NCBI GenBank assembly: GCA_013239625.1
Contig: MU053881.1
Coordinates: 15,244,373-15,308,372 of the forward strand
Direction: 5' to 3'
DNA: 64,000 nucleotides
Source: Lama guanicoe
Lineage: Eukaryota
The notes beneath the pieces were generated by a model, which did no database searches, had not been told where the DNA came from, and worked only from the letters and a program-made list of their open reading frames with translations. This document shows, piece by piece, positions 1 through 64,000 of the stretch. The position numbers and the translations under genes are program-made. How positions within the stretch are numbered: the first letter of the stretch is position 1; each line of letters opens with the position of its first letter.

Positions 1-1050
1 TGTAACCTCTTCAGAAAGGCCCCCTCCCCTGACCACCTAAATCAGCTTTGCCTCTGTTCACTAATGCTTTGCCTGGGCTGACTCCTTGGCACAGTTCTTA
101 GTACAATCAGCTGCTTCCTTACAATTTATCTTTTACTCATTTATCTTGTACCCATTTGTCTCCTGCACTTGATCGAGCTTGAGTGGAGTGGTTTCAGTCT
201 ATCTTGTTACTTTGCATCCTCAGTGCCCAGCCAAGGCCTGGCACAAAGTGGGTACTCCCTGAATACATTCAGGGGCACCTGTAGTTGTTCAGATCCGCCT
301 TTGGGTGGTGGTGTTCATAGGGGATACATCTTACTCACTGCTCGAGCTGGGCACTCGGTCCTCCAGACCCTCATAAGAGTTCCTCAGGGTAGACAGGCAA
401 GCAAGTGTGGGGAAGGAGCTGGACTTGGCACACCTCAACAATTCCAAGCTCCTAAATAGGAAAAAGTAGAACCTGGGAGATGTGAGTGAAAATGTTCTTC
501 ACAACTTACTTGTTAATCCCTGCTCTTTCTATAGGAAAGGAGAGAGGCACCATTAACATGAAGGGAGGTACCACAAACAGGAGGACTAATGGGACACTTC
601 TAGGTCAGGGGCGCTTGGTTGCAGGGGGACAGGACTCTGGGCTGCTGGCGTTTGGAAAGGTGACTCCAATGTGGGAAGAGACAGCAGGATGGTGTTAGAG
701 ACAAAGTCTGATAACTACAGAAATAGGAGTACTGAGAGATGAGTGGAGATGGATAGAGACTGAGACCCAAAAGTGTCTCAGAAAGAAAAACAGAGGAACA
801 GGAAGATAGAGAAGCACAGAGACAGACAGAGAGGGATGTCCCCAGCTGCCCTTGTCCCCATGATGCCCACTGGCGTCATGACCACCATCCAATTGCTTGG
901 TATCCGCAAGAATGTCCTGCCACCCATTCCCTGAACTGTTCTCATCACCCCATAGCATGTTTCCTGTGGGAACTGAGGCCAGGGAGGGCTCTTCCCAAAG
1001 TTACCAGCTCCATCCTGGGCATCACAGGGGTCAGGTCAGACAGTTTCATT

Positions 1051-1056
1051 TTTATT
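1051..1056 (-). terminator. GDF15 polyadenylation signal
   Basis: AATAAA on minus strand ~250 nt after the stop, downstream of the ARE cluster. Confidence 0.75.
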
Positions 1057-1070
1057 ACCAGAGTTTTACA

Positions 1071-1165
1071 TAAATGCACACTCTGTCAGACCATCCCACC
1101 CCAGCCCTCTAGGCCCAGGGAAGATCACCCCAATAAATTAGTAATAAATAACAAATTTATAAATA
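1071..1165 (-). promoter_or_regulatory. AU-rich element cluster in GDF15 3'UTR
   Basis: Minus strand reads tATTTAtaaatttgttATTTAttactaATTTAttg, with a fourth ATTTA at 1071-1075. Confidence 0.7.
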
Positions 1166-1302
1166 CAGCGGTTTGGACGGGAGGGGGCAGATAGCAGTGG
1201 TTAGAAATCGGGTCCTTCAGGTTCCACGAGCCCATTAAAAAGGCAAGGACGACTTAAGTCACTTCCTTTGCGCACGTGCCATAAGTGAAGGACCGGGGCC
1301 GC

Positions 1303-1946
1303 TCATACGCAGTGGCAGTCCTTGGCCACAAGGTCGTCGAAGGGCGTGAGTGACACGCTGCCCTCGCTGTCTCGGTGCATGAGCACCACCGGCTCGTAGC
1401 TTGCCGGCACGCAGCACGGCGCAGGTGCAGCATCAGGATTCAAGCCATGCAGGCGCGCCTGCATCTGCGCGTGCGTGTTAGCCGACCGGAAGTGTCCCGG
1501 ACAAGCGCCGATGCACATGCGCACGTCCAGCTCGCGCGGCGCCACCACCCAGTCCGCCCAGCCCAGGTCCTCGACCGAAGCGCGCAGGCTCTGCAGGCGG
1601 CAGCAGCGCCCCCGCCCGAGCGGGCAACCGTCCCGGGTGCTCGCATTCGCGTGGCGACGTCCCCTGGCGGCTCTTGACCGCCAGTGCAGCTCAAGCTGGG
1701 GCTGTGTAGAAGGCAACGCCTCCAGCAAGTGGTCCTCACGCGGCAGTAGTCGCAGGCGTATTACGGGAGCCCGGGAGCCTCCGAGGCTGAGCTGACGCTG
1801 TAGTGACCGTGTCACGTCCCACGAGTTCCTCGCCGTTGGGGACAGCCGGAGAAGGGCCCGATGCAGGCGGGAGGATGCGAGGAGCCCCTCAGTTAAGTCG
1901 ACCCGGGGGATGCGCAGGTGCAGGTGGCCACCTGGCCCAAGTCGCA
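1303..1946 (-). CDS. GDF15: GDF15 coding exon 2 (propeptide, RGRR furin site, 9-Cys TGF-beta mature domain)
   Basis: Acceptor tctctcccatag|TG joins exon 1 in frame (PK-LRLGPGGHLHLR). Mature domain CPLGRGRCC...LGWADWV...CIGAC...APCCVPASYEP...AKDCHCV*. 292+644=936 nt = 311 aa + stop. CpG-rich exon. Confidence 0.97.
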
Positions 1947-2755
1947 CTATGGGAGAGAGCGAAGAAAGCCAGTCACCCACTGGGCTACTGTGGGCCAGTC
2001 ACAGGGGTGCCCATTTCCTCCAACACCTCAAGCTGGATCCCACCTCAGGACCTTTGCACAAGCTACTTCCTCTACCACTCACTCTTTCCCCCTGAATCTC
2101 AGCATGGCTGGTTACATATCCCTCCATCCTGCCTAAAATAGACACGGCCCTATTTTCTTTGGTTGTCTATCATTTGTCTCCCCTACTAGAAGTTCAGCAG
2201 GAATTTATGTCTGCTTGGTCACCACTGTGCCTGGCACACAGTAGGTGCTCAGTAAATACTTGCAGAAATTATGTATATCAGCTCTGTAGGGAGACTGAGA
2301 TTTCAACACTGCCTCTGCCTCCTCCTGACAGTCAACATTTTTATCAAAGGCTAAGAGCCCAGGGCTGGGGATACAGCAACCAGCTACTGTGTTCAACTGT
2401 CTGGGTCTCAGTTTCTATATCTGAGAAATGAAGAGTACGCGGCTCCCCAGAATTCTCAGACCTCCAGGTTGGTACAGATGTTGGGAAGATTGGGGAGACT
2501 GAGGTTTGAGGGCTCTCGACCCAGTCAGTAGGCTTAGAGACGGCGAGAGGTTTACCTGGAGTCTCACAGCACAAGTGGCATTAGGGCAGGGTAAGAGCTC
2601 TTTCCTGTCCCCTCAACCCCTCCCAGTTTCTAGCGCAGCCCAGCTCTCCTTGCATCTTTTCTGCCACCCGGACCGTCGGTGAAGGGCGTGAAAATACTCC
2701 ACTCCCTTTCTAAGGCACCAGTAGTCACCTGATACTTCGGCAGTGTCTTGGCGCG

Positions 2756-2764
2756 ATTGCATCA
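2756..2764 (-). promoter_or_regulatory. Candidate C/EBP-ATF response element (CARE/AARE) in GDF15 intron
   Basis: Exact ATTGCATCA (TGATGCAAT on minus strand), the ATF4-C/EBP composite consensus. GDF15 is a known integrated-stress-response target. Function here is inferred. Confidence 0.55.
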
Positions 2765-3177
2765 GATTCGTAACCAGCCCAAGGAGGTTCTGCCCATCTC
2801 TATGAACGAATCTCTCCCCGCCTCCTTCCCCACTTCCGCCGGACCCCTGGATCCTCCCTCCTGGAATCCCCCAACTACCCTTCCCTTACTTCCAAGGGCA
2901 GAGACCACGCCCCCCGCCCGACCGTGTCTCCGGGTTCTCCAGGCTCTACAAGCCTGCAGTAGAACCGATGGATTCTCTGGGATTTAGTTTTCCCATCTGC
3001 GATCCCCGGAGGTGTTGTAACATCTCAGGTAGGCTGAGCCTCGTCTTGTCGCGATGCATACCTGGCCACTAGCTCCCCACCTCAGCCCCGAAGGGGGACA
3101 TTCTTGCCCGGTTCACAGATGGGGAAACTGAGGCTCGGGGGCAGACCTAGGCTTCTGTGTCTCAAAACCACTGGTTA

Positions 3178-3309
3178 TTGGGGGGGGGATATAGCTCAGT
3201 GGTACAGTGCATGCTTAGCATGCGTGAGGTCCTGGATTCAATCCCCAGTACCTCAATTATAATAAATAAAGAAAAAAAGAAAAATCTAATTACCAGCCCC
3301 CCCCCAATA
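3178..3309 (+). mobile_element. tRNA-derived SINE (Vic-1-like) in GDF15 intron
   Basis: A box TAGCTCAGTGG, B-box-like GGATTCAATCC, A-rich tail. 14-bp TSD AAAACCACTGGTTA at 3164-3177 and 3310-3323. Confidence 0.9.
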
Positions 3310-3368
3310 AAAACCACTGGTTAGATGATGGGAGCCGCTCAGGATGGGATCTGGGAAATTTCACTTAC

Positions 3369-3660
3369 GCTTTGGAGTGAGTATCTGGACTTGAGGGACG
3401 GTGATGAGGTCCGGGTTCCAGTCCTCCCAGGTCTGGTTCGCTCGAAGCCGGGTCAGGAAATTTTCGTAGCGTTTCCGCAACTCCCGGAATCTGGAGATAT
3501 CCGGACTGGAGTGCACGTCAGAGGGTCCCGGCAAGGCTGGGAGTTGATCCTGGGCCAGAAATAGGGCGCCTCCCGACGGTAGCCAGGAGAGCATCAGCAG
3601 CATCAGCAGCACCAGCAGCACCGGAGAGCGGTGCAGTGGTGTCTGTAGCTGCCCGGGCAT
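3369..3660 (-). CDS. GDF15: Growth/differentiation factor 15, coding exon 1 (signal peptide and start of propeptide)
   Basis: Translates MPGQLQTP...LLVLLMLLMLSWLPSGGAL...SRFRELRKRYENFLTRLRANQTWED...ILTPK. Start context is CAGCCATGC. Phase-1 donor AAGC|GTAAGT with the intron starting at 3368. 292 nt. Confidence 0.96.
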
Positions 3661-3714
3661 GGCTGTGCTAGTTAAGCTCTAAGCTGGGACTGACCGGACG
3701 CTGCTGGACTGCCC

Positions 3715-3745
3715 TTTATAATCCTCGGACTTTGTCCGCCCCCGC
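3715..3745 (-). promoter_or_regulatory. GDF15 core promoter: TATA box plus EGR1/Sp1 GC box
   Basis: TATAAA at 3715-3720 and GCGGGGGCG at 3737-3745 (minus strand), 55-85 nt upstream of the ATG. A forkhead-like TGTTTAC lies at ~3769-3775. Confidence 0.75.
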
Positions 3746-5634
3746 CTGCCTGGTCCCGTGGATGCAGAGTAAACACTCCAGGGACCACACTGGGCGAGGT
3801 CTTGGGCTGCTTTTCAGGGGGTGGCGCTTTTGATGGGGGGTGGGTGCTCCTAGGTATGCTGGGAAACGCCCCCGCCGCAGGAGCCTCTTTGAGCCTCACT
3901 ATCCTTTTCTGTGAAATGGGGACAGCATTCCAGCTTGGTGGGCTGATGGGAAGAATACTTTTCTCAAAAAAGATTTATTACTATGTGCTAAACACCATAG
4001 CAGAAGTTTAAGAGGTGACCTTCCCTGATTGGAGTCCCATCTCTCCCCTCTCAGCTCAGGATCAAAGGCTGAAGACAGTGAAAAACAAACCTAGAGGAAA
4101 AAAGAGCCTGAAAGAGTCAGGACATGCAACCTGGGGGCAAGTCATTCCTTTCCATCATACCTCTGTTTCTTCATCTGAAAAATAAAGACTGAGACTTTCA
4201 CAGGCAAGAAGGGCAAATGAGGCATAAAGGACAGGATCAGGCACATAGCAGGTGCTTGATCAACTGGGTATTTTTACAGTTACTCAGCCTCAACTGGGGG
4301 ACTCCTACCTATTCTTCAAAACCCTTCTCTAAAAGCCCCTTTTCTAGGAAGCCTTCTCTGACATTAGCTCTTCACCAGAGTGCTCCCAACCCCATCCTTT
4401 CCTCCAGCCCAGCCCTGACCCCACAGCACTGAGAGTGTGTGTGCTTGGCTCTGTCTGCCCCAGACTAGGGGCTTCTTGAGGCCTTGGGCAGGGATGAAGC
4501 TACTCTGGGCCCTAATCCCTTGGCTGCACCCAAAGAGGAGGTAGCAGGGACTTGGGATGCTGGGGCCTAGGGCAGGGAGGGCTGGTGTCAGGTCCAGCCA
4601 CCAGATGATGGAGAGGCAAGGGGTGCCCAAGGAACACCCTTCCCTCAGGGGCACCCAAACCTTGTTCCACTGCTCAGGACTCCTGGCCCCAAGCATCAAT
4701 CCCTGTGCCTGCCTCCAGCTTCCTGGCCTCAGAGAGGGTAGGCAACTATGCAAGGCAAACTGTAGGGGTATGTAAAGTCTGACAGGGGGTGCGCAGACAA
4801 GAAGTACAAGGACTTGCTGGGGGTTACACAGCCAGGCTCCCACTGGAAGAATGGGGTCCAAGCCTCTCCCACCTCCCAGTACACACCCCTCACTTGCTGT
4901 GTGAGCCGAGCCAAGCCTCCAGCACCCCCTGAGTTTCAGTCTGAGCCTCTGTGCTGTTGGATTGTCACCTAGCTATGGGAGGGGTCCAGAGGATCCCCCG
5001 GTGATGCTCTGGGCTTAGGAAACACAACTGGTCACGCTACCATCCTGATGGGTGCTCGCTGGGAGGCTGAGCCTCTTGCACCATCAGCTTGGCACCCACA
5101 GTAAGTGCTCAGTAGAGGCTGCAGGGCTGATGAGACCTAGGGCTGGGGCCCCGCTCCACAGCCACCCCACCACTCCCCCTACAGAGGCCGGGCCCCAGAG
5201 GCAAGCCAGATGCTGAATCAATACTAACATGGCCCGGGCAGGTCAGCAGAGGCCACTGATACCCAGGCCTGACTCGGGGTGAGTGGGGCAAACGTGGTAC
5301 TGTCTCAGGCGGCATCACTGCAAGATCAATAATGGTGAAAAGCCAACATTTGCTGGAGTCCAGGCATGGGCACTGCTCACACGCACTTCCATTAATGGGT
5401 AAAGGAATTAAGCCTCAGGGGGGCAAATATGTGTGTAGGGTCGTGGGAGGGCGACTCCACAATGGGGAACTTGCACATACCCAGCTTTCTACTGGGCCAT
5501 CTGTTTACCTGGCATTTCTAGGCTTGTGGTGGGATTCTGAATTTCCCTCCATCTGTGACTAGTTTTTCTCCAAATTTAAAAGCCTCATGAAGAATTTGCC
5601 CTGATTCATGTTTCAGCAGCCTGAACAGCTGTTG

Positions 5635-6820
5635 GCTCCAGAGAAGTCAGTGGGTTCACACTCCCGCCTCTCTTTTCCCTGGGACAAGGGGCTTCAACCC
5701 TCAGAGCCTCAGTTTCTCCATCTACAAAGAGTGGTATCAGCAGCCCCTTTCCTGACAGGGTCATGTGTGAATGGGAATTCCGCACACACTGGTGGGGATC
5801 AATATGATCACGATTCAAATCCCAGCACCCACCCCACCTTACTGTGTGACCATGGACAAGTTACTCAACCTCTCTGTGCATCAGAACAAAGAGCTATAAG
5901 GGAGAACACTCGGTGGGGAAATCCTCTTATCATTCTCATCCAGCGCACTCACAGCAGCCACCACCCACCAGGTCACCCACCAAGGACAGAACTACCAGTG
6001 ATTCGGAGCCCTCTCTGCCAGCCGATGACCCCAGGCTGAGGGGGACCCTGGTGGACACCAGCTTCTCACAAAGACACACAAGAAACCACATAGTTCAACT
6101 GTTTATTTGCTTTCTGAGGTGTCAAGTTTGGGGTCTCCCAGGGCCCAGACCCTAGCAAAGCCTGACAGACCCTTGCCCGGTCTGGGGTCCCAGACAGGGG
6201 GGTTTCAGACAAGGCACTCACAGGAGTCTCCCCGGGGGGTCAGGGAGAAGCCACCCCGAGGCTGCAGGGGCTGGACTCTCCTTTGGGGACAGGACACAGA
6301 GTCACCTTCAGCAGGAAGGGTTTTTCCAAGAGAGAGATTTGGGACAAGATACAAGCCTGAGCTGTTAAGGGAGTCCTGGAAACATGCCAGGTACCCTCTG
6401 GGCAGGCAGAAAGCCAACTCTGCTTCCCAAGGTCCAGATGGGGCCTCCTGCAGCATCCAGCCAGGACTTCGGAGCAGAGGGCACAATTTCAAAGCTACTT
6501 TCTCTGGGATTTTCCTCAGACAAAGTGTGTAGGACACAGAAGCCTGTGATGAGCTTGGGTGAGCCCGTCCCGGGCAGTGGGGGGCCAGGGCCACCTCCCA
6601 GAGCCTGAGGGTGCTTCTCTCTTTCCTGTCCCGTCCCCTTTCTCTGTGACCCATGTGTACCAGAGAGGCAGGCACTTCTGTGGATCTCTGGGCAGTTGAA
6701 GGGAAGGCCTGGGTGAGGAGAGGGAGGACGGGAAATGGATTTTAAGTAGGGGGAGCAGCTGGGGCTGGACTGGGGCCCCTCGAGGTCTGGAGCCCTGGAT
6801 ACTCAGCTTGTGACCACTGA
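5635..6820. repeat. Segmental duplicate, copy A (of 28787-29940), containing a copy of the PGPEP1 3' end
   Basis: Direct repeat. 5966-6440 matches 29157-29631 with one mismatch, and 6523-6705 matches 29643-29825 with one mismatch. Flanks are more diverged. Confidence 0.95.
6102..6107 (-). terminator. Duplicated poly(A) signal upstream of GDF15
   Basis: AATAAA and GU-rich downstream element identical to those at 29293. Confidence 0.55.
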
Positions 6821-6929
6821 GCCTCAGATTCCTCATCTGTTAAAGGTCTTGTAGGGGAGGACTCGTAAGGACCGGGTCTGTTAGATTGTGTGCTCTGCAC
6901 TCATTTGGAATTAAGTTTCAAGACATGGA

Positions 6930-7665
6930 CCTTGTGGAGAAAAGGAATCCTCCTATACTGTTGGTGGGAACGTAATTTGGTGCGGCCACCACGGAGAACA
7001 GTATGAGGCTTCCCTAAAAAGCTAGAAATAGAGTTACCATGTGATCTAGCAATCCCACCTCTGGGCATATATCCAGATAAAACTGTAACTCGGAAAGATG
7101 CATGCACCCCAATGTTCATAGCAGCACTATTTACAATAGCCAAGACATGGAAGCAACCTAAATGTCCATCCACAGGTGACTGGATAAAGAAGTCATGGTT
7201 TATTTATACAATGGAATACTTCTTGGCCATAAAAAGCAATGAAATAATGACATTTGCAGCAACATGGAGGGACCTGAAGATCATCCTAAGTGAAGAGAGA
7301 AAGACAAATGTCATATGATATCACTTACATGTGGAATCTAAAAAATGATACAAAATGAACTTATTTACAAACCAGAAATAGATTCACAGACAGAAGACAA
7401 ACAGTGGTTACCAAAGGGGAAAGAGATTGGGGGGAGGGATAAATTAGGAGTTTGGGATTAACATATACACACCACTATATATAAAGTAGAGAAGCAACAG
7501 GACCTACTGTATAGCACAGGGAACTATATTTCAATCTCTTGAAATAATCTATAATTGCAAAGAACCTGAAAAAGAATATATATATGTATAATGAAATCAT
7601 TTTGTGCTTTACCTGAAACTAACACAACATTGTAAATCAACTATAATTCAATGGAAAAAAAAAAA
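6930..7665 (+). mobile_element. 5'-truncated L1 (ORF2 C-terminus and 3'UTR) near the duplication junction
   Basis: MFIAALFTIAKTWKQPKCP motif and poly(A) tail. TSD AAGACATGGA at 6920-6929 and 7666-7675. Confidence 0.9.
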
Positions 7666-7859
7666 AAGACATGGATCTTAGCCAATGCCCCCCTCACCCT
7701 CAATGCTGCCATTCTGACCTGAGGGCCTTGAATCGGCCCAGACCTTCAATTGGCATAACTGCGGTCATACAAGGGGGTGTCAAGAACTCTGGACTGGGCA
7801 CCTGCTGCCCTCTCTGGCAGACCCTGTGTATCAGGGACCTGGACACGACCTCTGGGTCC

Positions 7860-10120
7860 AGTGAGTTGACCCCCAGCTGCGGCTGCAGGGACTATGAGAC
7901 TCCCAGCAGACTTGGTGTGACTGGGGACAGAGGAAGCAGGGCCTGGATTAAAGTGGGATTTCTCATCAGCAAGGGGCAGTCTAGGCCAGAGGTTCCCTGG
8001 GGGAGGGAGAGAGGAAGGCCAGTCAACCAGGACCTACTGTGTGCCGGGCTGGGGTTCCCCATTTCCTCCAACACCTCACGCTGGATCCCACCTCAGGACT
8101 TTTATACAAGCTGCTTCCACTACCAGCCTGAATCTCAGCATGGCTTGTTACACATCCCTCCAGTCTGCCTAAAGAAGGTACCACCTTCTTTTATTTGGTT
8201 GTCTATCATTTGTTCGCCTTGCTAGAATCTCAGCAGGTATTTCTGTCTGTTTGGTCGTCACTGTGCTCAGTAAATACTTGCAGGAATGAATGTATATCTG
8301 CTCTGTAGAGAGACCGGAATTCCAGTGCTGGCTCTGCCTCCTCCTTCTGGCCGTCAAAATCATTTTTACTGATGGTCTACTAAGTGCCCAAGGCTGGGGA
8401 TACAGCAACCAGCTTCTGTGTTTTCAACTCTCTGGGTCTTGGTTTCCATATCTGAGGGAGGAAGGGTACCAGACCACACAGGTCACCCAGTTTCCAGAAT
8501 CCATGGACCCCAAGGATCCCTAGGCCTCCCTCAGAGTGGTCCCGATCTTGGGGACAAGTGTAGGTTGGGGCATGGTTCTAGGACCCTCAACCTAGTTTCT
8601 AGGCTCAGAGAGGACAGGAGTTTACTTGGTGTCACACAGCACAGGTGGGATTAGGGAGGGATTAAAGTACTCTTCTGGGTCTGACACTTCCCCCACCTCA
8701 TCCCCCACACAAACTCCTCACAGATCCTTCTGCCCACTGGAACCTCCATGGAATGAAATGAGTTGAAAGGAAAACTCTGGAGGGCACCTGCTACTGGTGA
8801 CTTCAGCATGCTGGCCCATGATTGCTTCAAATCTGGAAGCAAACTGGGCAGGTTCTGCCAACCCACCTCTTCCCTCCCCTCAGCACGCATCCCTGGGTCC
8901 CAGTTCCTGGATTCCCTCCTCCCTTCAGTCAGGGGCAGGAATCACGCCCTCCTGGTGATTTTGTCTCTGAGTTCTTCAGGTGCTGCGCCTCTTCAGGAGA
9001 GTCGCTGTTCTCTCAGGTTCCCCATCTGCATTCTGGGGAGGGGTTGTAACAGTCCTACATTGGCTGAGCCCCACCCTGTCCTGACACAAATGAAGCCGCT
9101 AACCCCCCTATCAGTCCCAAGGAAGGAACGGGTGCTCCTGCTGGGTTCACAGACCAGAAACTGAGGCTTAGTGGCAGGTCTGGGTGTCTGATTTGGAACC
9201 ACGGGCCAGATACGGTGGCTGCCCAGGGAGTCTCTGTGCTTTCACTCACGCTTTAGGCTGAGGTCAGGGTTCCAGTCTTTGGACTTCTGGTTCACTCACA
9301 GCCTAGTCAGCAAGTCTTTGTAGCATTTCTGCAGCTCCCGGAATCTGGAGACATGAGGACCGGATTGCACCTCTGAGGGATCCTGGTCCACGGCCAGTGG
9401 CAGGGCGCACCCCAGCGGCATCAGAGAGGAGGTGGTGGCTAGCCCAGGCATGCCTATGCTAGGTTGTGATCTGAGCTGGGACTGACACCGCAGGACCTCC
9501 CTTTACAATCTAAACCTATCCACCCTGGCTTGCCCAGTATCTTCTGTCCATCCCTCCGTGCAGAATGAACACTCAAGACGTCAAAGCCAGGCCTGGTACC
9601 AGGGATGTGTTTCTGGGGAAGCTGAGGCACCACTCTGAGCCTTAGTATCTTCCTCCATAACGTGAGGACATCATCCCAGCCTGATGGGCTTGTGGAAAGA
9701 ATAATTTTGTCAAACCCCCGCACTCAAAACCCAAACTTATTAGTCTCCACTATGTGCTAAATTCTGTAACAAGGGCTTAAGAGATGGCCTTATTTCTTTT
9801 TAGGAGTCCCTCTCTCCCCTCTCAGCTTAGGATCAAAGGCTGAAGATAGTGAAAAACAAAGGAAACAGAGGAAAAAAGAGACTGAAAGCCAGAAAGAAGG
9901 TCCCAAATGAACTCTCCAAAAAAGGAAAAGAGAAGAGGAGAAAATCCCCTCCTGCCAGGTGAAGATGGGCTCTTGGGCTGGGGAGGAGGGAGCAGGAGGG
10001 GAGGGGGGGGTCTTCTCAGCTTAAAAAAAAGAGTGAAAAAAAAAGTGCAGCCTGGGGCAATTCGTTCCTCTCCATCACACCTCTATTTCTTCATCCGAAA
10101 AATAAAGACTGAGACTTCCA
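7860..10120 (-). pseudogene. Unprocessed partial GDF15 duplicate (promoter, exon 1 9451-9250, intron, 5' part of exon 2 from 7996)
   Basis: Collinear with ~1790-4200. Exon 1 translates MPGLATTSSL...PSEVQSGPHVSRFRELQKCYKDLLTRL*VNQKSKDWNPDLSLK with donor C|GTGAGT. The exon-2 remnant TLIQALLPLSPVTPSLLGVS*SLQPQL matches RLHRALLRLSPTARNSWDVTRSLQRQL. No mature domain seen. Confidence 0.9.
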
Positions 10121-10239
10121 CTGGGGAAGCCCCTCTAGCAGTCACTCCCCATTCTCCTCCCCCAGCCCTGGGCAACCGCTAATCTGCTTTCTGTCTCTGT
10201 GGATTTGCCTGTTCTGGACATTTCATATTAAACATTCTT

Positions 10240-10360
10240 GGGGAGGAAGATATCACTCAAGCGCATGCTTGGCATGCATGAGGTCCTGGGTTCAATCCCC
10301 AGTACCTCCTCTAAAAATAAATAAATAAATAAACCAAATACTCCTCACCTCCCCCCAAAA
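10240..10360 (+). mobile_element. tRNA-derived SINE (degenerate)
   Basis: GCATGCATGAGGTCCTGGGTTCAATCCCCAGTACC core and (TAAA)n tail. Confidence 0.8.
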
Positions 10361-10379
10361 AGAACATCCTTTCTCCACA

Positions 10380-11138
10380 CAATTCTCCAGCACCTGCCAA
10401 GTGCCCTATAATTCAATTCAATTATGGTACCATCTAACCAGAGAGAGCATCAGACCCCATGGCTTAAGGGCTCAGTCCCACAAGACTGTCCTCCACCACC
10501 ACCCTTCTTCAAATGCCAGTCACAGGTCCAGATTGTCACCTGGCCTTCCAACCCAATGGCTAAAATCAGAGGTTCCCAAGATCCCCTCCTTGGGTTTGAT
10601 TAATTTTCTAGAGCAAGTCATAGAACTCAAGAAACCTGTATATTCACTAGATAACAGGTTTATTACAAAGGATATTAAAGGATATGAATCCACAGCCATA
10701 GGGCAAGGTGGGTGGAAAGGACATGGAGTTTCCAAGCCCGCTCCGAGTGCACCACCCTCCCAGCACCTCCACATGTTCACTAACCTGGAAGCTCTCCAAA
10801 GCCCATCCTTTTGGGGTTTTATGGAGGCTTCATTACCTAGGCACAACTGATTAACTCATTGGCCGTTGGGACTGAACTCCATTTCTGGCCTCTCTTCCAT
10901 GCCCAGCGGTGATGAGGGAGGGGTGAGGCTGAAAGTTCCAACCCTCTAATCACGTGAGTCATTCTCCTAGCAACCAGCCCCCAACCTTGGGTTGTTCTCC
11001 AAAAGTCATCTCTATAACATAACAAAAGACATCTTTATCTCACTCTTTACAGGAAACCCCAAGGTTTTTGGGAGCCATGTGCCAGAAATGGGGTAGAAGA
11101 CCAAATATATATTTCTTATTATAAGTCACAGTATCACA
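10380..11138 (-). mobile_element. Solo LTR, MER21-like
   Basis: Reverse complement starts TGTGATACTGTGACTTATAATAAGAAATATAT...TTTCTGGCAC, a pattern shared with the elements at 22172 and 39219. Confidence 0.65.
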
Positions 11139-11601
11139 CATATAAATGGAATCACCCAACGGTGGCCTTTGGGATCTGACTTCTTTCACTCAACGTATTT
11201 TCAAGGTTCATCTATGTGGTAGCATGTGTCAGTGTTTCATTTTTTTTTATGGTTGAATAATATTCTGGTGTATGAAGACACCACACATTGGTCATCCATT
11301 CATCCACTGATGGTCATTTGGGTTATTTCTACCTTTTGAACTATTGCTAATACAGCTTTATTGAATAGTCATATACAAGGATTTGAGGATCTGTTTTCAA
11401 TTCTTGTAAGGCTATATCTAGAAGTGGAATTGCTGGGTCATATGGTCACTCTATGTTTAACTTCGAAGCACCACTAGAAGATTTTCCACAGCCTCTACCT
11501 TTTATATATATATATTTTTTTAATTGAAGTATAGTCAGTTTACAGTGTTGTGTCAAGCCTCTGCCTTTTTATTTTTAAACTTTTATCAAGATACGACTTA
11601 C

Positions 11602-12344
11602 CGTTTACAGATAATAAATGCTGGAGCAGGTATCAAGAAAAAGGAACCCTCCCACACTATTGGTGGGAATGTAAATTGGTGCATCCACTGTAGAAATTCC
11701 TTTAAAAACTAAAAATAGACTTACCATATGATCCAGCAATCCCACTCTTGGGTATATATCTGGAAAAGACAAAAACTCTAATTCGAAAAGATACACACAC
11801 CCCAGTGTTCATAGCAGCATAGTATATATATACTATTCAGCCATAAAAAAGAATGAAATAATGCCATTTGCAGCAACGTGGGTAGACCTAGAAATTATCA
11901 TATTAAGTGAAATAAGTCAGACAGAGAAAGACAAATATCCTATGATATCACTTATACGTGGAATCTAAAAAAATGGCATAAATTCTATTTACAAACCAAA
12001 AACAGGCTCACAGACATAGAAAACTATGTTTATCAAAGGAGAAAAGGTGGGGAAGGGGTAAATTAGGAGTTTGGGACTAACAGATATATATTAATATGTA
12101 TAAAATAGATAAACAACAAGGACCTACTGTAAAGCACAGGAAACTATATCCAATTTCTTGTAATAACATATAATAGAAAAGAATCTGAAAAGAAAAAATA
12201 TATATGTATGTATATGTATAACTGAATTGCTTTGCTGTATACTTGAAACTAACATTATAAACCAACTGTACATCAGTAAAAAATAAAATAAAATTACTTA
12301 TTTTTTTAAATAAAAAAATTTAAAAGATAAAGATATTTTAAAAA
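11602..12344 (+). mobile_element. L1 3' fragment
   Basis: L1 ORF2-end and 3'UTR motifs; near-TSD AAGATA(C/T)GACTTA on both sides. Confidence 0.8.
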
Positions 12345-13789
12345 AAGATATGACTTATCAAAAGCAAAAAGGGCTAATCTTAAGTGTTCAGTTCAACAAT
12401 ATTTCACATAACTACTTCCTGAATGGGATTCTAGGACATTTCGGGCCCCATCCCTCTCCCTACCTCTGGATAACAGCTGTGCCCACCTCTGTTACCCGTT
12501 TTCCAACTTGCTATACACAGAACCAGCCAGAGCACCCTCTTTTCTATCTGGTGACTTTCACCCAATACACTGTCTGTGAATCACTGCATTCTTCACCTGT
12601 CATGTGTTTCGTTCTTTATCATTGCTGTATAGTATGCCACTGTGCATGTCTGGGAGTGAATACGCTGACTCATGAGTGGGTGTTTGTCACTTTATGAGCG
12701 GGACCAGGAATTAGTTCATTTTATTCCTCGACCTTCTCAAGGGGACACAGCCCGTGGGTGATCCCTGGGGACATGAAGGGGGTCATTAATTCCATGGCGA
12801 TTTCCACTTCACCAAACTCTGGAATGCTGGCAGCCAGGCTGATCTGGCTAACCCCTTTACGGCATCTTTAGCCGATGACCTCATGGCCAGTCCCACAGCC
12901 AGGGTAGGAGGAGGGGTACGGCAGGCAGCAGGCAGCCAGCCAGCAATGAGCTCAGTGGGCCGGGACCCTGCGTTTCTCACCTGGCAGCTTCCACGAGTCC
13001 CAGAGGCCGAGTGAGGGCAGAGGTAAACAGAGCACAGAAGCCAAGGGTCAAGCTGTTCCCTTCACTTGGCTTGGCCCCAAACCTCCCAGAATTTTCCCTC
13101 ACCATCTACTGTTAGCTATAGTCACCTTCATCAAACACACATACTGCACAAGAAAACACACAAACCCACTTCTTTCTGTTGTTTGTTTCTCGTGACGCAA
13201 GGCAAACATGGTCATGTCAGGAGATCCAGAAGGGATGAGAAAGCAGATTATTTAAAAATCTATGAGTTCATGGACTAGGAGAACTGCTAGCCTATCGCTG
13301 TGTATGCCCATTTAGGTCAGCACGTGACTGTGTCATCCAGGATGTCCCCAGCCAGCCTGGGTTCAAATCCTGGCTTAGTCCTTGAGATGCCAGGCAGAGT
13401 TGGGAAACATTTCTAATCTCTCCAAACCTCAGTTTCTCAGCATTACCCCATTATATGGCAGTTCTGAGTAAATGAGATGTACTTGGGGCTACAATCCCAA
13501 TATTTTAGAACTAATAACTATTATTATTATGAGTTGTTGGCCAATAATGTCTCAGCTTCAGTCAGAGTTGGGTTCATACAGGCCTGGGCAAACTGGCTTG
13601 GAAACTACAGCCTCCATTGGCAAACTCTTATTTATCACTTAAACCCAGGCTTTGATGTCCCATCTTCCAATCAGCCTTCCTTGGTCTCTCCCCAGGTTCC
13701 TTCAGGCTGAGGTGCCTCCCTCTGGCCCCATCCTGACCACACAGGGCTGGAGTGTCTGAGTCCGGATCTATGTCCCATCAGACCAGGGC

Positions 13790-14110
13790 CCAGAAGTTTG
13801 AAATTAAGGATCAGCAGGGCTCTGCTCCTCCAAAGGCTCTAAGGGAGGAAACTGCTCCTCCAGCTTCTGGTGGCCCCAGATGTTCCTTGGCTTGTGGGTC
13901 CCTCACTTCAGTCTCTGCCTCTGATTTCCCATGGCCTTCTCCTCTTCTCTGTCTATCTCCCCTCTTCTCTAAGGATATCTGTCATTATATTTAGGGCCCA
14001 TTGTAAAACCAGAATAATCTCATGGATTATTGCTCTTCCAAGACCATTAACTTCATTACATCTGCAAAGACCCTTGTTCCAAATAAGGTCACATTCACAG
14101 GGACTGAGGG
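13790..14110 (-). mobile_element. MaLR (MLT1-like) LTR
   Basis: AGAAGTTTGAAATTAAG...CCAAATAAGGTCACATTCAC MLT1-type motifs. Confidence 0.6.
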
Positions 14111-14278
14111 ATAAGTATCAGATTGTCAAGGTGGGTGTGGTCCAGAGAAGTGCCCTGAAACTCCTTAAGAGACACCACAGCAGTGGATGTGTGGTGATGG
14201 CATGGGGAGAAACCTAAATCTGCAGCAGAGTGTAGAGCAAAGTAATAAGTACCAAGGGAAAATGTTTTGAGCACCTAC

Positions 14279-14828
14279 TGTTACTGAAATGAACTTGGAT
14301 CTGTTCATCCACGTGCTGCTAAGTCACTCTACTGACACCGGGTTGTGGTGAAGGAAAGTACAGCATTTACTGCAGGGCACCCAGCAAGGCAGTGGGAGAC
14401 CAGCCTCAGATCCACTCCACCTTGGTCCTGGAGTGAGGAGTTTTTTAAAAGGGAAGAGCAAAGAGACTGGAATTAATCGTTGTTTTGTGACATTGCTGTG
14501 ACATTTCTTAATCGTAGTTTCAGGTATCGAGATGTCTATGGTTTATGAGTCTCTGGCCAGGTGTTCCATGGCTCCAGGGCTCTATTAGCTCATCTTACCT
14601 TGGAGAAACAACCTGGATTTTTACCTTAGAGAAGTTATCTACAACAGCAATTTTGGTACATTAACGATGTTATCTACATCAGCAATTTTAGGCATCTGAC
14701 TCTGGTTGATGAGTGTTCAGTGAGCACAAGATTGAGGTCAGAGAGGACAAGAGAGAGAATAAAGTTTTGGAGAGACGGATTGATCATAAACTTGGTAAGG
14801 AAGCGCAGTTTTGGGGAGCTTGGTTTCA
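14279..14828 (-). mobile_element. ERV1-type solo LTR
   Basis: TG...CA termini and 4-bp TSD CTAC (14275-14278 and 14829-14832). Confidence 0.75.
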
Positions 14829-15059
14829 CTACTATGTGTCTGGCATGAAAGACACCATTCTTATAAGATCTGATGAGGTGAGATGGTTATTTTCATTTCA
14901 CAGGTAACAAACTGAGGCCAGAGAGGTGGATGTGCCAAGTCCAGAAGCCAGTGAGGCTGGACTTGGAGCCCTAGGCAGCCAGCTCCCCAGCCTGCATGGT
15001 CTCCCTCAGAGCCTCTAAAACAAGAGGATATGGCTGCCCTCAGGGGTGAGCATGTGCTG

Positions 15060-15630
15060 TGTAGGTGGGGCCGGGGGCTGGGGAGGGAGGGGCACGGAGG
15101 AAGAAGAATTCTCCCTCTACCCTTCTGAGTCCTTGGCTGAGATCCCCTGTAATAAAAGACAGACTAGCAAGAGAAAAACAAGCGAAAGTTTAACATCTAT
15201 ACTTTGTGTGTATATGGGAATGGGAGATATGGAAGGAAACTGAATAAAACTTCCCAAGGTGGCCCAAGCCACTACCTTCAACAACATCTTCAGCTAAAGA
15301 CAAAAGAAGGATATTGGGGAAGAGTGTTGAGGCCAGTTATAGAAAGTGATCAGGAAAAACCAGTAAACAAGGGTAAGATCTGTTACACAAATTTTAATTT
15401 GTGTCTTCTCCATTGATAAGATACTCCAGGGATTTAGAACCAACCTTCTCTTCTTGGTACAGAGAGGGAGACATACTTCAAATGGAAATTTCCTTTATAC
15501 ATAGAAATGTCCCTTACAAAAGGGTAACTTCTGCAACATTTTCAGAGTTTCCCTTATATCTGCAGTTTCTCAAAATCATCCTTATGCCACAGAGTTATGT
15601 TCTGGAGTGGCATCTACTGCCACCCGTCAG
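15060..15630. mobile_element. Probable LTR remnant
   Basis: Resembles ERV1 LTR-type sequence; boundaries uncertain. Confidence 0.4.
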
Positions 15631-16339
15631 ATGGGACTGATACACTTACAATGTCGGGCGTACGATGGGCTTGCAATACCTGGGCATTGTGGGAAGAACC
15701 CAGGCTCAGGGAAGGGAGATCAGGGATCGAATCCCGATCCTGCCATTCCCTGGCTATGTGACCTTGGGCAGGTGGCTTGGCCTCGTTGTGCTAGGTACCT
15801 CCTTTGATGTTCTGAGTCCTGGACAGGCCACAGCTGTGAGGATCAACAGGTCTTTTTCCTTGTGCTCACATGAGAGGTGCTTTACAGGAATCCATCTATT
15901 CATGTCTTCATTCATTCATTCATTCCACAAATATTTCTTTAACATTTATTATGTGCCAGGCTTCCTTTCAAGTGACAAAAGAGGTTTCTAGGCATGGGAG
16001 GAGTAGAGGGAAGGGTGATCCTGGCAGGGGAACACAGCATGTTCAAAGGCCCTGAGGTCAGACAGGCAACTCCAGACCACAGCCTGGCAAAGGAACTTGA
16101 AATCGGACCCAAGCCCATGAGGTCAGTCACAGCAGACAGGCCTGGTTCAAATCCCACTTTGGCTTCTCCTTGGCTCCATGACCTGGGCAAGCAAGCATTT
16201 CACATCCCAGAATCTTCTCCTTGTCAAAGGTCATTTTCCTCACCTGAAAAGGTCTCTTTACAGCTCTTCAGGATCAAGAATAAGGTTAAAAAAAAAATCT
16301 ATGATCATGTAAATGTACCCCCCCGAAGTGCCCACCTCA

Positions 16340-16456
16340 GGGGAAGGTATAGCTCAGTGGTAGATCACGTGCTTAGCATGCACGAAATCCTGGGTTTAAT
16401 CCCCAGTACCTCCATTAAAATAGATAAATAAATAAAAACCTAATTACTTCCTCCTT
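16340..16456 (+). mobile_element. tRNA-derived SINE
   Basis: GGTATAGCTCAGTGGTAG...CCTGGGTTTAATCCCCAGTACC. Confidence 0.85.
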
Positions 16457-16753
16457 AAAATAATTTTTTTTAATTGCCCAACTGATGGCTGGGTTACTTC
16501 TTGAGCAAAGTCAGTTTTATTTTACTTTATTTTATTATTAAAACAATGTTTTTATCATGGTAAAATACACATAACATAAAATGTATCATTTTAACCATTT
16601 AAAAATGTACAGTTTAGTGGCATTTAGTACATTCTCAGTGTGGCATAATCATCACCACTATTTCCAGAACTTTTCTATCACCCCAAAAGGATACCATGTT
16701 CCCAATTAGCGGAGACTCCCCACTCCTTCCCCTACCCTACCCTTTGCAGCCAC

Positions 16754-17382
16754 TGAAACCGTGCCCCAGAGAGTTAACAGGAATCCTTGCATTTCTCTTG
16801 CAGAGCAACGGATAGGGGAACAGCTTGTTACAACCCCTTCAACTGCCTTCACGGATTAAGTTCACTTTAGTTATTTTTTTCTTTCTTTCTTTCTTTCTGC
16901 CTCTCTTTAACTGCATACCTTCCCAGCGTCACATAGCCCAGTTGTTTTATAGGAAACCTGGAGTCAGCTCTTGTCCACCGAGAGCCAGCTAAGGCTGACT
17001 GGGACCACTGACCCTAAAACGGAGCCTGTACAGGTGTTGGATAAATGGCCTTTTGACGTCAGCGGGCCAGAAAAATCCACCCTCAGATCGCATTAAGGGC
17101 CTCCATTTTTGAATATGCAGAAGCATGTAACCCAGATATGCCTGTGAAGAACACTGATTATCTTACCTTTTGCTTATTTCCAGTCACCTTTCCCCACGCC
17201 CAGGACCACCTGCTTATTCCATAAACATCCCACCCCCCTCATCTTCGGGGAGATGGATCTGAGACTTGTTCTCCCGTCTCCTCGCTTGGCTGCCTTGTGA
17301 ATAAATTCTTTCTCTGCTGCAAACCTCAGCACTCAGCATTTGGCTTGCTGTGTGTTGGGCAGATGGACTTGGTTCAGTAACA
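16754..17382 (+). mobile_element. ERV1-type solo LTR
   Basis: TGAAACC...CAGTAACA termini, internal AATAAA at 17300. Same terminal motifs as the inverted LTR at 14279-14828. Confidence 0.7.
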
Positions 17383-17773
17383 CTGGCATCAATATGCACG
17401 TACAAGTTTTTGTTTGAACACCTGTTTTCAGCTTTTTTGGGTATAAACCAAGGAGTGGAATTGTGGGGTCATGTGGTCATTTTGTTTAACTTGTTGGGAA
17501 ATCACCAAACCTTCTCCTGTCAGTTTGATTTTTCATCATAAAATATTCCAGGCAGACCCCGAAGTATCAATAATAAAATAACAAATACCCAGGTACCCAG
17601 CACCCTGCTAAAGAAAGAAATATTCCCAAGGGAGGTGAAGCCCTCGTCCACCTCTACCATCCATCATTCATCAAGCCCTTGTCTAAAATTTGGATTTGAT
17701 CATCCCCATGCCCGTTTATATATATACATATATATAGATGTGTATTTATATTTATATATTTAGGTGATTGGTG

Positions 17774-18365
17774 TGATACAGGACAAAGAGGGGGGTGCAG
17801 GAGGATGGCCGTGTCCCAGGTCTCATTCGAGTCCCTGGGATGCATCACGCCAAGTAAGGGTCCTTGTCTTCACACAGGGAAGAATTCAAGAGTGAGCCAT
17901 AGTTGAGTAAAAGTAGATTTATTTAGATAAATATACACTGCTGGGGTGGAGGCAGGGGGTTAAAGTAAAGGTAAATACACACTCCATAGACAGAGTGTGG
18001 GCTGTCTCAGAAGGCAAGAGAGAGGGACCCCGAGGTAAGGTGTTGCTAGTTTTTATATGCTAACAAGTGAGAGGATTATTCCAACTACTTTTGGGAAGGG
18101 GGCGGGGGTTCCCAGGAACTGGGCCACTGCTCTCTCTTTGACCTTTCATAGTTAGCCTCAGAACTGTCTTGTCTCTTGTGGGTGTGTCATTCACCATGCT
18201 TGGACATTACAATGTGTATAATGAAGCTCAAGGTCCACTGGAGGTTGACTCTCCCGCCATCTTGAGCCTCCAGGTCTATTGAGAATTGACTTTTCCACCA
18301 TCTTGGTGCTAATTGCTCTGTCATTCCTTTAATGGCTGTGCCTTTCCCCCTTTCTTTCTGTCTCA
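17774..18365 (-). mobile_element. ERV1-type solo LTR
   Basis: TG...CA termini, 4-bp TSD GGTG, minus-strand AATAAA near 17918. Confidence 0.7.
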
Positions 18366-21038
18366 GGTGTATTTAAAACTTTATTGGCAAAATGGTGCAA
18401 CAGGTAGCTCCAACCTCTCCTTCCCCGACAGTAACATCAAACAAAAACCATCAAAATCAACTTTGTTAGAACTCAGAAAAATGGTCAGAAGTTTGCAGCA
18501 ACTAAGCAAATGTTGAAACAAGAAAAAGGCAACCTGAGATGGTAGGAAAGCTTTGTGGCATTTCTACTTGCCCTTGCCCCGTCCGCTCTCCAGCTCAGCA
18601 GTGGTCTTGTAGCAGAAGTAACCCATGTTCCCACTGCAGGACCCCAGTACCTGGTTCTGGGGGGAGCAGAGCAGATCTTATTCACAAATTACTGTGTAAG
18701 TCTGTTCTAACCTGTCTGGAGGCTTCTCAAAGGACTGACAGGGCTGCTCACCTCTGAACTGCCTAACTTGGAGCTTAGGCTGGAAAAGTGCTCAAAAATT
18801 GCTCAAAAAAACTTCAAACTGAACCAACCCCATACAGACACCTAGGGCAAAAGTTTATGGTCAAAACATATCACAAACATTAAACCCTGGGAGGAAAAGC
18901 TGGGGGAGATCCTTTGAGAAATTAGGACATGCAAAAGCATCTGTGTATATGGAGGGAATTTAGAAATCCATGTGCCCACTCAGGGGCAAGACTTATGCTC
19001 AGAAAAAACCTGAGAAGACCAAGCTTTCACCTCAGGCTGATCCCTAGACTCAGGACAAGTCTGGCCAAATGCTGGAGGAGTATTCCAGTGCAGAACCAGT
19101 CTACAGAGACCGGGAGATGCAGACTTTTTGTTTGTTTGGTTAGCTTAGTTTTTTGGTTTTTCTTTTTAAGTTCCTAGAATTAAAGGAAATCTCTGTTAAG
19201 ACATTAGCTGAACATGAGCTAAAGGAGGAGAGGCTTCAGCAACCATTCGTGAAGGGGAATACAGTCTTTGCAAAAAATAGTTTGGAAAAGTACCTAAACA
19301 TAAGATATACTACAGCTTTCGATGATTCAAAAATAAAAATAAAACACCAAACCCTCAGGAAAGGGTAGAACCAAATTTCCAGAGTTACCATATTATAATA
19401 TTCAAATGCCTAGTTTTCAACAACAACAAAAAAACATAAGGCATAAAAACATGAAAGTACAGGCCATTAAAAAGAACAGAATTAATTGACAGAAATCATC
19501 TTTTAGAAAGCCCAGACATCAGACTTACCAGACAAACACTTTAAAATAACTGTCTTAAACATGCTGAAAGAGCTAAGGGAAAATATGAAAAAAAAGAACT
19601 AAAGGAAATCAGGAAAACAAAATGTATGAACAAAATGAGATTATCAATAAAAAGATACAAATTAGGAAAAGAAATCAAACAGAAATTCTGCATCTGAAAA
19701 GTACAATAACTGAAATGAAAAACTCACTAGGGGGCTCAAGAGAAGACTTGAGCCACAGAAGAAAGAATCAGCAGATCCGAAGACAGGACAATTGAGATTA
19801 TCAAACCTGAAGAGCAGAAAGCAAAAAGAATGAAGAAAAGTGAACTGAAAGGAAAGATATCCCATGCTCTTGGACTGGAAGAATTAATATTGTTGAATGT
19901 CCATTGACAGATGACTGGATAAAGAAGCTGTGGTATACTTATTCAACAGAATACTACTCAGCCATAAAAAAGAATAAAATAATGCCATTTGCAGCAACAT
20001 GGATGGACCTAGAGAATGTCATTTTAAGTGAAGTAAGCCAAAAAGAGAAAGAAAAATACCATATGATATCACTTATATGTGCAACCTAAAAAAAAAAAAA
20101 AAAGAAGACACAAACTTACAAAACAGAAACAGACTCACAGACATAGAAAACAAACAAGGTTACCAGGCGAAAGGGGGTACAAAGGGATAAATTGGGAGTT
20201 CGAGATTTGCAGATATACAGTACCATACATAAAACAGATAAGCAACAAGTTTATACTGTATAGCACAGGGGACTACATCCAATAGCTTGTAATAACGTAT
20301 AAGGGAACAGAATATGACAAGATATACACATAGAAGATATATATGTATAACTGAATCACTATGCTGTACACCAGAAACTAATACAACACTGTAAATCAAC
20401 TATACTTCAATTAAAAAAAAATGAAGGTGAAATCAAGACATTCTCAGATGAGCAAAAGTTGATGGAGGTGATTTTTTGTTTTTTTTTTAACCGTTGTATC
20501 TGTCCTGCAAGAAATGCTAAAGGGAGTCTGGTAGGTTGAAATGAAGGAACGCTAGGCAGTAAACTCAGAGCCATATCTAAGGACTGAAGGGAGAAGTAAC
20601 TAGTTCTACAATAACAGTTGGAGACTTCAATATCCTACTTTAATAACGGATAGAACGTCTAGACAGAAGAGTAACAATATGCAGGATTGAACAATACTGT
20701 AAACCAACTAGATCAAACAGACATCTACAGAACACTTCTTCAACAAGAGCAAAAAACACATTCTTATCAAATGTACATGAGACATGCTCCAGTATAGATC
20801 ATATGTCAGAAAAGAAGCAATTTTCAATAAATTTTAGAAGGCTGAAATCATCTCCAGTTACAAAGGAATGATGCTAGAAATCAATAATAGAAGGAAAACT
20901 GGAATGATCACAAATATGCAGATATTAAATGACATTCTCTTAAAGAAACAATGGATCAAAGAAGAAATCATGAAAGAAATTGGAAAATGCTTAAGGATGA
21001 ATGAAAACAAAACCACAACATACTAAAAGTAATGGGAT

Positions 21039-21165
21039 GGGGAGAGGGTATAGCTCAGTGGTAGAGAACATGCTCCTGGGTTCTGGGTTCAATTCCCGGT
21101 ACCTCTATTTAAAAAAAAAACAACCTAATAATAAATAAATAAATAGATCTAATGACCTTCCCCAG
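21039..21165 (+). mobile_element. tRNA-derived SINE nested in L1
   Basis: A and B boxes present; flanked by the repeated TAAAAGTAATGGGATG (TSD-like). Confidence 0.85.
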
Positions 21166-21629
21166 CCAAATTAAAAGTAATGGGATGCAGCAAAGGCTCA
21201 TAAGGAAATTGACAACTTTAAATGGCTACATTGAAAAAGAAAAAAAATCTCCAATCATTAACCTAACTTTACACTTTGAGGAAGTAGGAAAAGAAGAGTA
21301 AACTAAAATCAATGCTAGCAGAAGGAAGGAAATCATAAAGATTAGAGCAGAGATCAATAAAATACAGAATAAAGAAATAACAGAATCATTGGAATTAATG
21401 AAACCAAAAGTTGCTTCTTTGAAAAGATCAACAAAAATCAACAAACTTTTAGCTAGGTTGACAAAGAAAAAAGAAATGCAAATAACTCAAATCAGAAATA
21501 AAAATTGGGCATAACTACTGATTTCATAAAAATAAAGGAGATAATAAGAAACAACATGGTCTTACTGTATAGCACTGGGAACTATATTCAGTAGGCTGTA
21601 ATACCTATAGTGAAAAAGAACATGAAAAA

Positions 21630-21631
<2 letters not shown>

Positions 21632-21670
<39 letters not shown>
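21632..21670. repeat. (TA)n microsatellite
   Basis: Directly visible. Confidence 0.9.
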
Positions 21671-21673
<3 letters not shown>

Positions 21674-22171
21674 GAATAACTATGCTGTACACCAGAAAAT
21701 GAACACAGCATTGTAAATCAAATATATATATATATATATATAACTGAATCACTATGCTGTACACCAGAAACTGAACACAGCATTGTAAATCAACTATACT
21801 TTGTTGGGAAAAAAAACAATAAGGATACTATGAAAAATTGCATGTTCAGAAATTAGATAACCTAGATGAAATGGACAAATTCCTAGAAACATACAAATTA
21901 CCTAAACTGACTCAAGAAGAAATAGAAAATCCTTACAGACCTATAACAGACGAAGAAATGGAATCAATAATCAAAAACCTTCCAACAAAAGAGAAGTCCA
22001 AGACCAAATGGCTTCACTAGTGAATCCTACCAATCATTTGATGGATAGTGAGTGCCAATTCTTATCTAATTCTTCCAAAAAATAGAAGGGGACACAACAG
22101 TTCTAACAAGGCCAGAATTACCCTGATAATAATGACAGATACACATGTCACGAGAAAAGAATATTACACAC

Positions 22172-23095
22172 TGTGAGATAATAGTATATATATATAAGTC
22201 TCTGCCCTCAATTCCTGGCACAGAACTCTTGAAACCCTTGTAACTTCCCAAGTGGTAAGAGCACTAGGACATCTTTTGTTCTAACATTTGCTCTTTGACC
22301 CTGGTTCCCAACACAAAGTTCCTCAGTCCTCTGGAATTTCCTGGGTGATAGGAGTGTCTTTTGTTGTAATGAGGTGACTCTGGCTGGGCTTGTAGTAGAT
22401 GGTTCCTGGATGAGGGACTGGTCACCAGGAGATCCAAGCCATGATTAGAAGCTTGGAATTTTCAGCCATATCTCCCATTGTCCAGAGAGGCAAGATGGCC
22501 TGGAAATGGAGTTAATGATTGATCATACCTACAGGATGAAGCCTCCATAAAAATCCCAAAGTGCGGGATTCAGAGAGCTTCCAGATTGGTGAACACATGG
22601 AGGTGCTGGGAGAAGGGCAGAGGAGCTCTGTGCCCCTTCCCACACACCTTGCCGTACGCATCTCTTTCAACTGGATGCTCCTCTATATCCTTATCCTATC
22701 TTTTTATAATAAGCAGGTAAACACGGAGTAAACTGTTGCCCTGCGTTCTATGAGCTGCTCTAACAAATTAATTCAACCCGAACAGCGGGTTGCGGGAAGC
22801 CCCGATTTATAACTGATTAGTCAGAAGCACAGGTGACAATCTGGACTTGAGATTGGCATCTCAACTGGGGGCAGTCTTGTGAGACTAAGACCTTAACCTG
22901 TGGCTCTGATGCTATCTCCAGGTAGAGTATCAGAACTGAGTTAAATTGTCAGACACTCAGCTGGTGTCATAGAGAATCGTTTGTTGAGATGGAAAAACAC
23001 GGAAGTGCTTTTCTGTGTCAGAGGTGTTGTGAGTGTGGTAGTGCCGTGAGAGTAAAGGAAAAACCCAAAAAGAGGACTGAGATTTTTCCTAAAAC
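22172..23095 (+). mobile_element. Solo LTR, MER21-like, inside L1 ORF2
   Basis: TGTGAGATAATAG...TTCCTGGCACAGAACTC and CAGAAGCACAGGTGACAA motifs shared with 39219-40025. Confidence 0.7.
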
Positions 23096-24850
23096 AAAGA
23101 TCAATATCCCTTACCAATACAGATGCAAAATCCCTAAACCAAATGCTAAACTGAATCCAAAAGTATATTAATTAAAAGAGCTACACACCATAACCAAGTG
23201 GGATTGATCTCAAGAATGTAAGGGTGGTTCAACATAAGAAAACCAATCAATGTAACATAATATTAATAGAATGAAGAGAAAAAAATCCCACATCATCATC
23301 TCAATTGATGCATTAAAGACACTTGACAACATCCAATATCTTTTTTGATTAAAAAAACCCTCAGGAAAGTAGACATGGAAAGAACACACACATGATAAAA
23401 GACATTTACGAAAAAGTCACAGCTAACTTCATACTCAGTGGTGAGAGATTGAAAGCTTTCCCCATAAGACAAAGAACAAGACAAGAATGTCTACGTTTAC
23501 CACCTGCTATTCAACATCATACTAGATGTTTTAACTAGAGGAATTAGGCAAGAAAAATAAATAGAAGGCATCTAAATTGAAAAAGAAGAAATAAGACTGT
23601 CTCTATTTGCAGATGACATGACCCTATGTATAGAAAACACCAAAGAATTCACAAGAAAGCTAGAAAATATTTATATATCATATATCTCAGGAATTTTCAG
23701 TATCTAGAATATACAGAGAACTCCTATGACTCAACAACAAAAACACAAACAACACACTTAAAAAACACGTGAAGGATTTTTTTTCCTTTAATTTAATTTT
23801 TTTATTGAACTATAGTTGATTTACAATGTTAGTTTCAGCTGTACAGCAAAGCAATTCAGTTACATGTATTCATATATATATATATATGTATTTTCAGATT
23901 CTTCTCCATTATAACTTACTAAAAGAAATTGAATATAGTTCCCTGTGGTATACAGTAGGTCCTTGTTGTTTATCTATTTTATATATAGTAGTGTGTATCC
24001 GTTAATCCCAAACTCCTAATTTATCCCTCCCCCGCCAAGCAAAGGATATTATGTTCAAGGAGGATATACAAATGGCCAACTAGCAGGTAAAAAGATGCTT
24101 GCATCACTAATCATTAAGGAAATGCAAATGGAAACTACAATGAGATAACACTTTACACCCATTAGCATGGCTATTATCAAAATAACAAGTGTTGGTGTGG
24201 ATAAATTGGAACTCTTTTGCACCTCTGGTGGGGAGAAGTGAAATGGTGCAGCTGCTGTGGAAAACAGTTTGGCAGTTCCTCAAAAAGCTAAACAGAATGA
24301 CCGTATGATTCAGCAACTCCACTTCTGGAGGTATATCCAAAAGAATTGAAAGCAGGGGCTGAAACTGAGCTTGTACACAAATGTCCACAGCAGCACTACT
24401 CACGATAACCAAAAAAGGTAGAAAGAACACAAATGTCCACTAGTAACTGAATGAATAAACAAAACCTAGTATATCCACACAATGGAAAATTACTCAGTCA
24501 TAAAAATAGAAAGAAGTTCTGTTCCATACTACAATGTGGTAGAACTTTGAAAACATTATGCTGAATGAAATAAGCCAGTCACAGAAGGACAGACATTATC
24601 TGATTCCATTTTTATGAAATACCTAGAATATACAAATTCATAGAGACAGGAAGTAGATAAGAGGTTACCAGGGGCTGAAGAGGAAGAGGGGGAGGAATGA
24701 GGAATTATTGCTTAATGGTTACAGTGTGACCGTTTGGAGGCGATGCAAAAGTTTTGGAAGAAGACAGTGGTGATGTCTTGTGTGTATGCTCAACATCATG
24801 AATGTACTTAATGTCACAGAACAGTCCACTTAAAAATGGTTAAAATGATA

Positions 24851-24968
24851 GTGGGTAGAGTACAGTGGTAGAGTGCAGGCTTGGCATGCACAAGGTCTTG
24901 GGTTCAATCTTCAGTGCCTCCATTTAAATAAATAAATAAATAAATAAGCCAAATTACTTCCCCCCTGC
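24851..24968 (+). mobile_element. tRNA-derived SINE (degenerate)
   Basis: CAGTGGTAGAGTGCAGGCTTGGCATGCAC...GGGTTCAATC and (TAAA)n tail. Confidence 0.75.
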
Positions 24969-25474
24969 CAAAACTTAAAGCAGCAGCAACAACAAAAACC
25001 AAATATATATGTGTGTAAATAAAAAAACTTTATAAAAATGGTATCACATGGTTACAATTATTTTCACTCAGTGATCTGGGTTTGTCTGGCTCATCCTTTT
25101 TCATCGCTGTATAGTACTCCGTGGTAAGATCACACTCTAACATTTCCCTAGGTTCCAACTCATTATTATTATGAACCATGCTGCTGGGAAGAAATGCATT
25201 TGTAGGCTTCCCTGGGGTTTGTACCTGGCACAGAATGGCCAGGAGGGAGAGTCCAAACATCTTCAATTGCACTCACATGGCCAAATTGTTCTTCCATGTG
25301 GTGAAGTGGAAGTGACCAGTCACCAGCGACTCTGTCCGCTGCCCCAGCCCCTGCCTGTGAGCCTCCCTAGGAGTGAAGAGGGATTGCAGAGTGACTTCAT
25401 TCGCTGACCCCTAGGCTGAGCTTCTATTTTTGGTTGTCCTGGGTTTGTCTTCTCTAAATTACCTGTTCACGCCT

Positions 25475-25830
25475 GTACAGCATTGGATAGTGTGTCCCCA
25501 AAGTCACGTCCACCCAGAACCTCAGATTGTGACCTTTAGGGTCTTTGTAAATGTAATTATTTAGTTAAGAGGAGGTCATACTAGAGTTGGGTGGGCCCTA
25601 AATCCAGTGACTGATTTCCTTGTAAGAAACCGAGACTGGAGTGATGCTGCAGAGACTGAGGGATGCCACCCAGTACCAAAGTCACCAGAAGCTAGGAGGG
25701 AGGCCTGGGACCAGCTCTCCCTCACAGCCTCCAGCCCTGCTGACACTTTGATGTGGGATTTCTGGCCTCCAGCAACTGTGACAGAATACATTTCTGCTGT
25801 TGTAAGCCACCCAGCTCGGGATCCTTTTTA
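25475..25830 (+). mobile_element. MaLR (MLT1-like) LTR
   Basis: GGGCCCTAAATCCAGTGACT...CCCTGCTGACACTTTGAT...GTAAGCCACCCAG. Confidence 0.65.
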
Positions 25831-28786
25831 TGACCAAAACAATTCTATCTGCCCTTTTTTCAGTCTGGTGTTTTTCCTTTCAATCTAATGTGTCTGGGAG
25901 GCCTTCATAGGTTCTGGTAGCTTCTCCTTGGTCAGTTAAAGGCATTGCAGGTATCTTCTCTCAGTCCTAGGCTTATTGTTTCAATTTCTGTATGGATGTT
26001 TTTTAGGTGTCCAAAAGTTAGAAATTGTGATTGATTCCAATTGATGTATTCATTTTTTTTTCCTCATCAAAGGCAGGATTTCATTTGCCAGGCAGTTAAG
26101 GCTGGGGTATGGTTTGCCTTGGTGATGCTCCCGGCTGTGACCTCCCTGCCTTCTGGGTTTGGGCCTCTGCCAGGCCCCTTGAGTTCTGTCCACCCCTGCC
26201 TCAAAATGAGGACTCACTTGGGGAAGGATGGGGACAGCTGAGTGTGAGTCAGCAGAGCCTGGGCTGCAGGGGAATGGGGGGCGGAAGTGGTCGGCTCAGG
26301 CCCTGGGACCGGCTGTGTGGGTTCCTTGCCTCCGGGGTCACCAGGACAGCCCCTGGCCAGGCAGGAAGTGGGTGAGCTGAGGAGTCAGGTTCCGGCCCCC
26401 ATGTGCTCACTGCCCGGAACCCTGACTTCCCTCCCAACTCCCGCCTCTGCACGCCCCGCTCCAGTGCCTCGGTTTGCATGCCTGCTCCTGGAATGATTTC
26501 ACTGACCATGGTGTGCATTTACGTAGCACCTGCAGTGTGCTAGGTCCTGGTTGACGTGTGGACACGCAGCCCCATCCAGGTGGATGCAGGAGTCAGCTCG
26601 CTGTCACCGGGGAAAACTGAGGCTCAGATCGGGGCAATCCTATGCATGGCTCACACAGCTTGGAGTCCAAGTCACCCAATAGCCCAAGTCTTCCTCCTTG
26701 GCTGGTTGGGGCACTTTCTGCCTCTCGGGGTTCTCACCCCCAAACACAGCACCTTGGCAGAGAAAATGCCTAGAAAGTTTCCATGTTTTCTCTCTTTGTC
26801 TCTTTCAGTCTCTCTCTTTCTCCCTTGTTCTCTCTGCATTTCTGTTTTTCAGTTTCTCACTGCTTCTCCCCAAATCATCACCATATGGTGTGTGTGTTGG
26901 GGGGTTGGGGGGGTAGTGGCAGCCTGAACCCTTGCCTCCTCCCTTTCTGGGACCAGGACATATCCACGCAGGTCTGGGCACTCCTTATAGAAACTGCTGA
27001 ATGCCTAGTGGCAAGCGGCCAGTGCAGGAAGGAGAGGATAGTTAAGTTAAAGAGGGTGTTGGGGAAAGACTTATTTGGGATTTTCCATGTGGCACTTTGC
27101 CCTTCTTACCCCTACCTAGCCCTGTCATAGTCAAAGTGTCCCAAGATGATCTCAGTATGTGTTCCCATATTTGGGTTTTGAGGGATGCATAGGAGTTCTC
27201 TAGGTGTAAATGGTGAGGAAACTTCCAGGCAGAAAAGACAGCCTGGGGTCAGCAGAGACAAGGAAACAGGGGTTCAGATGTCCAGCAGAGGAGCCTGTTT
27301 TCTCCAGTGGGCCAAGGGAAGCTACCGAGGGTGTGAGAGGTGGGGAGGGGTCCAGGCAGAACCTGGAACGGGATGGACTAGAAGGGTCAGACTGGCTTCT
27401 GAGGCCTTCACATTTAAGACTGAGAATGTCCAGGCAAGAGCTGAGGGAAACTCTGTTGAATGAGGCCAAGCCTTACCCTTGAATGAGCCTCCCTGAATAT
27501 GCCTTGGACCCTTCAGCTGCCTGTGTGTTACCTGTCACAGCTGGGACCTCTGCACTGTCCTCCCAGCCTGGGAGCTGCTGGATCCCTGGTGTGTTCCCAG
27601 CCCAAAGCCCAGCGTATAGTAGGTAATTCATAAGGGCAGCTGTGAGGAGACCAGGAGATGGGGCTCTAGAAGCCAGGAACTGGCAAAGTGGGGGCCTCAG
27701 CTGGAGGAGGAACCTGGCTTTCTGGGGTGTGTCTTCCCCCTAAACCCAGGCTCAGGTGCCTCCCTGTACCTCCTGTTGGCCTCAGAATGGAACACCCAGC
27801 ACTCACTTGTCTCCTTTTTCTGGTAGTTTATTGCACACCTATTAAGCGCCCAGTGCTGTACTGGGTGCAAGGGACACAGGGGACCCCAGATAGACCTACC
27901 TGTCTTCCTGGGCTCCCACAGAACCAGTGAGTTACTACTCAGAGTTTGTGGGTTGAAGGGGATGGATAAGGCAGCTATGGGAGGCAGACAAATTGCCTGG
28001 ACAACCAGGAGGGCTTCCTGGAGGAGGAAGTAATAATATTTATACTTATTAAGTAACTACTATGTGCCAGACACCCCGTTAAAAGCTGTAAAAGCAGAAT
28101 CTCACTGAATGCTCACACAAATCCCATGAGTATGGGGAAACTGAGACTCAAAGAAGTAGAGCTCAGGTCATCCCCCACCTCCCAGCTTCTCATGGCCTTT
28201 GGAATAACACCCTGACCACCTGCCAGTCCGTCAGGCTCTCTGCGCCATCAGCCCACGGGGCGCCATCACACATCCCTACATGGATCACCCACTCCCCTCC
28301 ACACACTGTCTCACAGGGCGCAGGTGAGGCCACAGGGCTTTTCTCTGGGCAGAGTAGCCAAGGGGAGGCAGGGGTTCCTGTCAAATCAAAGAGGCAAGGG
28401 GAGGTTTTCAGGTTTTGGGAAGAGGATCCCCCATCTAAAAAGGGCACACAGGCCCTACCAGTGACCAAGGAGCATCTATATGGTAAACCTAAGACTGTGG
28501 CCCACACCCCGGGGCCATGGAAAGAGTCAGACTTAGGAGCAAAACCATTCGGCATGGACACCTCATCCGAGGGTGCAAAGACCATGGGTGCTGTGGAACT
28601 TGGAGGGGGTACTCTCTCCCCTGGGACCCATGTTGTCAAAGACAAGCCATTTCCTGTATTGCTGAAGCCCTTTTGGTTTCAAAGCTCTCTTCTTTGAAAG
28701 CCACTGACCCTGGAGTATCCCCATTTCTTCTAAGGACAGCCATGGGGGGAATGATCGAATCCTGCTTCTGCTGTTTAAGCTGCTCA

Positions 28787-29940
28787 GCTCCAGAGAAGCT
28801 GGCTTGGGTTCATACTCCTGCCCCTCCTCTCCCTGAGACAAGGGGCTTCGACTGGCAGAGCCTCAGTTTTCTCATCTGCAAAGGCAGCTTAAATGGCAGA
28901 AAAAGATTCGATTAGTTTCCCCTATCAGTTTCCCCCATTCTCTGAGAGTGGGAATTCTGCACACACTGGTGGGGATCAACATGATCACGATTCAAATCCC
29001 AGCACCAACTCCATTGCTGTGTGACCATGGACAAGTTACTCAACATCTCTGTCCATCAGAACAAAGGCAGTGGGTTTGAAGGAAGAACAACACACAGTGG
29101 AGAAATCCTCTCATCATTCTCATCCAGCGCACTCACAGCAGCCACCACAAACCGAGCACCAGGTCACCCACCAAGGACAGAACTACCAGTGATTCGGAGC
29201 CCTCTCTGCCAGCCGATGACCCCAGGCTGAGGGGGACCCTGGTGGACACCAGCTTCTCACAAAGACACACAAGAAACCACATAGTTCAACTGTTTATTTG
29301 CTTTCTGAGGTGTCAAGTTTGGGGTCTCCCAGGGCCCAGACCCTAGCAAAGCCTGACAGACCCTTGCCCGGTCTGGGGTCCCAGACAGGGGGGTTTCAGA
29401 CAAGGCACTCACAGGAGTCTCCCCGGGGGGTCAGGGAGAAGCCACCCCGAGGCTGCAGGGGCTGGACTCTCCTTTGGGGACAGGACACAGGGTCACCTTC
29501 AGCAGGAAGGGTTTTTCCAAGAGAGAGATTTGGGACAAGATACAAGCCTGAGCTGTTAAGGGAGTCCTGGAAACATGCCAGGTACCCTCTGGGCAGGCAG
29601 AAAGCCAACTCTGCTTCCCAAGGTCCAGATGAGATTTTCCTCAAGTGTGTAGGACACAGAAGCCTGTGATGAGCTTGGGTGAGCCCGTCCCGGGCAGTGG
29701 GGGGCCAGGGCCACCTCCCAGAGCCTGAGGGTGCTTCTCTCTTTCCTGTCCCGTCCCCTTTCTCTGTGACCCGTGTGTACCAGAGAGGCAGGCACTTCTG
29801 TGGATCTCTGGGCAGTTGAAGGGAAAGCCTGAGTGAGGAGGGGGAGGAGGGGAAATGGATTTTAAGTAGGGGGAGCAGCTGGGCCTGGACTGGGGCCCCT
29901 CGAAGTCTGGGAGCCCCCCAAACTCAGCTTGTGACAACTG
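28787..29940. repeat. Segmental duplicate, copy B (PGPEP1 3'UTR end region)
   Basis: Same-orientation match to 5635-6820, with a net 71-bp shorter segment at ~29632-29642. Confidence 0.95.
29293..29298 (-). terminator. Probable PGPEP1 polyadenylation signal
   Basis: First canonical AATAAA I could find downstream of the PGPEP1 stop (~4.5 kb 3'UTR). It is followed by a GU/U-rich element TGTGGTTTCTTGTGTGTCTTTGTG. Confidence 0.65.
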
Positions 29941-30560
29941 TTCCTGAACTGGAGGACAGGATCTCTTAGCAGGTAAGCCCAGCGTCCCCCCAGAAACTAA
30001 CTTTCAAAGTGTATATTATGGCAAATGCCCTCCCCTCTCAACAGCCATTCTGCGTAGGGTCTAAGGGGACCCTGGCCTTTAACGCACTTCCTCACTGTAA
30101 AAATGGAGATGTTTTTCCTCCCAATGGCAGCCCTGGTCCCTTAAGAGGCACTTGTTTGTGGAGAAGGGAAATTTAATCTGAGAAATAAGAATAAAGCCCT
30201 TTTCGGCTCCTCACAAGCCTGTGGGTGTCATGGCATTTGTGGCCACAAGGGGTGACCTGAAAATGAGGTGGCTTACCTCAACCTGTGTGACCACCATCAG
30301 AGCCCCACGCTGGCTGCAGGCTCATGAGGGTTTCCAGTGGTCTCAGGGTGGCGGCTGAGGCCTCAGAGAAGAATGGGGCTTTGTCCCACCATCCCTGAAG
30401 GGGACTTTTGGGTTCAGACTCTCCAAGGGGCGGAGAGTTCAAAGGTCAACAGTCTAGACAGTGGCAGCAAAAAAGAGCCCAATGTGGTGGGCAGCTTTCC
30501 AGGAGCAACTCCCCTCCCCTGCCCAGTCACTCCCTGCGGGGCACAGGCTTGCGGTGTATA

Positions 30561-30563
<3 letters not shown>

Positions 30564-30593
<30 letters not shown>
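30564..30593. repeat. (CA)n microsatellite in PGPEP1 3'UTR
   Basis: Directly visible. Confidence 0.95.
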
Positions 30594-30594
<1 letters not shown>

Positions 30595-33500
30595 AGCTGG
30601 CCTGGCTTCCTGGCAGAAACTTTGAAGATAACAAAAAGGCATCTTGAGTATACTTTTCCAGTCGTCCCCTTGAGCAGGCCCTTTCTGTTCTAGAAGTTTT
30701 CATGCCAGTAAAGAGCAGGGTAGCTGAAAACTATTTTCCTGGTGGAAGCTATGGCAATTTGATCTTTCCCCAAAGACCTGGCACTGACTGGGAAGTCATG
30801 ATTTCTGCCTCCCTGCCCCCACCCCACCGCCCCACGGCCCTGTCTCTCTCAATGGCCAGGGGACCTCAGTTGTTCCTTGATTTGGACCAGGTGAGCCAGG
30901 TGGCACCACCCCCAGTCCACCAGCTGGAGTTCCTGCTTCTACCCACCTTTCTTTCTATCCACTCTGTCTTATTTCTTTTCCAACTACATACTCAGGCACA
31001 GACCACTGACCTTCTTCTTGGTGGGGGGGCGGTACCCAAAGTGGCTGAAAGAAGAATAAAGTCAAAAGGTCCGAGGCTCTGGCAACTTAAAGGAGATGCC
31101 ATCACTAGTCCCCCAGATCACTACCCCTGCCCGTCCTCCACCTCAGCATCCTCTGCAGGGGCTCACCAGAGGCCCCTCCTTCACCTTCCCATGGCTCCAA
31201 CCCCAGCATCACTTCTCACCTTTCCCCCATCAGCCTTCCCATCACATCCCTCAGCCCATCCTTCTACACTCACTGCACCCACCGCTTCTGGCATCGCTCA
31301 CCTACATACCTACAAGCTGCACTCACATCACAAACCTGTCCCTTTCCTTGTTCTGTGCCCGCCACAGTCTGAGACTCTGAAATGGTAAGGGAGAAGGAAT
31401 GCGACCAGCCACACCCCCACCTTCTCAGACAAGGATGTTTTAGTCCGGGACCCAACAAATGCAGACAGACACACCATGGAGTGAACAGATGAATTTGCCC
31501 AAAAGAAAAAGATAAAAATAATTAAAACAGGAAAATTAAAAAGCTGGCAGGGAGCGAATGAAATGTTTAATGACTATCTGATTAAATAAAAACAAGCAAT
31601 ATGCTCTGTATCGTGAACAAGGACAGGGTTCCAGCTTGACTTGATGAGGAAATCTAAAACCATTGCAGGAACATAAAAATGACACACACACACTCGACAA
31701 TGGTCAGACAATAAGTTATATCTCTAAGTCGCTAAATCACACGGTGCTTTAAACAGGGAGAAATGAGGACAAAAGAAAGATAAAAATGCAGAGTCTGGGG
31801 ATGGTGTGTCTGGGTTCCAGCTAAGCTCAAACCTGGCTCACTTCCAGTTCCCCCCTCCCCTCTCCAATTTGCCTGGATCCATTTCCTCCTCAGAGCCCCA
31901 CAGATCAGACCTTTAGGGAACCGAGCTAGACAGAGCTTGATGTCAATCTGAATAAGACATCTGGCGGACCCTCTGGCTTTGAGCCTCCCATGTTCAAAAG
32001 AGCCACAACCTCTGCTCACAGAAGCCAGCTGAGTGAGTAAAAGCAATGATAACCCACATTCCAGATTTCTCAAGAGACAGCAAACTAGGACTGGGGATGT
32101 GAGGGAGGCATTTCTGGCAGAGGGAGGGCTGACTTGGGGGTTCCTGATCATTTCACCCTGCCAGCCACCATCCACGCTAACTGCCACATGCTGACCCCAA
32201 GTCACCCACCTGCACACATTTCCTCCCACCCAGAGAAAGTCCAGGACTCAGAAATGCATTTAACTCAGAAACCCATTAACCTGGTTTCCAAGCAACACAG
32301 CAGCTCAGCAGAGGCAAGAACTACCCTGGGCATCAGAATAGGAGGTAAAGAGGGTGAGTGTTTAAGAAAACAAAACAAAACAAAACAAAAATCTCAGCTG
32401 TTTTCAGAAGAACTCCGTGCTAGGAAACACCAACAGGATCCAAACAGCGTCAGATCCCTGCATGCCTTACACTTAGGGAGATGATAAAACTGTGTGTTCT
32501 CCAAAAAATAGAAGACTATTTCCCAGACATGGATTTTCCTCATGGTTGCTGCTGCCACTCCCTCTCTCTGATGGGTGTCAAGGTCCAGGTGAACTCAGTT
32601 GCCTCCTGGGGGTTGTGACTCTCATTCCTGGCTAGTAAATTCCAAGTCACCCCAGGGAGTGAGATAAAAATTTACCTAGTCCTGGGTCCCAAAACCATCT
32701 ACATAAAAGCCTGCTGGCTGCCCTCCTGTTCAAACACACCAGCACACATGGAGCTCAGCCCCCAGACTCCCTTTTGGGCACCCCACTGCTGAAGGAAAAC
32801 AAGAAGCTGGTCCCCAGCACCAAAACTGAAAATCCAGGCCAGATGTGGGGTAGGTTTGCAGCTGCTACGCATTTCTACGTGTTAAGAAAAAAAAGTCATG
32901 TGCACGTTGAAATGACAGTCTGCCTTCCCGCTGGCACCCAGCTCCGGAGGCCCTGTGGGTACAGCACACAGCTCGGTTGTTGAAAGGATCAACCAACTCT
33001 TTCAATCTCCTGGGGCAGCAGCCACCCAGCCCCTCCCTGTGTTCTGGCCATGGGCCAGCACCCCCAGCCCCCAGCGAGGGGATCTCAGTGTCAGCCCCCA
33101 AACAAAGATGTAGGTCCAGTGTTTGCGGCAGGAGGCAGAAGGGGCCACACCCCACAAAAGACACTTCTGTGTTTCGCTAGAGCCCACGTTTTAACCAAAG
33201 GGAATATAAATTACTCTGTGCCCAAACTAGTGCTATTGTTTTTAAAAAGAGAATAAAAAAGAAAGAAAAGAACCCATGACACATCCCAAGGCAGCCCTAG
33301 TCGGGGAAGTCCAGGCTGTTGGGACATAGATCAGGGTAAAGACTCTTCATAAAGCTTTTAAATTTTGGCAAAACCAGTCCCAGACAGAGGGAACTCCGGA
33401 ATTCCTCCAACACAGACTTAGAAAAGCAGGTGGCCCCAGCCATGGGATTGCAGAGTGGAGCGCCACCTGATTAGGGTTCTCTGCAGAAATCAGGACCTCA

Positions 33501-33762
33501 GGACCTCCTGGCTTCCTGGCTGCCACAGCTGCATCCCCAGAGGCAAAGAGAAATAGATGGGAAAAAAATCTCCAGCTGCCCCCTTCAAATCAACTGGTGC
33601 TTTTGCAGAGGGAAAGGGAGAGGAAGTGAGTGCTAAGTTGGCAGATTCCATTCAAATTGGATCCCCAGCTGACAGGCTTGTCGTTTCAGGCCAGGCCCCT
33701 GCAGGGGGACGTCTCTCCCAGGGTCCCTGGCGGGATGAGGTCTTGGGAGGCCTGAATGGCTC

Positions 33763-33955
33763 TCAGTGTTTGTGGCAACAGTTGATTTTGCCTTCTGATT
33801 GCTCCAGGACGTCCAGCATCTCCTCGATGATGGCCTGAAGCGCCCTACCCAGCTGGTCCGCGTTGTATGGCTTGCCCAGAGGGGGCACGTGAACAAAGGC
33901 TGAGCGGCCGTGACTCTGGTACAGAGAGGTATAGTAGGTGAAGTCACAGAGGTAC
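33763..33955 (-). CDS. PGPEP1: PGPEP1 exon 5 (coding part)
   Basis: tttag|G; RYLCDFTYYTSLYQSHGRSAFVHVPPLG...CCHKH* containing Cys149 and His168. The five exons sum to 630 nt = 209 aa + stop. Confidence 0.96.
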
Positions 33956-35065
33956 CTAAACCACAGGGCGCAGGGGATGGGAGGGAAACCAAAACAGGGT
34001 CAGAGAGCGAATGTTCCATCCAAATGCATCGTAAGACATTCCCCCCCCCCACCAACCTCACCAGCAATCCGCACGATGGAATATTGCTTCCTCTTCCCCA
34101 CGCCAGCAAAAATGAAAAAACAAAGAAACAAACAAACAAAAAACCCCAGTTACTTCAAGTGCTGGGAAAAAAAAATAGTAACTCCAAGTGCTGGTGTATA
34201 TGTGGGGAAGCAGGCAGTGTGAGATGCTGCTGGTGGGGATGCCAATTGCTCCAGAGGAGGGCAATCTGGCGGGCTAGTCAAATTATAAATGCAGAGACTT
34301 TATGACCTGATGTTTCGAGTTTCTGGACTCTATCTCAGGAGCCAGCTGCACAAGGGCCCAAGAAAGATGAACAAGGTATCTGCTGCAGCATGATGAATAA
34401 AAGCAGAAAAACTGGAAGCAACCTGCCAGGGTCTGAATGTTGATGGTCCCCTCAAAATCCCTCCCACCCTGTGAGGACACAGCAAGAAGTCAGCAGTCTG
34501 CAATCTGTAGGAAGGCGTTGATCTTGAACTTTACTGCCTCCAGAACTGTGAGCAATAACATTCTGTTGTTTATAGGCTGCTGGTCTGGGAGTTTTTGTTA
34601 TAGCAGCCTGAACAGACTAAGACACCACCTAAAAGTCCACTGACAGAGGAGTGGCTTAATAAACTCTGTTCATCCACACAGTGGAATATTATGCAGCCAT
34701 TTACAATGTAGGCAGTAGGTCCACAGGAAGACAGAGAACTCACTAGGACCATGTTGTGTGCCCACAAGTGAAAAACGAAGAAAGGGAACTCTCACAAAAA
34801 ATGCACACCATGTAACCACATCTATGTAGAACCAGAGTGAAACAGGACAAAATTTCAAAGCAGCATGCCAAGTGTCCTACATATGTATGGAAATGCGGGT
34901 GAGTTGGAAGGTTCACAACTTAAGTCTCTGATCTAACAGAGGGATTACTGGGGCAGGGGGTGGGAGAGGAGAAAGGGCAAGAGAATCTTTAATACCAGGA
35001 ATGTATGAGAAAATATTCCAGAAATATCTGAGTAATTTAAAATTAATTTTAAAGAAAGACTGTTA

Positions 35066-35178
35066 GGGAGCAGGGTATAGCTCAGTGGTAGAGCATGTAC
35101 TTAGCATGCATGAGGTCCTGGGTTCAAACCCCAGTACCACCATTAAAGTAAATAAATAAACCTAATTACCTCCCCCAC
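35066..35178 (+). mobile_element. tRNA-derived SINE
   Basis: GGTATAGCTCAGTGGTAGAG...GGGTTCAAACCCCAGTACC. Confidence 0.85.
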
Positions 35179-35864
35179 CAAAAATTTTTTTAATAAATAA
35201 AATAAGTTACAAGGACATAACATGGGGAATATAGCCAATATTTTATAAGTATAGATGGAGTATAAACTTTAAAAATTGTGAATCACTATACTGTACACCT
35301 GGAACATATTCTACATCTGTAACATAACTTATGCACCTCAACTATATTTCAATTTAAAAAATAACTTTTTTTAAAAAAAGGAAAAAGAAAAAAGACTGAT
35401 GGTAAATTCAGCCACTTCTTCATTCCATCAACTGAATTTGCCACATGCTGCCTTTGGGCTGGAGAAGTATACAAAGTATTGAGAGACTGAGGTACCTGGT
35501 GCTGAAAGCACACAGAACAGAGAGGTCTGGGCGGTTGGAGAAGCCTTGCCAAGGAGGAAACATGATGGAGTGAAGACTTGAAAGAGGTGTTATCAGAGGG
35601 AGGTGAGTTCTAGGCAATGGTCACGGCATGTGCAAAAGCCCTGAGGCTAAAGTGAGCCAGTGTTTTTGAGGAACAGGAGGAGGTCTGGAATATAGTGGGT
35701 AAGGGGAGAGTGGAAGCAGATGAGGATGGAGAGGTAGGCAGGGGCCAGACCACAGAAAACCTGTGGATGGTGGGGAGTTGGGATTTTATTCGAGGTATAG
35801 TGGAAGCTGCAGGAAGAATCAAGCAAGATAGGGACATCATGTGACTTAACTTAATAAAAGACCT

Positions 35865-36310
35865 GGTAACAGGCTGAATAGTTACTCCCCAAAATTTATG
35901 TTCACATGGAACCTCAAAATATGACCTTATTTGGAGATGTGTGTTATGCAGATGCAATTAGTTAAGATAAGGTTATACTGGACCAGGGTAGGCCTTAAAT
36001 CCAAAGACTCATGTCCTTGTAAAAAGGCCATGTGAATACACACACAGGGAAGAAGGCCATGTGAAGATGAAAACAGATATTAGAGCGAAGCATTTACAGG
36101 CCACAGAACACTAAATGTTGCCAGTAGTCAGGCACAAGTCAGGAGAGAGGCCTACTACAGATTCTCTCTCAGAGCCTCCAGAAGGAACCAACCCTGCTGA
36201 CACCTTGATTTTGGACTTGTAGCCTCCAGAACTGGAAGATAATAAATTTTTGTTGTCCTAAGCCACCAACACGGTAATTTGTTACAGCAGCCTTAGGAAA
36301 CTAACAGAAA
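35865..36310 (+). mobile_element. MaLR (MLT1-like) LTR
   Basis: GAACCTCAAAATATGACCTTATTTGG...GTTACAGCAGCCTTAGGAAACTAACA. Confidence 0.7.
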
Positions 36311-36787
36311 CCGACTGCTTAGGGGAGAAAGACTGTCAGGGTTGGGGTAGAGGTGGCAGGAGGAACACAGGGAGGGGGCCGGAGCAACATCCATGTGGGA
36401 GATGCCAGGGGTCTGGGTGGGGAGAAGTGGGTAGATCCACATATAATGAGTTCCAGAAGCAGAATCAGTGGGATCTGTTATGTACATATACTTAGCTCTG
36501 TGCCTCATGCATGGTGAGAATTATATATCGTGAAATGCTACATAAAGTTTTCAATGTAAAAATATTATGTATAATACTGTTAAAATATCCCATGCTTTAA
36601 TTAGGTTGCAAATCAATAAAATTTTCAAAAGTTTTTTTAAAAAGTGCTTAAAAAAAAAAAAGCTAAAAGAGTGCTCAGCCCGAAGAGGCAAAGTTAACAC
36701 ACGTGGCTTGTCCAACATCCAGCCTGGGCTGATGGACGAGGGAAACCTCTACTCACACCTACCTCATCGGGCTCCATGGTGTCTTAC

Positions 36788-37020
36788 CTGCCGGCATCTT
36801 GTGAGATGGTCACTGACACATCCAGGCCCAGTGTAGTAACCCTCTTACATACAGCGTCCATGTCGATGATAGAGTCAATGCTTTCAGGCCCATCCTCCAC
36901 ACAGCATTGGGAGCCAGGGCAGAATCGGCAGTTGTCCAGCCCCTTGTAACCTTTGTTGTGCCCGCATTTCTCCAGTGTGACTGCGGTCGCCATGCCTGAC
37001 ACCCCCACATGTACCACAAG
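36788..37020 (-). CDS. PGPEP1: PGPEP1 exon 4
   Basis: ctgcag|CTT...AG|gtaaga; LVVHVGVSGMATAVTLEKCGHN...SQDAG, containing catalytic Glu85. 233 nt. Confidence 0.96.
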
Positions 37021-37725
37021 CTGCAGACAGATAGGCAGGGCTTAATAGGGTCTGGCAATGGGATTGAGGGGTCCCCTCAGGCCAAGGAAAGGGCAGCATC
37101 CTTGCTGGGCTCTGTATAGGATTACATGCTTTCTGACCTCTTGCTGCTGGAATAGACACTACAGTCACTCTTACAGAAAAGTATGCCAAGTGAAATACAC
37201 AAGAATGTGAAATATGCAAAGATGTTCACTGCAGCTTTGTCGTTACAATCAAATAGTGGAAATGACCTAATTAGCCATTCATTAAATAAATTATAAGCTA
37301 CTTTGTAGCTGTTAACATGCCGAAAGTAATTCTGTATGCAATAATCTTAAAGACATATTGCCAAATGCAAAAGGCAAGATATAACTTCCAGGAATCTCAC
37401 CTAAAAGTAATCAAAGAGATAATCTGTCCATGGTCACTACAGTGTTATTTATAAAGGTGAGAAAAAAACATGGAAATGACTAAGCATGCCCAATAATGGG
37501 AGAATGGTTGTATTAATAACTAAAAATTACCCTGCCATTAAAATCATGTTTAGGGAGAATTTTTAATGACCTGGGTGATTAAATGCTTGCAACAACATAT
37601 TTATATGAGGCAGGATACCAAACTGAATATAGTTTAACTTCAACTGTTAATTATTTGTGTGTATGCTTGGACACAGAAGGGGCACTGTAAGAAAATACGT
37701 GAACATTTGAAATATAGGCTGACGA

Positions 37726-38050
37726 GCACGCTGTCCCCTATGGCAGCCCCAAGCTACGGCGCAGCACTGAGCACTTCAAATGTGGCTGTGGCACAAATTG
37801 AGATGTGTAGCCAGTGCAGAACGCACACCAGATTTCGGAGACTGGGCACAAGAAAAGAACGTACAATGTCTCATTAATAATTTTTAAGATGTTGATTACA
37901 CGTTGATATACTATTTTAGAACAATGAGGTTTACATTTAAGATATTATTAAAATTAATTTCACCTATTTCTTTGTATGTTTTTTAACTGTCACTTCTAGA
38001 AAGTTTAAACTGTCCTGTGTAGCTGGCATGGTAACATCTAGTGGGCCATG
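37726..38050. mobile_element. hAT-Charlie DNA transposon remnant (MER33/MER3-like)
   Basis: GAGCACTTCAAATGTGGCT...AAATTAATTTCACCTATTTCTTT motifs. Confidence 0.55.
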
Positions 38051-38189
38051 ATGCTCAAAAACCTAACTGGCAAGGAGTAGGAGCCCCTGGGCTGCTTTAT
38101 CTGCTGCTGGATGCCTGGCATCTGCACTGTGTTATCTCACGCTCCATACACTGAATTCTGGTGAATGCAAAAATGAAATTAACAGCTGT

Positions 38190-38267
38190 AGTATAGAAGG
38201 TTGAATGGTGCCACTACCACCACTACCAAAAAAAGTAAGAAAGTAAGAAAGAAAGAATAAGAAAGAA

Positions 38268-38346
<79 letters not shown>

Positions 38347-38830
38347 GGAAAGGGAAGGAAAGGGAAGGAAAGGAAAGGAAAGGGAAGGGAAGGGAAAGGG
38401 AAGGGGAGGGAAGGGAAGGAAGAGAAGAGAAAAGTCCCTGCTCTAATACCTGGAAACTGTGACAGGGACCTTATTTGGGAAAAGGGTCAATTAAGTAAAG
38501 GTCATCGTGGATTATCTGGATGGGCCCGAAATCTATTGACAAATGCCCTTAAAAGAGACACACCAAGGAGGGACAGAGAGAGCCGAGAGGAGAAAGTTAT
38601 GTGACAACAGTGGCAGGGGTTAGGGTGATGTAGCCACAAGCCAAAATACTCCTGGAGCCCCCAGAAGCTGGAAGAGAGAAGGAAGGATCCTCCCCTAGAG
38701 CCTTTGGCCCTGCTGCTGCCTTGATTTTGAACTTGGGGCTTCAGAACTGTAACAGAATAAACTTCTGCTGTTTTAAGACACCCAGTTGGCAGTTGTTTGT
38801 TACAGCAGCCACGGGAAACATCCATGTGCT
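38190..38830 (+). mobile_element. MaLR LTR interrupted by a purine microsatellite
   Basis: MLT1-type motifs on both sides of the (GAAA)n tract. Confidence 0.6.
38246..38432. repeat. (GAAA)n followed by (GGAA/GGGAA)n polypurine tract
   Basis: Directly visible. Confidence 0.95.
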
Positions 38831-38950
38831 AAGCAGCTTAAACAGCGCATGCGTGCACACACGTCTATGCCAATTCATGTGTGTAAAGAACGCGTGAGTG
38901 GTGACAATAACCATGGTACCAGTTAACCATTACAGAGAGCTTACTATAGA

Positions 38951-39150
38951 CCAGGAGTTCTCAACCAGGGGTGATCCAGCCCCCAGAGGACATTTGGCAG
39001 TGTCTGGAGACATTAAGGGGTATCAACATTGAGGACACAGTGCTCCCAGCATCTCATGGGTGGAGGCCAGGAATGCTGCTCAACACCCTACAGTGCACAG
39101 CCCGGCCCATCACAGAGAATGATCCAGCCCCAGCATGGCTGAGAAACCCT
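38951..39150 (+). mobile_element. MER20-like DNA transposon
   Basis: CAGGAGTTCTCAACC...GGACATTTGGCAGTGTCTGGAGACA...GCTGAGAAACCCT. Confidence 0.75.
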
Positions 39151-39218
39151 AGGGGAGGCTGAGAACTGTTCACCTCCCTGCTGGCCTCCTCTCCCTCGTC
39201 CCCACCACGAATTCATGA

Positions 39219-40025
39219 TGTTGGTACTTGTACTATTGCAATTTATAATAAGAAATATATACCTGTTCTTAATCCACTATTCCTGGCACAGAGCTCCTCA
39301 TAGCCTTAGAATTTCTCAAGTGATGACAGCAATAAATGTCTTCTCTTGTTCATGAGGTGACTTTTAGGAAGCACCTAAGGATGGGGGCTGGTTGTCAGGG
39401 GAAATAACCATGTGATTAGAAGGTTAGAACCTTCAGCCCCGGCTCCCTACCTCAGAGGAAGGGAGAGGGCCTGGAGATGGAGTTTAATTGCCAATGGCCA
39501 AAGAACTAATCAATAATGCCTATGTCATGAAACCTCCATAAAACCGCTAAATAATAGGGTTGGGAGACCTTCTTAATTAGTGAACACATGAAGATTTGGG
39601 GAGAGTGGGGCACTCAGAGAGGGTGTGGAAGCTCTGTATACCTTCCCACATATCTTGCCCTCTGCATCTTTTTCATCTGGCTGTTCCTGAGTTATATCCT
39701 TTTATAATAAACCAGTAATCTGGTTTACAATATAGTAAATGGGTTTCCTCAGTTCTGGGAGCTGCTCTAGCAAATTTATCAAACCCAAGGAGGGGGGTCA
39801 TGGGAACCCCTGGTCAGAAGCACAGGTGACAACGACCTAGACTTAAGATTGGCCCCTAAAGTGGAGGGCAGTCCTGTGGGACAGAGCCCTTACCCTGAGG
39901 GATCTGATGCTACCTCGGGGTAGACAGTGTCAGAAGTTGAGTTGGAGGATATACATGCTGTCCGAGAATCACATGGTGTGGGGATAACCTCACACACGCA
40001 CTGAAATGGTGGTAGAATTTTAGTA
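39219..40025 (+). mobile_element. Solo LTR, MER21-like
   Basis: TATAATAAGAAATATAT...TTCCTGGCACAGAGCTCC and AATAAACC; similar to 22172-23095. Confidence 0.7.
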
Positions 40026-40028
40026 CGA

Positions 40029-40855
40029 CAGTCATCCCTCAGCTCAGTATCCACAGGGGATTGGTTCCAGGACCCCCCTCCCCCACTCAGATATCAAAAT
40101 CTAGGGATGCTCAAGTCTCATATAAACTGGTGTAAAAAAAATACATACATATATATATATATATATAAACTGGTGTAGTATTTGCATATAAACTACCGTA
40201 CATCTTCCCATATACTTTATTTTTTACTTTTTGCAGTTTTATTTATTTATGTATTTATTGAAGGGGATTAGGTTTGTTTGCTTGTTTTGTTTGTTTGTTT
40301 GTTTGTTTTACCCATATACTTTAAATCATCTTTAAACAACAAGGATTTACTTTATTGCACAGGGAACTATATTCAATATCTTGTAATAGCCTGTAATGGA
40401 AAAGAATCTGAAAAAGAATACATATATATATATATATATATATGAATATATATATATATATATATTCAGTTATATACATAACAGAATCACTGTGCTGTAC
40501 ACCTGAAAGTAACACAAAATTGTAAATCAACTATAGTTCAACCAAAAAAGATCTCTTATAAACTCATTACCAAGGTATAATTTTAAAAAATCATCCCTAG
40601 GGGGTGGGGTATGGGGTATAGCTCAGTGGTAGAGCACATGCTTAGCATGTGTGAGGTCCTGGGTTTAATTTTCCACTCTCTCCATTAAAAAAAGGCAAAA
40701 AACAAAAAAATCATCTCTAAATTACTTGTAATATCTAATATAATGTAAATGCTATGTGAATAGCTGCTGGCTCAAGGCAAATTCAAGTTTTGCTCTTTGG
40801 AACTTTCTGGAATTTTTTTTCCCAAACATTTTCAGTCTGTGGTTGGTTGAATCCT
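40029..40855. mobile_element. Tigger/MER2-like element with nested L1 tail and SINE
   Basis: CAGTCATCCCTC...GGGGATTGGTTCCAGGACCCC...GATGCTCAAGTC, resuming at ~40715 and running to GTTGGTTGAATC. Confidence 0.6.
40600..40710 (+). mobile_element. tRNA-derived SINE
   Basis: GGTATAGCTCAGTGGTAGAGCACATGCTTAGCATG core. Confidence 0.8.
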
Positions 40856-42089
40856 GACTATATTATTATTCCCACCTATCACAGGAGACTGAGGCACAAG
40901 GAGCCCAAGGAGCTTGCCTGTGACCTCACAGCTGGTCAGAAGCAGCCTGGCCCCCAAATCCTTTTTCTTTATCCCTTTCTATATGGTGAGAAAATTTTTA
41001 AAAACATGTTCCTGCATTAGGTTTTCTTTTTAACTAGAGTAAAGCAGGTCTGCATAGATGCAGCTCATTCACAAAACCTTCAGTCACATGTGGCTAAGCC
41101 TCCAGGTCCCCCTCCATATAAAGGGGACAATTCTACTTGAGGTGCGATGGGAGGGCGCCTTAGAAAGGAAGGCTCCTCCAGCCAGTGCTGCAGAATCCAA
41201 AACAGCAGGCTAAGGTGGGAAGTTACGTGGGGTCCCCACAGGGGACCAGGACCTCACCTGTTGGAGATACCAGTCCAGGTGGGTTCCCAGGCAGCTCCTG
41301 CCCCAGGTCTTAGCCGATTCACGTGTACCTCTGGTGGCAGGGTTTGGTTCCTCTCTGTCTGGCCTCCATTCATCGTATCTGCTTAAAACCAAAGTTCCCT
41401 CCCCAAGCCATTTTCCCTCTGTGGAACCCACCCACTTCTCATTCTAGGGAGTTTGCAGAAAGGTGACACCACCCGCTGGCCACCGGAGTGGGCATGTGAC
41501 CCAGGCCTCACCAATCAGAGCATTTCTTCTTTTCCAGCCGGAGTGACTGGCTCAGGGACTAGCCTGTGACCCAAGCTGGCCAATGAGAATCAGCCATAGA
41601 CTTCGGGGAATTATTTGGAGAAAAGGTGTTCTCTTACTGCAGCTGAGCTGAGTTGGGAGGACATCAGCCAGTAGCCACCTGTCTTTGCCACAGCAAAAGC
41701 AGTGAGCAAAGCACAGCTGAGTGGACAAGAGAGAAGGCTGATGACACTGGGTGAGTGCCTGGATCAAGCTACATCTGAACCATACGAAAATTTGTGCTCA
41801 AGCTGGGTTGAGGTGTGTTTTGACTGTCAGTTAAACCAAACATGCCATGACTGGTACAGAACTCCAGTCAAACAGAACCAGGCTCTGGGAAGTTCCAGAT
41901 GTTGCCCTCCTCACTCACCTCTGGGGGTAACCCAGGAAAGTGTGGCCCTTTGGGGGATAAGGCTGTGGCGTCAGCCATGTGATCAGGGCAGGAACAAGAC
42001 CACACAAACTATCCATGCTTGGGGCGCCCATCTGCAGGTCCTGATGAGGAAGCACCTGCCCTCACCCCACTCACCTTTGCCCCACTCAC

Positions 42090-42206
42090 CTGTGGACTGT
42101 GCTTCTCCCACAGGGCGGGGATGAGCCTCTGGACTGTCTTGTACTCCACTGGAATCTCATACACATGCAGGTCCACGCTGTCACCGAGCCCCAGCTTCTC
42201 CAGCTC
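42090..42206 (-). CDS. PGPEP1: PGPEP1 exon 3
   Basis: ccag|GAG...CAG|gtgagt; ELEKLGLGDSVDLHVYEIPVEYKTVQRLIPALWEKHSPQ. 117 nt. Confidence 0.95.
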
Positions 42207-42951
42207 CTGGAAGCAAGAGGAGAGGAAATGTTAGGGCATTTGGTAAAGGCTGCAAGGATAACTCGACCTCTGGGGATAAACTGACCTATCCTCAGAAAAC
42301 AGGTGGGGCTCCAGACTCACTGTGCAGAGCAGTAAGTCATGCGTGCTGAGCTACCCTAAAGCTCCTCCCTCATCCCCTTCCTCACCCATTCGTCTCGAAC
42401 TCTCTCAGCATCCCTGTGGGCTGCAGCATGACACTGTGGTCTCTGGAGCTAGGTTCCTGGGTTTGAACCCTACCTGTGTGACTTTGGGCAAGTCACTTAA
42501 CCTCTCTGAGCCTCAGTTTCCTCACCTGTAAAATGGGGATAAAAGAAAGCACTTACTGCACGAGGTAGTTATAAGAGTTGAAGGAATTAATCCATACTAA
42601 GAGTTCCAAGCAATGCTTGGCACATTATAAGTACTCAAGTACTGTTGGCTACCATTACTACTGTTGTTTTTGTTGTTTGTTATTATGCCTTGTCTTTGTT
42701 ATACTTGCTAAGAATTATTTATAGACTTGGTGCATGGCATGTAGCAGGGTCTCAACATACATTTACAGATGGACCCAACTCCTTAGGGAGCCTCTGTCTC
42801 AGGCATAAGGGGGTTTAAGAACATTATGAATTATATATAAAAATGGGCTGTGAAGACCCCAATGTTCATAGCAGCACTATTTACAATAGCCAAGACATGG
42901 AAGCAACCTAAATGTTCATCGACAGATGAAAGGATAAGGAAGATGTGGTGT

Positions 42952-42953
<2 letters not shown>

Positions 42954-43006
<53 letters not shown>
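42954..43006. repeat. (CA)n microsatellite
   Basis: Directly visible. Confidence 0.95.
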
Positions 43007-43008
<2 letters not shown>

Positions 43009-43197
43009 GGAATACTACTCAGCCATGAAAAGGAATGAACTAATGCCATTTGCAGCAACATGGATGGACCTAGAGATTATCATACTAAGTGAAGTAAGTC
43101 AGAAAGAGAAAGACAAATATCACATGATATCACTTACATGTGGAATCTAAAAAATGGGCATACATTTATTTTAATGATTTTTTTTCTTTTTTCTTTA

Positions 43198-43310
43198 TGG
43201 GGGAAGGTAACTGGGTTTATTTATTGACATTTGGAGGAGGTACTGGGGATTGAACCCAGGACCTCGTGCATGCTAAGCATGCACTCTACCACTGAGCTCT
43301 ACCCTCTCCC
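43198..43310 (-). mobile_element. tRNA-derived SINE nested in L1 3' fragment
   Basis: Reverse complement of the same SINE core (GGTACTGGGGATTGAACCCAGGACCTC...CCACTGAGCT on + strand). Confidence 0.85.
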
Positions 43311-44651
43311 AAGGCAAACTTATTTATAAAACAGAAACAGACTCTCAGACCTAGAAAATAAACTTACGGTTACCAAAGGGGAAAAGGGGGTGTGGGATAA
43401 ATTGGGAGTTTGAGATTTGCAGACATACACTACTATATATAAAACAGATAAACAACAAGTTTGTACTGTATAGCACAGGGAACAATATTCAATGTCTTGT
43501 AATAGCCTATAATGGAAAAGAACCTGAAAAAGAATATATATATATAGCCAAAAAAAAAAAAGGGCTATGATGGATCAGCACATGTGCACTTTTCTGGGAA
43601 AAAAGATGCTTTCCTAGGATTCTCAATGTGGCAGAGCCCAAGACTGGGCCTCCTTCCTCCAGTGGCCCAAGTCCCAGCACACAGCAGACCCAGGATGAAT
43701 CTTTTCAGAGGAACAATGATTCTGGGAACCCTGGCACACACAGGGGCTGGCAGGGACGTTTGAGGATGAAGGTTTCAGCTCAATAGCAAAAACTCAGCAT
43801 TCTTCATGGTAAAATTAATACTCCAAATAATGATGATCAGTCATGCTGTTTCGTATTATTCTCAGATCTCATGCAGTAGTTTGGAAACGCTACCACTGGC
43901 AGATGTTACAGAGTTCTACAGGCAGGTCTTGGGTGAAGCATTTTTTGCATCTGGCCTTGCTGAATTCACCAGAGGTGAGTTCTTGCCTTTCCTGCAGTGG
44001 CTTCAAGATTTCCTAATGCAGTCACCTTGACCTTGCCATCCATGCTGGCCCAACTCGGCACCCCATCAACTGCAGTTGCTCTGGAGAGTATCTGATGCCT
44101 GGAAAAGCAGATCCCCCCTCACCAACAGATACTTCCAAATGGCTCCGCAAAGAGGGTGTGTCGAGGTCACCTGGAGACAGGAAGCCTGGAGGGGAGGCGG
44201 GGCATAAGGTGGGGGTGGGGAATCGCAAAAGTCAACACTAGAAACTGGGACACTAGCCGTCTTGCCAAGTTTGGTGACAAGTGAGATTTGGAAGGGCCCC
44301 CCAAGAAACCCCACAGCTGGACAGACAAGATCAGAGTGCAAACCTGCTCCCCAGCCCTTGGTGGCCAGACAATGGGGGAGCAAGGCGGTTCTATTTTGTG
44401 TGAAGTCAATTAAAGGACATTTAAAACATACTAACGAGAAAGTTATATAAAATATTTCATTTCTCCCACAATCATTTTTCTTGGTCATTAATATTTTTAT
44501 TCTTCATGCCCCCTTGTCATCTAAGTCTCAACTCCTGGACTGTGCAATGAGAGTCAGAGGGGACGTTCGTTAAAGGGTTTGAGGATTCAGAGACGCGGTA
44601 GGCCCAGGGGTTGCCAGCACACGACTGCGATTCCTCTGACCAAGTTTCTTT

Positions 44652-44798
44652 CTTTCTTTTTTTTTTTTTAACATTTTTTATTGATTTATAATCATTTTAC
44701 AATGTTGTGTCAAATTCCCGTGTTCAGCACAATTTTTCAGTCATTCATGGACATATACACACTCATTGTCACATTCTTTTCTCTGTGATTTATCATAA
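44652..44798 (-). mobile_element. Short retroposon (L1-type) 3' tail with perfect TSD
   Basis: Poly(T) on + strand; 15-bp TSD TGACCAAGTTTCTTT at 44637-44651 and 44799-44813. Confidence 0.8.
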
Positions 44799-44982
44799 TG
44801 ACCAAGTTTCTTTTTAACATCATCCAACTCCTGCCACGCACTCAAGGTTTGAGGTGTTTGCTCCCTGTGTCCGTTTCCACGATTTCATCAACATTGACCC
44901 ACTTTCTGCATGCTGTATGTGGCATGCTGCACACCCAGAGTGATTGCTTTGAATGGCCACGCATTAAAAACAATGGGATAAA

Positions 44983-45097
44983 GTGGGGAGGGTATAGCTC
45001 AGCAGCAGAGTGCGTGCCTAGCATGCACAAAGCCTGGGTTCAATCCCCAGTACTTCCATTAAAAATAAATAAATAAATACCTAATTATCCCCCCCAA
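44983..45097 (+). mobile_element. tRNA-derived SINE
   Basis: GGGGAGGGTATAGCTCAG...GGGTTCAATCCCCAGTAC. Confidence 0.85.
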
Positions 45098-46589
45098 ATA
45101 AAGTTAAAATTAAATTTAAAAAATAATAGGATATTATAGATCACTGTTTGCTTGAGGTTTGTTGGATACACCCAAGTTTTGTTCAGGAAACTGATTTGGA
45201 GACCAAGCCCCACCTTCTCCTGTCCCACAATGCCCCCGCCTCCTGTCCCCCAAGGAAGAATCTAAAATCACATCACTCTTTCCCTGCTTCTGCCCTGCTG
45301 CAGCTTCTGTCATGATCAGAATAAAAATCCTAACTCCCTACCAGGGCTCACAAGGCCCTAAGGGGTCGGGATGCTGCCTTCTTCTCTCTCTGTCCCCATT
45401 TTTGCTACTTTTGCTCACTCTCCCCAGCACACAGCTTCCCACATACCAGGCTCACTCCAGCGTCAGGGCCTTTGCACCAACTATTCTCTCTGCTTAGAAT
45501 GCTCTTCCCCTCACTCCTTAGCCTTCACATCTCAGCCTCCCTAGAAGATCTTCTGGATGCCCAGCCCACTTTACATGCTTTCTTGGCCCCACTGGTCAAT
45601 GCTGTTGCCACAGCCCAGGATGTGTATACATTAGGTGCTGGTGAATGTCGGCTGGAACAAGTGAGCCACTCAAGCTTGGGCTGAGAACAAATATAGGCCA
45701 GGCAAGTCTGGGTGAGTACCAGACCCTCCTGAGGGTGTCTTACTTTCCTTAACTGTAAATGGGAGTTTGGACTTGCTGCTGGCTGGGAACCCCCTTCCCT
45801 TTTCATCCTTTCCTGCATTTAAAAGTAGCTCCTCACTATTCACAACAACCAAAAGGCAGAGACAGCCCAAGTGTCCATCAATGGATGAAAGGATATAAAC
45901 AAAATGTGGTCCACCTCTAAATGGAATATTATTCAGCCACGAAAAAGAAGGAAGCCCTGACACATGCTACAATGTGGATGAACCTTAAAACATCACGCTG
46001 AGTGAAAGAAGCTAGACACAAAAGGCTGCCTAGTATATGATTCTGATTATATGAAATGTCCAGAACAGGCAAATCCATAGAGACAGAAAGTGGTTTAGTG
46101 GTTGCCAGGGGCTTGGGAATGGGGATGGGAGTAATTGCTCACGGGAACAGGATATCCTTTTGGGATGATAAAAATGTTCTGTAACTATACAGAGGTGGTG
46201 GTTGTACAACACTGTGACTGTAATAAATTCCACTGGATTGTACACTTTAAAATAGTTAATTTTATATTATATAAGTTCATACCAATTTTTTTAAAAAGGG
46301 AAAAAGCAGCTCTGAATGGCATGGATGATGGAGGGTAGGAGTGAGGGGTGTAGGCCCTAGAGCCAGAGAACCAGCTTTGTTCCCCCTCCCTCACTGGGTG
46401 GGTGACCTTAGGAAAGTCACTCACCCTCTTTGTGCTTTTAGTTCCCTCATCTATAAATGGGATTAGCAGTAGTACCCATGTCATAGGGAGAAAAAAAATG
46501 AAACAATACACACGAAAGGCATAGTGCCAAAAAGGGCTCAACACATGTTAACTCAAACTATATTTTAAACTATACACCATCGAAAAGCA

Positions 46590-48945
46590 CAATGCAGAAT
46601 AAATTGACAATTTCTTAGCAAGGTACAATTTGCCAAGACTAAACCAGGAAGAAACAGATGATATGAATAGACCAATTACCAGCACTCAAATTGAACCAGT
46701 AATTAAAAACTTCCCAACAAACAGAAGTCCAGGACCAGGTGGCTTCACAGGTGAATTCTAGCAAACATTTAGAGAAGAGTTAACACCTATCCTTCTGAAA
46801 CTATTCCAAAAAATTGCAGAGGAAGGAACACTTCCAAACTCACTCTATGAGGCCATAATCACCCTGTTACCAAAACCAGACAAGGATATCACACACACAC
46901 AAAAAAAGTACAGGCCAATATCACTTATGAAAATAGATGCAAAAATTCTCAACAAGATACTAGCAAATCAACTCCAGCAATGCAGTAAAAGGATTATACA
47001 CTGTGATCAAGTGGGATTTATCCCAGGGATGCAGGGATTTTTCAATATATGCAAATCAATCAATGTGATACACCACATTAACAAACTGAAGAATGAAAAC
47101 CATGTGATAATCACAATAGACGCAGAAAAAGCTTTTGATAAAATTCAACATCCATTTATGATCAAAACTCTCCAGAAAGTGGGCATAGACGGAACATACC
47201 TCAACATAATAAAGGCCACATATGACAAACCCACAGCTAACATCATATTCAATGGGGAAAAGCTGAAAGCATTCCCTCTAAGATCATGAACAAGACAAGG
47301 ATGCCCACTCTCACCACTTTTATTCAACACAGATTTGGAAGTCTTATCCATAGCAATCAGAGAAGAAAAAGAAATAAAAGGAATCCAAAGTGGAAACAAA
47401 GAAGTAAAACTTGACACTGTTTGCAGATGACATGATACTATACACAGTAAACCCTAAAGAAGTGGCCAGAAAGCTACTAGAACTCATCAATGAATTTGGG
47501 AAAGTTGCAGGATACAAAATTAATATACAGAAATCAATTGCATTTCTATACACTAACAACAAAATGGCAGAAAGGGAAATTAAGGAAATGATACCATTTA
47601 CCATCACACCAAAAAGAATAAAATACCTAGGAATAAACCTACCTGAGGAGGCAAAAGACCTATATGCTGAAAACTATAAGACATTGATGAAGGAAACTGA
47701 AGACATAAACAAACGGAAAGATATACTGTGTTCTTGGATTGGAAGAATCAATATTGTTAAAATGGCCATACTGCCCAAGGCAATTTACAGACTCAGTGCA
47801 GTTCCTATCAAATTACCAATGACATTCTTCAAAGAGCTGAAACAAAAAAATGTTGAAATTTGCATGGAAACACAAAAGACCAAATAGCCAAAGCCATCTT
47901 GAAAAGGAACGCAGCTGGGGGAGTCAAGCTCCCTACTTCAGACTATACTGCAAAGCTACAGTAATCAAAATAGTATGGTGCTGGCACAAAAACAGATACA
48001 TAGATCAACAGAACAGGAAAGAAAGTCCAGAAATAAATCCATACACTTACAGTCAATTAATCTATGAAAAAGGAGGCAGGAATATACAATGGAGAAAAGA
48101 CAGTCTCTTCAATAAGTGGTGCTGGGAAAACTGGACAGCTACCTGTAAAAGACTGAAATTAGAACATTCTCTAACACCATGTACAAAAATAAACTCAAAA
48201 TAGATTAAAGACTTAAATGTAATATCAGATACTATAAAACTCCTAGAGGAAAACATAGGCAGAACACTCATGGACATAAATCACAGCAATATATTTTACA
48301 ACCAGCTCCTGGAGTAATGAAAATACAAGCAAACATAAACAAATGGAATCTAATTAAACTTAAAAACTTTAGCACAGCTATGGATACCATCAACAAAATG
48401 AAAAGACAACCTAGAGAATGGGAGAAAATATTTGCAAATGATGTGACAGACAAGGGACTAATTTCCAAAATACACAAACAGCTCATATACCTTAATATCA
48501 AAAAAAAAAAAGCAACCCAATCCAAAAATGGGCAGAAGACCTAAACAAGCAATTCTCCAATGAAGACATACAAATGGCCAACAGGCACATGAAAAAATGC
48601 TCAGCATCGCTAATTGTCAGAGAAATGCAGATCAAAACTACAATGAGATATCATCTCACACCAGCCAGAATGGCCATGATTGAAAAGTCTACAAATGATA
48701 GATGCTGGAGAGGATGTGGAGAAAAGGGAACCCTTCCACACTGTTGGTGGGAGTGTAGATTGGGGCAGCCACTATGCAGGACAGTATGGAGGTTCCTTTA
48801 AAAACTAAAAATAGACTTATCATGTAATCCAGCAATCCCACTCCTGGGCATATACCTGGAGAATAATAAAATTCAAAAAGACACCTGCACCCCAATGTTC
48901 ACTGCAGCACTATTTACAATAGCCAAGACATGGAAACAAGCCAAT
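46590..48945 (+). mobile_element. L1 ORF2 fragment (reverse transcriptase to C-terminus), disrupted, antisense in PGPEP1 intron 2
   Basis: [51 protein letters not shown] and [10 protein letters not shown] across several frames, with stops and frameshifts. Confidence 0.95.
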
Positions 48946-48978
48946 TGTCTATCTGCCAAGGGATCACTATCTAGAATG

Positions 48979-49213
48979 CAACTGACCCTTGAACACAACA
49001 CAGGTTTGAACTGCACGGGTCCACTTACATGCAGATTTTTTTCAGCAATAAATACTACAGCACCACACTATTCGTGATTGGTTGAATCTGCGGATGCAGA
49101 ACCATGGATACAGAGGAACAAGGTCTGTGGAAGGCTGACTGTAAGTTATAGATGGATTTTCCACTGTGCAGAGGTTTGGCACCCTGACCTCCAAGTTGTT
49201 TAAGGGTCAACTG
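48979..49213. mobile_element. Tigger/MER8-like MITE
   Basis: Imperfect terminal inverted repeats CAACTGACCCTTGAACA and TGTTTAAGGGTCAACTG, followed by TA. Confidence 0.75.
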
Positions 49214-49214
49214 T

Positions 49215-52200
49215 ATATAAAGAATGTTTAAAACTCAATAACAAACAAACAAAAAACCCCTAACAACTTATTTTAAAATGGGCTAAGGACATGAGTAGAC
49301 ATTTCTTCGAAGAAGATATATAAATGGCTAATAAGCACACGAAAAGATGCTCAACGTTATTAGTCATTAGGGAAATGCACATCAAAATCACAATGAGATG
49401 TTACTTCACACCCACCAGGATAGCTTTAAAAAAAATGGAAAATAACAAGTGTTGGTAAGGATGTGGAGAAACTGGAACACTTGTGCACTGGCAGTGGGAA
49501 AGTAAGATGGTGCAGCCCCTGTAGAAAAATAGTTAGGTGGTTCCTCAAAAAATTAAACAGAATTATCACATAGTCCAGCAACTCCACTTCTAGTATATAT
49601 CCAAAAGAATTGAAAGCAGAGTCTTGGGCAGATATCTGTACACCCATGTTCATAGCAGCATTATTCACAATAGCCAAAAGGTGGAAATAACCCATATGTC
49701 CATCAACTAAGCACTGGATAAACAAAATTTGGTATATCCATACAATAAAATAATATTCATCCTTAAAAGAGGAGGAAAATTCTGGCCTGAGCTACAGCAT
49801 GATTGAACCTTGAAAACATTATGCTGAGTGAAAGAAGCCAGACAAAAGGACAAAATGATATAATTCACACAACACTGTACATCAACTATACTTCAAAAGA
49901 AAAATTAAAAATAAGTAACAACAAAACTATACGATTCCACTTAAATGAGGTTCCTAGGACAGCCAGATTCATAAAGACAGAAAGTAGAATGGTGGGTGCC
50001 AGGGACTGGAGGACGGGGATGGGGAGTGAGTCTTTAATGGGGACAGAGTTCCAGTTTGGGAAGATGAAAAAAAGTTCTGGAGGTGGAGGGTAGTGATGGT
50101 TGCACAACAATGTGAATGTACTTAATGCCCTAAGCAGGACATGTATAAATAGTTAAGATGATAAATTTTATGTTCCCTATATTTGATCACAATTTGGAAA
50201 AGAAAAAGCAGGAAGCTACGGTCTGTATTAATTGCCTTACCTTTGGATGGCTTCCTGAGAACACATAATAAAGGCATCTGCTATTGTGCCAACACCAAGT
50301 GCTCTCAGGAGCCAGTCAACAGGAAGACAAACAGCTGCCCTTGGGCCTCCCGTGTCCAGGATCTGAGCACAGGATTCCCTGCGGCCCAGGCTGTTCTCTG
50401 TGTTACCAGCCTCTCCCCACTGGGCATTCAGGATGTGGCTCTTTGCCAGATGCACTTCATTTGTTGAAAGCTGAGACCTATCAGATTCTGATTTTAAATC
50501 CTCCCAAACTTTCTGGCATTCCTCCCTGCCTTTTCTTGATGGAAGTATCTAAAATCCACAGAGGAAATATCCACTTTAATGCCCTCCCCACAAATTTGCA
50601 GGAATTTCAAGTTTACAACAGTCTGGCCAGGAGGATGGCCCCGGGTATGTGAAGGCACCCAGTCTGGAGTCCTCCTTGGTTCCCTAAATGACTAATCCCG
50701 TCCCTTTATCAGATCTTGAACATGTCAGGGAAATGGGGATGCACTCACTTTTCATTTTCAAGAAATGTGAGTTTTCCAGAAAGTTACAAATTTAGAGGCA
50801 CAGAACACCCTTTCTCAAGCCCTAGGCTGGACGTCCTGCCATGTTCAACTCTGTTTTTCCAATGAAGGTAATATTTACTTAATATTTTCCTCAGACTCAT
50901 TCACTTAATTTTTTTCCCTTAAATAAATTTAGTCTCACCGCTAGGTGACCATATCTATGAAGTTATATGGTTTTTTCTAAAATACATTATATTAAATACA
51001 TAACCACCATAATATGTTTGTGTATTATACTTTTCATATATGAAATATTTCAAAAATAATTTATGGCACTTCTCTCTTCCTCCAAAAACATCTTTAAGTT
51101 ATTTTAACTCAAGTAATTTTTTTGAACACGGCATTTGGACTCTGCCCTCAGGCTAAAGACAAAAAGAACTAGAAGCAAATACTAAATTCTAACAAGTAGG
51201 CTTTCTTTTGTTGAATCATGGGTTAGCAATTCTGAAATTCCTTTCTGTTTATTCTAGGACTGATCAAAGAAGTGAATGCACTGGGGATTGCGGGGGAAGA
51301 GTGTTCACGCTACTGGCAGAAGGAGTCACAATTCTGTGGTGTTGGATCAGAACTGGAGGTATCTGTGCAAACTCCAGGGTTTTGATATAGAAATGGGTGT
51401 GGAGGTGCGTGTATGGATAGGTGTGAATGTACATGCCTCTATTTTCCAGCTCTATCCATTGACAGCTCAAAAGCAATGACATCCTAGCAGCAATGAGCAC
51501 ACCCAGCTCCCACCTGCTGATGTTAAATATTATTCTCCATTAAAAGAATGAAGGCTTTTTCAGAGAAGTTGCTCATTTCAGGGATGGGGCAGAGAAAGTA
51601 CAAAGGTGAACTGGAAATTACCATATGACTCAGCAATTCCTCTCCTGATACATAAATAAATAAGTGTGTGTGTGTGTATGAGAAATGAAGGTCTACAACC
51701 ACATAAAAACTTATGTGAATGTCCATAGCAGCATCATTCATATTCATAACCAAAAGGTGGAAATAACCCAAATGTCCATCAATGGGTGAACAAATAAACA
51801 AAATGTACAACAGAATATTACTCAGCGATGAAAAAGAATGATTAATGCTACACTGATTCATGCTACAACATGGATGAACCTCAAAAATGTTACGCTGAGT
51901 GAAAGAAGCCAGACACAAAAGGCCACCTCTTATATGATTCCATTTACATGAAATGTCCAGAACAGGCAAATCCATAGAGATTAGTGGTTATCAGGGACTA
52001 AGAAAAAGGAAGAATGGGAGTGATAGTTAATGGGTATGGGTTTCTTTTGGAGGTGATGAAAAGGTTCTGGAATTAGGTAGAGGTGATGGTTGTACAACTC
52101 TGTGAATATACTATAAGCTACTAAATTCTATACCAAAATATAAAGAGTGAATTTTATGGTACCTGATTGTATCTCGATAAAATTATATCTCAATTAAAAA

Positions 52201-54200
52201 AAAAGCATACAAAGCATCTGAGATCCAACACTTTGGCAAAATCAGAAAGGGGGCGTAGGGGGAGGATGCCCTGCTAAATGCAATGTAGGATCCGAGGTGG
52301 GATCCTGGAACAGAAAAAGGACATTAGTGGGAAAACTCGTGAAACCCAAATAAAGTCTAGAGTTTAGCTAATAGCAATGGACCAATGTTGGTTTCTTCAT
52401 TTTGAGAAATGCAGTCACTATTTAAGATATTAACACTAGGGAAAATCGAGTGAAGGGTAGATGGGAATTCTTTATATGACCTTGGTAATTTCTTTGTAAA
52501 TCTCAAATTTCTCTGAAATAAAAAGTATATTTCAAAAAAGTGAGCCTGGAACCAAAAAGGAAGGAAGTGTTCAAGAATGTCGGGGACATGGTGAAAAGAC
52601 AAAGGATCCCATCTGAAGGGGCCAGGGCCAAATCTCGGACAATTTGAGCATCAAAGTTAAGAGAATAAGAGACTATCATTTATTGAAAATGGTAAGTACC
52701 CATGAGTCCACAGAGACACTAACAAACTTACAGAGGAAGGCCATAAAAAATGTCGAAGGAAAGACACAATTAGAAAACCACCATTCAGCAGCCATTGTGC
52801 TAAAATAACAACTGATTCAGGAGAGACTCACCAGAGGATGCTAATATCGTCTCAAAGTATCTCTTTATGGTCTCAAAGTATCTCTCTATGGGATAGTTTT
52901 TAATTACAAAGGGCAAGATAGTAACTTTGCAGGAAAGAAATCCACCAGACCTCGCCTTAAGCAACTGATGGAGATCAACGGTACCAGTAATGAGACACAT
53001 TAATATACCCAGTGCCTCCTGATACCATGCACAGAAAAGGACACAACACTGCTTCTGTGGGATTCCTGCCCCAAACACCCAGCTTCAGTCTAGTCATGAG
53101 GACGCATCGGAGAAACCACCAGAGGGACCCTCTCCAAAGCACCGAGCAGTTCGTAGCAAACGTGTTATGCCATGAGACACAAAGTAAGACTGAGGGATTT
53201 TCCAGATCACGGGGGATTAAAGAAATGGGACAACTGAACGACATGCATAATCTGGAATTTTCTTTTGCTGTAAAGGATGTTAATGAAATGATTGGCAAAA
53301 ACCTGAATCAGGGCTACAGATGATAGAATTGTATCAATATTCAGTGAGTCTGATTTTGATCACTGTGCTGAGCCTGTATTTTAGGAAATATACAGTGACT
53401 TATAAGGGTAGAGGGGTATCATGTCTGCAGCTGACACAGAGCATGACAGCTCCTCAAAATATTAAATACAGAATTAGCATATGATGCAGCAATTCCACTC
53501 CAGGGTGCACACCCACAAGAATTGAAAGCAGGGTCTTGAAGAGATATTTGTATGTCCATGTTCATAGCAGCATTATTTCCAAGAGCTAAAATGCAGATGC
53601 CTCCCAGCTGTCCTGACCAATGAATGGATAAGCAAAATGTGGTATACATGTGCAACGGAATCTTAATCAACCTTCAAGGGGAAGGAAATTCAGACATATG
53701 CTACAACATGAATGAACCTTGAAAACGTCATGCCAAATGAAATAAGCCAGACACAAAAGGACCAAATTGTATAGTTCTGCTTACACGAGGTCCCTAGAGT
53801 AGACAGATGTATAGAGACGGAAAGTTAAAGAGTGAGGGCTGGGGGCTGTCAGGAGTGAGGAATGGGGAGTTAGTGTTTAATGGGGACAGTTTCAGTTTGG
53901 GAAGAATGAAAAAGTTCTGGAAATGAATGATGGTAATGGTTGCAAAACAATGTAAATACACTTAACGTCCCTGAACTGCACATTTAATAATGGTTAAGAT
54001 GGAAAGTCTGATGGCATATATATTTTACCACAATTTAAAAAATGACTTGAGAGTCAAGAAAAAAATTTTTAACTTTATCTACGTAGCTAGCTATTTATCT
54101 ATAAAGAGCAAATGGAATATAGTGTTAACATTTGGGGAATTTGGGTGTGAAAGGACTTCTTTGCACTATTCTTATAATGTGTCAAATGTTTTTTAAAATT
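49215..54200 (+). mobile_element. Cluster of old L1 3'-end fragments (with some unique sequence ~50200-51100)
   Basis: Repeated L1 3'UTR motifs at 49215-50200, 51610-52200, 52270-52540 and 53450-54040. Confidence 0.65.
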
Positions 54201-54207
54201 ACTTATT

Positions 54208-54326
54208 TGGGGAGTAATTTGATTGATTGATTGATTGGTTTTAGAGGAGGTACTGGGGATTGAACCAAGGACCTCACGCATGCTAAGAATGTGCTCTAGC
54301 CCTTGAGCTATATCCTCCTCCCCCCC
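54208..54326 (-). mobile_element. tRNA-derived SINE
   Basis: Reverse-complement SINE core. Confidence 0.8.
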
Positions 54327-56384
54327 AATTTTTTTTAACTGAATGGGATAAATATTGTTTCCTCTTCCCCTATGGCTTGGAGGAGAAATCTCTAGTATAG
54401 ACCTTCTCCTGACATAAAGTAAAAAAAAACAAAAAAAAAACAAAAACCAACAACAACAACAACAAAAACTCACCTATCTATGCATCTGATCAACCACAAC
54501 CCTATTTTTCCTTACCCTCCTGTCCCTCGCTGCTTGAAATTTTCCTGCCCCCTCCCCTGTTGTTTCCTTATGGCTCTGGCAGCTCTTTATGGCAACAGAA
54601 AATATGTTGAAAGGCCAGTAATTAAAAGACTCCATCTCCCAGATTAAGTGAGGACTTTTATTTGTTCAGAGTTTCACTCGGGGAGTTGTCCCCAAACTGA
54701 GACTGCTGTACACAAGCCCAGGCAAGTCAGTTTGGTGGAACCACCTCCGCGGGCTGGGGCGGGGGGACTGCTGCTAACTCGACTAGTGACTAAGCCAAGG
54801 AACCCTCTGTGGGGTGCAGGAACTCTCTCGGTGGCCACTGTGACATGTGATGTGCCCAGGCAAGACACCTGGCTCAGGGCAGCAGCCCCTCCCCATGGAC
54901 CCTCTCTCTGACCCTCTCCCTTGACCCAGTAGAGCAGGTGCCATGTGCTGAGCACCCTCACCAGCCCATAGCAACTCAAGGGTGGCTCCCACTGGGTGAT
55001 GTTTACCGAGCATTAGTGGGAAGAATCACCCACATGGATTTTTTCATGGCAGGAAATAAACTGGGGCCACCAGGGAGCCATGAAGCGAGTCACTTTCTTC
55101 TCCTAATCTTTGCCCCTCAAGTCCTCTGAGTCCCCATCTAGATCCTCCCAATCTGGGGGAAAAAAAAATACAGAAACCACCAGCAAAGATGGACACACAC
55201 CCTGTGGCCAGCATTCCCACAGAGAGGCATCCACATGTTCACCAGAGACCCTGAGGGGGCGTCCCTGCTGCTTTATTCTTGGGGAGCAAATCCCAAAGCC
55301 CCCAGGGCCAGGGCCCATGGGAAGAGGGGTGAGTTAGAAAAGGAACCAGTTGCCCACCCCCCCCACTCGCTGGCCCTGACCCTACACCAATGCAGGCTGA
55401 GCAAAAGCAGCTGGAGCTAGAGGAACACAAAGGCTGTGCCATCCCGTTCATTGGTTTGCAGCTTGACAGCAGGCAAAACTCACCTGTGGTAACTGAGCTC
55501 AGGACAGCAGCTGCCTATGGGCAGGATGAAGAGTGATGGCGGAGGCGAGGGGCAGGAAAGAATGTTTAGGGTGGATAGAAATCAGCCAACCCTCTTGATC
55601 AAAGTATTGGTGACATGGGCTTAAATACTTTTCACCAAAGTGACGGGGACACTAAAGATCTGTTTATGTCCTTCTACAAATTATTCCCTAGTTCTAATAA
55701 GGGCAACAGTTGTGTGTGGGGGGCACCAGTAATTGAGCTAAACTCTTTGCCTCTAAACTTTCTGCTCCAAACGGTTCTCCTGGGGTGGGAAGCAGCGCAC
55801 CCCAAGTCCCACAACAATCTGCAGCGAATGCAGTTACCAAGTGCATACTGTGAAAGGAATGGAGCTTGTGCGCCCCAGACGACACATTGTCTACACCCTG
55901 TCTACCTGACAAGACCCTGCCGCGCGGCTGCGTCTGACCGATTCCCTTGACCCCACGACAAAGACCCCCTTTGTTCCCTGGTTAATATCCTTAGCAGGTC
56001 TGTCTAGACTCACTGTGCCAGTGATTGTCCCGTGATGTCACCAGGACCAGTGACCCAGCTCCTCCTCGCCCCACTTGGGCAGGGAAGGCTCCAGAAGCCC
56101 CCAAGACCCAGAGTTTCCAGCCCTCAACACCCACCTGAGCCTCCTAGGGAGAGACAGACCCGAAGCTAGCATCCCATGTCCACCATCCAAGACCTGGGAG
56201 AGACAGGACACTTGAAAAATCCACTCCCTCTTGTGTGAGGGGCTGAAGAGAGGTGCCATCCTGGGAAAGAGGCAAGGAGGGTTGCCCCTCTGTCCCTAGA
56301 ACTCCCACCTCCTAAGTGTGGCTGGTGGGAAACAGTCCACTCTCTGCTGGGACACAAGTTCACCCAGGGCACGAGGAAGGAAGG

Positions 56385-56845
56385 TCAGATGAGAGAGAGA
56401 GAGACAGAGAGACAGAGAAACAGAAAGAGAAGAGGAGGGGAGGGAGTGAAAGACAAAGGTGGAAAGAGACTGATGGAGAGAAAAAGGAAGAGAGACAGAA
56501 AAAGAGTGAGAGACCAAGAGGGACCCATAGAGAGGCCAAGAGAAACAGGCAGAGACAGAAGGGGGGAGAGACAAAGAAATATACAGAGAGAGACAGACAG
56601 AAACAGAGAGATGGAGAAAGGAGGGGTGAGAGACAGATTGAGAGAGAGAGAGTAAGAGACAGGCGGGAAGAGACAGAGACCCAAGAGTGGCCAAGAGAAA
56701 CTGAGAGACAGAAGAGAGAGAAAGACGGGGAGAGAAATATGGAGAGAGATGAGAAAAGAGAAGGGGAGAAACAGAGAGAGACACACCCAGAGAGAGGCTA
56801 AGCGTGACAGAGACAGAAAGAAGGGGAGAAACAGATGGAGAGACG
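56385..56845. repeat. GA-rich low-complexity tract
   Basis: Degenerate (GA)n/(GACA)n; source of the spurious Ser/Leu- and Glu/Arg-rich ORFs. Confidence 0.85.
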
Positions 56846-58822
56846 CTAGCTGGCCCCTGGGAGAGGAGGAGGACTTCCTTCTACAGGTGGCAACTTGAGC
56901 TTCAGAAAAATTCGTTGGGACAGGAAGTAACTGCCGATCACTCCACCTAACCAAACACCCATCTTCAGCTTGAGGTGACAGACATCAATTTTCACCCACA
57001 ACTAGTGTCTGGATCACACCAAAAACACTCCGAGGAGTATTTTCTTGAGGGACGAGTTTGAGCTATCCAATGCCACCCTTTCCAGGGGCAAATTCGTATT
57101 GTCCAGCAGAACTGAAAAGTGCCAACAGCAACTCTGAGCCACCCCACTGGCGGATCCTGCAGATGCCCTGCTTCACAGAAAGTGGAGGACCAAAGTGAGT
57201 CTCTATTGACACCAAGTTGTAGCAAAGGCAAAATGCACCGATGCTGGTTATTAAGTCAGCAGAGGTTTACACCTGGAGGTGGGGGTGGGGCACGGTGGGA
57301 GTAGCTGAGAAAGGACACTAGGAGCGTCTGCAATGGAGAGGAAAAGAGAAGGGGCTGGCAATGTTCTAGATCTTGATCTGGATTCAAGGGACGCGAAGGT
57401 GCACATGTGTAAAATTTCAGGGCTGCACACACTCAGCATATGCATGTGCGACTCCAGGTTTGTTTTTCAAAAGGGAAACAATCAGATCTGGGAAGGTCAG
57501 CATCTTTTTAGCTGGGGAATGGTAGAGATTCCTCTCTTCTTGTTTCATAAACTTGAAGAAGAAAATTGGAAGTCTTCTAGAGGCGAGGTCTGGAGAGATG
57601 GTTGACTAAAATATAAGGGGTATTTCCCCTCCAGCAGCAGGATGAAAAGCTGCTATCCTCCACCATCCGAGTCCCAAAGCTCGGAGGGATTTCCAAAGAT
57701 TGTTTAATTGATTTTTCTCCTATTTAGATGCAGATCATAGTGTCTGGGGCCCAGGAATTCAGACACACGGCTTTGTGTCCACTCAGCCCCGTGAAGACTC
57801 CTGTCTGAAACTCGCACAAAGCCAGACACACACGTCTTCAGAAACACGCTGTTTCCTTTTTGTCTGGGGCTCCAGGGAGCGGGTGCAACGAGCAGGGCCT
57901 CAGACACGCTCCCATCTGCAAGGTCCGGGGGACCCCGTCCCTCTGTCCTGCTAGCAAAGTGGGGTGGAAATTTTCAAAAAGGGGTAGGAATAAGGCTGAG
58001 ATTTTGAGGTCTGGAAGAGGGGTGATCAGAAAGGTGGGGAGCCCCAACAGACAGTTGACACATTGAAGTTTCAACTTGGATTTTTCTCCAAATTCAGGGC
58101 TCTGGAGTGGAAAACGGGATGCTTTAAATCAAGCAGCTAATGGGCTAGGAGTAACACGGTTTGGCTCCGGTCTCTGCAGATCTGATTTATATAAGGAGAA
58201 AACGTTTCTCTCTCTCTCTGCCCATTGTTCCCCAGTCTGTCCCTCCAAATGCCCCATCTGACAAAGAAACTGGACAGTTCCCGACAGCGGGAAAAACCAA
58301 CCCCCCCCACCAAAATGCAGCCTCCTCTTCCTAAAGCTGCCAGGAGGCAACACTGAGGGTCACTGCACCCCCTCTACAAGGTTAATACATCCCCCAACAA
58401 CCCTACCTGGTCCCCCCCCAAAACCTGGTTGGAGCATGGGACACTTCTGAAGCAAGGCCACTCTGGTTTCTGGGCTGGATGATCTTGGATAACTCTGGGA
58501 CTCAGTTTTCTCATCCAGAAAGTGGGCCCAAGAATAACTGCACCTAAGGGTTGTTGGGAGAACTCAGCGCTGGGCAGCAAAAACAAAAAAACAAACAAAA
58601 AAAAACCCAACAACAACAAATACTGCTTGACATAGAACAAGCACTCAACAAATGTGAGCTACAGCGGAAACTATCTGGGAGGAAGTGTGTGTCAGGCTTA
58701 AATCTCTCAGGAAGCTTCACAGGAGATGTTCTCTTCGCAGATTCCTTTCTTTCTTTGGTGCCAAATATTTCCAGGGGAAGCCCAGCCCCCAAGCCTGATT
58801 CCTCCCCTCTGGATCCAGTTAC

Positions 58823-58875
58823 CTGGACTGCAATCCAGCTGGCGTTCACCGTGTGTTCCCCAAAAGGGCCAAACC
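58823..58875 (-). CDS. PGPEP1: PGPEP1 exon 2
   Basis: ttttcag|GG...CAG|gtaact; GFGPFGEHTVNASWIAVQ contains the peptidase C15 N-terminal TGFGPF motif. 53 nt. Confidence 0.95.
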
Positions 58876-60918
58876 CTGAAAAAAAAAATAAAATAAAAGC
58901 GGCATGTCACCACCCAGTGGCCCTCCCTGGCCCGCCCAGGGCCAGGCTGCTGCTTTCATTCAGGTGAACGGAGCCGGGAGCCTCGGGAGCAGCTGCCACC
59001 TGGGACATAGTTCTGGGGTGCACCCAGTAGCCCTTCAGAGCCCTTCACCACACATACCTGTCTGCTCTTAACTGAAGCTGTGAGTCCTTTCTTGGCCTCA
59101 CTTTCACCTGATCTTTGTGCCTGGCAAGGGGCCAGCAGCCTCCTTTTGCCCCAGAAAAGGCTAGCTTTGTTCTTGTCTCAGTTTCTTTCCCTATCCTTGA
59201 CCCCCAAATATAATTTTTTATCACTATCTTTGTGCTTCTTCCCTGGACTCTGGGGCTGCAGGGCGAGAGGAGCTCCAGGAATCACCACCTGATAAGGAAT
59301 GGCCCTTAGAGGATGCACATGGGTATCACCCAGGCCAAGCTGTCCAGACACCATCCTGCCAGCCTCCTCCCTACTGACTCAAACTCCAGGCCCCATTTAT
59401 AAACCAGAAAGTCACCTGAGGATGCTAAATGCTCTGTATGCCCTGTGTCATTCAGCCTCACTGTGTACCCCTTTCAGGCAAGGATGAATTTTACAGGCCC
59501 ATTTTACAGGAGCTGGGACTGAGGCACAGAGAGGTGAAGCCAGCTGCCCAAGGTCACACAGCAAGAAGACAGAAGAGCAGGGATTGAAATCCAGATCCAT
59601 GAGAGTCCATGATCTCCCCTTCTAATCACCCCAACATACTGCCTAGAAAATAAACATCTCCAAGAGAGGCTGATATTGAAGCATGGGTCACTCTACCCGG
59701 GCTGAGTGTCCAAGTGGTGTCAAGGCCCCGGGGAGAGATGCTATGCCCTGGTACAGCAGGGAGTCTCCAAATAGAGTCAGAACCTCTCCACCCCATTCCT
59801 CTTCCTGCACAGACCAAGAATGAGTTTCAGTTCAGCCACTTAACAAACAAGGTGCCTCTGTGAGCCTCATTTTCCCGTCTTCCAAATGGAGACAGTGAAG
59901 CTGTAATGAACTCATGCAAGAAAAGTGCCCAGTCCAGTGGCTTCCTGCTGAGTCAGCAATGGAGTAATAAAAGCAGATACAGAAGGCTGCAGGGGACAGG
60001 GATCCTCTGGCAATTTTACACAATTGTTAGTCAGTTAAGTGGCTCCTTCCATCTTCCTGGGATTCCAGGACCAGCTCCACCCTCCCGTGGCTACAAAACA
60101 CCTATTAGAACCTTAGCTGAATTTCTCACTCTACTCCTCCAGACAGGGGGTCAAAAGGATCCCTCAGTCAGAGGCCGGCCGGAAGCTGACGCTCACGAGG
60201 CCCCTGAGGCAGAGTCTCCTGGAGGAGGAACAGTTGGTTTCGGGGAGTTGGTGACAGCGGCGGCCAGGCTCACCCACAAACAGCCTGGGCAGAAAAGATT
60301 TTGACCAAAACAGTCCCTGGGAAAACCAGGAGAGCGGCCGGGTTCCCGAGGTCCCCCAAACTCCACCTGTTTCTGCCTAGAGGAGCAGCCCCCCATTAGC
60401 GCTGGGCTCTGGGAACAGTGGCTGGCAAGAGATTCATTTGTCACCGGGGCACTTCCTACCCGCAAATCAGTCTTTGTCCCCTGGGACCCGGACGGTGACA
60501 AACCCGACCTCGCGAGGGGCAGGGAGGAGTCCAGTCCAGCTTGCCGGCAGGGCAGACAGAACAAACAGGTGCCCGTTGGGTCACTGTCCCCAACCGGGGA
60601 AGGAAGGACGCCAGAAGGGCCTGTTCCGTGCGGGACACTTGCCAGGAACCCCCACGTCTTTGCCTGCCCCGACCCCTGACAGCGGGACCACAGGGGCGCT
60701 CCCTGCTTCACTTTCTATGTCCCACTTTCTATGTCGCACGGACTGACTTGGGCTCCCGTGGGCGATGACATCTTCCAAACCTGGGACGACTTCTATCTAG
60801 CACCTGCCCCGCCCGGGCCACCGCGCTCCTCCCGGCCCGGCTGCCTCCGGAGCCTCCCGACCCGCCCCTGCCCCGGGCCGCTGCCACCGCGACCGCCATC
60901 AGCGCACTGCCCGCGTAC

Positions 60919-60952
60919 CCGTCACCACCACTGCCTTCCTGGGCTGCTCCAT
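60919..60952 (-). CDS. PGPEP1: Pyroglutamyl-peptidase I, coding exon 1
   Basis: Strong Kozak GCCGCCATGG, MEQPRKAVVVT-G, donor G|GTACGC. 34 nt. Confidence 0.93.
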
Positions 60953-61036
60953 GGCGGCTTCAGGCTGCGCCTCTGACCCGCTCCTGTCGGGACTCGAGAG
61001 TCCGCTGCGGCCGCCTCCCCCGCCGCCGCCCCGCCC

Positions 61037-61134
61037 NNNNNNNNNNNNNNNNNNNNNNNNNNNNNNNNNNNNNNNNNNNNNNNNNNNNNNNNNNNNNNNN
61101 NNNNNNNNNNNNNNNNNNNNNNNNNNNNNNNNNN
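61037..61134. other. Assembly gap (98 N)
   Basis: Run of N inside the GC-rich PGPEP1 promoter/5'UTR. Confidence 1.
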
Positions 61135-62949
61135 CCGCCCCCGGCCCCGCCCCGGCCCTGCCCCGGCCCCGCCCCACTGCGTGCGCGTCCCCGGGCCCGA
61201 GACGCAGCGTGCGCGCCCCATTCCGAACTCTCTCCCCAAGTTTCTGACTGCCGGTACTTCACTGCCTCAGTTTCCCCACCTGTAAGATGGGGACAGTTCG
61301 TCCCGCAGTGTGTAGTCAGGCACTGAGGAAGAGCCGCTCGTTTATTCCGCAAGCGTTCACTGAGCGCCTGCTGTGAATTATGCCGCTTCCCCCACCTCCC
61401 TGTCAGCAAGTCTCCACTGTTCAGCCCCGTTTACAGCTGAGGAAACTGAGGCATAGTTCGGAAGGCCACTCACCTAAAGCCTCCTGAGGTCGCAGAAGCG
61501 CAAAACAGGCTCCTATGTTGCTAAGGAGGCTGATGTGGCCCCAGAGACCTCAGCCTCCCCTCCTTCCATCTCCCCAATACTCAGCTGCTCTAACCCCAGC
61601 AGCCCTCCAAGGGCCTAACACAGTCCCACCTCAGGGCCTTTGCACTTGCTGTTCCCTCTGCCTGGAACATGCTCTGCAGTTACCGGCTTCCACAGGGCTC
61701 AGCTGGAACATCACCTCCTCCTAGGGGTCCAACTCACCCCGGCCCAAATCTCCACCCCAACTCACTACGCCAGTAGTTCCATCCCATTTCCTTGTTTCCT
61801 CCTCTTCATAGTTGCAATCACATTCAGAAATCATTCCTTTATAGGCGCTGCTTTTCTAATTTCTTTCCCATTTCCTGCCCTGACTTGCGGGTCAGGGGCA
61901 TGTCTCCATTAGAGCCATGTGCCTGGCACACAACAGGTCCCCAACCAACGTTTAGCAGAGGCCAGAATTCCTCCAAAAATAGCCAGAAAAATTAAGCTGA
62001 GTTTCTGGCTACATCATTAGAAACTGGGCTGGACCTTGGACTTGGGTCACTGACATCTCATTCCAAGCAGCCTTGGCCCTGGATTAGCCAGGGTGCTGAC
62101 CAAGGACTGTCTGCCTCTGGCCCAGGCCTCAGAATACCCAGGGCAGTGTCTCTGGACTGCCGGGAGCCTTGTTTGCGAGCTCAGACCAGAGGTCACACAC
62201 TCAGCAGCTATTTTGGTCTCTGGCAGCTTCAGGTAGAATTCAGAAAATCTGAGATCCTGCCTGGGCCGGTTGTGGGATTGAGACCTCTGCCAAGTGGAAG
62301 AAGAGAACAGAACAAAAATCTCACCAAGAATCAGGTTTTATAACTCACACATGTAGTAAGTGTCTGGTACTAAGTGCCAGTGTTGCTGCTAAAAGCCGGG
62401 GATATGGAGACAGGCAAACCACAGCAGGTTTCATTCCCCTCAACACACTGGGGGAAAAAAAAGAGGAAACTGATGACACTCAGAGTTAGTGGTGATGGGA
62501 GAAACTGAGTCACATGCTATTGCTGTGAGTGACTGGGGGTAAAGGCTTGTGTTCCCTGGACACAGACCCTGTTTAAGCACATCACTTTTCAAATGTGCTC
62601 TCTTTTTTAATATCACAAACCCTTGGAGGGAGGAACTATTCTTATCCCATTTTGCAAGTGAGGAAACAGACCCAGAGCAGCTAAGCCACTCGTCCCAAGT
62701 CACACATGGAAGGGGCTGGGATTTGGATCAGGAATAAGTGGGTGAGTCCTTAGCAGAGGACAAATGGGGCCGAAGAAGCCTGGCTGGAGGGACTGAGATA
62801 TGTGTTCACAATCCAACTCTGCAGTAGTGTAACCAGCAGCACACGCCTGTGAGAGGTTAGGTGAAGGGATGGGGAGGGATGGAGCGCCCTTTCTTAAAAA
62901 AGCAAGATGGTTACATTGGAAAGCCAAAGACAATAAAGTGGGGCAGCTA

Positions 62950-63515
62950 CTGTGGATAAGTTTGGCAGAAGTTAAATGTAGTTACCATAGGCCCCAGCAG
63001 TTCCACTCTTAGGGACAAACCCAAAATAATTAAAAATAGATGTTCAAATCCTGTAGGTGAAAGTTCATGACCGTACAATTCACAATCGCCAAAAGGTAGA
63101 AAAGGAAACAAATGTTTATCCATAGATGAATAGATAAACAAATTGTGGCCCATCCACACAGTGGAATGTTACTCAACAGTAAAAATGAAGGAAGCCCTGA
63201 CACATGCAAAGACGTGGATGAATCTTGAAAACGTCACACTGAGCGAAAGAAGCCAGACCCAAAAGGCCATATAGTGTATGGTCCCACTGATATGAAACGT
63301 CCAGAGCAGGCAAATTCATAGAGACAGAAAGCAGATTAGAGGGGAAGTGGGGGAAAGCGACTGCTAGTGGGGACAGGGTTTCTTCTGGGAGTGATGAAAG
63401 TGTTCTGAAACTAGATAAGAGGAGGGGAGTGCACAACAGATAAGAGGAGGGGGATGTATTTAATGCCATTGTGCACTTTAAAATGGTTTAAGTGGTGTTA
63501 TGTGTATTTTATCAC
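62950..63515 (+). mobile_element. Old L1 3' fragment
   Basis: TGAATCTTGAAAACGTCACACTGAGCGAAAGAAGCCAGAC...GCAAATTCATAGAGACAGAAAG. Confidence 0.75.

Positions 63516-63558
<43 letters not shown>
63516..63558. repeat. (AAT)n microsatellite
   Basis: Directly visible. Confidence 0.95.
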
Positions 63559-63559
<1 letters not shown>

Positions 63560-64000
63560 CAGTGTGGAAGCATTGATGGAAAGAAAATCAAATGTAAGAG
63601 AAAGGAAGATGTGTTTGTGAATGCAGAAAATAGGAAGGAAGAGAAAGAAACTGCTAACAGCGGGGTCTTTGGGGAGGGAACCAGGATGTGGGTGGGGGTG
63701 GAGGCAGGACACCCTCAGCCTTCTTTCCACGTGTACATACATCAACTACTCAGAAATTAATATGATAACAGAACTCTCTTTTCAAAAAACACCGCTAGAT
63801 TTTTTTTAAAATTGAAGTCAAACACACATAAAATTTACCATTTTTAAGAGTACAGTTCAGCAATGTTGAAAGTACAGTGTTGTGCAACGGGTCTTCAGAA
63901 CTCTTCTCATCTGGCAAAACTGAAACTGTACCCATGAAACAACTCCCCATTCCCTCCTCCCCCAGCCCCTGGCACCCACCCTTCTACTTTCTCTATGAAT

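Follow-up and report, generated by a model that had tools for sequence, protein, structure and literature searches.

A probable unprocessed GDF15 pseudogene, one end of a tandem duplication, upstream of intact GDF15 in Lama guanicoe

The stretch of Lama guanicoe DNA that we analyzed (64,000 nucleotides, hereafter the window) carries an intact GDF15 gene and, about 5.8 kb upstream of it, a second copy of the first part of that gene. This copy is very probably a partial unprocessed GDF15 pseudogene that arose by tandem duplication and that is dead and without function today. It has a functional homologue within the same genome and bears disabling lesions. It keeps the intron as well as about 670 nt of homology upstream, and the poly-A tail and target-site duplication found nearby belong to an L1 element. 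A preliminary description, made from the sequence alone, had called the copy an unprocessed GDF15 paralogue that is dead or repurposed. Given that the copy contains an intron and cannot make GDF15, the description holds and the word "dead" is well supported. Beyond it, our analysis points to a tandem duplication that extends past the copy and is accompanied by gene conversion, to the sharing of the copy with Camelus through the protein model EPY79933.1, and to a candidate p53 site over the copy's start codon.

Results

Intact GDF15 and PGPEP1

Intact GDF15 lies on the reverse strand at 1303-3660, with exon 1 at 3660-3369, exon 2 at 1946-1303 and an AATAAA at 1056, and it encodes a protein of 311 amino acids. 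This protein matches the Pfam TGF_beta family with an E value of 5e-26, and its best match in the PDB is GDF15 (E = 4e-49). It differs from alpaca GDF15 (XP_006199118.1) at 2 of 311 residues and from dromedary GDF15 by 12 differences and a three-residue indel. The signal peptide includes an imperfect CTG repeat at 3590-3620 of the window. This stretch is three residues longer in Camelus than in the window and in alpaca, and it exceeds that of whales, ruminants and pig.

The upstream neighbor is PGPEP1. Its last coding exon, at 33763-33954 on the reverse strand, was identified by translation and by Peptidase_C15 clusters of the Atlas (0.90-0.91), and a further exon at 58820-58885 matches pyroglutamyl peptidase-1 with an E value of 0.02. 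The PGPEP1 exons in the window gave no Pfam match. The 98 N of the window fall at about 61000-61130, in the GC-rich region of PGPEP1 exon 1. Human GDF15 is also flanked by PGPEP1 (PMC7299427).

The upstream copy and its lesions

The copy spans 10124-7860 on the reverse strand and, by self-BLAST and alignment, is collinear with the promoter, exon 1, intron and start of exon 2 of intact GDF15. The alignment to the GDF15 region on which the preliminary description depended is significant within the 64-kb window: BLASTN pairs 1920-3157 with 7969-9190 (E = 3e-131) and 3405-4114 with 9259-9888 (E = 6e-41). The copy's promoter and exon 1 align to those of GDF15 with scores of 315.5 and 155, compared to maxima of 48 and 53.5 in 200 shuffles. 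The exon-2 remnant is weak when taken alone (45.5, with a shuffle maximum of 40.5), and GDF15 exon 2 is its top match among 842 windows scored.

The promoter and 5' UTR of the copy (9452-10124, reverse strand) were delimited by BLASTN, alignment and motif scan. In BLASTN, 4125-4204 matches 10046-10124 at 87.5% and 3884-4114 matches 9630-9888 at 70.8%. The TATA box, which is TATAAA in intact GDF15 and is conserved as TATAAA in human, rat and mouse GDF15 (PMC7299427), reads TGTAAA at 9507-9502 in the copy. Likewise, both GCGGGGGCG boxes of GDF15 (at 3875 and 3745) are missing from the copy in a motif scan, which amounts to a loss of GC/EGR1 boxes; in human GDF15, Sp/EGR1 sites drive basal and induced transcription (PMC7299427). 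Both the TATA mutation and the loss of the GCGGGGGCG box had been recognized in the preliminary description.

Exon 1 of the copy (9250-9451, reverse strand, by alignment) begins with an ATG at 9451-9449 and measures 202 nt, 90 nt less than the 292 nt of GDF15 exon 1. Its gaps relative to GDF15 are of about 48, 15 and 27 nt, which sum to 90, and because of these lengths the copy's donor (AGC/GTGAGT at 9250/9249) is still in phase 1, the same phase as in GDF15. A TGA at 9298-9296 aligns with a CGA codon of GDF15 and closes the frame after 51 codons (open reading frame 9451-9299). The nonsense change also gives rise to an additional GTGAGT donor (9299-9294), which precedes the stop by one codon. 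The signal core is deleted: as judged by hydropathy only, the best 11-residue value is 1.8 in the copy versus 3.5 in GDF15. The start codon, the donor, the acceptor, the CGA-to-TGA change and the deletion of a leucine-rich signal core thus all agree with what had been noticed at the outset. The absence of the copy from a program-made list of open reading frames, which had also been pointed out, is true but trivial because the copy's open reading frame encodes only 51 amino acids.

The intron (7997-9249, reverse strand, by alignment) is 1253 nt long with GT-AG ends intact, and its acceptor, CCCCCAG, ends at 7997. It is 82% identical to the GDF15 intron in its 3' part and 60% identical in the middle. 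The exon-2 remnant (7860-7996, reverse strand) has a one-base frameshift, a deletion of about 36 nt and a TAG at 7894-7892. The one-base insertion lies just past the acceptor and shifts the spliced frame, so that the TAG, which had been described as a stop in the homologous exon-2 frame, does stand in the frame homologous to GDF15 but would never be read in a spliced message.

Homology to GDF15 peters out near 7860, ahead of the RXXR site. When a cystine knot (PF00019) was sought in 4300-12000 by local alignment, no trace of it was seen (score 33.5, compared to a maximum of 36 in 30 shuffles), and tblastn of the 311-residue GDF15 protein recovered just two segments in the copy, residues 25-85 (E = 3e-13) and residues 119-179 (E = 1.7), in keeping with the earlier remark that the domain is missing. 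The copy therefore lacks the cystine-knot domain, the signal peptide and the RXXR site by which a TGF-beta ligand is recognized. Neither the copy's exon-1 reading frame nor the spliced exon-2 frame gave a Pfam match, and the new donor spliced to the copy's own acceptor leads to a stop after five codons (frame 1). All five Rfam matches in 7680-10200 fall far below the gathering score.

A tandem duplication from PGPEP1 to GDF15

The DNA on either side of the copy is also duplicated. Block A (5603-6824, reverse strand, with an AATAAA at 6107) is a duplicate of block B (28757-29945, reverse strand, with an AATAAA at 29298), which lies 4-5 kb downstream of the PGPEP1 stop codon. A spacer relic at 13608-13788 (reverse strand) matches 4285-4470 at 61% (BLASTN of spacer against spacer, E = 2e-7), and a junction relic at 7690-7750 (reverse strand) matches 30090-30020, directly upstream of block B. 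Along the minus strand the order is PGPEP1, block B, spacer relic 13788-13608, copy, junction, block A, spacer relic 4470-4285 and GDF15. Judged by this order of matches, the copy forms one end of an extended tandem duplication whose start lies just downstream of PGPEP1, and the alignments suggest that the duplication junction lies between about 7860 and 7750. The relic at 7750-7690 scores 37 at 30090-30020, the highest of 842 windows scored (mean 18.4, sd 3.2) with a runner-up of 35, and with the L1 excised the score of the junction is reached by 1 of 300 shuffles. The piece beyond the L1 (6924-6826) is less distinctive: its score against the DNA upstream of block B is reached by 35 of 300 shuffles and is not among the top matches. 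With the joined junction as the query, the site upstream of block B ranked second (37 versus 39).

The L1 itself (6930-7680, forward strand) is 5'-truncated, with a poly-A tail, a target-site duplication and multi-copy matches that include 48715-48953, downstream of RVT_1 frames. Since its 14-nt flanks are near-identical, it must have been inserted after the duplication and have removed nothing. We considered the L1 as the destroyer of the cystine knot and rejected it, given that the target-site duplication marks a clean insertion and that the flanks are unlike GDF15 exon 2. Among other repeats of the window, three related ones at 10376-11124, 22536-22983 and 39243-39944 share 67-69% identity and presumably are LTR-type elements; one of them lies 250 bp upstream of the copy's promoter. 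A 72-bp tandem duplication (94%) at 21650-21798 ends an L1-like fragment.

This arrangement would follow from an unequal crossover between a site about 4 kb past the stop codon of PGPEP1 and one near the start of GDF15 exon 2. Such a crossover would have doubled the interval, yielding an upstream copy that ends before the furin site and the cystine knot and a downstream gene that is complete, which is the arrangement present in the window. The L1 would have been inserted near the junction at a later time. Because the 7750-7690 relic matches DNA that adjoins the upstream end of block B and the L1 deleted nothing, we favor a copy that was born truncated, and the data suggest that the duplication probably never included the cystine knot, as opposed to a later loss of it. 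Less favored is the alternative that the whole of GDF15 was duplicated and that a deletion came afterwards, although the junction relic is the best match only narrowly (37 versus 35).

The spacer measures 1.1 kb in the GDF15 unit (4470-5603) versus about 15 kb in the copy's unit (13788-28757). Given a human PGPEP1-GDF15 gap of about 16 kb, this contrast suggests that the unit of the intact gene may have lost most of its spacer, such that the ancestral distal upstream DNA would now lie beyond the copy; the other option is heavy insertion upstream of the copy.

Gene conversion, decay and authenticity

Identity between blocks A and B changes along their length, from 88 to 98, 99, 89 and 72%. A segment of about 700 bp (5966-6740 and 29157-29860), broken near its midpoint by a 70-bp indel, is 98-99% identical inside a duplicate that is otherwise 72-88% identical. 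This core resembles a tract of recent gene conversion within an old duplicate, and mis-assembly could also account for it there. Block A's part of the tract includes a duplicate of what is probably the PGPEP1 poly-A signal, and this duplicate lies 2.4 kb upstream of where GDF15 translation starts.

K2P distances between the copy and GDF15 are 0.38 in the promoter, 0.32 in exon 1 and 0.72 in the exon-2 remnant, and 0.46, 0.60 and 0.21 in the 5', middle and 3' parts of the intron, respectively; paralogue distances span 0.19-0.72 overall. The heterogeneity within the intron (range 0.29), to which misalignment could contribute, exceeds the permutation maximum of 0.19 and was equaled in 0 of 2000 permutations. 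The observed/expected ratio of CpG is 0.29 in exon 1 of the copy versus 0.69 in GDF15, and 0.09 versus 0.81 in the exon-2 part. Of 80 aligned sites at which at least one of the two sequences has CG, 28 show decay to TG or CA in the copy and 8 in GDF15. The copy, never able to make the hormone, would have become methylated and would then have decayed through CpG loss, loss of the TATA and GC boxes, deletion of the signal core, the stop and the frameshift, all of which are lesions visible today. Gene conversion would have re-homogenized patches of both units, as the pattern of identity suggests.

Despite a divergence of 30-40%, the copy's ATG and both splice sites are intact, and pairwise dN/dS is 0.37 over 40 codons (10 synonymous and 16 non-synonymous differences). 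Given this ratio, the persistence of the ATG and splice sites, and exon-1 deletions that sum to 90 nt, a past spell of coding constraint on the copy is possible.

It is scarcely credible that the copy is an assembly artefact in the form of a false duplication. Mis-assembly could give the 99% identical core of blocks A and B, but that block alone, whereas the copy is only about 70% identical to GDF15. Of 24 listed sequencing runs, 16 contain 0.91-0.93 of the stretch's sampled words, and these runs, whose type is only guessed as DNA or unknown, come from seven studies (six if one of them is the source), from which we take the copy to be real DNA. In addition, the same 51 residues are encoded in an independent camel assembly. 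Four runs guessed as RNA contain 0.08-0.18 of the words, which has no bearing on expression either way.

A camel counterpart and the age of the copy

The search with the 51-residue reading frame yielded one protein among 30 candidates, EPY79933.1 of Camelus ferus, which is 100% identical over the 51 residues. Apart from this camel model, no relatives were found (0 matches among 1.84 billion representatives and no candidate of 28-90 amino acids), nor did the 51 residues give a Pfam match or a usable Atlas match. EPY79933.1 is annotated as "GDF15-like". Its first 51 residues are those of the copy, and it is an automatic chimera with GDF15 in which the copy is not marked as a pseudogene. When 9451-9300 of the window is joined to 3490 onward, the product equals EPY79933.1 over 277 residues with 10 differences, 0 of 51 in the part derived from the copy and 10 of 226 in the part derived from GDF15. 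Since EPY79933.1 uses the GT made by the nonsense base, the copy predates the Camelini-Lamini split of about 16.3 Mya (PMC6726744), as very probably does its stop. Two submitter models for GDF15 of camels are thus malformed, namely EPY79933.1, which is a chimera with the copy and has a frameshifted end, and KAB1259604.1, which skips most of the propeptide.

Camel and alpaca differ by 2.5% in the casein cluster, an AT-rich locus (4,720 substitutions in 188,847 bp; PMC6726744), a value far below the paralogue distances of 0.19-0.72 between the copy and GDF15. At this neutral divergence, the simulated chance of 0 changes in 51 residues is 0.03 with a CpG boost and 0.06-0.08 without it; at GDF15's own rate (10 of 226) it is about 0.13 by hand calculation. 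Read as a signal of constraint, the 51/51 identity with camel would be borderline, and it was noticed post hoc.

For a phylogenetic placement, we aligned 32 mammalian GDF15 proteins with 86 residues of the copy (84 columns; LG+G4), leaving out copy residues that aligned poorly (12 in exon 1, 16 in exon 2). In the tree, the copy groups with the GDF15 proteins of camelids with a support of 97/99, on a long branch (0.76). It shares four of six camelid-diagnostic columns, with the ancestral state at one and a private state at one. In AU tests, p is 0.35 for an origin on the camelid stem, 0.22 for an origin older than Cetartiodactyla, and 0.0096 for a copy that is sister to the second GDF15 copy of afrotherians. 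From these placements we favor a duplication, or a last conversion of the copy's exons, that would fall on the camelid stem, well before the camel-alpaca split.

It is rather unlikely, but deserves weight, that the duplication is far older (Laurasiatheria or earlier, and common to other orders) and that a conversion on the camelid stem made the exons look camelid. Distances of 0.35-0.60 in the promoter, mid-intron and block flanks are what an old duplicate would show, as are the marked heterogeneity along the intron and the conversion visible in blocks A and B, and the AU test tolerates an origin older than Cetartiodactyla. However, camelid-diagnostic residues occur in both exons of the copy, including its most diverged part, and the AU test rejects a grouping with the second copy of afrotherians. 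Moreover, no second GDF15-like protein was seen for pig, ruminants, whales, horse, carnivores or bats in the best 120 of 131 matches, a search of proteins that pseudogenes would escape. Such an older duplication bears on age alone and is compatible with a dead copy. The residues Q, K and V that the copy shares with the afrotherian second copy were considered as a sign of kinship and, on direct reading, rejected as CpG-type parallel changes.

A candidate p53 site and the question of reuse

A predicted p53 response element at 9436-9465 (no strand assigned) spans the copy's ATG. At 9455-9436 it consists of two RRRCWWGYYY half-sites with 1 mismatch in 20 positions and both CWWG cores intact, and a weaker third half-site extends it to 9465. 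It is the only p53 site with at most one mismatch in the 64 kb, and 24 of 100 shuffles contain such a site. The functional p53 site 2 of human GDF15 lies at the same position (PMC6696488, PMC1888811, PMC7299427). In intact camelid GDF15, the counterpart of the human proximal p53 site (3645-3664) has its second core broken, and no p53 site with two or fewer mismatches was found near the intact GDF15 promoter. Residues 4-5 are Q-R or Q-L in 10 of 10 cetartiodactyl GDF15 proteins aligned, and therefore the second p53 core is broken in those genes too. It follows that the copy would have regained the site via its deletion, possibly by chance. Control of GDF15 by p53 may differ in cetartiodactyls.

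That the first exon of the copy has been recycled in camelids, either as a p53-responsive enhancer or as an alternative first exon of GDF15, and has been kept unchanged between camel and alpaca, is improbable on what the sequences offer. As an enhancer, the dead gene would have supplied a co-opted cis-element, in which the deletion after the ATG rebuilt a p53 site that acts on GDF15 while the loss of the TATA and GC boxes prevents promoter competition. This is quite improbable. The site is the sole one of its quality in the window and sits where the functional human site does, the paralogous site in the intact gene is broken with no substitute near the promoter, and the camel residues M-P-G-L-A fit its retention. 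Yet about a quarter of shuffles yield a comparable site somewhere in the window, the first half-site is merely inherited, the candidate was found post hoc, and whales, ruminants and pig do without the core in their intact genes.

Use of the copy's exon 1 as an alternative first exon of GDF15, or as the start of a two-exon transcript, is very unlikely. In one predicted variant, the new GTGAGT donor is spliced to a cryptic AG in GDF15 exon 1, giving a signal-poor pro-GDF15 that is kept inside the cell; in the other, the 9250-7996 splice gives a message for a 51-residue micropeptide that ends at the AATAAA at 7204 or 6107. The joined sequence does reproduce EPY79933.1 with all 10 differences in the GDF15 part, and 0 changes in 51 codons would be uncommon at neutral divergence. 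The copy's stop also sits 46 nt before the exon junction, below the threshold for nonsense-mediated decay, which is a stop 50-55 nt before the junction. However, EPY79933.1 is a single-member cluster with a frameshifted C-terminus, which we read as the kind of fault that automatic annotation of draft genomes typically produces, whereas the RefSeq GDF15 proteins of alpaca, dromedary and wild camel all have the ordinary start. Furthermore, the cryptic acceptor in GDF15 exon 1 has a poor pyrimidine tract, the conserved 51 residues are unremarkable against GDF15's own rate, and promoter elements have been lost from the copy. A dead pseudogene remains our preferred reading.

Discussion

The copy shares with GDF15 (MIC-1/NAG-1; XP_006199118.1, XP_010993433.1 of dromedary and XP_006186304.2 of wild camel) the promoter layout, the two exons, the phase-1 intron and the N-terminal propeptide sequence. 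It differs from GDF15 in having no hydrophobic signal core, RXXR site, cystine knot, TATA box or GC boxes, and in its stop after 51 codons. CYP21A1P and GBAP1 are tandemly duplicated pseudogenes with gene conversion, and the chimeric beta-globin genes of Laurasiatheria reportedly offer a comparable case of tandem duplication with gene conversion. CYP2D7 and CYP2D8, beside CYP2D6, are a further example (PMC3276122). Like the GDF15 copy, all of these contain introns, lie next to their parent, and show patchy identity and inactivating lesions. In contrast to them, the GDF15 copy is a 5' fragment, is far more diverged (about 70%), and has its recent conversion tract in flanking DNA.

A dead fragment of this kind is of limited importance, but it can mislead gene prediction, as in the chimeric EPY79933.1, as well as the design of primers or guides for the camelid GDF15 locus. 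Should the p53 site or the new donor be in use, the inactivating mutations themselves would be the source of a regulatory element for the parent, a stress and appetite hormone.

In the literature searched, we found no GDF15 duplicate of camelids or other mammals, and none in afrotherians; supplements (e.g., of PMC7952090) and the RefSeq and Ensembl tracks may record one. The evolution section of a GDF15 review cites no GDF15 duplicate (PMC7299427). A metagenome scan with the GDF15 alignment gave one locus among 144 candidate stretches, at 27% identity, which is irrelevant here.

Afrotherians also have a GDF15 pair that arose by local duplication, with neighboring accessions in elephant (XP_049731801.1/XP_049731802.1) and Elephantulus (XP_006886040.1/XP_006886042.1). 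Unlike the camelid copy, both members of this pair are full-length proteins, and the camelid copy does not fall in a clade with the "B" proteins of elephant, manatee, sengi and aardvark, as the AU test above indicates. As placed by these protein comparisons, the afrotherian pair and the camelid copy are separate events. GDF15 would thus have been duplicated locally at least two times in mammals, with a duplicate that survived in afrotherians and one that died in camelids. A 609-residue member of the manatee GDF15 cluster may represent two copies fused by prediction.
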